Origin: an uncultured Chlorobiaceae bacterium
Lineage (GTDB): Bacteria > Bacteroidota > Chlorobiia > Chlorobiales > Chlorobiaceae
NCBI GenBank assembly: GCA_903942355.1
Contig: CAJAOR010000058.1
Coordinates: 1-54,200, forward strand
DNA length: 54,200 bases
Reading direction: 5' to 3'
Positions 1 to 54,200 of the stretch are shown here, one piece after another. The notes beneath the pieces were generated by a model. The model was given only the letters and a program-made list of their open reading frames with translations, did not search any database and was not told where the DNA came from. The position numbers and the translations under genes were made by a program. Every line of letters begins with the position of its first letter. Within the stretch, counting starts at the first letter, position 1.

Positions 1-2
1 GC

Positions 3-341
3 AGCATGCTTCAGGATTACGATCTGGCGCTCCAGATGAAGGAGATGGGTATTGAACGAGTCATTTATACCGACATTAGCCGCGACGGTATGATGCAGGG
101 ATTTGGTTACGAAAGCACGAAACGGTTTGCCGAAAAAACAGGTATGAAAATTACGGCTTCCGGCGGAGTTACCAATGCTGAAGACCTTAAAAAGCTCAAT
201 CTGCTTCAACCATACGGAGTTGATTCGGTCATTATCGGCAAAGCCCTCTACGAATGCAATTTTCCCTGTCAGGAGCTGTGGTATAATTTTGAAGAAGGCA
301 TCAGCCTTGATCACAATTTTTCGACAGCACGGAAAAAATAG
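3..341 (+). CDS. hisA: ProFAR isomerase HisA, 3' part (5' end outside window)
   Basis: Motifs IYTDISRDGMMQG, ITASGGV and VIIGKALYE are typical of the HisA TIM-barrel C-terminal half. Confidence 0.9.
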   Translation, partial: SMLQDYDLALQMKEMGIERVIYTDISRDGMMQGFGYESTKRFAEKTGMKITASGGVTNAEDLKKLNLLQPYGVDSVIIGKALYECNFPCQELWYNFEEGISLDHNFSTARKK

Positions 342-358
342 CAGATAACCGCCACAAC

Positions 359-988
359 GTGCAGAAGCAGGACTTACAGTTGCAGCAACAGATCGAGGCG
401 CTTATTTTCGCCTCTGAGGAGGCTCTTGACCTGGCAGCTATCCGGGCTGTTATCGGCAGGGAGCTCCGTGCCGTCGAGCTTCAGGCCATTGTTGAGTGTC
501 TCAACCGGGAGTATGAAGCGAGCGGAAGAAGTTTTCAGATATACCGGATTGCCGGGGGCTACCGTTTTCTTGCCAGACCGGAATTTGGTGACCTGCTCAA
601 AAAGCTTCTTGCCCCGAAGATCCGCAAACGGCTTTCAAGCTCCTTGCTTGAAGTTCTTGCCGTTATTGCCTATAATCAGCCAGTTTCCCGGGGGGAAATT
701 CAGCAGATTCGCGGTTCGAGTCCTGATTACGCTCTTGACAGGCTTCTGCTTCGCGGGTTCATCGAAGTTCGCGGAAGAGCGGATTCTCCCGGTAAGCCCC
801 TGCAATATGGAACCACCGCCGAGTTTCTCGACATGTTTAACTTACCATCAGTAAAAGAGCTCCCTGAACTTCGCGAGATAAAGGAAATTCTTCAGGAGCA
901 TGAAGAGCAGGAATGCCTTACCCGGCTAAGCGGCGAAGAGAGAGCCGCGTCCGGCAATGAACAAGCAGGAGACGATAGAATAATATGA
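359..988 (+). CDS. scpB: SMC-Scp complex subunit ScpB
   Basis: IEALIFAS, LEVLAVIAYNQPVSRGEI..IRG and PGKPLQYGTTAEFLDMFNL..LPEL; GTG start. Confidence 0.93.
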   Translation: MQKQDLQLQQQIEALIFASEEALDLAAIRAVIGRELRAVELQAIVECLNREYEASGRSFQIYRIAGGYRFLARPEFGDLLKKLLAPKIRKRLSSSLLEVLAVIAYNQPVSRGEIQQIRGSSPDYALDRLLLRGFIEVRGRADSPGKPLQYGTTAEFLDMFNLPSVKELPELREIKEILQEHEEQECLTRLSGEERAASGNEQAGDDRII

Positions 989-1728
989 AAAACAGCAACA
1001 AAGACGATGAGGTCAGAATCAACCGTTATCTGGCCTCATGCGGCATAGCATCACGCAGGGCCGCCGATAAGCTTGTTCTTGATGGCAGGGTTATGGTGAA
1101 CGGTGTAGTGGTTACTACACCGGGCATCAAGGTCAGCCCATCGCGCGACGAGGTGATTGTCGACGGTGAAAAGTTTGCACAGCCCGAACATCGGAAGGTC
1201 TACATCCTCTTCAACAAGCCCAGAAACGTCATAACAACCAACAGTGACGAGAAAAAGCGCGAGATGGTGCTTGATTTTGTTGATGTCGAGGAGCGGGTTT
1301 TTCCCGTTGGCCGACTCGACCGAAAAACGACCGGGGTAATTCTGCTGACCAATGACGGCACTTTGGCACATAAGCTAATGCATCCTTCGTCAAACGTAAA
1401 AAAAGAGTATATTGCCGAGCTTTCTGAAAAATTCACACCAAATCTTTTGCCCCAGTTAACAGGGGGTATGCGTCTGAAAGATACTGGTGAAAAGGTCAGT
1501 TCATGCAGGGCAAAAATACTTGACGAGGGTATGCAGGTACTGGTGAGCATTCATGAAGGAAAGAATCACCAGGTCAGAAGAATGTTCGAGACCCTCGGTT
1601 TTGAGGTAAAACGGCTTGAACGGGTCGCTTATGCAGGCCTTCAGGCAGGGGAGTTACGGCGAGGCGAATGGCGATACTTGAGCCGGAACGAAGTTCAGGC
1701 ACTCTACAAGTTGACGGAAAGCCCATAA
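985..1728 (+). CDS. rluB: 23S rRNA pseudouridine synthase (RluB/RsuA family)
   Basis: S4 domain (RINRYLASCGIASRRAAD), catalytic VGRLD, and EGKNHQVRRMF; ATG overlaps the scpB stop; scpB-rluB is a common gene order. Confidence 0.88.
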   Translation: MKNSNKDDEVRINRYLASCGIASRRAADKLVLDGRVMVNGVVVTTPGIKVSPSRDEVIVDGEKFAQPEHRKVYILFNKPRNVITTNSDEKKREMVLDFVDVEERVFPVGRLDRKTTGVILLTNDGTLAHKLMHPSSNVKKEYIAELSEKFTPNLLPQLTGGMRLKDTGEKVSSCRAKILDEGMQVLVSIHEGKNHQVRRMFETLGFEVKRLERVAYAGLQAGELRRGEWRYLSRNEVQALYKLTESP

Positions 1729-1771
1729 GCCATCAGCCGGTTTTGTTCATCATACAAAACCCAAATGGTTT

Positions 1772-3808
1772 ATGAGAAAGACTTTTTATGCTTTCAAACG
1801 TCATGCTTTTCGGACGGTCATGACGTTTGTTTTCCTCTTTGCTCCGCATCCTGGTTTCCGTGATGCGTTCGGTGCCGAAAATAGTGACTTTCAGGATTTG
1901 CTCGAAAATGCTGAATCTGAAGTCAATATTGAGCAATTGCTCGACCTGATGGAGCAATTGAAAACAAACAAGATTTTGATCAATGACGCCGACACCGGCG
2001 ATCTGCGCCAGCTTCCCTGGCTCAAAACGTTCGATGTACAAGCCATCCTGATCTACCGGCGCGACAAGGGCCCCATTCACTCCCTTCAGGAACTCGAAAC
2101 CATTATCGGCAAAGAGAAAACGGCAAGTGTCTCCCCCTATATCCGCTTTAAAAAAGAGCCCTCTTCCCGTCTGACACCCAAGGCAAAGGCCCTTGAAGTT
2201 GATGGCTCGCTCTATAGCCGTATCATGTGGGAAACAACGCCGCGCAAAGGTATTCTGAATGGCAAATACGCAGGAGAGAACTACAAGCTCTCTCATCGCC
2301 TGCAGTTTTCGGCGCCCCACCTCCAGGCAAGCCTGCTTCAGGAAAAAGATATCGGCGAGCCTGATGTGGCCGACTTTACCTCATTGAGCCTCTGTGCCAC
2401 TGATATTGGTGCTGTCAAGAGCGCGGTCCTCGGCAACTATAAACTGAATTTTGCCCAGGGGCTGCTTATTGGTCAGGGTCGCTATTATGCAAAGGGTTCC
2501 GATCCTACCGGCAGTGTCCGGCTTTCCTCAAAGCAGCTTTTGCCCTACTCATCAAGCTCGGAATCCGGTTTTCTTCAGGGCGCAGCAACGACCCTGAAGC
2601 TTGATCCGTTTGAAGTGACCCTTTTTTATTCGGCCAACCATCTCGACGCTGTTATCAACGATGCCGGTGTCATAACCAGTTTCAGTTCGTCGGGTTATCA
2701 TCGTACCGAACTTGAGTTAAGCCGAAAAGACAACATTACAGAAACCCTTTCCGGGGCAAATCTTCTCTGCCATTATCAGGCCGGAAACTTTAGAGGCAGG
2801 GTTGGAGGCAGCGTACTCTCTTTCCGTTATCCGGTTCCGCTTGATGAGCTTGAGCCTTCTGCAGCAACAAGTACGCTCTCTTCAGCAACCCTCTGCGGTC
2901 TTGAAACGGATCTCTCCCTTGGCCATGCAGCTCTCTTTGCTGAAGCCGCATTTTCCCAAAGACCTGACGATGCCTCGTGGACAGCAGGAGCGGAGTATGA
3001 GATTCTTCATGGACTCAGCACGGTTGCCGCTGTCCGGCAGTATGGAGCCCGCTATTATTCCCCTTTTGCCGGGGCGTTTGCCGAAAGGGGCAGCGGAGCC
3101 TCAAATGAACAGGGATACTATGTCGGCCTTAATGCAAAGATAAGCAACCGGCTTGCAGTCGGGGCCTATTATGACCTTTTTGCCTTCCCCCTGCTTGACG
3201 ATCATTGTCCCTACCCTTCAGATGGCAACGATTCAAGGTTTTTCATGACCTGGAAACAATCAACGCTGTTGACCTGGAGCCTGCAACTTCAGCACAAGGA
3301 GAAGGAAGAACAGTCAAATCAGGGAACTTCAGGCGATCCGCTCTGGACAGCGCTTCCCCAAATAACCAATCGCTGTCGACTTGACTGCGATATGACGCTT
3401 TCCCGGAAGGTTCAGTTGAGAAGCCGCGGAGAGGTGAAAAAAGTGGTAAAGGAGTATCTTGCCGGAGACCAGCCCTTTTACGGATGGCTGGCCTATCAGC
3501 AGGCAGGTTACACTTCAGGAAAATTTGGCCTGAAGGGGCGTTTTACCGTTTTCAATACGGACGATTATGATGCAGCCATCTATGCTTACGAGGATGATTT
3601 GCCTCTGACCTCCTCTCTCGGGATGTACAATGGGCGGGGTAAATCCCTCTTTGTTGTGGCAACATGGCAGCCCTTGCCGCAGATGAAGCTTGGAGCCCGA
3701 TATGAGACAACCTGGTACAGTGACCGGGAAGCATACAGCAGCAGTAACGACCAGCAGGCAACCAGCGCCCCAGGCTCATTCCATCTTGGTTGCTTTCTTG
3801 CATTCTGA
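1772..3808 (+). CDS. Helix-hairpin-helix (ComEA-like) domain protein with probable C-terminal outer-membrane beta-barrel
   Basis: Signal-like N-terminus; INDAD..DLRQLPWL...AILIYR..KGPIHSLQEL HhH motif; alternating beta-strand pattern ending in C-terminal Phe. Confidence 0.7.
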   Translation: MRKTFYAFKRHAFRTVMTFVFLFAPHPGFRDAFGAENSDFQDLLENAESEVNIEQLLDLMEQLKTNKILINDADTGDLRQLPWLKTFDVQAILIYRRDKGPIHSLQELETIIGKEKTASVSPYIRFKKEPSSRLTPKAKALEVDGSLYSRIMWETTPRKGILNGKYAGENYKLSHRLQFSAPHLQASLLQEKDIGEPDVADFTSLSLCATDIGAVKSAVLGNYKLNFAQGLLIGQGRYYAKGSDPTGSVRLSSKQLLPYSSSSESGFLQGAATTLKLDPFEVTLFYSANHLDAVINDAGVITSFSSSGYHRTELELSRKDNITETLSGANLLCHYQAGNFRGRVGGSVLSFRYPVPLDELEPSAATSTLSSATLCGLETDLSLGHAALFAEAAFSQRPDDASWTAGAEYEILHGLSTVAAVRQYGARYYSPFAGAFAERGSGASNEQGYYVGLNAKISNRLAVGAYYDLFAFPLLDDHCPYPSDGNDSRFFMTWKQSTLLTWSLQLQHKEKEEQSNQGTSGDPLWTALPQITNRCRLDCDMTLSRKVQLRSRGEVKKVVKEYLAGDQPFYGWLAYQQAGYTSGKFGLKGRFTVFNTDDYDAAIYAYEDDLPLTSSLGMYNGRGKSLFVVATWQPLPQMKLGARYETTWYSDREAYSSSNDQQATSAPGSFHLGCFLAF

Positions 3809-3827
3809 AGAGGATAGGCTCTTCAGA
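3804..3827. terminator. Hairpin between convergent genes
   Basis: TCTGAAGAG-gatagg-CTCTTCAGA, a 9-bp stem at the convergent 3' ends; weak U-tract. Confidence 0.45.
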
Positions 3828-3832
3828 GCAGT

Positions 3833-4789
3833 TTAGGATACTCCGGCAGCCCGCATCAGGCGGTCCCTGATTGCCCGTCCAAGTCCCCGGCTTGAAGGCA
3901 GTTCGCAATAGATAATGCTGATGCCTTCGGCGTCACACTGCCGAAAAAACCGGAAAAGCTCCTGGCCGTACTCCTCAAGACTTTGGCAAACCTTGAGCAA
4001 AGCAACTCCTTTAAGCGGGCTCGACAAACCGATACAGGCCGACGAAGAGTTTATAATGTTGATCTCCTCTTTCCCGTCCCAAAGAACAATTGATGCTTTT
4101 GGGGTATAATGGGGATACTTCAGTCCCGGGCTTTTCGGCCTCTCCTGCCTGTTCGTTGCGGCATTTGCCGTTATCTCAGGCACAATGGCCTGCAATTGCT
4201 CAAGCGTGATAGCACCTGCCCGAAGCAGAACCGGCTTTGCCCCTGAACAGTCAACAATGGTCGACTCAAGGCCGATAGCACTCGGCTTGCCCCGAAGAAG
4301 GCAGTCGATTTTCCCGTCAAGATCCTCCAAGACAGCCTCCCAGTTTGTCGAACTTGGCAATCCCGAAAGATTTGCTGACGGAGCGGCGACCGGAGAGGCA
4401 CAAAGACGGAGAAACTCCCGGGCGACAGGATTTTCCGGGCAGCGCACCCCGACGGTTTCAAGGCCTGCGGTCACAGAATAAGGAACGGCAGGATTTTTTT
4501 GCAGCACCAGGGTGAGTGGGCCCGGAAAAAAGCGTTCAATCAGCATCTTTGCCGCCTGATTGACTTCAGCCGCAACGGCCGCCAGTTGCCCAGTACTGTA
4601 GAGATGAACAATCAGGGGGTTATCCATCGGACGTCCTTTTGCCCGAAAGAGTTGCCTGATGGCTTCCGGATGGCAGATGCCAGCGCCAAGCCCGTAAACC
4701 GTTTCAGTCGGAAATGCCACAATCCCGCCCGAGTTAAGGATCCTGGCGGCTTCTTCAACTGAATCGGTCAGCGTGGTCTGCATGATCAT
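3833..4789 (-). CDS. sua5: L-threonylcarbamoyladenylate synthase Sua5/TsaC with SUA5 C-terminal domain
   Basis: VAFPTETVYGLGA, KGRPMDNPLIVH, AAPSANLSG and SPGLKYPHYTP; start probably at ATG 4789 or 4783 rather than 4840. Confidence 0.92.
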   Translation of the reverse strand: MIMQTTLTDSVEEAARILNSGGIVAFPTETVYGLGAGICHPEAIRQLFRAKGRPMDNPLIVHLYSTGQLAAVAAEVNQAAKMLIERFFPGPLTLVLQKNPAVPYSVTAGLETVGVRCPENPVAREFLRLCASPVAAPSANLSGLPSSTNWEAVLEDLDGKIDCLLRGKPSAIGLESTIVDCSGAKPVLLRAGAITLEQLQAIVPEITANAATNRQERPKSPGLKYPHYTPKASIVLWDGKEEINIINSSSACIGLSSPLKGVALLKVCQSLEEYGQELFRFFRQCDAEGISIIYCELPSSRGLGRAIRDRLMRAAGVS

Positions 4790-4805
4790 GCGTAAAGGGT
4801 GGAAG

Positions 4806-5435
4806 CTACCGGAAAATGGAGAAGAGGGAGCACAGCGCACCTACCGTTGCACTGGCAAGAGGTATTGCAAGGTTATCGTCTATCTTGAACGGTCCGATAC
4901 GCAAAATAAGCGCCTCGGTCAGTGTTGCCGTTATCGCCATGATAATGCCGATCATCAGATTCAGCCCGGGGACAATACTAACTACAGCCAGTGCGGAGAG
5001 AAAAAACGCAGCACTTCCCTCAACACTTTTCTGTCCAAACCGGTGTTTTCCGAAACTTTTTCCGATGATGGCCGCGAGGGTATCTGAAACAGCAACCAGG
5101 CTGAAGGCGGTAACGGCAATAATCTTAGGAAAAAAAAGCACCAGAAGCACTGCTGCCATAACAATATAGGTAGCTCCATTCAAGTGCATTTTTGTTCTCT
5201 CGAGTTCATGCGTTCTCAGCATCGAATCGAAGGTATGGTGATACCATTTCGAAACCGGTGCAAAAAAATTTTTCAGCAGGTCAATCAGAAAAAAACCTGA
5301 AAAAAGCGGGAGAAGGAGAAGAAGGGCAAGTTCGCGGCTGATAAACCAGTAAATAATCGGGATTGAAAGAGAGGAGATATGAATTGCTTTTCGCGCAACT
5401 TCATATCTGAGTTCCAGCTGGTCAATTTCTTCCAT
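4806..5435 (-). CDS. Dolichol/phytol (polyprenol) kinase family membrane protein
   Basis: RKAIH, DTLAAIIGKSFGKHR, KSVEGS and IDDNLAIPL CTP-kinase motifs; multiple TM helices; start taken at MEEIDQ. Confidence 0.82.
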   Translation of the reverse strand: MEEIDQLELRYEVARKAIHISSLSIPIIYWFISRELALLLLLPLFSGFFLIDLLKNFFAPVSKWYHHTFDSMLRTHELERTKMHLNGATYIVMAAVLLVLFFPKIIAVTAFSLVAVSDTLAAIIGKSFGKHRFGQKSVEGSAAFFLSALAVVSIVPGLNLMIGIIMAITATLTEALILRIGPFKIDDNLAIPLASATVGALCSLFSIFR

Positions 5436-5472
5436 AAGGTAAAAAGGCGCAGTGCAAGTGTCGGAATACGTG

Positions 5473-5523
5473 ATGTTCACCAGTGAAACTGCCATAACAT
5501 ATGGCGGTTTCACTGGTGAATAT
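5473..5523. repeat. 24-bp inverted repeat (stem-loop) in the divergent intergenic region
   Basis: ATGTTCACCAGTGAAACTGCCATA-aca-TATGGCGGTTTCACTGGTGAATAT; the only two deviations are G:U-compatible on the + strand. Confidence 0.85.
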
Positions 5524-5651
5524 ACAACGAAATCCCCGTAAGCAGAAAAGTTCTGCCCCTCCTTCAGCCTCTTCATTTCCGAACTTTTCCTTTTCCCTTT
5601 CAAAACGTGTACTTTGTACTGATTTTTAAAATTGGATTTTGACTTATTGGT

Positions 5652-7211
5652 ATGAAGAGTGAAAAATTGAGAGTTGCCGCTATTGATCTCGGCACCAATT
5701 CCTTCCACATGATTATTGTCGAAGAGAACAAGGAAAAGGGGATTATCGAAATTGATCGTGTCAAAGATATGATCTGTATCGGTCGTGGCAGCATTTCCAC
5801 GAAAATGCTCAATGAAGAGGCAATGCTGTCGGGAATTGCGGCATTGAAAAATTTTCTTGTACTTGCCTCACAGCATGGTGTAGCTCAGGAAAATGTCCTT
5901 GCATTTGCAACCAGTGCCATACGGGAGGCAAAAAACCGGGCTGATTTTCTCCGTCGAGTCAAGGAAGAGACCGGTCTCAAGGTCAAGGTTATTTCAGGCA
6001 AGGAGGAGGCGGAGTTTATCTATTATGGAGTTCGCAGTGCCGTAAAGATCGGCAACAGCTCCGATCTTCTGTTCGATATCGGCGGGGGATCGGTTGAATT
6101 TGTGCTCGTCAATCAGAAGGGAATACAACTGCTCGAGAGCCGTAAAATCGGTGTTGCAAGAATGTGCGAACGCTTCGTCGCCTCCGAACCCATTGGTATC
6201 CATGATATCAAGATGCTCGAACAGTTCTTTTCGGCAGAGATGGTCTCCGCCGTTGAAAAAGCCTCAGAACTCAAGGTGACCAGGGCTATAGCCTCTTCGG
6301 GTACCGCCCTTAATATTGCCCGTATGATACACCTGATGAACGGCCGTGAGAGTGCTGTTTCGCTCAACAACAGCTCATTTACCCTTACGGAGTTCCAGAA
6401 ACTATACAAGGCAATCCTGCCTCTCGGTGCCGCCGAACGGAAAAAAATCAGCGGACTTGATGAAAAACGCGTTGATCTTATTGTGCCGGGCCTCATTCTC
6501 ATCGACATGATTTTCAGGCTCTTCAACCTCAATGAGATCGTGCTTTCAGATTCAGCCCTGCGGGAGGGTATGGTGCTTCACTATCTGAGGCGCCGCATTG
6601 CTGCCGGCCAAAAACAGGGTAATGAGGATGAACTCGATATCCGCAAGGAGAGTGTTTATGAACTTTGCTTCCGCTGCGGCTGGAGGCGTGACCATGCAGA
6701 ACATGTTGCCCGGCTCAGCCTCCAGCTTTTCGACAAGCTCGCACTGCTGCACCATCTTGAAGAGCCCTACCGCGAACTGCTTGAGTATGCAGCATTGCTG
6801 CATAATATCGGCTCATTTGTCTCAATCTCTTCTCATCACAAGCACAGCCAGTACCTTATCCAGAACGGGGATCTTCGCGGATTTTCCCCATCGGAAATTG
6901 AAATAATCGGCCATGTTGCCCGCTATCACCGCAAATCAACTCCCTCGGAGCGCCACATGGCATACAGCATGCTTCCCCCAGTCAGCAAGCGGGCGGTGGA
7001 TGTGCTCTCCGGCATTCTGCGACTCGCCAATGGTCTTGAGCGCGGCCACCGGCAGAACATTCAGAAAATAAGCGTGGAGATCAAGGGGAAGGTGATGCTG
7101 CTGCACCTCAAAACCCGTTTTGAGCCTGATCTTGAAATCTGGGCAGCCGACCTGCTGAAGCCCTGGCTTGAAACCGTGCTTGGCAAAACCATTGTGCTTG
7201 AGCCTCTCTAA
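5652..7211 (+). CDS. ppx: Exopolyphosphatase Ppx/GppA with HD-like C-terminal domain
   Basis: AAIDLGTNSFH, FATSAIREAKN, ISGKEEA, DIGGGSVE, ALREG, and LLHNIG..HHKHS. Confidence 0.92.
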   Translation: MKSEKLRVAAIDLGTNSFHMIIVEENKEKGIIEIDRVKDMICIGRGSISTKMLNEEAMLSGIAALKNFLVLASQHGVAQENVLAFATSAIREAKNRADFLRRVKEETGLKVKVISGKEEAEFIYYGVRSAVKIGNSSDLLFDIGGGSVEFVLVNQKGIQLLESRKIGVARMCERFVASEPIGIHDIKMLEQFFSAEMVSAVEKASELKVTRAIASSGTALNIARMIHLMNGRESAVSLNNSSFTLTEFQKLYKAILPLGAAERKKISGLDEKRVDLIVPGLILIDMIFRLFNLNEIVLSDSALREGMVLHYLRRRIAAGQKQGNEDELDIRKESVYELCFRCGWRRDHAEHVARLSLQLFDKLALLHHLEEPYRELLEYAALLHNIGSFVSISSHHKHSQYLIQNGDLRGFSPSEIEIIGHVARYHRKSTPSERHMAYSMLPPVSKRAVDVLSGILRLANGLERGHRQNIQKISVEIKGKVMLLHLKTRFEPDLEIWAADLLKPWLETVLGKTIVLEPL

Positions 7212-7212
7212 A

Positions 7213-9249
7213 ATGAAAAGAGCGGTAACCTATGAGCGCATTGCTGCCACCCTTTCCAGAGAAGGGTCGATCTGGCTGGAATCCGCGTTCTGTAAAGAGT
7301 CTCATGGAGGTGCGCTGCTCTTCTCCAGCCCGACGGAGGCAGTGACGCTCTCTGCCCTTTCCGGGTTGAAGCTCTTTTTTCGGACGCTTGAAGAAAAACT
7401 CGCTGAAGGTTTTTTTCTTGTCGGCTGGCTCACCTATGAGGCCGGTTGCGGTTTTGAAGAGCGACTTGTTCCTGCGCATTCTCCCCGAGGGCAAACCGTT
7501 TCGCCTCCACTGCTTGGCTGGTTTGGTGTTTACCGTGAACCGGAGCGCTTTTCAGCCGCACAGGTCGAACAGCTTTTCGCTGAAGAGCGTGCCTTCATTG
7601 CCCGTAACCCGGTTGCCCTGTCGGAGCTCTCCTTCAATCTTTCCGAAGCAGAGTACGCCGCAAAAATCAAGATCATCAAAGAGCACATTGCCGCAGGCAA
7701 TCTCTATCAAGTGAATTTTACCGGGCGATACCGCTTCTCATTCAACGGCTCACCCCCGGCACTTTTTGCAGCACTCAGAGGCGCACAGCCCTCCTCCTAT
7801 ACCACCTGCATCAACAGTGGCGGGCGTATTATTCACTCCTTTTCACCCGAGCTTTTTTTCAGGCGGACAGGATCCCTCATCGAAACCATGCCGATGAAGG
7901 GGACTGCTCCAAGAGGCCGCACACCTGAAGAAGACCGCCGCCTGAAAGAGGGGCTTGCCGGATGCCAGAAAAACCTTGCTGAAAATCTCATGATTGTTGA
8001 TCTCCTGCGCAACGATCTCGGACGGATATGCAAGCCCGGTTCGATCCAGGCAGGGGAGCTCTTTGCAACCGAAAGCTGGCCTACGCTTCATCAACTGGTT
8101 TCAACCATCCGGGGTGAAGAGAGAAAAGGCATCGGGCTCTACGACCTTTTCAGGGCGCTCTATCCCTCCGGCTCCATAACCGGAGCGCCAAAAATCAACG
8201 CCATGAAACTCATCCGAAGCCTTGAACCGGAACCAAGAGGTATCTACACCGGCACCATCGGCTATATGGCTCCCGACCGCGACATGGTTTTCAGCGTGGC
8301 AATCCGCACCATTGAGCTTTCCGGAAACGAAGGGGTCTACGGTTCGGGAGGAGGCATTGTCTGGGACTCCGATCCCGGGGATGAGTACCGTGAGTGCCAG
8401 CTCAAGGCAAAGATTCTCTCCGGCGTCGGCCGCACCATACCCGATGACACCGGAGCTCTTCTGCCCGACACCGGAAGAGAGCTAAAAACAGCCGTTTTTG
8501 ACCCTCAGCACTCTGGTATGGTTCAGGATTCCGATTCAAGCCCAGGGCATCAAGGCCGAGCCGTTGCCGGGTGCAGCCTGAAAAACGTTGAACTGTTTGA
8601 AAGCATCCTCTGGTGCGGCAGCTATCTCTGGCACAAAGAGCATCTCCAGCGGCTTGCAGCATCCGCCACTGCCCTCGGCTTCGCCTGCGACAGAGCCGCC
8701 GCAGCCCTCCAGCTCAGCCAGCTCGAAGAGGAGCTCCGGCACATTATCCTCCTTGCCGGAGAGCCGCAAAAAACCGCCACACGCTTCAAGGTACGGCTCA
8801 GCCTCACCTTTCAAGGAGCCATCAGCGTCAGTTATGAGCCGATTTCCGTGCCCGGTTCCACCGCTCCGCTTCGCCTCTCTCTTGCAGGAGAGCGAACCGA
8901 CTCAACGAACCCCTTGCTCTATCACAAAACCACCGCCAGGGAATTCTACGATCACAGCCTGCTCCTTGCTCGGCAAAACGGCTATGACGAAGTTATTTTT
9001 CTCAATGAGCGCGACGAGCTCACCGAAGGGGCCATCAGCACCATTTTTATCCGTCAAGGCCGCCAGCTCATTACCCCGCCGCTCCACTCCGGCCTGCTCA
9101 ACGGCATATACCGCAGCTACATTCTCTCCACCCGCCTCTTCGCAGCCGAAAAAACCCTCACCCTCAAGGATCTCGAAGCCGCCGAAACCATCTACATCGC
9201 CAACTCAGTCCGCGGCCTCCGCCCCGCCCACTTCCCACATCCCACATAA
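7213..9249 (+). CDS. pabB: Aminodeoxychorismate synthase component I fused to ADC lyase (class IV aminotransferase)
   Basis: YQVN, FSPELF, PMKGT, AENLMIVDLLRNDL, SGSITGAPK and GGGIVWDS, followed by HKTT, TEGAISTIF, GLLNGIYR and NSVRG (PabC-like); start at ATG 7213. Confidence 0.9.
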   Translation: MKRAVTYERIAATLSREGSIWLESAFCKESHGGALLFSSPTEAVTLSALSGLKLFFRTLEEKLAEGFFLVGWLTYEAGCGFEERLVPAHSPRGQTVSPPLLGWFGVYREPERFSAAQVEQLFAEERAFIARNPVALSELSFNLSEAEYAAKIKIIKEHIAAGNLYQVNFTGRYRFSFNGSPPALFAALRGAQPSSYTTCINSGGRIIHSFSPELFFRRTGSLIETMPMKGTAPRGRTPEEDRRLKEGLAGCQKNLAENLMIVDLLRNDLGRICKPGSIQAGELFATESWPTLHQLVSTIRGEERKGIGLYDLFRALYPSGSITGAPKINAMKLIRSLEPEPRGIYTGTIGYMAPDRDMVFSVAIRTIELSGNEGVYGSGGGIVWDSDPGDEYRECQLKAKILSGVGRTIPDDTGALLPDTGRELKTAVFDPQHSGMVQDSDSSPGHQGRAVAGCSLKNVELFESILWCGSYLWHKEHLQRLAASATALGFACDRAAAALQLSQLEEELRHIILLAGEPQKTATRFKVRLSLTFQGAISVSYEPISVPGSTAPLRLSLAGERTDSTNPLLYHKTTAREFYDHSLLLARQNGYDEVIFLNERDELTEGAISTIFIRQGRQLITPPLHSGLLNGIYRSYILSTRLFAAEKTLTLKDLEAAETIYIANSVRGLRPAHFPHPT

Positions 9250-9275
9250 CCCATCTCACCTAACACCTAACCCCT
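9234..9275 (+). repeat. Degenerate heptamer tandem tract (6 units)
   Basis: cccacat|cccacat|aacccat|ctcacct|aacacct|aacccct spanning the pabB stop. Confidence 0.6.
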
Positions 9276-9405
9276 CCCGCTCAGCACGCAAAGCCCCATT
9301 TTCATTGAGGTCCGAAAAGGCCAAAACGAGACCAAATGATATGATTTCATAGTCTGTTTTGTGTTACATTGTCGAGAAAGGCTTTCTAACCGAGAGTAAC
9401 CGCAC

Positions 9406-10065
9406 ATGGTTTTTAGTCCTGATCTTTCAATCTTGCCGCCGCCGCAGCTTCGGTTATGGCCGGAACTTGACGCAACGCCCGAGACATTCACGCTCTACGG
9501 AGGGACAGCGCTTGCGTTGCGTTTAGGTCATAGGACTTCTGTCGATTTTGATTTTTTCTCTAATCAACCTTTTGATCCAGATAATCTCGCTGCTTCTCTT
9601 TCCTATCTTAAAGGTGCTGAGCGTGTTCAGGTCGGGCCTAATACGCTGACTTGCCGCGTTGAGCGTGACGGCCCTGTTTTGCTCTCTTTTTTCGGAGGGC
9701 TTGGACTTGGACAGGCAGCGCCTCGCGATCAGGTCGCGGGGCGCTTTCTCTTTGTCGCATCGTTACTCGACATTGCAGGAACCAAAGTTGCCGTGGTGCA
9801 AAAACGGGCTGAGGTGAAAGATTATCTTGATATGGATACGCTGTTGCAGCATGGAATCGACTTGCCAACCGCTTTAGCTTCCGGCCATATCGTTTATGGG
9901 CGTAGCTTCAACCCCATGATTACCTTGAAGGCGCTCTCCTTTTTTGATGATCTTCCAACATTACCCGCAGAAGTGCGCAAGCGTTTGAGTATTGCTGTTG
10001 ATTCTGTCGATCCTGGAAATCTCCCCATGCTAACGCCCTACCTCAAGCGGGAGGACGAGACCTGA
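9406..10065 (+). CDS. AbiEii/AbiGii-family nucleotidyltransferase (putative type IV toxin)
   Basis: LYGGTALALRLGHRTSVDFDFFS (GGT..HR.S.D.D) and K..VQKRAEVKDYLD motifs. Confidence 0.85.
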   Translation: MVFSPDLSILPPPQLRLWPELDATPETFTLYGGTALALRLGHRTSVDFDFFSNQPFDPDNLAASLSYLKGAERVQVGPNTLTCRVERDGPVLLSFFGGLGLGQAAPRDQVAGRFLFVASLLDIAGTKVAVVQKRAEVKDYLDMDTLLQHGIDLPTALASGHIVYGRSFNPMITLKALSFFDDLPTLPAEVRKRLSIAVDSVDPGNLPMLTPYLKREDET

Positions 10066-10073
10066 CAAACACC

Positions 10074-10385
10074 ATGAAACCTTTACCCGTTACTCCCGGC
10101 ATTTTGAATGTCGCTCGCCGTGTCGTCTGGTTCAAGACACCAGAGGAAGAACTTGCCGATCCGGTGCATTTTCTCGCGCATGTTATGACATTTGGCACGC
10201 CTGAAGATTTAAAGGCGCTGCAAGGTATCGTAGGCAAAGAAGAATTTCTCGAGGTTTTGGAAAAAGCACCGCCAGGCGTTTTTGATGCTCGTTCCTGGGC
10301 ATACTGGAACCTGAAATGTGGACGGCAGCCTTCCCCCCCTTTGCCGACCCGTGCCGGTCTTTGGTCCGTGCCCCCAAGCCTTTGA
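10074..10385 (+). CDS. Small hypothetical protein, putative partner/antitoxin of the AbiEii gene (DUF6922-like)
   Basis: Starts 8 bp after the toxin stop; VVWF...FLAHVMTFGT.EDL...SWAYW pattern resembles small proteins that accompany this NTase family. Confidence 0.6.
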   Translation: MKPLPVTPGILNVARRVVWFKTPEEELADPVHFLAHVMTFGTPEDLKALQGIVGKEEFLEVLEKAPPGVFDARSWAYWNLKCGRQPSPPLPTRAGLWSVPPSL

Positions 10386-10412
10386 TCCAAACCACTTTTT
10401 GTGGGGTTGTAT

Positions 10413-10443
10413 AAAAAAAAACCGCCAGATCGTAACCTGGCGG
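10413..10443 (-). terminator. Rho-independent terminator oriented for minus-strand transcripts
   Basis: CCGCCAG-N8-CTGGCGG stem preceded on + by A9, i.e. followed by U9 on the minus strand. Confidence 0.6.
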
Positions 10444-10538
10444 GATTCCGCAAGCCTAACCCCTCCCACTTCCAAAAAACTCTCGTATATTGCAAAATCG
10501 GTAACAAGAAAAACGCAACCCCATACTCTTCACCCGAC

Positions 10539-11003
10539 ATGCGCGACCACACCCCCGATTTCAAAATGCATGAGCTGACTGCAGCCAACAAAGCGCTCAT
10601 CCGCCTGACCGTACAGCAGCTTCTGGAGAAACTTGCTGCGGACGGCAAGCTGACCGCCGACACCCTGCTTGAATTCTGGATTGAAGTTCCTGGAATCAAA
10701 CGCTCCCGCGGGAGCTTCAGAGGCGGCTTTCTGATGCCCGACAGCTTTGTCTATATCAGCGACTACTTCCAGTCTGACAGCGCAGTCATTCACCTGACGC
10801 CTGGTGAAGCGTATGCCGGCGGGGAAGTCTCACTTGAAAAGGTATGGGATGACCTGCTCGATGAATTCTACTATCAGGTTGAAATATTCACCTCGCCGGT
10901 CTCTATCGGAAAAGGAATAACGCTTGAGCTGTGGGCCGGCAACCGCCAGCGGCCGGAGGGAGAGTGGATCTATGCCGTCGATCGCAAAATCGAACTGGGT
11001 TAA
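10539..11003 (+). CDS. Conserved hypothetical protein
   Basis: ORF with host-like codon usage; start taken at MRDHTPDF; no recognisable motif. Confidence 0.6.
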   Translation: MRDHTPDFKMHELTAANKALIRLTVQQLLEKLAADGKLTADTLLEFWIEVPGIKRSRGSFRGGFLMPDSFVYISDYFQSDSAVIHLTPGEAYAGGEVSLEKVWDDLLDEFYYQVEIFTSPVSIGKGITLELWAGNRQRPEGEWIYAVDRKIELG

Positions 11004-11040
11004 AAAGAGATAGCCGGCTGCTTTTAGCGGGGAGGATTCA

Positions 11041-11676
11041 TTATTTGGCGGTGTAGTCGCAGATGCTCCGCACGTTGCAATGCGCACAGTCAGGCTTTTT
11101 CGCCTTGCAGGTGTAACGGCCGTGCAGCAGCAGATAGTGATGAAAGGGGATAACCCAGGCTTCAGGAATAATTTTCATCAGCTCAGTTTCCGTCTGTTCC
11201 GTTTTTTCGGTACAAACCAGTCCAATTCTGTTTGAAACCCGGTGCACATGGGTATCGACCGGCATGACCGGCTGGTTGAAAGCGTTGCTCAGCACCACAT
11301 TTGCGGTTTTTCTGCCAACCCCGGGCAGACTTTCAAGTTCCTCCCGCGTACCGGGTACCGCCCCATGATAGCGCTCAACCAGAATCCGGCTAACCTCAAG
11401 GATGTTTTTTGCCTTATTGTTATAGTAATTGATCGACCGGACCAGGTTCCTCACCTCTTCAAGCTCCATCCGGCACATGCTTTCGGCGTCCGGTGCAACC
11501 CTGAAAAGTTCACTAGTAATAATATTGACCCGCTTGTCAGTCGCCTGGGCAGCCATAATGGTCGCCACCAGCAACTGAAACGGGCTTTCATAGTGCAGTT
11601 CGCTTTTCGGGTTCGGGTATGCGGCACCAAGCACCTCGTTAAGAAAAACAATCTTTTGCTCTGGGGTTTGTTTCAT
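11041..11676 (-). CDS. nth: Endonuclease III
   Basis: FQLLVATIMAAQATD, LPGVGRKTANV, VDTHVHRV and the C-x6-C-x2-C-x5-C Fe-S motif. Confidence 0.95.
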   Translation of the reverse strand: MKQTPEQKIVFLNEVLGAAYPNPKSELHYESPFQLLVATIMAAQATDKRVNIITSELFRVAPDAESMCRMELEEVRNLVRSINYYNNKAKNILEVSRILVERYHGAVPGTREELESLPGVGRKTANVVLSNAFNQPVMPVDTHVHRVSNRIGLVCTEKTEQTETELMKIIPEAWVIPFHHYLLLHGRYTCKAKKPDCAHCNVRSICDYTAK

Positions 11677-11684
11677 CTGCCCCT

Positions 11685-12200
11685 TCAGTTTTCGACTTCA
11701 TGACTTTCGCTCTCGCTCTCCGTTTTCTGAAGCTTGGCCGCTGACTGGTCGATAAGCCCCCGTCCGTTTTTATGCACCTTACCCTCACCCTTAAGATCAT
11801 TAAAAATAGCATCAAGAATGCCATTGACAAACTTGCTGCTCTTTTCGGTGCTGTTGAATTTTTTTGCGATTTCAATAGCCTCATTGATCGAAACCTTGGG
11901 CGGAATATCTTCGCAATAGAGGATTTCCGTCAGGGCCATGCGAATGATATTCTTGTCAATGATAGCAATACGGCTCATATCCCAGTTAAAGGTATGCTTC
12001 ACAATATACTGGTCAATCTCCGCCATGTGCTCCTTGATGTTTTTCAGGAGCGTATTGAAAAATTTCATGGCATTGGCATCTGCCAGAATTTCTTCGGTCA
12101 AAAGCCAGCCTGCGGCAGAGTCGATGTCGGTATCGCGGATTTCTATGGTATAGAGGGCCTGTAAAATTTTTTCACGTATTTGCCGTCGGTACGTTTTCAT
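11685..12200 (-). CDS. nusB: Transcription antitermination factor NusB
   Basis: [42 protein letters not shown] and FVNGILD. Confidence 0.95.
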
Positions 12201-12210
12201 AAAAGAGCAG

Positions 12211-12912
12211 TTAATTGATTGAAGATTGGAGTATCTCACTGAGAACAACATCAGTCCGGCCCAGGTTTTCATACAAAACATGGGGATGGTGTTTTTTCAG
12301 CTCCTCCCGTGAATAGGTGCCGGTCGCTACGGCAATAGATTTTGCGTTCAGAACCCTGGCACAGGCGATATCGTGTTCCGTATCGCCAATGATGATGATG
12401 TCGCGGTTAAAAAAATTTATGCCGGTAAGCTGGCGGGCTTTTTCGACAGCAACTGCCGGCAGTTCATTGCGGCAGGGTGCGTCATCAGCAAAGGCACCGA
12501 AAGGGAAATAGTGGTTAATCTCTGGAAGAAGCAGCTTGTGCCGTCCCGATGCCTCGAAATTTCCGGTCAGGAGGCCAAGCATCAGTTCCGGTCGCTCTGA
12601 AAGTTGTTGAAGAAGCTCGCGAATTCCCTCCATCAGCAGAACATCCGAGGGTTTGGCTTGTGTACGGAACATCTCAATATAGGTCGTTTTTGCCTGCTCG
12701 AATTTTCCGGCAATCTCAACAGGATCCAAACCGGCACTCTGCAAAACTTCATAAATAATATTGCTGTCCATCTTGCCGGCAAAATTGTGCGTTCCGGCGC
12801 TTCCGGCAGTACCGTAAACCTCCTTCAGGGCATCAACAAGGACGCTGCGGTTGATGGCGCTCATCGTAAGTAATGTTCCGTCGATATCAAATAACACAAG
12901 TTTTCTGGCCAT
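12211..12912 (-). CDS. HAD-family hydrolase
   Basis: LFDIDGTL motif I, LTGN, and IGDTEHD motif IV. Confidence 0.88.
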
Positions 12913-12930
12913 AGCGTCTCCCGGCACTTT

Positions 12931-15900
12931 TCAAATCCTTATTTTTTCAAGCCGTATGGGTATCAGTTTTGAAACCCCTTCTTCTTCCATGGTGACCCCG
13001 TAAAGTGCCTGGCAGGAGGCCATGGTTTTTTTGTTGTGCGTAACAATAATGAATTGAGTGTTATTCTCAAATTTTTTAAGGAGTTTAATAAACCGGGTAA
13101 CATTTGCATCATCAAGAGGCGCATCCACTTCATCCAGAATGCAGAAAGGGCTCGGTTTTACCAGATAGATGGCAAAGAGAAGCGAAAGAGCCGTCAGCGC
13201 CTTTTCCCCGCCGCTCAATTGCTCAATGGAAAGCGGCTTTTTTCCTCTTGGCTTGGCAACAATCTCAATATGTGCCTCAAGAGGATCTTGGTCTGCACGA
13301 ATCAGCAGATCGACCTCATCGTCCAGCTCAAAAAGCTCCCTGAAAATAGCAATAAAGTTTTTTCTCACCTCACGGAATGTTGCCTCAAATTTCAGGAGGG
13401 CGGTTTTGTTGATCTCCTCTATAGTCGAACGAAGTTCTTTTTCAGCGCTGAACAGATCCTGTCGTTGCTCTGCAAGAAAATCGAGGCGCTTTTTTTCCTC
13501 CTCATATTCATCGAGCGCCAATTCATTGACCGCGCCAAACTGTTCTCGCTGCCTTGTCAGGAGCTCAAGGGTCTGCTTGGCTGCCTTCCTCTCAAATCCA
13601 TCATCAGCAAGAGGCTCCGTCATCAGGGCAAGGTCACAGTTGTGCTTGAGCTGAGCCTCGGTGAAGAGATGGTCAAGCGATTGCTCCAGCTGTATCTTTT
13701 CCTGGGTAAGTGACAAGATGAGCTGCAGAGAGGCTTCATGCTTGCGCCGGAGCTCCCTCAGTCTGGTCTGGCATTCATGATGCTGTGCCTGTCGTTCGCG
13801 GTATGCCAGCGACAGCTCCGAAAATAATTTTTGCTCACCGGCAGCCGCAACAAGCAGCACCTCAAGCTCCGTTTGTATTCTTTCTGATGCCTCCCGACCC
13901 GAAACCCGTTTTTTTTCAGCAGCGGCACATTCCGTCTTGAGCTTTTTGATCTCTTCATGCAGCGACCGCCGATTTTCGGCACAGGCCGCGATGTTAAAGC
14001 TAAGCTTTTCAAGCTGGAGAAGCGAGTCCTTGTAACGACTCTGACGGGCCTGCATCTCCCGCCCAAAAAGATGATGGCGTGTTTCAAGGGAGGTAAGGTT
14101 TTCCTGCAGGGAGCGGATATTTTCACTAAAGCGTGCCGCTGTTGAGCTCTTGCTGCTGATTGCAGGCATCAGCGCCTGCAGTTCAGCTTCGCAGGCCGCT
14201 TTTTGCGCAACCATGCCGGCGATCTCAACGTTAGCCTGCTGCACCTCCCGCTTGCCGGCGCTCTCCTCAGCATCCAGGCGGGCAGCTCTTTTTTCAAGCT
14301 CTCCCAGCTCCGATGCCCGCCGCTCAACCTCCCGGCGTTGTTCGTCCACCCTGATCAGGGCCAGTTCATTTTGCCGTTTCAGCAGGGCCTCCTCCTCCTT
14401 TCTGATTGCTTTTTCGAGAGCCGCCAGCTCTTCCTGAAGCCGGTCACGTACCGCCTTTCTGCCCAAGCGCAACCCTTCACTGCTTTTTGAACTTCCGCCG
14501 AAAAGGAGCCCCCTTCCGGCAAATTTTTCCCCGTCAATGGTCACAAATGAGCAATCAGGGTAGTGCAGGGCAAGGGTTTCAGCCGTTCCGAGATCCTGCA
14601 CCACATAGCTTTTGCCAAGCATCAGCACCAATGCGTGATGAAGTTCCTGCGGATACCTGATGAGTTCAAGAGTTTTCTTTGCGCCGCTGATCTCCGGAAA
14701 ATTGGCTTCAGGGCTTTGGGCAACAAGATCGAGCACCAGAAAATGGAGCTTTCCCTTATTGGAGCGTGTCAGATGGGCGATGCCCTCCTTGGCATCCTGC
14801 AGCGACTGGCAAACATAATAGCTCATGCTTTCGCCAAGCGCGGCATTGACCGCTTTGCGCTGTGAACTCTCAAGTGAGAGCAGATCCGACAGGCATCCAA
14901 GCCCCTGTTTTCCGCTCCTCTGCTTTTCCAGAAAACCGATCCCCTCAGGCATCCCCTCAAAATTATCGAGCACTGAATTGGCAAGCAGAATCTGGTTGTG
15001 CACTTTTTCCCTCTCAGAACGTTGCAGAAGGAGAGCTTCCTGCTTCTCCCCGATCTGGCGGCTTAACCTCTCCCGATGTTCCCGCAACACATTTTCCTGC
15101 TTTTTTGCCCCGGCAATGCTTGCCTTTAGCTGGCTGATCGTTTCCGAAAGCTCCCGGTCGGCGCTGCGGGAGCCTTTCAGCTTGTCATGAACGGCAAGCT
15201 GTTTTGTTTCAAGCCGTTCAATGGCCGACCGCAGGTACTCTTTTTTTGACTCAAGGCTGTGCTTGGTCAAAGCCAGATGGTTGGCCGCACTCTGCTCTTC
15301 AGCACCGGCTTTTCGCTCCCGGGCAAGCTCCTCTCTCTCTTGGTGGAGCGTGGTATTGAGCTGGTCATGTTCAGCCACAAGACTTTGAAATGCAGCATGC
15401 AGCTCCTTGCAGGCGGCCTCATAAGGGGCTTTCTGCTGCAACAGGCTGTTTTCGAGCCTCTCCTGCTCATCGCTTTTCTGCTCCTTATTGCGGATAATTG
15501 CCCTGAAACGGGCAATATCGTCAGCAAGGCTCTTTTGCTGCCCTTCATGCTGCAAAAGCTCTTTTTCAAGGAGATGAATGCTCTGATTGCATTCGTTAAG
15601 CCTCTTCTGCCTTTCCGACAAGGCACTCTCCTCCTTGAGCAGCAACAGCTCACGCTCCTGTGCCGTGCTGTCCTCAGTGGCTATGGTTACGGCACACGCA
15701 TGATTCAGCAACTCCTCCTCCCTGATGCGGCGCTGCATCGGCTCCAGTTTCTCACGCAACTCCTCCATGCTCAGCCAGGAGAGGGCAAGATCAAGTTCCC
15801 GAATCTTCTGTTTCAGCTCCCTCAACTTTTCAGCTTTACGCACCTGCAGTTTCAGGCTGCGCACCTTCTTTTCAACTTCTGCCAGCACATCATCGACGCG

Positions 15901-16467
15901 AGAAAGGTCGCGCGAAGTACTTTCAAGCAGCTTGAAGGTCTGTTTTCGCCTCTGTTTATAACGGGTTATGCCTGCAGCCTCCTCAAAAAGCTTCAGACGG
16001 TCCTCACTTTTGTTGCTGATAATCTCTTCAATCATTTTCAGCTCAATGACCGAATACGCATCGCTGCCCATCCCGGTATCGGTGAAAAGATCCAGAATAT
16101 CCTTCAACCGGCAGGGCACCATGTTTAAAAGGAACTCGCTCTCGCCGCTGCGGTAAAGACGACGGGTGACCGTTACCTCGGTATATTCAATCGGCAAAAC
16201 ATTTCGCGTATTCTCGATCGTCAGAGAAACTTCGGTAAGACTGAGGGGCTTCAGGTTCCTGGAGCCGTTAAAAATAATATTCTCCATCTTCGCTGACCGA
16301 AGCAGAGAAGATTTTTGCTCGCCCAGTACCCAGCGCATGGCATCCACAACATTGGTTTTGCCACATCCATTGGGTCCAACGATGGCCGTCAGGCCCTGGT
16401 CAAATTTAATTCTGACCTTATGCGCAAAGCTCTTGAAGCCAAAGAGCTCAATTTTTGAAAGATACAT
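12931..16467 (-). CDS. smc: Chromosome segregation protein SMC
   Basis: GFKSF, GPNGCGKTN Walker A, long coiled coils with hinge, LSGGEK, and LDEVDAPLDDAN. Confidence 0.97.
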   Translation of the reverse strand: MYLSKIELFGFKSFAHKVRIKFDQGLTAIVGPNGCGKTNVVDAMRWVLGEQKSSLLRSAKMENIIFNGSRNLKPLSLTEVSLTIENTRNVLPIEYTEVTVTRRLYRSGESEFLLNMVPCRLKDILDLFTDTGMGSDAYSVIELKMIEEIISNKSEDRLKLFEEAAGITRYKQRRKQTFKLLESTSRDLSRVDDVLAEVEKKVRSLKLQVRKAEKLRELKQKIRELDLALSWLSMEELREKLEPMQRRIREEELLNHACAVTIATEDSTAQERELLLLKEESALSERQKRLNECNQSIHLLEKELLQHEGQQKSLADDIARFRAIIRNKEQKSDEQERLENSLLQQKAPYEAACKELHAAFQSLVAEHDQLNTTLHQEREELARERKAGAEEQSAANHLALTKHSLESKKEYLRSAIERLETKQLAVHDKLKGSRSADRELSETISQLKASIAGAKKQENVLREHRERLSRQIGEKQEALLLQRSEREKVHNQILLANSVLDNFEGMPEGIGFLEKQRSGKQGLGCLSDLLSLESSQRKAVNAALGESMSYYVCQSLQDAKEGIAHLTRSNKGKLHFLVLDLVAQSPEANFPEISGAKKTLELIRYPQELHHALVLMLGKSYVVQDLGTAETLALHYPDCSFVTIDGEKFAGRGLLFGGSSKSSEGLRLGRKAVRDRLQEELAALEKAIRKEEEALLKRQNELALIRVDEQRREVERRASELGELEKRAARLDAEESAGKREVQQANVEIAGMVAQKAACEAELQALMPAISSKSSTAARFSENIRSLQENLTSLETRHHLFGREMQARQSRYKDSLLQLEKLSFNIAACAENRRSLHEEIKKLKTECAAAEKKRVSGREASERIQTELEVLLVAAAGEQKLFSELSLAYRERQAQHHECQTRLRELRRKHEASLQLILSLTQEKIQLEQSLDHLFTEAQLKHNCDLALMTEPLADDGFERKAAKQTLELLTRQREQFGAVNELALDEYEEEKKRLDFLAEQRQDLFSAEKELRSTIEEINKTALLKFEATFREVRKNFIAIFRELFELDDEVDLLIRADQDPLEAHIEIVAKPRGKKPLSIEQLSGGEKALTALSLLFAIYLVKPSPFCILDEVDAPLDDANVTRFIKLLKKFENNTQFIIVTHNKKTMASCQALYGVTMEEEGVSKLIPIRLEKIRI

Positions 16468-16549
16468 CTGAATAAAGAGGGTTTGACAAGCTCAATCCAG
16501 GGGCACGAAAACAAATGTAACAAAAAAATATACCCGCCAAAAACAGCCC

Positions 16550-17479
16550 TCACCCCCGACGCTCACCACTGCCCGTTTCCGTAAATTCTCCTGATGATCC
16601 TGTCGCCGCACGCATCGCCGTCACCACGCTGGCACATTGCACTGCAGCCTCAACATCGTGCACCCGCAAAATTGATGCTCCCCGCATCAGGCCGATTGCT
16701 TGTGCTGCAATGGTGGCAGCCAATCTTTCGGAAGGCGGGGGCGTTTGCCCGCCGGGCGGGGTAATGGCATGGCCAAGAAAGGACTTTCTCGACACGCCGC
16801 AGAGAACAGGGCGGCCGAGAGCGAGCAGTGAGCCAAGCTGATCGAGCAGCCGGAAGTTCTCTTCAACGCTTTTGCCGAAACCGAAGCCCGGATCAATAAT
16901 AATATCCTCAATCGAATGCCTTTCAGCCTCTGCTATCGAGCGCCCGAGAAAGCCAAGAACCCTGGTTACAATATTTTCACTCCCCGGCTCCGTCGCCGGG
17001 CTCCACTGCATTGATTCCGGCTCCACCGGAGTATGCATCAGCACGACCGCCGCCCGGTACTTCCGGCAAACGGCTGGAAGCTGGTGATCGAAGGTAAAAC
17101 CCGAAATATCATTGACGATATGGGCCCCTGCCCGCAACGCAGCTTCGGCAACCCCCGACTTGTAGGTGTCTATTGACATCAGAATGTCAGTTTTTTGCCG
17201 CAAAAGGGTAATCAGCGGTACCGTTCGGGCGATCTCCTCCCGTTCTGAAATTTTTTCTGCCCCCGGCCGTGAAGACTCACCGCCGATATCGATAATCGAG
17301 GCCCCCTCCTTAATCATCGCCAACGCATAATCGACCGCCCGGTCAAGGTCGAGAGCCTCGGAATTTCCCTGCAGGGCACCTCCGTCATAAAACGAATCAG
17401 GCGTCGTATTCAGGATCCCCATAATTTTGGGCCCTCCGGAGAGATCAAGCAATTTCCCGGCGCAATTGATTTTAGTCAT
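16550..17479 (-). CDS. folP: Dihydropteroate synthase
   Basis: MGILNTTPDSFYDGG, IDIGGESSRPG, IDPGFGFGK, SRKSF and RVHDV. Confidence 0.95.
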   Translation of the reverse strand: MTKINCAGKLLDLSGGPKIMGILNTTPDSFYDGGALQGNSEALDLDRAVDYALAMIKEGASIIDIGGESSRPGAEKISEREEIARTVPLITLLRQKTDILMSIDTYKSGVAEAALRAGAHIVNDISGFTFDHQLPAVCRKYRAAVVLMHTPVEPESMQWSPATEPGSENIVTRVLGFLGRSIAEAERHSIEDIIIDPGFGFGKSVEENFRLLDQLGSLLALGRPVLCGVSRKSFLGHAITPPGGQTPPPSERLAATIAAQAIGLMRGASILRVHDVEAAVQCASVVTAMRAATGSSGEFTETGSGERRG

Positions 17480-17497
17480 AAAGATGCATATTTATCC

Positions 17498-17521
17498 GTA
17501 GGGGCGAGGTGCCCCCGCCCT
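17498..17521 (+). repeat. GTAG-type REP-like palindrome
   Basis: GTAGGGGCGAGGTGCCCCCGCCCT; flanked by a 15-bp direct repeat CCGGCGCAATTGATT (17457-17471 and 17527-17541). Confidence 0.55.
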
Positions 17522-17584
17522 CTTTGCCGGCGCAATTGATTCTATGGTTATTAATCATGTACATGTGTGGTGTATCCGTACGAA

Positions 17585-18613
17585 TCATCGTATTCCGAAC
17601 GGCACAGGCGTGAAGGTGACAAAAAAAATAGCTATGGCAACCCACCCGTACACTTTTCTTGGCATGGAGAGCGGATGGTCGTGCCCTGTGGGAGGATGGT
17701 CCATACCGATCACGCGCGAAAGAATAAACGACCACAAAATCCAGCCCGGCCATGACCAGTGCAGCATCACTGGCGGGATCAGTGAAGCCGCATCAGGCTT
17801 GAACCACGAGAGCAGCAGAGCAAGCAAAGAGGGAAAACCAAGAAGCATGATAAAGAGCAGAAAGACCCTTGCAGCCCTTGCATGTCCCCTTTTGCCAAAG
17901 AGGGCATAGGTGATATGCCCCCCGTCAAGCTGGCCAACGGGAAGCAAATTCAGCGCAGTCACCAGTGACCCAAGCCAACCCGCAAAAAGGAAGGGATAAT
18001 GGTACATCTCAGTCATCGGCGGCAGATTTTTTGGAGCAATAAGGTGCTCCAGCGCCAGCCAGAGGAGGTTTTTGCCAAGAACAAGGGTTCCTTCCGGTAC
18101 GGGAGTTTGCAGTCCGCCCTGTCCCAGATATTCAGGATGAATGCTATAGATAAAGTCAGCCGGCGGAAGATTCAGAAAACCATAGACCAGCAGCCCGATG
18201 CAAACAGCAAATCCGCCCACTGGACCTGAAATGCCGATATCAAACAGGGAGTTTGTTCCCGGAATTCGCTCCCTCACCTTTATCACCGCCCCCATCGTAC
18301 CAAGGCTCAACAAAGAGGGCAGGGGAGGCACAGGAAGGTAATAGGGGAGCGTTGCGCGAACACGATGGTGCCGTGCAGCAAAAAAATGGCCGAACTCGTG
18401 AACAGTGAGGAAGAGCAGAAGCGACACCGAGTAGGCAATACCCGTTGAAAGTGAGCTGATGAAGAGCGGAAAAGAGCGGATATCTACAGGATGGCCGCCC
18501 CAGAATGCTCCGGCCATGAGTGTGGTAAAAACGGTCAAAATAAAGAGAAGCAGGTGAAGAGGGTAGTTCTGTCCGGCGCGCATGGAAGGTTTTTGAAAAG
18601 GAGGAAAACTCAT
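17585..18613 (-). CDS. Site-2 protease (M50 metallopeptidase) family membrane protein
   Basis: HEFGH zinc motif and NLLPVGQLDGGH; many TM segments. Confidence 0.9.
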   Translation of the reverse strand: MSFPPFQKPSMRAGQNYPLHLLLFILTVFTTLMAGAFWGGHPVDIRSFPLFISSLSTGIAYSVSLLLFLTVHEFGHFFAARHHRVRATLPYYLPVPPLPSLLSLGTMGAVIKVRERIPGTNSLFDIGISGPVGGFAVCIGLLVYGFLNLPPADFIYSIHPEYLGQGGLQTPVPEGTLVLGKNLLWLALEHLIAPKNLPPMTEMYHYPFLFAGWLGSLVTALNLLPVGQLDGGHITYALFGKRGHARAARVFLLFIMLLGFPSLLALLLSWFKPDAASLIPPVMLHWSWPGWILWSFILSRVIGMDHPPTGHDHPLSMPRKVYGWVAIAIFFVTFTPVPFGIR

Positions 18614-18657
18614 GAAATTATTGCTGACATGTTTGCGAAGCCGCCGTCATACCCCTT

Positions 18658-18683
18658 GCCGCCCCGCAACCTTGCAGGGCGGC
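18658..18683. terminator. GC-rich hairpin downstream of the heme protein gene
   Basis: GCCGCCCCGCAA-cc-TTGCAGGGCGGC. Confidence 0.4.
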
Positions 18684-18697
18684 CTTGTTTTTCAGGG

Positions 18698-19210
18698 CTA
18701 GTCTTTATCGTTATCGCCATCTTTACCTTTGACGGCTTCCTTTCCGGTACCCTTTTCCGCACCCTTTTCACCGCCCTTTTTTTCTTCGCCGAAAGTCGCA
18801 ACAAGCCCCTTTGTCAGCTCCACTTTCTCTTCAGCACTCAGCTTAGCCTCGGGATGCGCAGGCAGGTAGAAAAATGGAGGCATTTTACCCTCTTTTACCT
18901 CATTGGCCGCCTTGTCGCCCTCATTTTCCCCGGTTGTTCGTCCCCACTCAGAAACATTGAAAGCCTTTCGCCCAAGAGAAACATCAATTTGGGTCAGCCA
19001 CGATGCCGGTGCCACAGAACTGTACCACGGCCAGACGGTTTCGTTTGAATGGCAGTTTTTGCAGGCACGGCCAAAGAGCTCACTTGTTCTGGGAGAGTCC
19101 CATTTCGGTTCGCCCGTGACCGGAGGGTTCTTGTGGTCGCGGCCATAAGGAACGAGCTGAATGGCAGCCAGAACAATTACAGCTCCAGCTAATAGTTTTA
19201 CAGGCTTCAT
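18698..19210 (-). CDS. Heme-binding (c-type cytochrome) domain protein, Haem_bd family
   Basis: N-terminal anchor, CKNCH, WPWYS.VAP.SW and MPP axial Met; low-complexity K/G/E tail. Confidence 0.85.
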
Positions 19211-19441
19211 GGATTAGTGTACTCCTTTTTTTGCAGTAGTTATCAAAATTGGGATTGTAGAAGAATATAAGTGAAATTTTATCGATCTCGTTACCGTAAT
19301 GGAGAGACGCTCATCCAACTTGCCCTGCCAAAAGCGAAACCAATCTGGGCTGGTAGCGGTTTATAGAGTGTAAAAAACCTCTAATAATATGTATCTTTCA
19401 TCTTTTTTTCGCCGGTTGTCAACGTTCAAGTCTATCAATTT

Positions 19442-21271
19442 ATGGCATATTTCAACCACATCTGTCTTGTTGAAGCACCACAGACCATCATTGCGCCCTT
19501 TCCCCGTTTCATCACGGACTGTATCGGTGTCTGCTACCTTGCAGCAGCAGTTGAGCATGATGTTGAAACCCTTGTCATGCCCGAAAATTACTACAATGAC
19601 GGGATTTTTGAAAGTTTGCGTCAGCTCCTGAAAAAAACACCGGTAGAACTGGTCGCCATCTCCTCCATGACCGGCGCCTTCAACCAGGCCGAGCGGCTCG
19701 CAAAAATCGCCAAAGAGGCGGGTGCCTTTGTGGTGATGGGCGGCTTTCACCCCACGGCGCTCCCCGAAGAGGTACTGAAACTCTCCTGTGTTGACGTTGT
19801 GGTGATCGGGGAGGGCGAAGAAACCTTCCGCGAGCTCGTGCTCAACGGCCCCTCACGTGATGTCAAAGGGCTTGCCTACCGTGAAAATGGCGCCATTGTC
19901 TACACCGAACCAAGGCCCACCATCCAGAATATCGACACCATCCGCTTCCCCATGCGCTCCCTTCGCCCCAGCCGTTACGGCGAAAAAGGCGATGCCTACT
20001 CCATCGACACCATCTACACCTCCCGCGGCTGCCCCTGGTCATGCTCCTTTTGCGCCAACGACCAGATGCACAAAGGATGGAGAGGCCGCAGCGCCGAAAA
20101 TGTAGTTGAAGAGATTGCCCTCCTGCACGACCCGAAAAACAAGAAACTGCTCAAGATCTGGGACGCCAATTTTCTTACCAACATCGGGCGGGCCGAAAAG
20201 ATCTGCGACCTCATGATCGAAAGGGGACTCACCAACTTCCGTATCATGACCGAAACGAGGGCCAAGGATCTTGTCCGGGCCGAACGGATTCTGGATAAAT
20301 TGCAGCAAATAGGGCTCAGCAAGGTCGGCCTCGGCATCGAAAGCCCGAACGAAGCCACCCTTGCCCTCATGAACAAAAAAAACAGCCTCGGCGATGTTTC
20401 ACGTGCTATTGAGCTCTGCCGTGATCACCACATCGGAGCAGAAGGGTACTTCATTATCGGCCACTACACCGAAACCATGGAGGATACCATTGTCTACCCC
20501 GACTTTGCCCGATCGCTCGGTCTCCGCCAGGCACTCTTCATGATCATGACCCCCTACCCCGGAACAGGCATCTTCAAAGAGTACAAAGAGGAGGGAAAGA
20601 TCTGCTCATTCGACTGGGACTTCTACAACAACTACTGCCCGGTCATCGAAACCCGCACCATGACGAGCGACACGCTGGTGTCCATGCTGGCCTACTGCAA
20701 CGTAGCCTTCAACCGCTACCGCTCGGTCATGAAACGCAACACCCCAAAGGAGCTGCTGCTCAACTTCCTGATCGACCTTTTCCAGCTCTGCTTTCTCATG
20801 CGGGTCAACAAAAACCTCAACAGGGAGCAGATTACCGATCTTGTGTTCAATGCACTCCAAATGCTCCTTGATCATGAGCATGGAGCGATAGAGCAACCCG
20901 CACTCCCCTCATGCAAACCCTTGCCGGAGCCGCTAACCATCCGCATCCGTCGCTCACCACAGAGGAGCATCACCTTCACCCTCATCGCGCGGGGCGCCAA
21001 CCGCGTGCTTACCATGAAAGCCCAAAAGGAGGGAGAGCCTCTCGCCCCAATTTCAGGCCCGGAAATCCGGCTCGACAAACTGGTCGAGTGTGCCTGCTCC
21101 CTCTCCATGGAGACCCTGATGAGCGCCCTCTATCGCAATGAGTGGCTGCACAACAATCCCGGACGGATAACTGGCCAGATACTCTCCATCCTTACCGACA
21201 CTGAAATCCTGCGCTTTGGCGGACGGCTTGCCGCGCTCTATCTTGGCTCCTGGCGCAACAACAAAAGCTGA
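19442..21271 (+). CDS. Cobalamin-binding radical SAM enzyme
   Basis: B12-binding domain ([15 protein letters not shown]) followed by [12 protein letters not shown] (CxxxCxxC), GIES and TPYPGT. Confidence 0.88.
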
Positions 21272-21285
21272 CCCGACACCGCATT

Positions 21286-23076
21286 ATGCTCAACACTCTC
21301 CGCAAGGTCTTTGGCTTCCATGAGTTCCGTCCAAACCAGGAGAGTGTGGTGCGCTCGCTGCTCAAAAAACAGGACGTTCTGGCCATCATGCCCACCGGCG
21401 GCGGCAAATCACTCTGTTACCAGCTTCCCGCCGTCCTCTTGCCCGGCACCTGCATGGTGATCAGTCCGCTGATTGCCCTCATGAAAGACCAGGTTGATGG
21501 AGCCCGTTCAAACGGCATCCGTGCCGCCTTTCTCAACAGCTCCCAGAGTCCCGACGAACGCGATGAGGTGATGCATAACCTCCTCTCAAACTCGCTCGAC
21601 CTGCTCTACGTCGCACCCGAACGCTTCATTCTCAGCCACTTTCGCGAAACCCTCAGCCGGGTGCAGCTCAGTATGGCCGTCATCGACGAAGCCCACTGCA
21701 TCTCCGAATGGGGGCACGACTTCCGCCCCGACTATCTCTCGCTCTCCGACCTCGTGACCCTCTTTCCCCATACTCCGGTCGCCGCCTTTACCGCAACAGC
21801 AACCCACACGGTTCAGCAGGACATTCTCGACAAGCTTGCCCTGCGCCACCCCCTGATTGTCCGTGCCTCGTTCGATCGCCCGAACCTCATCTATGACGTT
21901 TGCTTCAAGGATAAAGCGGATGCCCAGATGATAGCACTGCTGAAAAGCAACCCCGGCAAGGCAGGCATCATCTACCGCACCAGCCGCAAAAGCGTCAGCG
22001 ATACGGCCGCCATGCTCCAGGCAAAGGGATTCAGGGCACTGCCGTACCACGCAGGCCTCAGTGACACCGAGCGCAAACGCAATCAGGAGGCTTTTATCCG
22101 CGACGAAGCGGACGTTATTGTTGCCACCATCGCTTTTGGCATGGGGATCGACAAGTCCAACATTCGCTTTGTCATCCATGCCGACCTCCCCAAAAGCATC
22201 GAAAACTACTATCAGGAAACAGGCCGGGCAGGGCGCGACGGCGAGCCGGCAGCCTGCACCCTCCTTTTCTCACAGGGCGACATCCCCAAAATGCGCTTCT
22301 TTATCGACGCCATGCCGGATGACGCCGAACGCCAGCGGGCCCTCACAGCCCTCTCAAAAGTGGTTGCCTTCGCCTCAACCTCTGTCTGCCGTCGCCGCAC
22401 CCTCCTCGACTATTTTGGTGAAACCTACCCGCCCGACAACTGTAACTCCTGCGACATCTGCCTCGGCACCCGGCGATTGGTTGACTGCACCCTACAGGCG
22501 CAGATGGTGCTTTCAGCCATTGTTCGCACCGAAGAGCGTTTTGGCGCCGGCCATATCGCCGATATCCTCACCGGAAGCCAGAACAAAAAAATTCTTGACT
22601 TCGGCCACGACCGCCTCAAAACCTACGGCGTCGGCAAACACCACGACAAAAAATACTGGCGCCAGCTCATCGACGAACTCCTGGCACAAAAAGTGATCCA
22701 AAAATCCGAGGGGCTTTACCCGATCCTCTTCCTGCTGCCAAAAGCAGGGAGGATACTCAAGCGCGAAGAGCGTATCGACATGGTACGGGTGCTCGACAAG
22801 AAAAAGGGGCAACCGCTCCCGATAGAGATCAGTGCGCCCTATGACAGCCAGCTTTTTGAACTGCTCCGGTCACTGCGCAAGCAGATTGCCGACGAGCAGG
22901 GCATTCCGCCCTACGTGGTCTTCTCCGACCGCACGCTGCACGACATGGCCGCCAACCTTCCCCGCACGGCGGAAGCGATGCTCACCGTTTCGGGTGTTGG
23001 CGAAATCAAGCTTGAACGCTACGGTCGGCAGTTTCTCCGCCTCATCGACCGCTACTGCAGCGACCACCATTCATGA
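21286..23076 (+). CDS. recQ: ATP-dependent DNA helicase RecQ
   Basis: MPTGGGKSLCYQLP, DEAHCISEWGHDFRP, ATIAFGMGIDK, QETGRAGRDG, Zn/RQC and HRDC (PPYVVFSD) domains. Confidence 0.97.
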   Translation: MLNTLRKVFGFHEFRPNQESVVRSLLKKQDVLAIMPTGGGKSLCYQLPAVLLPGTCMVISPLIALMKDQVDGARSNGIRAAFLNSSQSPDERDEVMHNLLSNSLDLLYVAPERFILSHFRETLSRVQLSMAVIDEAHCISEWGHDFRPDYLSLSDLVTLFPHTPVAAFTATATHTVQQDILDKLALRHPLIVRASFDRPNLIYDVCFKDKADAQMIALLKSNPGKAGIIYRTSRKSVSDTAAMLQAKGFRALPYHAGLSDTERKRNQEAFIRDEADVIVATIAFGMGIDKSNIRFVIHADLPKSIENYYQETGRAGRDGEPAACTLLFSQGDIPKMRFFIDAMPDDAERQRALTALSKVVAFASTSVCRRRTLLDYFGETYPPDNCNSCDICLGTRRLVDCTLQAQMVLSAIVRTEERFGAGHIADILTGSQNKKILDFGHDRLKTYGVGKHHDKKYWRQLIDELLAQKVIQKSEGLYPILFLLPKAGRILKREERIDMVRVLDKKKGQPLPIEISAPYDSQLFELLRSLRKQIADEQGIPPYVVFSDRTLHDMAANLPRTAEAMLTVSGVGEIKLERYGRQFLRLIDRYCSDHHS

Positions 23077-23138
23077 CCCCGCCGGCTGGATACAACTATT
23101 GTTAGTCAAGAGAATGCCCTTAATTTTCGAAGTGTGGT

Positions 23139-23160
23139 TATTATCAATATATTGATAATA
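23139..23160. promoter_or_regulatory. Perfect 22-bp palindrome upstream of the polysaccharide operon (candidate operator)
   Basis: TATTATCAATATATTGATAATA is its own reverse complement; lies about 150 bp before the first operon gene. Confidence 0.5.
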
Positions 23161-23308
23161 TCTTGTTTGTATAAATAGTGTCTCTCTTGCAAGCAGGGGC
23201 CTCTTTACTTATCCAATGAAAATACGTTTATTGTGAGTAAAGGTTGCGAAGCATTCATATATAAACTTCCCGCATTTTTTCTTGAGTATTTTACAAATTC
23301 TCTGAGTT

Positions 23309-23857
23309 ATGAGCTTTTTAAATAAACTTGCGGCTCTTGCGGTTTTCATGCATGTTCTTCTCTTTTCATGCATAAACCCTCCTGCATTGGCAGAGGTTGG
23401 TGCCCCTTCTTCCCTGTTCACGGAACAGCAGCAATCGGGATATAACCCCCTCGCAGGCCCCAATTACCCCCTGGTTCAAGACTCCTATTTTACCGACGAT
23501 AACGGCAATATTCTGATGATTGTCAACGTCCTTGGTGAGGTGAACAAGCAGGGTCAGATTGTGGTCAGGGAAAATGTTGACTTTGCAACCATCCTTGCGC
23601 TTGCAGGCGGCCTAAAGAGCGACGCAAACCTCCGCAAAGTGCTCGTTGCCCGCCAGGAGCCCGATAAAAACGGAGCGCAGGCCTATGTGATAGACCTCAA
23701 AAAGTACTACAAGTACGGTGACCGATCCGCATTTATTGCCCTGAAACCCAACGATACCATCATCTTCCCCGAAAAGAGCTTCAGCATCGAGAAGTTGACT
23801 CGTATTGTAGGTAGTGTCTATCCATGGGTCTATATTTATAACAATCTCAAGAATTAA
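23309..23857 (+). CDS. SLBB-domain polysaccharide export protein (short Wza/OPX-like)
   Basis: Signal peptide, VNVLGEVNKQG...LALAGG SLBB motif, LKPNDTII, C-terminal amphipathic helix; directly upstream of wzc. Confidence 0.7.
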   Translation: MSFLNKLAALAVFMHVLLFSCINPPALAEVGAPSSLFTEQQQSGYNPLAGPNYPLVQDSYFTDDNGNILMIVNVLGEVNKQGQIVVRENVDFATILALAGGLKSDANLRKVLVARQEPDKNGAQAYVIDLKKYYKYGDRSAFIALKPNDTIIFPEKSFSIEKLTRIVGSVYPWVYIYNNLKN

Positions 23858-23875
23858 AAGGCAGAAAAGTCCATC

Positions 23876-26287
23876 ATGATAGCTGATAAACAGACCCAAA
23901 CCAGCCAGCAGCAGGATCAGTATCCGCAAACGAGGACGCCCGAAATAACTCTTGAAGAGATCGTCAAAATTATTTTTCGCCGCAAGTATGGCATTCTTCT
24001 TGTTCTTGCGCTCTCGGTTGTCGTTGCCCTCTTTTATCACTATTCCCAAACCCCCGAATATCACGCCGATTCGGTTATCATGATCAATACGCCCAAGAGT
24101 TCCGGTGATATTCTTGAAACGGTTCTTGGTTCCGGTGCACCCGACAGCAAAGCCACCAAAAAAGATGTGGAGCTGCTCAAGTCGATGCCCATTGCGGAGC
24201 TCGTCGTCAAAGAGTTGCTGAAAAGCAGCGGCAGCACCCCGCTTGAATTTTTTGGCAAAAGGGAGTACCTCTCTCCTGTGGCAGGTTTTGTGCAGCCGTT
24301 GCTCTTCTTCAAGGGATGGCTATCAGCCAGAGAGAAGCAAAGTCCGGATGAAATATTCCGCAGTTATGCCCGCAAACTGAACGACCGGATACAGGTTGAT
24401 GCCGTTCGCGAAACCAACCTCCTCAAAGTTTCCGTTGCAAGCCCTTTCCCCGATGAAGCTGTTTTTTTAACCAATACCCTCTGCCGGGTCTATAAACAGT
24501 CCGATATCGACCGGAATTCCGAAAAGTACTCCCAGGCCAGCACCTTTATTGCCGATATGCTGCGCGATCAGCAACAGAAGGTCATCGATGCCGACAACGC
24601 CCAGTCAAAATATATGGCCGAGCATCAAATCTATGAGTTTTCCGGCAACACCCAGCAACTGCTCGACAAACTCATCGAGACCGATGCAAAGGTCAACAGT
24701 ATCAAGGCCGACTACAATATTACAAAGAACAACCTTGGCTTTCTTGAAAAGAAACTCACCGATGCCGACAAAGCGCTGAGTTCCACCATCGCACAAAACG
24801 TCAACCGCCAGCTTGGCACCATCATGGACGAAATACGGAGCCGTGAAAGCGACTATGTGCAGTTGCTGCGTGAACGAGGCGCTGAGGATGCGGAGGTCAA
24901 GGCCAAAAAACAGCAGCTCGAGGTGGTAAAAACACGCTATGAACAGCTCAGCCGCAGCAAGATTGCCGGAGCAATCGGCTATGCCGGTCGCGCTCAAAAA
25001 GCGAGCTTCGATCTGGTCTCCGAAAAACTGCAGATCGAGCGGAAACTCAACGAACTGAACTTCAGCGCAACCGAGTTCAACCGCCTGAAGCAATACTACG
25101 AAAGCCAGTTGTCGACCCTGCCGCAAAAGCAGCAGGACTACGCCAAACTGCTCCGTGATCGTGAAGTTGTCAACAAAACCTATATCTTTCTGAAGGAGAA
25201 GTCGGACGAAACCCGTATTCTGCTTGGATCGGAGGTAGGCAGCGTCTCGCTGGTAGGCTCGGCATTCCGCCCTTCCTCGCCGGAAAAACCGAATCTGAAA
25301 AAAAGTATGCTCATGGGGCTGGTGCTTGGCCTTCTGCTTGCGTTCCTCTACGCCTATCTTGCAGAGCTTTTTGACGACACCGTCAAGGATGAGGCTTTTT
25401 TCAAGGATATCAATCTGCCCATGCTCTCCTTTATTCCCTTGGTGACGCAAGAGGGCAAAAACCCTTTTTCAGGCGACAGGCAATCAAGGCTGAACCGCAT
25501 ACTCTACAACACCAGCAAGGCGTTCCGCGAAAAGCTGCTTGCCTATGGTGCCGCAACCCAACGCAAGCCCTATGTCCCGAAGGCTGGCGAAGTGCCCATG
25601 CCGATGATAACCGACAGCTTGTCCTCCTCCTTTTCTGAAAGCTTCAGAACGCTGCGAACCGCTCTCGATTACAGCCGTGTCGACGCTCCTCTCCACTCAA
25701 TTCTTGTTTCCGGCACAGCAATGTCGGAAGGGAAGTCAACCGTTTGCGCCAATCTTGCGATGTCTCTTGCTCTTAGCGGCAAAAAAACCCTTATCATCGA
25801 TTGCGATTTGCGACGTGCTTCGCAGCATAAAAAACTGAATGGCAAGCGCGAGCCGGGCCTTACCGACTACCTCTTCAGTCAGCAGCATGCGATGGATGAA
25901 AGCTATTTTCAGCCCACACATCTCGATAACCTCTTTTTAATCAGCGCGGGTAAAAAACTGCAGAACTGCAATGAACTGCTTGGATCGGCAAAAATGGCTG
26001 AACTCATCAACGAGCTCGAAAAGAGGTTCGACAAAGTTGTGCTCGACTCTCCTCCGCTCTTCCTCAGCGACGCGGCGCAGCTTGCCCATTCGGTTGACGG
26101 CATTCTGCTTGTTGCCCGTTTGCAGTTTACCTGCAGAAATCCGATCAGGGATTTTGTAACCGATCACTATCTGCGGCCTTTGATGCTTGGTGTTACGTTG
26201 ATTGAACCCCGCAACGGCGGCATGTTCGGGTATGGACGATATGGATACGGAAAATATGGATATGGAAAATACGAAGAGGTCTCATAA
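23876..26287 (+). CDS. wzc: Polysaccharide co-polymerase / BY tyrosine kinase (Wzc/GumC-like)
   Basis: Two TM helices flanking a coiled-coil, ESFRTLRT, EGKST Walker A, IIDCDLRR, VLDSPP, and a C-terminal YGRYGYGKYGYGKY tyrosine cluster. Confidence 0.9.
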   Translation: MIADKQTQTSQQQDQYPQTRTPEITLEEIVKIIFRRKYGILLVLALSVVVALFYHYSQTPEYHADSVIMINTPKSSGDILETVLGSGAPDSKATKKDVELLKSMPIAELVVKELLKSSGSTPLEFFGKREYLSPVAGFVQPLLFFKGWLSAREKQSPDEIFRSYARKLNDRIQVDAVRETNLLKVSVASPFPDEAVFLTNTLCRVYKQSDIDRNSEKYSQASTFIADMLRDQQQKVIDADNAQSKYMAEHQIYEFSGNTQQLLDKLIETDAKVNSIKADYNITKNNLGFLEKKLTDADKALSSTIAQNVNRQLGTIMDEIRSRESDYVQLLRERGAEDAEVKAKKQQLEVVKTRYEQLSRSKIAGAIGYAGRAQKASFDLVSEKLQIERKLNELNFSATEFNRLKQYYESQLSTLPQKQQDYAKLLRDREVVNKTYIFLKEKSDETRILLGSEVGSVSLVGSAFRPSSPEKPNLKKSMLMGLVLGLLLAFLYAYLAELFDDTVKDEAFFKDINLPMLSFIPLVTQEGKNPFSGDRQSRLNRILYNTSKAFREKLLAYGAATQRKPYVPKAGEVPMPMITDSLSSSFSESFRTLRTALDYSRVDAPLHSILVSGTAMSEGKSTVCANLAMSLALSGKKTLIIDCDLRRASQHKKLNGKREPGLTDYLFSQQHAMDESYFQPTHLDNLFLISAGKKLQNCNELLGSAKMAELINELEKRFDKVVLDSPPLFLSDAAQLAHSVDGILLVARLQFTCRNPIRDFVTDHYLRPLMLGVTLIEPRNGGMFGYGRYGYGKYGYGKYEEVS

Positions 26288-26305
26288 CCTGATTAATCCC
26301 GTATC

Positions 26306-28429
26306 TTGAAACGTCGTTTTCTCAATCTGGGCAGAAAATGGCTTTCCTGTTCCCGTCAGGTCAAGCGTCTGGTTGTTGTCGCGTTCGACATCTGCTCGTT
26401 GCTGCTGACCGTCTGGATGGCATTCTCGCTCACTCGTAACCTCATGCACAAGCCGGAGGGTCAGGAGTGGCTCGTCTACCTGCTTGCGCCAGTCCTGATG
26501 ATGCCGATCTTTTCACTTTCAGGCATCTATGGTACCATCCAGCGTTTCAACGGGTTTGAGAATTTTATAACGATTTTTAAAAGTGTTTTTTTTTATGGGG
26601 TAGCATTTTTTTGCGTCGTGTTATTTGTGCCTCATCCGCACATCACCATTGCTATAGGAATCCTCCAGCCATTGCTCTTTTTGCTGCTGACAGCAGGAAG
26701 CCGAGTGATGGTGCGCTATCTGAGTTCAACGATTACCGTCAGACCTGAACAAATGTGTCATGCTCCCAACAAGCTGCTGATTTACGGAGCAGGTTCAGCA
26801 GGAGTTGAAATTGTCAATAGTATCAACCGAAGCAGGAAATTTCATCTGGTTGGTTTTATTGATGACAATGAAGAGCTTCAGGGGATGGCCATCAACAGGA
26901 TTAATGTTTTTAGCCCAAAACAGTCCGAAGAGCTGATCCAAAGAAAGGAAGTCAACACTATTCTGCTCGCTTTGCCTTCGGTAAGTCGTACCCGGCGTAA
27001 TCAAATTATTGAGCAATACCGGAAATATTCGGTGCAAATCCAGATGCTGCCGGGAATTGAAGAGCTTGCCGAAGGCAAGGTCACCATATCCGACATAAAA
27101 ACAGTCGATATTGAGGATCTTCTTGGTCGTGACCAGGTGCCGCTCGATCATGCTCTGGTGAAAAAATCCATTACCGGCCGAATCGTGTTGGTTACCGGCG
27201 CCGGAGGGTCAATCGGCAGCGAACTCTGCCGCCAACTGCTGCTCGCTCAGCCATCAATACTCCTGTTGCTCGACCATGCCGAGCATAACCTCTACACGAT
27301 TCACCTCGACCTCACGCTTCGCCATGCAAGCCTCTCATCCGAAACGCGGATTGTGCCGCTGCTCTGCGATGTAACCAATGCGGTTCGTCTCTCTGAAATT
27401 GTCCGCGTCTTCCATCCGGAGGTGATCTACCATGCCGCCGCCTACAAGCATGTGCCGATGGTTGAGCATAACCCTGCAGAAGGGATGCGCAACAACGTGC
27501 TCGGCACCCATGCTATCGCAGAGGTTGCCATGCAGCATGGGGTAAAGAGCGTTATCCTCGTCAGTACCGACAAGGCCGTACGGCCAACCAACGTGATGGG
27601 CGCAAGCAAACGGCTCTGCGAAATGATCCTGCAGGCGCTGAGTGAAGAAACAGGGCACGCAACCTGCTTCTCCATAGTGCGCTTCGGCAATGTTCTTGGC
27701 TCAAGCGGCTCAGTGGTACCCCTTTTTCGCAGCCAGATCAACAGCGGCGGCCCCCTGACCATTACCCATAAAGAGATTACCCGCTACTTCATGACCATCC
27801 CTGAAGCCGCACAACTTATTATCCAGACCGGAGCCATGGCTTCACCGGGCGATCTCCACCTGCTTGAAATGGGCGACCCGGTCAAAATTATCGACCTTGC
27901 CCGAAAGATGGTGGAACTCTCAGGCCTCACCATTCGCGATCATGAAAATCCGGAAGGTGACATAGAAATACACATAACCGGCCTTCGCCCGGGCGAAAAA
28001 CTCTACGAAGAGCTGCTGATCGGCACCAATTCAACCCCCTCAGCCAACCCCCGCATATTCAAAGCCAAAGAGCACTTCATACCCTGGAATGAGCTTCAGA
28101 CCGAACTCGAAGACCTTACCACAGCTATCACCAATAACGATATTCCACATATCAAGCAAATTCTCCAGCGAGTAGTCCCTGAATATCAGCCATCCATAAC
28201 CACCACCGACCTCCTAACCATAGAACAAAAAAAAACGGCAAAAAATACTCCACCACCACCAACAACGGCCACTAACCGTACGGGCACGGCATGCCGTGCC
28301 CCAAAAAATTATGCACCCAACCCCCTCCATAAAAGCGCTTCTCAAACGCCTCTGGCACCACATAACCCCGCGCCGCCGCTCCCAATTCGCCCTGCTCCTC
28401 CTCCTGATGATCGCAGCCTCATTCGCTGA
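26306..28429 (+). CDS. capD: Membrane-bound UDP-GlcNAc 4,6-dehydratase (CapD/WbpM/PglF); C-terminal tail probably extended by a frameshift
   Basis: TM N-terminus, IYGAGSAG, IEDLLGR, VTGAGGSIGSEL, HAAAYKHVP, STDKAVRPTNVMGASKR and GLRPGEKLYEEL. Confidence 0.9.
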   Translation: MKRRFLNLGRKWLSCSRQVKRLVVVAFDICSLLLTVWMAFSLTRNLMHKPEGQEWLVYLLAPVLMMPIFSLSGIYGTIQRFNGFENFITIFKSVFFYGVAFFCVVLFVPHPHITIAIGILQPLLFLLLTAGSRVMVRYLSSTITVRPEQMCHAPNKLLIYGAGSAGVEIVNSINRSRKFHLVGFIDDNEELQGMAINRINVFSPKQSEELIQRKEVNTILLALPSVSRTRRNQIIEQYRKYSVQIQMLPGIEELAEGKVTISDIKTVDIEDLLGRDQVPLDHALVKKSITGRIVLVTGAGGSIGSELCRQLLLAQPSILLLLDHAEHNLYTIHLDLTLRHASLSSETRIVPLLCDVTNAVRLSEIVRVFHPEVIYHAAAYKHVPMVEHNPAEGMRNNVLGTHAIAEVAMQHGVKSVILVSTDKAVRPTNVMGASKRLCEMILQALSEETGHATCFSIVRFGNVLGSSGSVVPLFRSQINSGGPLTITHKEITRYFMTIPEAAQLIIQTGAMASPGDLHLLEMGDPVKIIDLARKMVELSGLTIRDHENPEGDIEIHITGLRPGEKLYEELLIGTNSTPSANPRIFKAKEHFIPWNELQTELEDLTTAITNNDIPHIKQILQRVVPEYQPSITTTDLLTIEQKKTAKNTPPPPTTATNRTGTACRAPKNYAPNPLHKSASQTPLAPHNPAPPLPIRPAPPPDDRSLIR
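28277..28302 (+). repeat. REP-like palindrome
   Basis: cGTACGGGCACGGCATGCCGTGCCCC, with a perfect GGGCACGGCATGCCGTGCCC core resembling GTAG-type REPs. Confidence 0.65.
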
Positions 28430-30134
28430 AATTCTCAGCATCGGTGCCGTACTTCCATTCCTCGCAGTGCTGACCGCCCCTGAAAGAATCTTCAAGCTCC
28501 CAGCAGCCCAGCCGCTTATCCAGGCCGCAGGCATAACGAGTGCCAGTCAACTCCTGCTTCCGCTTACCATCACCTTCGGCATAGCAGCGCTCATGTCGGG
28601 CGCCATCCGTCTGCTGCTCCTTTGGGCCAGCACCCGCCTCTCCTTTGCAACAGGGGCCGACCTCAGCATCAGCATCTACCGCCGGACGCTCTATCAGCCT
28701 TATGCGGTGCACGTTGCCCGCAACAGCAGTGAAGTGATCAACGGGATCTCAGGCAAAGCCAATGGAGTCATCAGCAGTATCATCGTGCCGACCACAAACC
28801 TCATCAGCTCAACCATCATGCTGATCGCAATCCTCATGGCGCTATTGTCGCTTAATCCCGTTATTGCATTGGCAGCTTTTGGCGGTTTTGGCTTGATCTA
28901 CATCTTTATCATAAAACTTACACGCAATCAGCAGTTGCTGAACAGCAAGTGCATTGCCCGTGAATCCACACAGGTCATAAAATCGCTGCAAGAGGGGTTG
29001 GGCGGTATACGTGACGTCCTGATCGATGGTTGTCAGGCTGCCTACTGCCAAATCTATCGTAATGCCGACAGCCCCTTGCGCAAAGCGCAGGGAAGCAACT
29101 CATTTATCGGTTCAAGCCCGCGATTCGGCATCGAAGCGCTCGGCATGATGCTTATAGCTGTTTTGGCCTACGCACTCGCCAGGCAACCTAATGGTATCGA
29201 AAAAGCAATTCCCGTTCTGGGTGCACTGGCGCTCGGTGCCCAGCGTCTGCTGCCGGTCTTGCAGCAGGCATACGGATCATGGTCAAGCATACAGGGCGGG
29301 CGGGTTTCGCTGAGGGACACGCTTGAACTGCTTGATCAGCCACTGCCCGATTATGTTGATCAGCCACCAGGCCAACCGCTGCCGTTTCGCCACCAGATTA
29401 CACTGAACAATCTCTCTTTCCGTTACACCCTGCAAATGCCTCTGGTGCTCAGGAACCTTAACCTGCGCATAGCAAAAGGGAGCCGCATCGGTTTCATTGG
29501 CGTCACCGGTAGCGGCAAAAGCACCCTGCTCGACATCATCATGGGGCTTCTGCAACCGACAGCAGGGGCTATCGAAATCGATGCACAATCCTTGACCATA
29601 ACAAACAACAGGGGATGGCAGGCGCACATTGCTCACGTTCCGCAAGCCATCTTCCTTGCCGATAGTAGTATCGAAGAGAACATCGCCTTTGGTGTGCCAA
29701 AAGGAAAGATTGACCCGGCACGGGTCAAGCAAGCCGCTCGTCAGGCACAGATTGCCGATATTATCGAAAGCTGGCCGAAGAAGTACCAGACCTACGTCGG
29801 TGAACGCGGCATCCGACTCTCCGGAGGCCAGCGCCAGCGCATCGGCATCGCCCGCGCCCTATATAAGCAAGCTGACGTCATCATCTTCGACGAAGCCACC
29901 AGCGCCCTCGACAACGAAACCGAACAGGGCATCATGCAGTCAATCGAAAGCCTCGGTGATGACCTGACAGTGTTAATTATTGCCCATCGACTGACGACAT
30001 TACGCAACTGTACTCTGGTCGTGGAGTTAGGGGATGGAGGAATAAAGCGAATCGGAAGTTATGAGGACGTCGTTTCAAAAGAGTATACGAACGGCAAAGA
30101 ACGTCCATTCAGCACTCAGTACTTAAAATTATAA
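28311..30134 (+). CDS. ABC transporter permease/ATP-binding fusion (PglK/Wzk-like lipid-linked glycan flippase)
   Basis: TM domain, GVTGSGKST, HVPQ, VGERGIRLSGGQRQRIGIARALY, DEATSALD and IAHR; location in the polysaccharide locus. Confidence 0.85.
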   Translation: MHPTPSIKALLKRLWHHITPRRRSQFALLLLLMIAASFAEILSIGAVLPFLAVLTAPERIFKLPAAQPLIQAAGITSASQLLLPLTITFGIAALMSGAIRLLLLWASTRLSFATGADLSISIYRRTLYQPYAVHVARNSSEVINGISGKANGVISSIIVPTTNLISSTIMLIAILMALLSLNPVIALAAFGGFGLIYIFIIKLTRNQQLLNSKCIARESTQVIKSLQEGLGGIRDVLIDGCQAAYCQIYRNADSPLRKAQGSNSFIGSSPRFGIEALGMMLIAVLAYALARQPNGIEKAIPVLGALALGAQRLLPVLQQAYGSWSSIQGGRVSLRDTLELLDQPLPDYVDQPPGQPLPFRHQITLNNLSFRYTLQMPLVLRNLNLRIAKGSRIGFIGVTGSGKSTLLDIIMGLLQPTAGAIEIDAQSLTITNNRGWQAHIAHVPQAIFLADSSIEENIAFGVPKGKIDPARVKQAARQAQIADIIESWPKKYQTYVGERGIRLSGGQRQRIGIARALYKQADVIIFDEATSALDNETEQGIMQSIESLGDDLTVLIIAHRLTTLRNCTLVVELGDGGIKRIGSYEDVVSKEYTNGKERPFSTQYLKL

Positions 30135-30610
30135 CAACTTTGCAATTTCGAAACAAGGTAGTGTGTTGTAATCATAAGAAGAAATTTTAAGTTTTACATG
30201 TGATTGATGCCAAAGTAATTTCCAATATATTAATTCATAGGAATTCCCTGTAGTTTCCGTGACCAAGTCACAATGTAGCAATAGAATACTCATGGCCGTA
30301 TTTATTGAGGTACGAGCGTGGAGCTTATATTGTTTATGTTCAGAATTGAAATACTGCAGTCTACGATTTTATCACCTCATTCCACTAAATTTGCAGAGAA
30401 AGGAAAAGGTAAAGCGTGAGTTTTGATTAGGCATACATTATGATTTAGTCTCTTCAATTCTCTGCCATTCTGGATGAATGGTAAGTATTGAGAACAGGTA
30501 AGTACCTGATTTAATGAATTAAAAATAAAACATTTATAAAAATAAACAAGATTTTAATTGAATCCCCAACACCGTTGATCAATTCTATTACGAGAAAGAT
30601 TCGAGATTAA

Positions 30611-31189
30611 ATGTTTCAAAAATCAACTGAAGATCCGAATGTGCTCTTTGATGATAATGATAAATTATTTAAGTCACTTGTTGTTAATGTAGGTGTTTAT
30701 GGGGAATATGGTTGTGGAAAATCAACATCTTTTGTTTTAAACAATACTAATGCAGTGGTGCTTTCAGTTGATAGCTCGAGAGAATGGGTTAAACATATTA
30801 AGGCATCTGCAAATGGTAATCCGCATCTCGATCTCGTTTGGGTTGATTTAGGTGAAGTTGGAGATTGGGGTAGGCCACTTAGCTATAAACTGCGTGACAA
30901 AATCCCTGATTATATAAAATCAATTTGGAATAGGGTGCAGAAACCAGAGCTGGTGCTAATTGATGGAAGATTTCGTGTAGCTTGTTTTTTATATTCACTT
31001 TTGCACGCAAAATCTGGAAGCATTATTGTTTTTGATGATTATATCAATCGTCCAAAATATCATATAGTAGAAGAATTTGTTTCACGGCAACATACTTGCG
31101 GTAGGCAGGGGGTTTTTATAGTTCCAAATGATATTGATAGAGATATAGTAGAATATGAGTTGGCTAAATTTATATACGTGATGGATTGA
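30611..31189 (+). CDS. Putative SAM-dependent (polysaccharide O-)methyltransferase
   Basis: EYGCGKST glycine loop, SVDSSREW, LVLIDGRFRVAC and IVFDDY. Confidence 0.6.
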   Translation: MFQKSTEDPNVLFDDNDKLFKSLVVNVGVYGEYGCGKSTSFVLNNTNAVVLSVDSSREWVKHIKASANGNPHLDLVWVDLGEVGDWGRPLSYKLRDKIPDYIKSIWNRVQKPELVLIDGRFRVACFLYSLLHAKSGSIIVFDDYINRPKYHIVEEFVSRQHTCGRQGVFIVPNDIDRDIVEYELAKFIYVMD

Positions 31190-31216
31190 TTTTGCTTACA
31201 GCATAGCATTGATCTT

Positions 31217-31296
31217 TAAGCTCCCCACAAGAAATAATTCCGTAGTATAAGGGTTAGACAGTAAACAGATACACCTGCCCCTGTAAATCATGAGGT
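31217..31296 (+). mobile_element. IS630 left-end remnant
   Basis: taagc..acaagaaataattccgtagtataaggg..gcccctgtaaatcATGAgGTT aligns with the left end and start codon of the intact IS630 at 46104-46020. Confidence 0.75.
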
Positions 31297-31362
31297 TTTG
31301 GTTCAGCGTGAATAGGAGTGTTCAGTTTTATGAGTTAGTGTACAACAACGGAGGAATTCACT

Positions 31363-31635
31363 ATGCTCAAACAACGAAAAAATTACCCAGCTCAGGAAAA
31401 AGTATTCATTCTAAAACGGCATCTGTCTGACAGGATACCAGTCTCTGATCTGTGCGATCAATACGATCTGCAACCGACTGTATTCTACCGTTGGCAGAAG
31501 GATTTTTTCGAGAACGGAGCCGTGGCTTTCGAAAAAAAAGATGCCAGTAAGAATAAAGCGGAGCAGAAACGAATTGAGCAGTTCCAGCATTATGCTGTAT
31601 TTGCGGGTAAGGATAAGGTATTCTATATATCTTGA
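31363..31635 (+). pseudogene. IS3-family transposase OrfA fragment
   Basis: RKNYPAQEKV.IL...VSDLCDQYDLQPTVFYRWQK HTH; GGAGG RBS; no OrfB follows. Confidence 0.75.
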
Positions 31636-31705
31636 TGTTATAAATTCAATTGTTGTAAGTAAAGTGATTTCAAAAAGTAAATAGGCTTTTACGCTTAAAA
31701 TAATA

Positions 31706-32683
31706 TTGGTGAAAATAATGCCTTATTTCTCCGTAGTTATACCTGTGTACAATAAAGGTCCACATATTCAACGGTCAATCAATTCAGTATTAGGACAAAC
31801 ATTTAAAGATTTTGAACTGATTCTGGTAAACGATGCTTCCACAGATAACAGTTTGGAAGAAATTAAACATTACAACGATAATCGGATTCGCACTCTATCC
31901 CGCGTACAACCAGGACCAGGTGGTTATGCTGCAAGAAATCTTGGTATAAACGAATCCCAGGCGGAGTGGGTGGCTTTTCTTGATGCGGATGATGAATGGT
32001 ATCCAGACCACTTAGAGAAGATGTATTTACTCAGCAATCAGTTCCCGTACGTGTGTTTTATGGGCTGTGGTTGGGAGAATAGATATGGTAATTGGTCAAA
32101 AAAAGCGGAGTATTACCAAAAAAACCATGTCAGAAAAGCCCATTTAATCGATATTGCTGCATACCTTAACAACGTACTTATAAATCAAAGTCCAGTGTGC
32201 ACAAGTGTTGCCTGTGTAAGAAAATCATGTACCATAATATTTGAATTATTTCCCGCAAATCAACGTGCTAAAAGAGGTGGCGACCTTCATGCTTGGTTAA
32301 AAATTATGTGTTGCCATAAGCAAATGGCTTGGAGTGGTCATGTCGGCGCAATCTATCATAGAGATAGTGTAAATATGGTAACAAGAACGGCCCCTTATTC
32401 ATATACTCTTTTAAGTAAAGACATATATAAAGAGTTGTCATCCAGTTTGAGCCTTTATGAAAAAATCTTATTAAAAAAATATTTTAATAAGCGTTTAGGA
32501 AATGTGATGAAAGGCAATATCAATGCAAAATATTCGAAGATAATTCTATGGGATAAGTTGTACTGGAGGGGCGATTTCATTATGACCTTCTATTTAGTGC
32601 TGATTTCCCTTATTCCCAGGCCTATATTGAAAGCAATTGTAGTTTTAAGAGGCATGGTTATAAAGATCAAATTATCAATTTAA
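31706..32683 (+). CDS. Glycosyltransferase family 2
   Basis: FSVVIPVYNK, VNDASTD, AARNLG and FLDADD. Confidence 0.9.
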   Translation: MVKIMPYFSVVIPVYNKGPHIQRSINSVLGQTFKDFELILVNDASTDNSLEEIKHYNDNRIRTLSRVQPGPGGYAARNLGINESQAEWVAFLDADDEWYPDHLEKMYLLSNQFPYVCFMGCGWENRYGNWSKKAEYYQKNHVRKAHLIDIAAYLNNVLINQSPVCTSVACVRKSCTIIFELFPANQRAKRGGDLHAWLKIMCCHKQMAWSGHVGAIYHRDSVNMVTRTAPYSYTLLSKDIYKELSSSLSLYEKILLKKYFNKRLGNVMKGNINAKYSKIILWDKLYWRGDFIMTFYLVLISLIPRPILKAIVVLRGMVIKIKLSI

Positions 32684-32724
32684 TCTGCCAATAACTGGTG
32701 TTTTATGCATGTAGATCCTGCGAA

Positions 32725-33170
32725 TATGCGATCAATAAAAAATCATCCCATAATAAGTCTCGAAACCGCCAAAAATTTTTTTAATTTTTTCTTAAGGTTT
32801 TGGAGAGTCCTCGTTTTGAATTCCATCAATTTGTGCTTCACCATATTCCAAAGCTTTTAAATCCGATTGAGTTCTGGACTGAAAGGCGGAAGGGAATGGA
32901 GTTTCCGCCCCTTTTGTACCAGAACCTTCAAGGGGGTTGAACTGCTTTGCCTTTGTAAAATGATGCAATGACCTAAATAACAATCAAAGTCTAAAGTGAT
33001 TTAACCTCTTTCGGCTTGTTCTCTAATCTCATCGATTTCAATTTTTGATGGTATATACCAGACTTTATTACGTATTTTTAAGTTGCAGAGTCAATGATTC
33101 CCCATAAAACAGGCATCTTCAATGCATTGCAAACTGTACAAACACATACTTATCCATTGTACAGGAGAAA
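32725..33170 (-). mobile_element. Degenerate IS630 copy (internal deletion, stops); may extend to about 33245
   Basis: Minus strand reads roughly ASFYK..AVQP.LKVLVQKG...LPPFSPELNRI*KLW.MVKHKLMEFKTR, matching the IS630 at 45038-45290; 32990-33160 aligns with about 45520-45690. Confidence 0.75.
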
Positions 33171-33297
33171 ATTATATCAGGAGGAATTGCTAAAAAAATT
33201 GCAACTTAATTTATTGTATTTGGAATAAGTATTTAATACACTGAACCCCATTCGCAATATTTTGAGTGCTTCAAAATACTATAACTTGTAAAGAATA

Positions 33298-34422
33298 ATG
33301 GCAATTAATAAGAAAGTCTTATCAAAAAGAGTAATATTCAGTGGATAGTATGGAATGGATAATGTCGGAGATGATTGTTTTGGTGTTGTATCAACATGGG
33401 GAGCAAAAAAATATTGGAATACTAAAGAGGTGACTCTACTCTCATCTAAGGAAGTTGGCGGTCCAATTAAGACTAATGCATGTCTAAGTAATAAACAGTA
33501 TTTCAGAGGACAGTATAAACTCCAATCATATTTGGAAATGATCAAATCTGAAAGTATTGTTATGAGTGGAGGATCAATATTTCATTCTAAGAGATCATTC
33601 TTTGATCCAGGGAGGCTTTCATACCTAGTATCAAAACTCAGAATCAAGTATGTTGGAGCAATAGGTGTATCTATAGGTCCGTATAGAAGTATAAATGATC
33701 AAAAATCTGTTCATACATATCTTCGTAGATTACGTTTTCTGACATTACGTGACAAGACAAGTTATGATGAAGCATGTTCGATAAATTTGCCTTACAAACC
33801 GATATTAGCTGCAGATCTTGCAATGCTTCTGCCAATAATGATTCCAAAATTCAAATCATTTGAATCTGATTCAAAAGTCTTAGGGATTTCATTATGTCAT
33901 TATGAAAGGTATATTAATAAGGAAATAAGGAATGAAAAGCGGAGAGAAAGTGTAATAATTGATTCACTGTTATCATTAATTCGAGATGGATTTAATGGTG
34001 TATTTCGCTTTTTTATTTTTAATTCAAATGCTACTTATGGCGATCAAGATATTACTCATGAATTTCTTATCAAATTAAAAGATAAAGGTTCAAGAGTTGA
34101 GCTGGTATTATATTCGATAAATCCTGTTGATATCTGGATAAAAGTTGCTGAATGTACGGCTATGGTTTCCATTCGACTTCATGGCGCAATTTATGCGGCA
34201 GCGGCAAATATCCCTTGCTGCCTGATAGAATACCATAGAAAATGTAATGATTTTATATCTGATATAGGTGTAGATCAAAAGTGTATTGTTGGTGATGCTT
34301 GTTGCTCTTCAAATGAATTAGCTGACAAATTAAGCAATCTGCTTTCAAGATCTCAAGAAAACTTCTATCCTAAAAGAAAAAAATTAATAGAAATGGCGGA
34401 GTTAAATTTTGATTTATTTTAA
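33298..34422 (+). pseudogene. Polysaccharide pyruvyl transferase with an in-frame TAG near the N-terminus
   Basis: MAINKK..VIFSG*YGMDNVGDD: TAG at 33346-33348 sits inside the GYYG..N.GD motif; SGGSIF, LRD..S and IRLHGAI follow downstream. Confidence 0.75.
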
Positions 34423-34515
34423 TCAGATAAAGAAAGATTATTGTTATTCTTCAAAAAAAAATAATAAAAAAAAAGGTCAATGAGATGTTATGCGCCTTTG
34501 AAGTGAAAAAATTAA

Positions 34516-34845
34516 GGATTTCCTGCAATTTTAATCCCGTCGCCCAAAATCTGGGTTGAAACCATTGCTTCGTCATCATTTGTCGTCACAGACTCATTTC
34601 ACGCCACATGTTTTGCAATCATATTTAAAAATGATTTTATAGCCTTGCCAGCAAATCCACTACGTATTGGACGTCTTAAAAGCCTTTTGGAACAATTGGG
34701 AATAGTGGATCGCCTCTTCTCGTATGAGGCTGACATTTTGGCCAAGTTGCCGATGCTCGATAAAATAAATTATGAGGATGTGGGTGATAAGATCAAGAAA
34801 TTGCAAGAGTCATCTTCGACGTTTTTATACGACTCATTGTCATGA
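34516..34845 (+). pseudogene. C-terminal fragment of a second polysaccharide pyruvyl transferase
   Basis: FVVTDSFHATCFAIIFKNDF...RLKSLL motif with no N-terminal part or start. Confidence 0.7.
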
Positions 34846-34888
34846 TAATGCAATAACTAAACATTCCGCATAAATAAATATTATTTAA

Positions 34889-35845
34889 GTGATAAGTAGT
34901 TCATACAATATATCTGTCGTAATACCGTTGTATAACAAGGCACGCCATATAAAGCGAGCGATTGACTCCGTAATTGCACAGACATATAAAGATTATGAAA
35001 TTATTGTAATAGACGATGGCTCGACTGATGGAAGTGCTGATGTTGTGAAAAATATATCAGATAGTCGTATATGTCTGGTTTCTTAGGATAATGCAGGAGT
35101 TAGTGCGGCAAGAAATCGAGGAATTCAGGAAGCAAATAATGAACTTATTGCCTTTTTAGATGCTGATGATGAATGGTTACCTAACTTTCTTGAAACAGTT
35201 ATAGAACTCCAAAATAATTATCCTGAGGCGGGCATATATGCTACCGCATATCGTTATTGCAATGGAACAAAAATATGGCATCCGCCTTTTGAGCATTCAA
35301 CATCTCAACCTGATGGTTATTTGATAGATGATTATTTTAGGGTGCATATGCTATATTCACCTGTCTGGTCATCTGCTGTTATGATACCAAGATATATTTT
35401 TAAAAAAGTTGGTCTATTTTCCGTTGCTTTAACTCGTGGAGAGGACCTGCACATGTGGGCAAAGATTGCGCTTCGTTATCGTGTAGCCTTGTCTCCTGAA
35501 GATGGCGCGATATATCACCTTTCATCAGATAATCGTGCTTGTAATAGTTTAATTGAGGCGGAAGATGTCGCTATTGCATCGGCTATAGAAGAGTTCATGA
35601 AAACTGGTGATGTACCTGTTTCTTCCTGGAGCATGGCACAAGAGTGTTTAGCTTATAGACGATTGCAATTAGCTAAATATCATTTTTTAACAAATAATAA
35701 AAAATTAGCTTACAAATTGCTTCATAAAACAAATGAAATAAGGTTATATAGGAAGAAAAGAATTATTTTAAAGTTTGTATTCCTGTTTATCCCTATACCG
35801 TTTGTAAATATAATTGTGGCAATCAAAAGATGTGTAATAAAGTGA
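34889..35845 (+). pseudogene. Glycosyltransferase family 2 interrupted by an in-frame TAG
   Basis: SVVIPLYNK..IDDGSTDGS..LVS*DNAGVSAARNRG..FLDADD; TAG at 35084-35086 falls where Gln is usual; the frame continues to 35845. Confidence 0.85.
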
Positions 35846-35927
35846 GTTTAATGGCGAATATATAATGGGTGTTTAAATTGATTCAACACCATCAAGATAC
35901 AGAGATAGAAATCTTGTAAGAATAATT

Positions 35928-36179
35928 TTGGGAAAGACAGTAGTTTTCATGGCACAGTATCACGTTACGAAGTACACAGTCGGTCAAGTTGTCGAACAAC
36001 TTGCATATGAGGGCTTTAAAGTCAATAAAATATTCAGTAAACATATTTCGGGAAGTATGAAGGCCAATGTTATGCGACAGATATTTGCCAAGTTCATCTC
36101 TTTGGTCGCTTCACATCATCAACTTGAAGCTACTGTTTTATATCTTGCACAAGAACGAGGTGCTTCAATATATCCTTAA
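35928..36179 (+). pseudogene. Probable C-terminal fragment of a class I methyltransferase
   Basis: HVTKYT...LAYEGFKV pattern; no N-terminal SAM motif. Confidence 0.35.
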
Positions 36180-36644
36180 ATATTCTATTTAAAAGCACAC
36201 CTAAAAAGTAGTTTTTTTGATATATCTTTTGAACAGGCAATTTCTGCAAGTATTATTGATATTTATATTTGATCCACCCCCAGTTGTTCTTTCTCAACTT
36301 TTCTACAGTTTTGTGGTTTATTGAACACGACATCAAGTATCGGAGAATAGATTAACCAGTCGATATGCGCTTCAAGTTTGACGAGAGGATCTTTGAGATT
36401 TGTGAGTTATTCAAGCAGGAAATGCTTGTCAAATATGCCATTGTATTGATTATTTTTATGATAAAGGTCGATATAACAATTATTTCCATGAAAATACTAA
36501 ATATTGCCTTCGTTTCTACAAGCTAAATCATCACGAAATTATAAAGATATATCATCTGGGAATAAATATTGCTCCTTAATATGTATATATATTATCTAAC
36601 ACAAATGAATAGGAATATTATAATGTTAAACATATTGCAATTTA

Positions 36645-37779
36645 ATGTTTAAAATGCTTTTTACAGGAGATTACTCTCCATCCGGAAGGTATGAAACAAT
36701 AGTTATAAATAAATCGGCTACTATATTCGGTAAGCTTAAAGATGATATTCAAAATGCGGACATTTCATTTGTTAATTTAGAGTCCCTTTATGTTTTACAG
36801 ATATTGGTGTAGAAAAAAAAGTTCTTGTCTAAAAGCTCATCCAGATTGTGCAAATTCAATTATAGATGCAGGTTTTGACGTGGTAGGTTTAGCCAATAAT
36901 CACATTCTTGATTTTAGTGAACAGGGTCTTAAAGAAACTTTACAGGTTTTTAAACAAGCAGGTATCCTTACTTGTGGTGCAGGATCTAACCTATTTGAAG
37001 CCCAAAAGCCAATTTTGATAGAAAAACAGGGAATTAAAGTTGCATATATCGCCATTGCTGAGAAGGAATTTAGTATTGCTCGTTTCGATCGCGCAGGTGC
37101 AGCGCCTCTTGAAACAATGGATAATACCGTACAGATAGAAAACGCAAGCAGTATTGCGGATTTGGTTTTTGTCACCGTTCATGGTGGAAATGAATATTAT
37201 TCTTTTCCGCGACTAGGTTTACGTAAAATATGCAGGTATTTTATAGATCGTGGCGCAGATGGAGTTATCTGCCATCATCCACATGTGGCAGGAGCTTATG
37301 AGTTCTACCAAGACAAACCTATTGTCTATATTTTAGGTAATCTAATCTTTGATCATACAAAATCTCCGCCATGCTGGAATGAAGGTTATGCCTTACGAGT
37401 AGACTATGATATTGAAAAAATGCATCTAATGTCTTACGAAAATATTCCGTATACTCAGTCAGTTTAAAAGCTGGGGATAAATAAAATGCTCAGCTACGAT
37501 AAATCAATATTCTCAAACCGAATAGATCATCTTAATAAAGTTCTTTCCGATGATGTCGCATTCAAAAAATCTTGGGATGAATTTTGTGCGGATAAAGAAA
37601 AAGAGATATTATACAATCAGTTCTTTCCTTTCCAATTCAAGGGGATGTCGAGACTCGCTCAACTGATTCCTTGGCAAAAGGTTTTTATACAAAAGGCATC
37701 ACTCATTCAAAGATTGAACAGGATTCGTTGTGAGTCACACCGTGAGTTATTGTTAAATATATTGAAAAATAAATGTTAG
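36645..37779 (+). pseudogene. CapA/PGA_cap metallophosphoesterase-like protein, broken by two frameshifts and a stop
   Basis: MFKMLFTGD...FVNLES, two apparent 1-bp deletions at about 36785 and 36820, LANNHILDF, VHGGNE, CHHPHV, YILGNLIFD, then TAA at 37465-37467 with the frame continuing to RCESHRE. Confidence 0.8.
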
Positions 37780-38795
37780 CCATTCACCATCGATCAGGTA
37801 GTTTTAGTGACAAGTGGATTGAATATTGCATTCTAAACAAGGTGCCATATAAGCTTGTAGATTGTTATCGCTCTGACATTGTTGAGCAAATTAAAAATTG
37901 TGATGGGTTGATGTGGCATTGGGCACATTATGACCATAAAGCAGTCCTTTTTGCTCGGCAGCTTATTTACTCTCTTGAGAAAATGGGTAAAAAAGTTTTT
38001 CCCAATGCGCATACCTCTTGGCATTATGACGATAAAGTTGGCCAAAAGTACTTGTTGGAGGCTGTTGCCGCTCCATTGGTACCAAGCTATGTGTTTTATG
38101 ACAAGCGAGAAGCACTTGATTGGGCAAAAAAAACAACCTATCCGAAGGTATTCAAGTTGCGTGGGGGGGCCGGTTCCCAAAATGTTCAAATTGTATTAAA
38201 CCTTTTGGCTGCCAATAAGCTAATTAATAAGGCTTTTGGGGGTGGGTTTAATGCATTTAATAGGCGATACTTTTTGACGGAACGATTAGGGCAGTTTCGG
38301 CGTGATAAAACAGTTACTTCATTTTTTAATATCGGCAAAGGGCTTGGGCGTTTGTTTATTCCTACCAAGCAGGAAAAATATTTCTCTAGAGAGCGTAACT
38401 ACATCTATTTTCAAGAATTCATTCCGGAAAATAATTTCGATATCAGAATTAATGTCATTGGTAATCGTGCTTTTGGTTTTAAGCGAATGGTTCGGCAGGG
38501 TGATTTTCGTGCCTCTGGTAGCGGAAAGCTTATCCATGATCCGAATCAAATTCCGATCGATTGTTTGCAAATTGCTCTTGATCTTTCTGTACGTATTCAG
38601 TCTCAAAGTATTGCCTTTGATTTTGTTTTCAATTCAGGAAAGCCGTTATTAGTTGAAGTAAGCTATTGCTTTCCTCCTAGATTCTATTTACTATGTCCCG
38701 GCTATTGGAATGAAAGACTTGAATGGATAGGCGGTCCTTTTACACCAGAGTATTTCATCATCAAAGATTTTTTAATGCAGAGTGATACTATATAA
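37773..38795 (+). CDS. RimK-like ATP-grasp ligase
   Basis: DDKVGQKYLL, YPKVFKLRGGAGSQNV, YFQEFIP..DIRI, FRASGSG, AFDFV and LVEVS; start overlaps the capA-like stop. Confidence 0.82.
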   Translation: MLAIHHRSGSFSDKWIEYCILNKVPYKLVDCYRSDIVEQIKNCDGLMWHWAHYDHKAVLFARQLIYSLEKMGKKVFPNAHTSWHYDDKVGQKYLLEAVAAPLVPSYVFYDKREALDWAKKTTYPKVFKLRGGAGSQNVQIVLNLLAANKLINKAFGGGFNAFNRRYFLTERLGQFRRDKTVTSFFNIGKGLGRLFIPTKQEKYFSRERNYIYFQEFIPENNFDIRINVIGNRAFGFKRMVRQGDFRASGSGKLIHDPNQIPIDCLQIALDLSVRIQSQSIAFDFVFNSGKPLLVEVSYCFPPRFYLLCPGYWNERLEWIGGPFTPEYFIIKDFLMQSDTI

Positions 38796-38926
38796 AGAAT
38801 TGATTACACTGCTATTATAACGCAAAATAATTTTGCTAATTATTTGATTGACTACGTGCTCTTGTGTTTGCAGATATCTTCATTGCGGTCTTATTATAAA
38901 TATCCATGAACGTCTCCATATGAACT

Positions 38927-38990
38927 AATTCCGTAGTAAGGTTAGCCAGTAAACAGATTTGCATACCCCCTATAAATCATGAAGTTAAGG
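38927..38990 (+). mobile_element. IS630 left-end remnant
   Basis: aattccgtagtaaggttagccagtaaacag..cccctataaatcATGAAGTT matches 31236-31296 and the left end of the intact copy. Confidence 0.7.
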
Positions 38991-39019
38991 GCATCTCCGT
39001 TAATTTTGCTGTATACAAG

Positions 39020-39305
39020 ACACGTAGAAGATGATGGGTAGACCCCTCGCAATCGGCTTGCAGGAGCAGGTAAGCGGCGTTGATCAAAAGCCTTGTTCGT
39101 GAGCGGTACGGAATGGTATCCGAAAATGTGCCAGGTGTTAGCAATGGAAGACGAACACAAGTGAACTGGCGTTACGGTGTCGATAGTGCTAAAGGGTATA
39201 AAAACGTCGCAGTAATTATGACTCGGGATAAATCTGGAATAAACCTGCTTACTGACAAGGTTGAGTCCGGCAGCAATGGCAGCGTGATCCTAATTCATCG
39301 AACGC
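39020..39305 (+). mobile_element. Group II intron ribozyme fragment (domain I, resembling bacterial class D); no RT ORF
   Basis: GGGTAGACCCCTCGCAA.CGGCTTGCAGGAGCAGG.AAGCGGCG, GGAAGACGAAC.CAAGTGAAC, GTGTCGA, CGGGATAA.TCTGG..AAACCTG.TTACTG and GTCCGGCA..GGC.GCGTGA blocks in the order recalled for class D domain I. Confidence 0.72.
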
Positions 39306-39537
39306 TCTAAATTGTTTTTTTTTGTGCCGTTTCGTCTCGGATAAGAAGACCACAAATAAATGAATGGGTAAATGCTCTGTTAGGTTACTTTATCGCTTGA
39401 TCGTTGTGGCTTACTCAATGGTAACAATATTTAAAAAAAATTGATGGAGCGTAAAGCGGGTATCAAAGACTGGAGCAGTCAGCTCTCTATGGTACTCATT
39501 TATATTTCATGGATTAACCGCCAAGCTAAGAAGTATA

Positions 39538-40734
39538 ATGATTAATAATCGCTCAAAAATTGCCAGGTTTGCACTTTACCTCTTTATGTTTTCAATAAAC
39601 TTTGAGGTGTTTAATTTATTTGGCGACTCTGGAGCCCTTTCGGTAGGTCGATTGACTGGATTCATTTATATAGGGGCTTTTTATTATGCTAATTATAGGG
39701 TCAGTCTTTATCAATTGAATAATTTGTTTATTTCTCTAATAGCCTTTATTCTTTTAATACTTGTCACAAGTACGTTCCATATAAATTATCTCTCCGATCG
39801 AATTATTGATATCTCTTTGGTTCAAAATATTGTTCTTTTTTTTCTTCTTCTTAATCACGAAAAGTATGAGCCGGGAGTATTGAAAAAAAGTATTTACGCT
39901 TTTGCATTTGGCTCATCCCTTTTAGGGGTTTTCTATATTTATGGTATTGGTGTTGAGTACACTGGCGGTAGGTTATCATTATTCGAAGATAATGAGAACG
40001 CTATTGGTATACGAATGGCTATATCCTCTATATATCTGATTAATTCCTTTTTTGCTTTGTCGAAAAAATTTTACTTTAAAAAATCACTAATTGTTTTGCC
40101 AGTTCCTCTTTTAATAATTGTAATGATGGGAACAAGTTCCCGTGTAGCGTTTATATCGTTCTGTGTAATGTTGCTCGCTTTACTCGGATTCTATTTTTTG
40201 ATTCACCCCATAAAACGACTTTTTCCGATAGTTATGATTTCTGGTCTTGTTGCTTATTTTTTTATACCATTTATTCTGTCAAACGATTTGTTAATTAATC
40301 GCTTGTTGGCTTCTAAGAGTGGCGATTTAGCTGGTCGAGGCGATATTTGGCTTTCTTATATTCCATCTATCTGGAAAAGCCCAATTTTTGGGTATGGGTT
40401 TTCGGGATATGAAAAGATTTCTATGAATATATTTGGCCAATTAGTAAGTCCTCATAATGTTATTATTGAGGTTTTGCTTTATAGCGGTTTTGCTGGTTTT
40501 GCTTTTTATATGTGGTTTAATGCTCAAGTTATTTTCAGTGCTTTCCGAATGTATTCTATCAAAAAAGAATGTCTTGGGTTGGTGTTGCTTATACCTTATG
40601 CGGGAGGTGTATTAAGTGGCCAAGTTTTAGTAACAAAACTCATGTGGTTTATTTTGGCTTTCAATTGTATTTCTTTGCTGAACGAAAAGCAATTTGTACC
40701 CAATGTTGAAGAAAATATATCGCCCAAACATTGA
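39538..40734 (+). CDS. O-antigen ligase/polymerase family (Wzy-like) membrane protein
   Basis: About 11 TM segments, NENAIG, TSSRVAF, GR..IW, PIFGYG and SPHNVIIEVL. Confidence 0.82.
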   Translation: MINNRSKIARFALYLFMFSINFEVFNLFGDSGALSVGRLTGFIYIGAFYYANYRVSLYQLNNLFISLIAFILLILVTSTFHINYLSDRIIDISLVQNIVLFFLLLNHEKYEPGVLKKSIYAFAFGSSLLGVFYIYGIGVEYTGGRLSLFEDNENAIGIRMAISSIYLINSFFALSKKFYFKKSLIVLPVPLLIIVMMGTSSRVAFISFCVMLLALLGFYFLIHPIKRLFPIVMISGLVAYFFIPFILSNDLLINRLLASKSGDLAGRGDIWLSYIPSIWKSPIFGYGFSGYEKISMNIFGQLVSPHNVIIEVLLYSGFAGFAFYMWFNAQVIFSAFRMYSIKKECLGLVLLIPYAGGVLSGQVLVTKLMWFILAFNCISLLNEKQFVPNVEENISPKH

Positions 40735-40941
40735 TCGGCTAGGAACATAGAAGTTTTAAAAACGCTCTCTACGTAATAAACTAAGATCACGCATTCCTTT
40801 ATATGGATTCTGGACATCAAGTACAACAGGCTTTACATATATATCACCATTTTAAGCCGATATTTTCGGGTTTGTAGGAGCAAATATAGGCCTATATACT
40901 GTTTCTGCTACTTTGATTTCGATTTACTTATTAATCTTGCA

Positions 40942-42126
40942 ATGAAAATTCTTTGTTTTATAGATTCTCTTGGTTCAGGTGGTGCACAACGTCAACTTGT
41001 AACACTGACAGTCAAGTTAATGAAGCGAGGGCATCAGATTCGTTTTCTTGTTTATCGTATCGATGATCATTTTCTTCCAATTCTTCAGGTTGCTGGTATA
41101 CCTGTTCAAGTTATTGCTCCTTGTTCTTATCTGCGCAGATTGTTTATTGTAAGAAAAGTACTGCGTCAGGGATGGCAAGACGTTGTGTTAGCTTTTTTAG
41201 GTGCTTCATCCCTTTATGCGGAACTTTCTAGTATACCCAGTAAAAAATGGGGTTTGGTTGTGGGCGAGCGTTCTGCCAATCCTTCAATAAGTAATGGGGG
41301 CGGGCGATGGAAACGACAATTCCATCGCATGGCAGATGCCGTTGTATGCAATTCCTACACCAATCAACTATTGCTGGAGGCTTCATTTCCTTTTCTTCAA
41401 AAAAAGTTGTGCACCGTGTACAATACAGTAGATTTAAAGCTTTTCAGGTTTTCTTCCGATAACGATAACACCAGGGTATACGGTAGTGCGAAATCATTCC
41501 GTATTGTTGTTGCGGCGACTTATAATGGAAATAAAAACATGGTAAATCTCGCCAAAGCGCTTCTCATCTTAAAAGAGGAACATATAACGCCATCAATTCT
41601 GGTGGATTGGTTTGGAGATTCGCACTCAGACCCCGCAGCGTTCAACCAAATTGAGCGGTTTGTTGCTGAAAACGGATTGGAAGGCTTTTTCAGGTTGCAC
41701 CATACAATTCAGGACATTGCCAGTGAATATTACCATGCTGACGCTATCGGCCTATTTTCGTTTTATGAAGGTCTTCCCAATGTGATATGTGAGGGGATGG
41801 TTTGTGGTAAACCCATTCTTCTCAGTAATGTTTGTGATGCCAGCAATCTGGTTGAGGATGGTAAAAACGGCTTTCTCTGTGATCCAGGTTCTCCTGAAGA
41901 TATTGCAGAGAAAATTCAGCGGTTAGTTACTTTGAGTGATTTGGAACGGCAAAAGATGGGATTGGAATCCAGAAGGATGGCTGAGCATTTATTTAATGAT
42001 GATAAGGTTATTGATCGATATGAGCAAATCCTCACATTTGCATCCCGCCATGAGTTACTTCCGATTAATTGCTGTTGGCCTACCGAGGCACCGGAATCAG
42101 CAGTAAAATCAGTCCTGCAATGGTAA
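40942..42126 (+). CDS. Glycosyltransferase family 4
   Basis: IDSLGSGGAQRQL and SFYEGLPNVICEGM..GKP. Confidence 0.9.
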   Translation: MKILCFIDSLGSGGAQRQLVTLTVKLMKRGHQIRFLVYRIDDHFLPILQVAGIPVQVIAPCSYLRRLFIVRKVLRQGWQDVVLAFLGASSLYAELSSIPSKKWGLVVGERSANPSISNGGGRWKRQFHRMADAVVCNSYTNQLLLEASFPFLQKKLCTVYNTVDLKLFRFSSDNDNTRVYGSAKSFRIVVAATYNGNKNMVNLAKALLILKEEHITPSILVDWFGDSHSDPAAFNQIERFVAENGLEGFFRLHHTIQDIASEYYHADAIGLFSFYEGLPNVICEGMVCGKPILLSNVCDASNLVEDGKNGFLCDPGSPEDIAEKIQRLVTLSDLERQKMGLESRRMAEHLFNDDKVIDRYEQILTFASRHELLPINCCWPTEAPESAVKSVLQW

Positions 42127-42384
42127 GGTTCAGGTCAATAACAGGAGAACTTCAATTTCTAAAGCGTAATTCTTTTTACTAGCACCAATGTGGTATGCTC
42201 TGCGGTAGTTGGAGAAGATACGATTTTGAAACTGCGACGCCCGCATTTGGCATTCTTTGCGTTCACTCTTGTGCGTTTTCTCTTCCCCTTCTTTAAGCCG
42301 GTTTCATGGTGGAGAACCCAAGGATATCTTCCCTGTATTTTTCGCCCATTAACGGCATCATGTGTGATTCAAAAGAAAAGATAA

Positions 42385-43443
42385 ATGGCGCTAAAACATA
42401 ATTCTGTTACGGTTTGCGGGCACTATGGCTATCAGACCAATCAAATTGACGGTCAAACAATAAAGACTAGGGTACTCAAAGATGCTTTTGTTGACTTTCT
42501 TGGAGAGGCAAATGTACAGGTGGTTGACAGTACCATGTTTTCCAGGCATCCCGTAAGATTTTTTTTCGAGGCAAGAAAAGGATTTAAGGAGTGCAGCCTG
42601 GTGGTCATGCTGCCCGGGGTTCGCGGGCTTCATATGTTTCTGCCGCTGTTTCTTTATTGGAAGCGAAAATGGAGTCGCCAGCTTCAATATGTGGTTATCG
42701 GGGGCTGGTTACCAGACCTTCTGCAGCGGAATCGCTGGCTACGTAATCAATGTGCTCAGCTTGATGGAATTTATGTTGAGATGAAGGCAATGGCGCAGGC
42801 TTTGTCAGGCCTTGGACTACTCAATGTCATTGTTATTCCAAATTACCGCAAGTTTGATTACGAGTCTAAAAATAATTTCACGCTGACCACGATTCCTATA
42901 AAACTCGTGGTGTATTCCCGGATTTTCCGCGAAAAAGGTATAGAAGATGCTATTGCGGCTCTAAAAAAAATTAACGAAATAAAAACGGCTCAGCCACGAG
43001 CCATTCTTGATATTTACGGCCCCATACAAGAGCTTTATCAAGTTGAATTTCAGAGGCTGTTGATTTATCCGCAATATATCAATTATCGAGGAGTACTTGC
43101 TCCTGAAAGTGCTTGTAATGTTTTGCAGCAATATGATGTATTATTATTCCCAACATACTACGAGGGGGAGGGTTTCCCTGGCACATTATTAGACGCTTAT
43201 ATTGCCGGTCTTCCGGTAATTGCCTCTGACTGGAAGTATAATAGCGAGGTTGTAGAAGAGGGCTCTACGGGTTTGCTTTTCAGGACCCATGCTGTGGAGG
43301 AGATCGTTGAGCATATTGAAACGTTCATCGCAAATCCTTCAAAAATAATGCCGATGCGTCTGCGCTGCATTGAAAAAGCACAACATTACCATGTAGAAGA
43401 TGTTGTTAAGATGTTGTTGAGCGGTTCAATAAAAACTAATTGA
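42385..43443 (+). CDS. Glycosyltransferase family 4
   Basis: SRIFREKGIEDA and PTYYEGEGFPGTLLDAYIAGLPVIASD. Confidence 0.88.
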   Translation: MALKHNSVTVCGHYGYQTNQIDGQTIKTRVLKDAFVDFLGEANVQVVDSTMFSRHPVRFFFEARKGFKECSLVVMLPGVRGLHMFLPLFLYWKRKWSRQLQYVVIGGWLPDLLQRNRWLRNQCAQLDGIYVEMKAMAQALSGLGLLNVIVIPNYRKFDYESKNNFTLTTIPIKLVVYSRIFREKGIEDAIAALKKINEIKTAQPRAILDIYGPIQELYQVEFQRLLIYPQYINYRGVLAPESACNVLQQYDVLLFPTYYEGEGFPGTLLDAYIAGLPVIASDWKYNSEVVEEGSTGLLFRTHAVEEIVEHIETFIANPSKIMPMRLRCIEKAQHYHVEDVVKMLLSGSIKTN

Positions 43444-43529
43444 GCCCCTTGCTGATCTGACGGTAATAAAGTATATATATTGCATTAATTTGTGATTATT
43501 TTAATTGCTAAAGGTAATTATATCAAGCA

Positions 43530-44759
43530 GTGAAAGTTCTTTATCTACATCAGTATTTCAACACTCCGGACATGTCTGGAGGAACGCGTTCTTATGAGAT
43601 GGCCAGACGTTTGGCTTCGCACGGTCATGAGGTACACATGATTACTTCGTGGCGTAAACCAACGGATAGAAAGGGCTGGTTTGAGCAGCAACTTGACGGA
43701 ATTCATGTTCATTGGCTTCCAGTGCCTTATTCAAGTCACATGAGTTTCAGAGAGCGGTTGCAAGCCTTTTCTCATTTTGCTTTACATGCGGGCAACCGGG
43801 CAATTTCTTTAGGTGGAGATGTGATCTTTGCGACGAGCACCCCACTGACTATTGCTATCCCTGGTGTACTGGCGAAATGGCGATTGCGGGTTCCTATGGT
43901 ATTTGAGGTGCGCGATCTCTGGCCGGAATTGCCTATTGCTATTGGTGAATTGCACAATCCATTTTTAAAAGCAGCAGCGCGTTTATTGGAAAAATATGCA
44001 TATCGCAACTCTGCGTGTATTGTTGCTCTCTCTGAAGGTATGGCAGATGGTATTGTTTCTTCCGGTTATCCACGAGAACAAGTTCATGTAATTCCAAACG
44101 GCTCGGACTTGGTATTATTCTGCCCTGTTAATGGGGCCGGTAAGGCATTTCGATCAAAAATTCCTAATGTTGAGGGTAAACCATTAATAACTTATGCTGG
44201 TGCGCTGGGTACCGTCAATGGTGTCGGTTACCTAACTGATATTGCTGCAGCAGCATTAAAGATTGCTCCAGAACTCAGGTTTGCCGTAGTAGGAAAAGGA
44301 AAAGAGTATAAGTTTATCCGTCAACGCGCAAAAGCCTTAGGGGTTTTAGGGCTCACTTTTTTTATGTTTCCATCAGTGCCGAAAAATGAGATGCCTTATG
44401 TATTGGCTGGATCGGATGTGGCTATATCGCTTTTTATAGATCTAGAGCCGATGTGGGCTAATTCAGCAAACAAGTTTTTTGATGCACTGGCGGCATGCAA
44501 ACCGGTCGCGATCAATTATGGCGGTTGGCAGGCAAAAGTGCTTGAGCAGAGTGGCGCAGGTATTCGGTTGCCAGCCAATGATCCGATGTTGGCAGCAAGA
44601 ATGCTTGCCGATTGGACGACGGCCCGAGCGAGTCTGCAAAAGGCTGGAATAGCTGCCCGACGACTTGCGGAAGAGTGTTATGATCGCGATAAGCTCTCTA
44701 CCAAGATGGAAACGGTGTTGCTTACGGCAATACAATCTGGAGGAGGAAAAACTCATTGA
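43530..44759 (+). CDS. Glycosyltransferase family 4 (WbuB-like)
   Basis: LHQYF..P..SGGTRSYEMA, ATSTPL, FEVRDLWPE and NSANKFFDALAA.KP. Confidence 0.88.
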   Translation: MKVLYLHQYFNTPDMSGGTRSYEMARRLASHGHEVHMITSWRKPTDRKGWFEQQLDGIHVHWLPVPYSSHMSFRERLQAFSHFALHAGNRAISLGGDVIFATSTPLTIAIPGVLAKWRLRVPMVFEVRDLWPELPIAIGELHNPFLKAAARLLEKYAYRNSACIVALSEGMADGIVSSGYPREQVHVIPNGSDLVLFCPVNGAGKAFRSKIPNVEGKPLITYAGALGTVNGVGYLTDIAAAALKIAPELRFAVVGKGKEYKFIRQRAKALGVLGLTFFMFPSVPKNEMPYVLAGSDVAISLFIDLEPMWANSANKFFDALAACKPVAINYGGWQAKVLEQSGAGIRLPANDPMLAARMLADWTTARASLQKAGIAARRLAEECYDRDKLSTKMETVLLTAIQSGGGKTH

Positions 44760-44863
44760 AAAGATTATTTGATCTTGTTTTCACCATTCCCGGTTTACTT
44801 TTGATTGCGCCTCTGTTACTTATTCTCGCTTTTTTGGTCAGAATCACTACTGGCCAACTATAA
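44756..44863 (+). pseudogene. 5' fragment of a priming sugar transferase
   Basis: TTG overlaps the GT stop; MKRLFDLVFTIPGLLLIAPLLLILAFLVRITTGQL* (KR.FD + TM) truncated before the IS cluster. Confidence 0.75.
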
Positions 44864-45027
44864 GTCAAATAAATTCAATCGGTTACAGATATAGGCCTCT
44901 GGAATTGCACCAAAAGAATTGGTAAATAATTTTAAAATATTAACTTATTCAAATACACTGACTCTCAAAATCTGTAGGAAAGTGTAGAGAGTTATATCAA
45001 AATTCATGCGATTTTTAACTAAAGCTA

Positions 45028-46104
45028 TAAGCGCTCATCAAAAAGTCATGACGTAATCCTTACCAAAACCGTCCAAGATTTTGCAGACATCTTCTTCAAG
45101 AGTTTTGACATTTCTCGTCTTGAATTCCATCAATTCATACTTCACCTTGTGCCAAAATTTTTCAATGCGATTGAGTTCTGGACTGTAAGGCGGCAGGAAA
45201 TAGAGTGACAGCCCCTTTTGAGCCAACACCTTCAACATCGGTTGAATCGCTTTCGCTTTGTGGAATGACGCATTATCCAGAATGACAGTCAACGGCTTGC
45301 CCACGTAGTTCATCAGCAGACCAAGAAAACCGGTAAAGAACAGTGAATTTGTTGTTTGCCATATCGCAACTGAGAACAAATCACCTGTTGAGAGCATGGC
45401 TCCGATGACATTCAGGCGTTTCCCCCTATTGGCGTCAATCTTATGGCATTTGCCTACAGGCGTCCAAGCACTGCGGTTTGGCTGGGCCAGTGCAAAACCA
45501 GTTTCATCAACAAAGGCTAAGGTGATTTCACCACGTACGGCTTGCTCTTTCAGCTCTTCTATTTCGAACTCTGATTGTCTAAACCTGACTTCATCGCGTT
45601 TTTTTTAAGCTATGACGTGTACGTTTCCAGATAGTGCCAAGTGATTTCAAAGCATTACGCACGGTACCTACGCTCACTTCTATATCGCACTCTTCCTTTA
45701 ACCGGGCCACTATCGCAGGGGCTGTCAGCGCTTCCTTTTCCGTCCAAATCTTGATGTGTTCACGGTGAATTGCGTTCAGTTTCGGAGGTGCGCCGCTTCG
45801 ATGAACATCGAACAAAAAGGCAAACCCTTTTGATAACCAGTTCTTACGACGGTCATAAACCGTATCGATATTCAGGCCTTGTAACGCCATAATATCATTT
45901 GCTCTCAACCCATCATCAAAATATAAAAGTGTTTGAGCCCGATGACGGGCTCGCCAATCACTCCCTTTTGCCACAACTTCTTGTAGCTTTGCACGATCAT
46001 CGGGAGCTAATTCCAAGTCACTCAACTTCATGATTTACAGGGGCTGGGGCTTCTGTTTCCTTTCTTGCCCTTATATTACGGAATAATTTTTTGTTCACCG
46101 CTTA
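45028..46104 (-). mobile_element. IS630-family element, apparently intact; OrfA 46031-45591 and OrfB 45598-45038 joined by an A8 frameshift
   Basis: Imperfect IRs TAAGCGGTGAACAA / TAAGCGCTCATCAA with terminal TA; HTH OrfA; DDE triad VDETG, LDNASFH and LPPYSPELNRIE. Confidence 0.9.
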
Positions 46105-46119
46105 AGCACGTACGGAATA

Positions 46120-46340
46120 TGTCAACAAAGATATCGCTTTGTTTGAAAAAAATTATCCAACTTTATCCGGGTTCAGAACGACTTCCCGGAGAATTTCCCA
46201 TTGCTTGACGGATCGAGTACCTCAACGTTCAGGATATCTTATCTGAGCCTGCCGCATCTTTAAGTTCCTCTGCTCAAAAATCGCTTCAGCCTGACCGGTG
46301 CGCATCTCTTCCGGCGTTACATATCCGATCGTAGAATGCA
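46120..46340 (-). mobile_element. IS3-family 3' end (OrfB C-terminus plus right IR)
   Basis: Minus strand reads LHSTIGYVTPEEMRTG..R...YPER*G..WE...VLNP, then ...GATATCTTTGTTGACA terminus. Confidence 0.75.
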
Positions 46341-46368
46341 GATGGTGCCTCAACCAAGGAGGCGAATC

Positions 46369-46831
46369 ATGGGATATTCAAGAGCTGTAAGATCAAGTGT
46401 GCTGAAAAAAGTCTTGCCACCTGATGCGCGAAGTATCGTTGAAATCAGCAGAGAAACCGCATTAATGATCAGACTATCCGGAATTGGATCAAGAAGAGTG
46501 AATCGTGTATCTTACCGGATGGTAGCCAGGAGAGCAGTCTGCGATTCATGACCCCGAAGGAGAAATACCAGTTAGTGCTTGAGGCCGCCGGCATTGATAA
46601 CGAACAACTTGGCTTATTTCTCAGAGAACGTAGCCTGCACTCAGAACACCTAACGATCTGGGATCAGGAGCTCTGAGAAATGAATGAGAAGAAAAATGAT
46701 AAAAGGGATCAAGAGCTTAAAGCCTTAAAGAAGAAAAACCAAGAGCTTGAGAAAGAGCTACAGCGTAAGGATAAGGCTTTGCCTGAAACACTAGCGTTGC
46801 TGCTTCTTAAAAAAAACTGGTCGTTCTTATG
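46369..46831 (+). pseudogene. IS3-family OrfA, degenerate
   Basis: AGGAGG RBS; MGYS..VLKKVLPP..I.DQTIRNW, EKYQLVLE..LGLFLRE..LHSEHL..W and ELQRKDKAL.E..ALLLLKK with an A8 slip site; one frameshift and one stop. Confidence 0.75.
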
Positions 46832-46877
46832 AAGTCCACAAACTAAATGCTCATATGTTGAGTGAAATGGGGATAAA

Positions 46878-47480
46878 GTGATTAAGCGTTTATTGGATAT
46901 CGTTGTTTCGGCTTTCGGTCTACTTTTGCTAGCTCCTATTATTAGCATCATTGCTTGGCAGGTTCATAGGAAGCTTGGTTCTCCAGTGTTTTTTCGACAG
47001 ACCCGACCTGGTATGTATGGCCAGTCCTTCGAGATGATAAAGTTCCGCACCATGCGCGATGCGTACGATGCCGATGGTAAGCCCTTGTCAGATTCTGAGC
47101 GCATGACTTCTTTTGGACGTTTTTTGCGTTCATCGAGTCTGGATGAATTGCCGGAATTCTGGAATGTACTGAAGGGGGATATGAGCTTGGTGGGCCCACG
47201 TCCGCTATTGATGGAATACCTGGATTACTATACAGAAGATGAGTTATTGCGGCATAGTGTTAGACCAGGAATTACTGGGCTGGCACAGGTAACGGGTCGT
47301 AATGCCATAAAATGGGATGAACGGCTTGGTTATGATGTTCAGTATGTCAAAACACGCACGTTTTTTATGGATCTAAAGATTTTTTTTAAAACCATCTATC
47401 AAGTATTTAAGCATGAAGGTGTCGTAGCTGTTCCCTCTGAGGTCTATCAAAAGCTCAGTGACGAAAGGAAAGAACAGTGA
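46878..47480 (+). CDS. Priming sugar-phosphate transferase (small PglC-type phosphoglycosyl transferase)
   Basis: KRLLDI + TM, FFRQTRPG, KFRTM, SLDELPE, GDMSLVGPRP and RPGITGLAQV. Confidence 0.92.
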   Translation: MIKRLLDIVVSAFGLLLLAPIISIIAWQVHRKLGSPVFFRQTRPGMYGQSFEMIKFRTMRDAYDADGKPLSDSERMTSFGRFLRSSSLDELPEFWNVLKGDMSLVGPRPLLMEYLDYYTEDELLRHSVRPGITGLAQVTGRNAIKWDERLGYDVQYVKTRTFFMDLKIFFKTIYQVFKHEGVVAVPSEVYQKLSDERKEQ

Positions 47481-48385
47481 TAAGTACACCAACACTTCCT
47501 TCTCCAATCCACCGCCTTGATCGTCTTTCCAATGCATGGTGCATTGATCTTTGGGCTAAGCGCGATGATCTTATCCCTCAATACCTCGGCGGAAATAAGG
47601 TTCGTAAAGTATTTGGCATTTTGCGATCTGCTTTTGCATCAGGGGATGTGCCTGACGTGCTCATAACTAATGGAGGTGCAGAATCTAATCATGCGAGGGT
47701 AGTCGCTTTGATGGGCGCACAGTTGGACTGCAAAGTTCATCTTGTCTTACATGGTCAAGAACCTTTCAGGAACAGTACATCAGGAAACTCTTTTTTTTAC
47801 CGTAGTGCTGGTGCAACAACACATTATGTTGATAGCCAGAATATTGGCACGACCATCCAAGCACTAGAACGTAGAGCCCGAGAGCAAAATTTGTCTGTGC
47901 TGGTGATCCCGGGAGGCGGGCACTCTGTTGATGGAGTCAAGGCATATGAGAAGGCTATAGATGAATTGACCTTTGAGCCGGACTGCATTGTGCACGCCTC
48001 GGGAACCGGAGCCACTCAGGCAGGTCTGCTGCAAGGTGTTGCTGGTAAAAATTGGCGTACTCGAGTTATCGGCATTTCTGTCGCTAGGACAGCGGAACGG
48101 GGTATCGATGAAATCGCTAAGTTGCTGGCGGCGGATTTCCCGAGAAAACTGATCGATTTTCGGGATGACTATCGGTTTGGTGGCTATGAGAAATTCGATG
48201 ATGTATTGATACGGTTTGTGAAAGACGTGATAAGAGAAGAGGGGATTCCACTTGACTTAACTTACACAGGAAAAGCAATGTACGCCTTGCGGCAACTTGT
48301 TTTTTCTGGTGAAATTGAGTCAGATAGCAAAATTGTTTTTTTGCATACGGGTGGTTTGTTGAATCTTACAGCTATTAATTCATAG
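47477..48385 (+). CDS. PLP-dependent D-cysteine desulfhydrase/ACC deaminase family enzyme
   Basis: KRDD..GGNKVRK PLP lysine, SNHAR, SGTGATQAGL, LD..YTGKA and FLHTGG; GTGA overlap with the upstream gene. Confidence 0.85.
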   Translation: MISTPTLPSPIHRLDRLSNAWCIDLWAKRDDLIPQYLGGNKVRKVFGILRSAFASGDVPDVLITNGGAESNHARVVALMGAQLDCKVHLVLHGQEPFRNSTSGNSFFYRSAGATTHYVDSQNIGTTIQALERRAREQNLSVLVIPGGGHSVDGVKAYEKAIDELTFEPDCIVHASGTGATQAGLLQGVAGKNWRTRVIGISVARTAERGIDEIAKLLAADFPRKLIDFRDDYRFGGYEKFDDVLIRFVKDVIREEGIPLDLTYTGKAMYALRQLVFSGEIESDSKIVFLHTGGLLNLTAINS

Positions 48386-48400
48386 GCATAAGGGGGGAGC

Positions 48401-48958
48401 ATGGCGGGTTTTAATCTGAAAGGAGAGAGAATCGAATTGGTATTGCTTGAAAGGGAACATTTAAATAAGCGAGTTGAATTTTTAAATGATCCAGAAGTTC
48501 AAAAAACGCTCAATTTCGACTATCCGACTTCTATAGCAAAAACAGAGGCTTGGTTTTCTAAAAATATACTTAACTCCAATCGTGTTGACTTTGCATTTGT
48601 GTTGAGTGCTACTTTGGATATTATTGGGTTTGGTGGATTCATAAATATAAACTATAGAGCTAAAAAAGCTGAACTATATATTTTTATTGGCGAGAAGGCT
48701 TGCTGGGGCCAAGGATTTGGGCGTGATGGTTATAAACTGTTAGTAAATTACGCATTTGGCGAATTAGGGCTTGACCGTATATATCTTTATCAGTTGGCAG
48801 AAAACTCTAGAGCCATAAAAGCAACAGAGTCTTTGGGCTGGTTTACTGAAGGCTTACTTAGGAACGATATTTGGTCACACGGTGAATTAAAAGACCAGTA
48901 TCTGTTGTCTTTTTTAAGATCTGAGTGGGTAAATAGCGATTTTTACAAAACCGTTTAG
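48401..48958 (+). CDS. GNAT N-acetyltransferase (RimL/PseH-like)
   Basis: KAELYIFIGEK..WGQGFG, AFGELGLDRIYL, N.RAIK..E.LG..EGLLR; AGGGGGGAG RBS. Confidence 0.85.
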   Translation: MAGFNLKGERIELVLLEREHLNKRVEFLNDPEVQKTLNFDYPTSIAKTEAWFSKNILNSNRVDFAFVLSATLDIIGFGGFININYRAKKAELYIFIGEKACWGQGFGRDGYKLLVNYAFGELGLDRIYLYQLAENSRAIKATESLGWFTEGLLRNDIWSHGELKDQYLLSFLRSEWVNSDFYKTV

Positions 48959-48986
48959 CCTAAGGGCATCACTATTTCTTGAATGA

Positions 48987-49244
48987 TAAGCGGTGAACAA
49001 GAAATCATTCCACAAAGCGAAAACAGTTCAACCGATGTTGGAGGTGCTGGCTCAGAAGGGGCTGAAGCTTTATTTCTCGACACCTTACAGCCCAGAACTC
49101 AATCGCATTGAAAAGTTTTGGCACAAGGTGAAGTATGATTGATGGAATTCAAAACGCAAAATTTCAAAACTATTGAAGACGATGTCTGCAAAATCATGGA
49201 CGGTTTTGGTACGGAATACGTAATGACTATTTGATGAGCGGTTA
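48987..49244 (+). mobile_element. Internally deleted IS630 derivative (MITE-like, 258 bp)
   Basis: Left IR TAAGCGGTGAACAAGAAATCATTCC joined directly to the transposase 3' end (ACAAAGCGAAA..CCAGAACTCAATCGCATTGAA..) and right end TTGATGAGCGGTTA. Confidence 0.85.
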
Positions 49245-49323
49245 TTTCTTTCAGGAATAAATCTCTAGGTTCATATTCCCCGCTTTCTGAGGAGTAAAGA
49301 TATTATAGAGTTGTCTTCAAAAT

Positions 49324-49345
49324 ACCCCGCTGCTTGCGACGGGGT
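49324..49345. repeat. GC-rich imperfect palindrome (REP- or IS200/IS605-end-like)
   Basis: ACCCCGCTGCTTGCGACGGGGT, with a degenerate partner TTCCCCGCTTTCTGAGGAG at about 49276. Confidence 0.4.
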
Positions 49346-49376
49346 TCTTTATTTAGTGATGCCCATACGTGGAGAG

Positions 49377-50396
49377 ATGAAAAAAACAATGTACAGAGTT
49401 TTGCTGACTTGCGCTGGACGACGCCACTATTTAGCTTCGTTTTTCAAAGAAGCACTAGTCTCGTCTGGACGGGTTGTTGGAACGGATATGGATTTATCGG
49501 CTCCTGCACTGCAAGCTTGCGATGTCGTTCACAAGGTTCCGGGGGTGTTTGCGGATAATTATCTGGATGCCCTGAAAGAAGTGATGATCAAAGAAAGAGT
49601 TGACATGGTTTTTTCTTTGAATGACCTTGAAGTGGGCTTGCTGGCCGAAAATCGGGAGATGCTTGAGCGGGAAACCGGTGCCACGGTTTATGTACCCTCG
49701 GTCGAGACCCTGAAGGTGTGTGAAGACAAGTGGCTCACCTACCAGTTTGCAATGGAAATCGGTATAGATACTCCATCTACCTATCTTTCTGTTAATGCGG
49801 CAACGTATGCTATTGATACCGGTGAGACTTGTTTTCCGTTAATCGTTAAACCGCGCTGGGGGAGTGCATCAATTGGACTTTTTATGGTCGATTCTATTGA
49901 TGCTCTGATTTCATGCTATGAGGCATGCCGTAAGGCTGTGGCCCATAGTATCCTCGTTTCCCTGGATACTGATTTTTGCGTAATTATTCAGGAGGTGATT
50001 CACGGACCAGAATACGGAGTTGATCTTCTATATGGTAAACGCGAGGATTTTATTGGCTTTGCAGCAAAAAAGAAAATGGCCATGCGTGCCGGTGAAACAG
50101 ATAAGGCAGTAACCGTCGATCCTGAACCCTTTCAAAAGATTGTTGAAAAAATATCTTTAGCATTGCCGCATCGCGGTAACCTCGATTGTGATTTTATGAA
50201 GCGGGATGGCAAGTTGTATTTACTAGAGCTTAATCCTAGATTCGGGGGGGGCTATCCTTTTACCCATCTGGCTGGAGCTAACCATGTTCAGATGCTACTT
50301 GATGATTATCAGGGGAATAATTTAACACCCTATGGTTATCAGGTCGGTAAGGCTTTTGCCAAGTGCGATACCTTAGTTGAAGTGCCTGTTGGTTGA
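49377..50396 (+). CDS. ATP-grasp ligase (carbamoyl-phosphate-synthase-like / PylC-like N-terminus)
   Basis: VLLTCAGRR, DKWLT, FPLIVKPRWGSASIG, IIQEVI.GPEY, MRAGETDK and LELNPRFGGGYP; start at 49377 or 49389. Confidence 0.85.
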   Translation: MKKTMYRVLLTCAGRRHYLASFFKEALVSSGRVVGTDMDLSAPALQACDVVHKVPGVFADNYLDALKEVMIKERVDMVFSLNDLEVGLLAENREMLERETGATVYVPSVETLKVCEDKWLTYQFAMEIGIDTPSTYLSVNAATYAIDTGETCFPLIVKPRWGSASIGLFMVDSIDALISCYEACRKAVAHSILVSLDTDFCVIIQEVIHGPEYGVDLLYGKREDFIGFAAKKKMAMRAGETDKAVTVDPEPFQKIVEKISLALPHRGNLDCDFMKRDGKLYLLELNPRFGGGYPFTHLAGANHVQMLLDDYQGNNLTPYGYQVGKAFAKCDTLVEVPVG

Positions 50397-50412
50397 ACAT
50401 TTCTCTCTATGG

Positions 50413-50667
50413 TAAGTGCTTTTAAAATAAAGGAGGAACACAGTCATTATAAAAATACCGTTTTAGGCCTGATGCTGATATCCCACCAACGAAGGTTTTG
50501 TGAGCGCAGCAGTCTTTTTTCCAGATTCTTTTTTTCTTTGCCACAGAGCTTGATACCCTTCTGGTATACCGTATCCACTGGTATTGCCCTTGCGGCTATC
50601 CCTCGCCAAGCAAATCTGCTGGAACGATTTATGACGGTTGCTACACTCTCAAGTAGATAACCATTCC
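50413..50667 (-). mobile_element. ISAzo13-family transposase C-terminal remnant
   Basis: WNGYLLESVATV....W.G......VYQKGIKL....LEKRL.RS..L.WWDISIRP. Confidence 0.7.
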
Positions 50668-50985
50668 ATGGCGCTCGATACAAGGGGCGCAACGTAGGGA
50701 GTATTGGACACATTGGTGCATAGAGTTTTGGCCAGGACAAAGGATTATGACGACGGGCGGAGAGGGTGGCATGGTGACCACCAATGATGCTGCTTTGTTG
50801 GTCGCGGATTTGGTCGTTCAAGGATCATGGCAAAAGCTGGGAGGCGGTTTCTGAGCGCGAGCATCAGCCAGGGTTTAGCTGGTTGCATGATTCATTCGGT
50901 ACGAACTGGCGGATAACGGAGATGCAATCGGTGATCGGCCAAATTCAGTTGCAGCGGATGGCGGAGTGGACATTAAAGCGCTGGG
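50667..50985 (+). pseudogene. DegT/DnrJ sugar aminotransferase internal fragment (PglE-type)
   Basis: HGARYKG..VGSIGHIGA*SF.QDK/IMTTGGEGGMVTTND/WS..WSFKDHGK..WLHDSFGTNWR.TEMQ with a TAG stop and frameshifts. Confidence 0.85.
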
Positions 50986-51124
50986 CAGGCCAATATTATA
51001 TAAATAAAATTATGTGCTGAATACCTTGTTCCCCTCTTTGCCATCATATACATAGGACGAAATAGATGGTGTTTCATTTGTTCTATTCCTTTTATTTTTA
51101 TGTATACAAAACTAATATTAAGTC

Positions 51125-51925
51125 ATGAAAGTATATATAATATCGTTGTATCAGTCAGACGCTGAAAACAATAAACTGTTGGCCACTTTGCTAAATAAAT
51201 ATGGGCATGATGTCTGTTTTATTGACGCAATTCCAGGTTCGGATATAAACGCGATATATTACTATTCCTTAATTAGAACTTATTTAGAAAAAACCAAAAT
51301 ATTATTGACTCCATCTGAGCTGGGTTGTGTGCTTAGTCATAAAGAAGCTTTACGTGAATTTATTGCAACAGGTGAGTCACATGCGCTTATTTTAGAGGAT
51401 GATGTGATTGTTGATGATTTAGGGCTTGAAAAATTATCGAGTATTATAAATAATATCCAGCTCTTTGATGGCTTTATTAATATTGGTGGCCTTCATTCTG
51501 TTTATGGGAGTAGAAAAAATATTGAAGGCAAAATAATTCAAAAATCTCCGGAAGTTTGTAAAATTGATAACGATTATCTTTATATGTTGCATGGTAATTT
51601 TGCTTATCTTATTACGCCTAATGATGCTTTGAAAATCTTTACCTTGATAAATGACCATCCTTTTATAATAGACGATTATGTTTATATTTATAATAATACT
51701 AAAATTAAAAATTTCTATTTGTCGCCAATCTTTTCTCATCCTGTTGATAGGGCTAAATCAACAATTCAAAATGAACGAATAATAAGGCCAAAATTAAAAA
51801 ATACAGATAAACTTATTGGTCGAATATATGCTGAAATTAAAAAATCAGTTTATTTTAAAATATTGTGCATAAAGTCATTTGTCAAAATATTGATTAAATT
51901 AATTGATCAAAATCTTGTTAAGTAA
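51125..51925 (+). CDS. Glycosyltransferase family 25
   Basis: VYIISL, FIDAI.G, ELGCVLSH, LILEDDV and AYLITP; very AT-rich. Confidence 0.82.
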   Translation: MKVYIISLYQSDAENNKLLATLLNKYGHDVCFIDAIPGSDINAIYYYSLIRTYLEKTKILLTPSELGCVLSHKEALREFIATGESHALILEDDVIVDDLGLEKLSSIINNIQLFDGFINIGGLHSVYGSRKNIEGKIIQKSPEVCKIDNDYLYMLHGNFAYLITPNDALKIFTLINDHPFIIDDYVYIYNNTKIKNFYLSPIFSHPVDRAKSTIQNERIIRPKLKNTDKLIGRIYAEIKKSVYFKILCIKSFVKILIKLIDQNLVK

Positions 51926-52093
51926 GATAAGTTAACTCTTAAGTTGGGGTACTGTGTAAAACCACGCTTTAATTTCCAGAACAATTCATATCAAGATCAG
52001 AAAACAGGCTTTCATCTATCTTGTTATATGCTTTTTTAAAGGGTTTGGCGTTTTGCAGAGTCTTAAAAAATAAATAAATGCAATCTCAATCCA

Positions 52094-53023
52094 ATGATTG
52101 ACATATCAGTAGTCATTCCCGTATACCGCTCTCAGGACAGCCTGCGAGAGCTTTATCAACGATTAACAGTGGTTCTTGAGGCTCAGTCGTTAAGTTTTGA
52201 GATCTTGTTTGTGGAGGATTGTGGTGGCGATAATTCTTGGGAGGTGATTCTGGAACTGGCAGAAAAGGATAAAAGGGTTCGAGGATTAAGCATGAGTCGC
52301 AACTATGGGCAACATAACGCATTATTAGCTGGAATTCGGGCGGCTAATGGTCAGATGATTGCAACTTTTGATGATGATCTGCAGAATCCCCCTGAGGAAT
52401 TGCCTATGTTACTCTCTAAAATCCGTGAAGGCTACGATGTTGTATATGGATCATCGCTTAGAAAACAGCATGGATTTTTTCGGGACATGGCTTCGCAGAT
52501 TACTAAAATAGCACTGCAGAGGGTAATGGGGGCGGAAACGGCAAAGTACGTCAGCGCTTTCAGGGTTTTTCGTACAGAACTCAGGGGAGCATTCAATGAA
52601 TACAAAAGCCCTACAGTAAACATCGACGTTCTTCTTACCTGGGCAACAACAAAGTTTGTCGCAATACCAGTTAAACTTGATGTCCGGAAATACGGTGATT
52701 CTGGTTATTCCGTTCGAAAGCTAATGCATCATGCCATGAACATGATGACTGGTTTTTCGACGATTCCTTTGAAATTGTCTAGTTTTATTGGCTTTTTGTT
52801 TTCCTTTTTTGGTCTGTGTTTACTCGCATATGTTTTGTTAAGCTATTTTATTGTTGGTGGCGCTGTGCCTGGTTTTCCATTTCTTGCTTCTGTAATTGCA
52901 TTGTTTTCAGGCGCACAACTTCTTGCGCTTGGGATAATTGGCGAGTATTTTGCAAGAATGCACGAAAGAACAATGGACAGACCTGCATATTTTTTAAGAG
53001 AAATTACCAGATCAAGAGAATAA
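52094..53023 (+). CDS. Undecaprenyl-phosphate glycosyltransferase (GtrB/ArnC-like GT2)
   Basis: SVVIPVY, SRNYGQHNALLAG, DDDLQNPPEE, two C-terminal TMs, LGIIGEY.AR. Confidence 0.88.
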   Translation: MIDISVVIPVYRSQDSLRELYQRLTVVLEAQSLSFEILFVEDCGGDNSWEVILELAEKDKRVRGLSMSRNYGQHNALLAGIRAANGQMIATFDDDLQNPPEELPMLLSKIREGYDVVYGSSLRKQHGFFRDMASQITKIALQRVMGAETAKYVSAFRVFRTELRGAFNEYKSPTVNIDVLLTWATTKFVAIPVKLDVRKYGDSGYSVRKLMHHAMNMMTGFSTIPLKLSSFIGFLFSFFGLCLLAYVLLSYFIVGGAVPGFPFLASVIALFSGAQLLALGIIGEYFARMHERTMDRPAYFLREITRSRE

Positions 53024-53803
53024 ATGTCTTTGTTATCGAAAAAATTTTCAATTGAAACAAGAGGGTTATTGCTTAAAGCAGATCTTGTTTCTTGGGATAC
53101 AGAAATATTTGATTATCCTGTATGCAGAATCGAGTGCTTTAAAATCATCGATCCTGATATAATTAATGATGATTATATGGTATTTGAATCTTGGCGGGAT
53201 ATTAACAAATTTAAACTGATAAGCTGTCGGTTGAGTCATGACAAGCTTTATGAGTCAATATTCTTGGAAGAAAAAGGTTTCCGTTTTATTGAGACCGTTC
53301 TTCATCCAAATTTTGAGGAACTCTTTCAACAAAATTTATCTGATCAAGGGCTTGAAATCATTCCAGCCGATCAAACCGATATGCCAGTCCTTACAAGAAT
53401 TGCTGAGTCGGCTTTCAGAAATGAGAGGTTCCATGTTGATCCAAGACTTGACCAACGACTTGGGGACCTTCGTTACGTACGTTGGGTTGAAAACACCTTG
53501 AAACACCCTCGACAAAAATTAATAAAAATTCTTGATAATGAAATTATAGTTGCTTTTTTCATTATTGAAGTTTTGGATGATGGTCGCGTTTATTGGCATC
53601 TTACAGCGGTTTCGCCAGACCAACAGGGTAAAGGTTATGGTCGCCGAACATGGCTTGCAATGCTTCGCTATCATCAGGAGAATGGATGCGTTGCAGTTAG
53701 TACAACAATATCAGCAAGGAATATCCCGGTTTTAAATCTTTATTCCAGTTTAAACTTTCGTTTTTTGCCTCCTGAAATGACCTTCCATTGGAAGCGTGAA
53801 TGA
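53024..53803 (+). CDS. GNAT acetyltransferase, WecD (TDP-fucosamine acetyltransferase)-like
   Basis: WDTEIF, RFHVDPRL..Y.RW, AVSPDQQGKGYG and N..VLNLY..L.F. Confidence 0.72.
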   Translation: MSLLSKKFSIETRGLLLKADLVSWDTEIFDYPVCRIECFKIIDPDIINDDYMVFESWRDINKFKLISCRLSHDKLYESIFLEEKGFRFIETVLHPNFEELFQQNLSDQGLEIIPADQTDMPVLTRIAESAFRNERFHVDPRLDQRLGDLRYVRWVENTLKHPRQKLIKILDNEIIVAFFIIEVLDDGRVYWHLTAVSPDQQGKGYGRRTWLAMLRYHQENGCVAVSTTISARNIPVLNLYSSLNFRFLPPEMTFHWKRE

Positions 53804-54062
53804 TAAGAAAAGCGTTAGGCTGGCAGATTGTTCGTTTTGGTATTGTAGGTATCGCCTCGAATATAGTGCTGTATATGCTCTATTGTGGTATTACAAGTAT
53901 TGGGCTTGGTTACAAGCTTGCAATGTCATTATTGTATGTTGTTGGTGTTATACAGACATTTTTTTTCAATAAGAAATGGACCTTCAACCACCAAGGTTAT
54001 TTGAACGTTACACTCCTTCGCTATATCGTTATCTATGGGGTTTGTTATTTGATCAACCTTGG
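53800..54062 (+). pseudogene. GtrA-family flippase truncated by IS insertion
   Basis: RFGIVG..N, FFFNKKWTF and RY..Y; the frame runs into the IS end after about 88 codons. Confidence 0.75.
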
Positions 54063-54200
54063 TGTGATCGGAAAACAAGAATAAGCCAAAAACGGAAAAT
54101 AAGAATCACCCAGGGTTAGCGTAAAAAACACCCATAGCTCGTAGTTTGAAGGTGCAAACCAAATCAAACCCCAGAGCTATGAGGACACAGTTAAAAAAGC
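54063..54200 (+). mobile_element. Probable IS21-family left end with start of transposase (ATG 54179)
   Basis: TGT terminus then two approximately 20-bp direct repeats (CGGAAAACAAGAATAAGCCA / CGGAAAATAAGAATCACCCA), as in IS21 ends; ORF MRTQLKK runs off the window. Confidence 0.6.

Follow-up and report, generated by a model that had tools for sequence, protein, structure and literature searches.

Organization of the locus

The window, a 54,200-nucleotide stretch of an uncultured Chlorobiaceae bacterium (contig CAJAOR010000058.1), holds a cassette of five parts, all on the + strand and in the order given by the original prediction: a priming transferase, a DcyD-like PLP enzyme, a GNAT, a PRK12767-type ATP-grasp ligase and a ruined DegT. 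The priming transferase is a small, intact PglC-type phosphoglycosyltransferase of 200 aa (46878..47480; PF02397, E 4.6e-63) with 74.5% identity to the transferase of a Marinobacter cassette, L012. As had been noted, its end shares GTGA (47477-47480) with the start of the PLP gene, and the GNAT starts 15 bp past the PLP stop. The PLP enzyme (47477..48385; 302 aa, PF00291), the GNAT acyltransferase (48401..48958; 185 aa, PF13302) and the ligase, which has a PylC-like N-terminal domain (49377..50396; 339 aa, PF21360 and PF02655), are all intact. A 247-bp IS630 transposase remnant with a broken frame (49005..49251, + strand; 87.5% identity over 248 bp to window positions 45021-45268) separates GNAT from ligase; the description as a co-oriented cassette thus stands for order and strand and fails for continuity.

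The DegT gene is destroyed, as first read. A 212-bp repeated element (50438..50649, strand unassigned; 91.6% identity to contig C4:2828-3041) occupies the place of its 5' part, and what follows is a relic of about 105 of some 390 codons (50667..50981, + strand), 63% identical to residues 161-264 of the intact 391-aa relative in L012. The relic carries an in-frame stop at 50721-50723 and two frameshifts, with five stops within the family match. The same layout was found in contigs from runs X1, X3 and X4, which belong to three studies (one run may be the source sample), so the broken cassette is not an assembly artefact. The suggestion that DegT might be supplied in trans gained no backing: in an assembly that is 77% complete, no intact orthologue was located and the relic alone represents an aminotransferase for the 4-keto sugar. 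Compared with the intact DegTs of the nearest cassettes, six other DegT-family genes show about 25-37% identity, whereas the relic reaches 48-63%. This copy of the cassette is probably orphaned and, with its DegT lost, the pathway likely no longer works in this genome.

Upstream lies a GT4 glycosyltransferase (43530..44759, + strand; Pfam GT4), 49-51% identical to the GT4 preceding the cassette in L012 and L019 and found at the same position in close relatives; it is predicted to add the second sugar. It is followed by the 5' stub of another priming transferase (44756..44860, + strand; 69% over 32 aa to the L026 transferase), an IS630 element 3' of the stub (45021-46060; DDE_3 and HTH domains) and a transposase-like remnant (about 46340-46830) that blastn also located on contig C118. 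Some 20 kb upstream, the same glycan locus holds a CapD/PglF-type UDP-GlcNAc 4,6-dehydratase (26306..28429, + strand; PF02719, E 1.4e-115) with 48.5% identity to the CapD adjoining the cassette in L019. A second, separate ATP-grasp lies at 37773-38795. The reported absence of a hexapeptide PglD-type acetyltransferase held among the scanned cluster ORFs, and none of ten genome matches to TIGR03570 reached the model cut-off.

The PLP enzyme belongs to a separate branch of the DcyD family

A structure model of the PLP enzyme (pLDDT 96.8) gave DcyD as its top fold match (TM 0.91, 30% identity). The fold is common to DcyD of Salmonella, E. coli and Pectobacterium (4d8t, 7ysk) and the Pyrococcus enzyme 1j0a (TM 0.83-0.91), and equivalents of DcyD K51, S78, N79, H80, Y261, Y287, T288 and T315 occur in the window enzyme. 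The catalytic set K51, S78, Y287 and T288/T315 is present as K41, S70, Y263, T264 and T291, and Y237 is kept too. Nevertheless, identity to DcyD is 30-32%, the specificity residue Q77 is replaced by E69 and S161 of the active-site loop by H149, and the enzyme falls under every NCBIfam cut-off. It scored 127.4, 98.5 and 96.5 against the curated DcyD models (cut-offs 429, 610 and 469), 161.8 against TIGR01275 (289.4), 166.3 against the CuyA cysteate sulfo-lyase model, the closest in NCBIfam (450), and 141.2 against XcbE (450). ACC deaminase was rejected as an identity: T264 and T291 stand where that enzyme has Glu and Leu, and TIGR01274 gave 93.4 against a cut-off of 392. The motifs YTGK (263-266) and HTGG (290-293) were as first described, against YEGK and HLGG in an ACC deaminase (L094) of the alignment.

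H149 occurs in 80 of the 81 glycan-branch rows, at a position that falls in the DcyD active-site loop 158-161 (PMC3344862). The same text names Q77 as a D-Cys determinant of DcyD; across the glycan clade this position varies among E, Q, S and D. S70 and N71 of the carboxylate-binding S-N-H loop are invariant in a 145-sequence alignment, as are K41 and Y263. A PLP-dependent racemase would use two bases on opposite faces of the alpha-carbon, and the DcyD counterparts of these two residues are so placed: the alpha-H points towards Tyr287 in D-Ser and towards Lys51 in L-Ser, and both are abstracted by the Pyrococcus homologue (PMC3344862). This makes racemization plausible, but DcyD has both bases too and is no known racemase.

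The phylogeny placed the PLP enzyme in its own glycan-locus branch away from housekeeping DcyD, an outcome on which the original prediction depended. With three long-branch and 32 redundant rows left out, 61 glycan rows were split from ten others at 100/99. A quick 97-row tree that included the long-branch rows required two changes instead of one, with SH-aLRT 100 for the DcyD side. DcyD, ACC deaminase and XcbE all fall outside the glycan branch, and one Xanthobacter gene (L093) lies across the split. No sugar-building role for this cysteine-degrading family is described in the literature searched; the window enzyme is likely a member repurposed for building surface sugars.

Recurrence of the cassette

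Relatives of the PLP enzyme were followed in 79 genome loci, drawn from the best 80 of 515 confirmed stretches. An ATP-grasp lies within 3.5 kb in 74 of them, DegT is in the locus in 71 and a priming transferase lies within 3.5 kb in 68 (either of the last two in 76), although these counts overstate independence: Lachnospiraceae-like kin account for about 30 of the 79, and clade-derived patterns guided the selection. The expected recurrence with ATP-grasp and DegT or priming transferase was therefore found, in hosts from 12 named bacterial phyla. As a control, 78 metagenome loci were compared: every gene with the GG[GA]H motif of the clade had a module gene within 1.5 kb (45/45), against none of 18 full-length genes without it; the remaining loci comprised 13 truncated or unclassified and two uncalled. 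Among 24 Providencia genomes, housekeeping DcyD-like matches occur in 23 and the glycan type in two, and both types coexist in single genomes. Fusion proteins in relatives join the PLP domain to a GNAT, formyltransferase, ATP-grasp or transferase domain, or link GNAT with ligase or transferase with GNAT. The grouping of the cassette genes is beyond chance, and the cassette is best read as a horizontally spread glycan-tailoring module of surface-sugar clusters.

The ligase and the cap slot

The window ATP-grasp (339-aa record P0476) passed the PRK12767.1-3 NCBIfam cut-off (371.2 against 316 bits; NF009404); its nearest solved relative is 2pn1. No experimentally tested function was found for the PRK12767 family, and the enzyme is predicted to be amide-forming. 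Among 13 relatives from about 800 genomes, none has a PLP gene nearby and eight have a HAD phosphatase, so the ligase is not exclusive to a PLP partner. The PLP-linked ligases do not form a single branch (four changes on the tree).

For the GNAT, the best NCBIfam model was PseH (TIGR03585), with a score of 46.7 against a cut-off of 93.1. The GNAT encoded in the E. coli O123/O186 cluster aligns with it over 177 aa at 28% identity; GNATs of known aminoacyl-sugar clusters are 28-36% identical to module GNATs, which is near family background. Its slot is occupied by a formyltransferase in five loci (L013, L022, L023, L046 and L061) and by a second ligase with a HAD protein in L164-166. The GNAT is optional: just 40 of the 79 genome loci have one, or a formyltransferase, within 1.5 kb. 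Its replacement by a formyltransferase or a second ligase fits capping of a new amine, and the window GNAT is predicted to cap the amine of the attached amino acid.

Comparison with known systems

The bacillosamine pathway consists of PglF, PglE, PglD and PglC; the module has the dehydratase, aminotransferase and priming transferase in common with it, but PglD is replaced by three genes. Aslfm, a D-aspartate ligase, is an ATP-grasp that makes a D-aspartyl amide and is encoded beside its own racemase, RacD, but its substrate is peptidoglycan and RacD is PLP-independent; an Aslfm-type model was absent among the 25 best of 33 NCBIfam matches listed. Cassettes of transferase, PRK12767 ligase, HAD and DegT place the same ligase family in the same slot between priming transferase and DegT, and they also occur in two genomes of the host's genus (G002, G119). 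They differ in the phosphatase partner, their ligases are 25-34% identical to that of the window, and no characterised product was found for them.

The Qui4N/Fuc3N aminoacyl routes of E. coli O121 (N-acetylglycyl), O123 (hydroxybutyryl-D-alanyl) and O63 (N-acetyl-D-allo-threonyl) likewise run from an aminotransferase to extra enzymes and an N-acyl cap. Their extra genes are WbqC and GNAT in O121, the same with MaoC in O123, and a DegT-like PLP protein with a hexapeptide acyltransferase in O63. In contrast to the module, they rely on WbqC or unclassified proteins, lack a DcyD-like gene and have no annotated ATP-grasp. WbqC had no match in the 79 genome loci or among the scanned window ORFs; one metagenome locus (L156) has both WbqC and the module.

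In the Campylobacter jejuni HS:2 capsule, a PLP enzyme and an ATP-grasp also make a surface-glycan amide (Cj1438 ATP-grasp, Cj1435 HAD phosphatase and PLP enzymes); there, according to PMC11800379, the carboxyl comes from the sugar and the amine from a small molecule, and the amide is made by a TupA-like ligase. The module differs in its PylC-like ligase and DcyD-like PLP enzyme, and its sugar is predicted to be the amine side.

Proposed pathway and attached residue

With a probability of about 0.7, we propose that the PLP enzyme supplies an amino acid, that the ligase joins it in amide linkage to the C4 amine of a 4-amino-4,6-dideoxy sugar in its nucleotide-activated form, and that the GNAT caps the product. 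CapD, whose gene is present, would make UDP-4-keto-6-deoxy-GlcNAc by the known chemistry of its family, and DegT, broken here and intact in relatives, would make the 4-amine by equally known chemistry. The PLP enzyme, a candidate racemase, would most likely supply a D-amino acid by interconverting it with its L form. The ligase would activate the carboxyl as an acyl phosphate and acylate the sugar amine; that chemistry is known for the family, and the substrate is a prediction. The GNAT, or the formyltransferase in relatives, may then cap the free amine of the amino acid, and the priming transferase would load the product on undecaprenyl phosphate, as is known for its family. For the enteric and Vibrio-like versions, dTDP-Qui4N is the predicted acceptor.

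This keeps the core of the original prediction, an acyl donor that is ligated and capped, which is supported by comparative evidence from recurrence, the glycan-locus branch, the fusions and the cap-slot swaps. Its tie to a bacillosamine-type starter and priming transferase was abandoned, as the module also adjoins rmlBA-vioA for dTDP-Qui4N, and the need of the interchangeable caps for an amine speaks against a 2-oxo acid as the donor.

For the window's own subclade, D-aspartate made by racemization is the leading guess for the residue, held tentatively and at somewhat below even odds. The module is present in Proteus mirabilis, Providencia species and Vibrio. One Providencia cluster (G072) contains rmlBA, vioA, the module, one GT2, two GT4, ugd and a Gla-like epimerase; by gene content only, it fits the P. 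stuartii O33 repeat and not O4 or O35, on GT stereochemistry rules and a Gla label that we take to be correct. The GT genes of this cluster are interrupted by a frameshift and a stop. The O33 repeat carries N-acetyl-D-aspartyl-Qui4N (PMC10609480, Table 2). The hoped-for match to known structures was thus obtained, at the level of gene content, for G072 but not for a second cluster, G065, which fits none of O33, O4 and O35 in the same table. The window enzymes are about 36-37% identical to their Providencia counterparts, so the attached residue may differ in the window. A serotyped strain joining the module to a solved structure was not found; in the part available of a list of 60 Proteus clusters, O38 and O4 are absent.

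A residue other than racemase-made aspartate is possible, if rather unlikely: serine might be racemised, or O-phosphoserine or cysteine might undergo beta-elimination or beta-replacement to products such as cysteate or diaminopropionate, on the free residue or after ligation. Every family member characterised so far is a beta-eliminase or a deaminase, and CuyA is the closest model. Variation at the D-Cys determinant points the same way, and by analogy with Cj1438/Cj1435 (PMC11800379) the HAD phosphatase beside the ligase in eight of 13 sister cassettes suggests phosphorylated donors. V. cholerae O43, from a genus with the module, has L-allo-Thr on Qui4N, but the D-allo-Thr cluster of O63 is served by other genes. 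The intact S-N-H loop suits a free amino acid, and the sole gene-content match to a solved repeat indicates aspartate. The module logic is the same for both residues, and the competition is over the residue only.

In an improbable alternative, the sugar C4 amine is acylated directly by the GNAT or formyltransferase, PseH-like and in place of PglD, while the ATP-grasp joins a PLP-made amine to the carboxyl of a uronic acid at another position of the repeat. The cluster does lack PglD, PseH is the best model for the GNAT, and ugd is in both Providencia clusters; amidation of glucuronic acid by an ATP-grasp with a PLP-made amine is established, albeit by the TupA-like and not PylC-like Cj1438 (PMC11800379). 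Nevertheless, a UDP-sugar dehydrogenase family gene (labelled by similarity, one member confirmed) occurs in 35 of 79 loci against 71 for DegT, and in none of the window cluster ORFs. Moreover, even GNAT-less HAD-type cassettes place the ligase immediately between transferase and DegT, the GNAT is under the PseH cut-off, and the ATP-grasp at 37773-38795 could perform a carboxyl amidation. A plain degradative role on D-cysteine or D-serine, with the PLP enzyme accompanying glycan genes accidentally or for detoxification, is barely credible: the enzyme has the DcyD fold and all DcyD catalytic residues bar Q77, but its adjacency to module genes, separate branch, repeated fusions and coexistence with the DcyD type argue against this, and E. 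coli dcyD lies instead in a cystine-transporter operon (tcyJ-dcyD-tcyL).

If the ligation and capping of a PLP-supplied amino acid are correct, amino-acid-tagged rare amino sugars would be made by a cassette shared across a dozen phyla.

Decay of the window copy

The five genes of the original prediction (46878–50985) were recovered as described: a priming transferase, a DcyD-like PLP enzyme, a GNAT, a PRK12767-type ATP-grasp ligase and a DegT aminotransferase, and the predicted gene spacing, a GTGA overlap followed by a gap of 15 bp, is present together with the YTGK and HTGG motifs. They lie in a glycan locus extending from about 23.3 kb to the window end, of low GC from 30 kb onward, which also encodes a Wzc/Wzz-like protein, CapD, an ABC transporter, a Wzy_C-domain protein and several glycosyltransferases. 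The assembly to which the window belongs (as contig C58) is 2.19 Mb and 77% complete. The chlorosome protein PF02043 was matched in it and no FMO protein was found in this 77%-complete sequence; the host, read as Chlorobium-like, occurs in pond and freshwater metagenomes, and no RNA dataset was listed among the sequencing runs that carry it.

The DegT gene is destroyed, as had been claimed. Only a relic survives at 50667–50981, with a stop and two frameshifts and 63% identity to residues 161–264 of an intact relative, and a 212-bp repeat occupies the place of its 5' part. An IS630 remnant (49005–49251) separates the GNAT and ATP-grasp genes. Among the matches listed, contigs from sequencing runs X1 and X3 join the ligase end to the repeat, and the relic to the next gene, with zero differences, and one X4 contig covers repeat and relic gap-free. 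The suggestion that an intact paralogue might serve in trans was not borne out in the 77%-complete assembly, in which the six other DegT-family genes are only about 25–37% identical to the intact DegTs of the closest cassettes. The window copy is thus probably an orphan.

The PLP gene was not found in any of the 36 same-genus genomes searched, and the nearest tree neighbors of its product come from Marinobacter, Halomonadaceae, Halopseudomonas and a Christensenellales bin, which suggests horizontal gain. The host genome has one PF01177 match.

Other parts of the locus are also of note. At 44756–46860, the region upstream of the intact transferase contains a priming-transferase stub, an IS630 element and another transposase remnant, which suggests displacement of one starter cassette by another. 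At 36790–38795, an apparently split CapA/PGA_cap-like gene (36790–37467, 37486–37779) is followed by a second, RimK-like ATP-grasp of 340 aa, a possible separate amidation module. At 52094–54084, an ArnC-like GT2, a WecD-like GNAT and a GtrA-like protein that is truncated close to the end of the contig form a separate undecaprenyl-linked sugar modification set. In genome G000, a near-identical pair (C38:13603–15255 and C238:4426–6078) has a short N-terminal ORF running in frame into an RfbH-like DegT-family gene; both copies adjoin CDP-sugar genes.

Recurrence of the module

A species-genome scan with a 50-sequence alignment confirmed 515 stretches, the best 80 of which gave 79 loci. The predicted recurrence was upheld by six-frame profile searches of these loci: a ligase lay within 3.5 kb of the PLP gene in 74/79. 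DegT was found in 71/79 and a priming transferase within 3.5 kb in 68/79, with one or the other in 76. The three loci with neither (L036, L041 and L087) lack the clade His and group with housekeeping enzymes. The remaining two loci without a near ligase are L016, a 2-kb contig, and L050, where the ligase is 7 kb off. Among 78 metagenome loci (13 truncated or unclassified, 2 uncalled), a module gene lay within 1.5 kb of all 45 PLP genes with the GG[GA]H motif versus none of the 18 without it.

The hosts span 12 named phyla, about 30 rows being Lachnospiraceae-like kin. Two layouts were seen. The module accompanies either a priming transferase (UDP route), as in the window and a Sphingobium plasmid, or rmlBA, wzx and vioA (dTDP-Qui4N route), as in E. 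coli plasmids, Providencia, Vibrio and Pseudoalteromonas; one Pseudoalteromonas locus, L017, has both. By source names, the module PLP gene occurs in Proteus mirabilis, Providencia stuartii, P. alcalifaciens, P. rettgeri, Morganella, E. coli and Vibrio. Matches in 23 of 24 Providencia genomes were nearly all at 33–36% (housekeeping type), with the glycan type additionally present in two.

Plasmid and E. coli searches located the module solely on four E. coli plasmids and one Sphingobium plasmid. Among 401 genomes of the Providencia family, the single match was the search's own center genome. A metagenome scan with a Proteus protein as query and a comparison of the window DNA with E. coli gave no match, and these searches tied the module to no serotyped strain. 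No relative of the module was found in viral contigs, and atlas searches returned generic family clusters only.

The E. coli plasmid pLAU-OXA3 (L090) and three similar ones, all small and from human isolates, carry, between IS elements, part of an O-antigen-like cassette: an epimerase gene, rmlBA, wzx, vioA, the module and one glycosyltransferase gene. In a Desulfohalobiaceae bin (L026:11789–13942) the module adjoins an STT3/PglB oligosaccharyltransferase, which raises the possibility that a protein N-glycan begins with the modified sugar there.

A glycan-type branch of the PLP enzyme

The PLP enzyme had been expected to form a glycan-locus clade. In a 71-row tree, built after dropping 3 long-branch and 32 redundant rows from a set of 106, 61 glycan rows separated at 100/99 from 10 others (DcyD, ACC deaminase, a Xanthobacter gene and archaeal homologs). 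The three long-branch rows fell within the glycan set in a quick tree that included them. The predicted structure of the window enzyme (pLDDT 96.8) has DcyD as its nearest fold (TM 0.91, 30% identity), and the protein falls below every curated model cut-off. It retains the DcyD catalytic residues, with Q77 replaced by E69, while S161 of DcyD corresponds to H149 in 80 of 81 glycan rows.

The DcyD study (PMC3344862) places residues 158–161 in the active site, names Q77 and S78 as specificity residues, and has the alpha-H of D-serine facing Tyr287 and that of L-serine facing Lys51. Such an arrangement would be compatible with a two-base racemase but is no proof of one. Precedents among fold-type II enzymes include aspartate and serine racemases.

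The putative cap slot

In a scan of 16 long representatives, seven had the PLP domain fused to a GNAT and four to a formyltransferase, with one fusion each to an ATP-grasp and a priming transferase; further fusions occur at L011, L029, L066, L076, L077 and L080. The GNAT slot is filled by a formyltransferase in five genome loci, by a different, short GNAT in seven, and by a second ligase together with a HAD phosphatase gene in L164–L166, which are probably one population. In most Lachnospiraceae the slot is vacant, with a GNAT about 8–10 kb upstream. The L164–L166 loci (about 7700–13000) hold tandem ATP-grasp modules, ligase plus HAD and then PLP plus ligase, between the priming transferase and DegT; these may assemble a chain of two residues on the sugar.

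The E. coli O121, O123/O186-type and O63-type clusters resemble the module in combining an aminotransferase with further genes and an N-acyl cap. Neither a DcyD-like gene nor an ATP-grasp appears in their annotation. Their substituents, according to PMC7685785 and PMC10609480, are N-acetylglycyl, hydroxybutyryl-D-alanyl and N-acetyl-D-allo-threonyl, respectively. The window GNAT is 28% identical to that of O123, and the short GNATs of the module are 33–36% identical to that of O121, a weak hint that these enzymes cap an amino acid.

In an O63-type cluster (L238:4685–7011), a divergent second DegT-family protein (315 aa), an unclassified 296-aa protein and a hexapeptide acyltransferase occur together; the first two may be the epimerase and transferase needed for N-acetyl-D-allo-threonine. 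At L156:12279–12992 a WbqC gene comes directly after the genes for the PLP enzyme and the ligase; one cluster can thus contain both aminoacylation routes.

Candidate amino acid residues

A 2-oxo acid donor, among those originally envisaged, is disfavored because it would leave no amine for the GNAT or formyltransferase to cap. D-alanine, glycine and D-allo-threonine were given less weight, as the corresponding E. coli clusters use other genes; a second route to them may exist.

Aspartate is better placed. Table 2 of PMC10609480 gives the groups on Qui4N as N-acetyl-D-aspartyl for P. stuartii O33, N-acetyl-L-aspartyl for O4 and alanopine for O35. The module-bearing Providencia cluster G072 holds ugd, an epimerase, two GT4 and one GT2, the last 41% identical to the glycosyltransferase after vioA in an O116-family cluster. 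Its epimerase matches PDB 5u4q and 6zl6, which we take to be uronate epimerases, and is hence read as Gla. The anticipated match to known polysaccharides was found in part: of the three listed structures, the G072 gene set fits the needs of the O33 tetrasaccharide, and not O4 or O35, as judged from general rules of glycosyltransferase stereochemistry. The second Providencia cluster, G065, fits none of the three. The G072 strain is unserotyped, and two of its glycosyltransferases are interrupted.

P. mirabilis O38 is a further D-aspartate case, and Treponema medium has a D-aspartyl sugar. Since most bacteria do not stock D-aspartate, a dedicated racemase makes sense for this residue and not for D-alanine. 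For the L-aspartate of O4, a variant would be required. Because the window subclade is only about 36–37% identical to the Providencia one, aspartate is a tentative assignment there, somewhat short of an even chance.

Partners of the ATP-grasp ligase

A search in the opposite direction, starting from the ligase, narrows the co-occurrence claim. Its 13 relatives came from 401 Bacteroidota genomes and 400 scored genomes of the Gammaproteobacteria class; no PLP gene lay near any of them and eight had a HAD gene; on the ligase tree, PLP-linked ligases required four changes. The ligase therefore looks, from its neighborhoods, like a general acylating enzyme beside DegT or priming-transferase genes, with the PLP enzyme as one donor-supplying partner.

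ATP-grasp and HAD phosphatase genes also form a sister cassette, in most cases accompanied by a priming transferase and DegT, which was seen both within the genus of the host and beyond (L148 at G002:C6, L137 at G119:C32, L146, L147 and L149–L152). No characterized product was found for this cassette, which may attach an acyl group in phosphorylated form and then strip the phosphate. A 225-aa ligase neighbor in L142 and L143, considered as an Asp/Glu racemase, resembles a methyltransferase instead. At L145 (G571:C37) a ligase-family gene lies between a fold-type III PLP decarboxylase-like gene and a spermidine-synthase-domain protein, with no obvious glycan locus.

Proposed pathway and its meaning

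The enzymes of the module form a genuine and widespread set that appears to be undescribed, and its chemistry, the aminoacylation of glycan amino sugars, is already known in kind. No description of the module, and no enzymes for D-aspartate on amino sugars, were found in the literature searched, which leaves out most subscription journals, the main venue for O-antigen structure and gene-cluster papers. In the proposed scheme, of which every reaction, the reaction order and the residue are putative, the DcyD/ACC-deaminase-family branch would be a PLP-dependent aspartate racemase, the PylC-like ATP-grasp an aspartyl ligase acting on the nucleotide sugar, and the cap swappable: acetyl, formyl, none or a second ligase. 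Together these could supply the missing pathway for N-acetyl-D-aspart-4-yl amino sugars, a reading given a probability of about 0.4.

The window copy is itself of little importance, being probably dead. The amino acids on O-antigen and capsule amino sugars are known structurally and influence antigenicity, according to PMC10609480, and the module offers three named candidate enzymes for D-aspartyl sugars. If the scheme is true, the PRK12767 ligases, labeled 'carbamoyl phosphate synthase-like', would gain a first function; they look like general acylating enzymes for sugar amines, with interchangeable partners, and a nucleotide-sugar aminoacylating ligase would serve glycan synthesis. The PLP-enzyme family, labeled 'ACC deaminase/D-cysteine desulfhydrase' in databases, would gain a new role, probably racemization for glycan building, and an annotation error that often assigns a plant-growth trait would be put right. 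N-acetyl-D-aspart-4-yl sugars, and unreported N-formyl versions, would then extend across a dozen phyla, from gut Lachnospiraceae to cyanobacteria.
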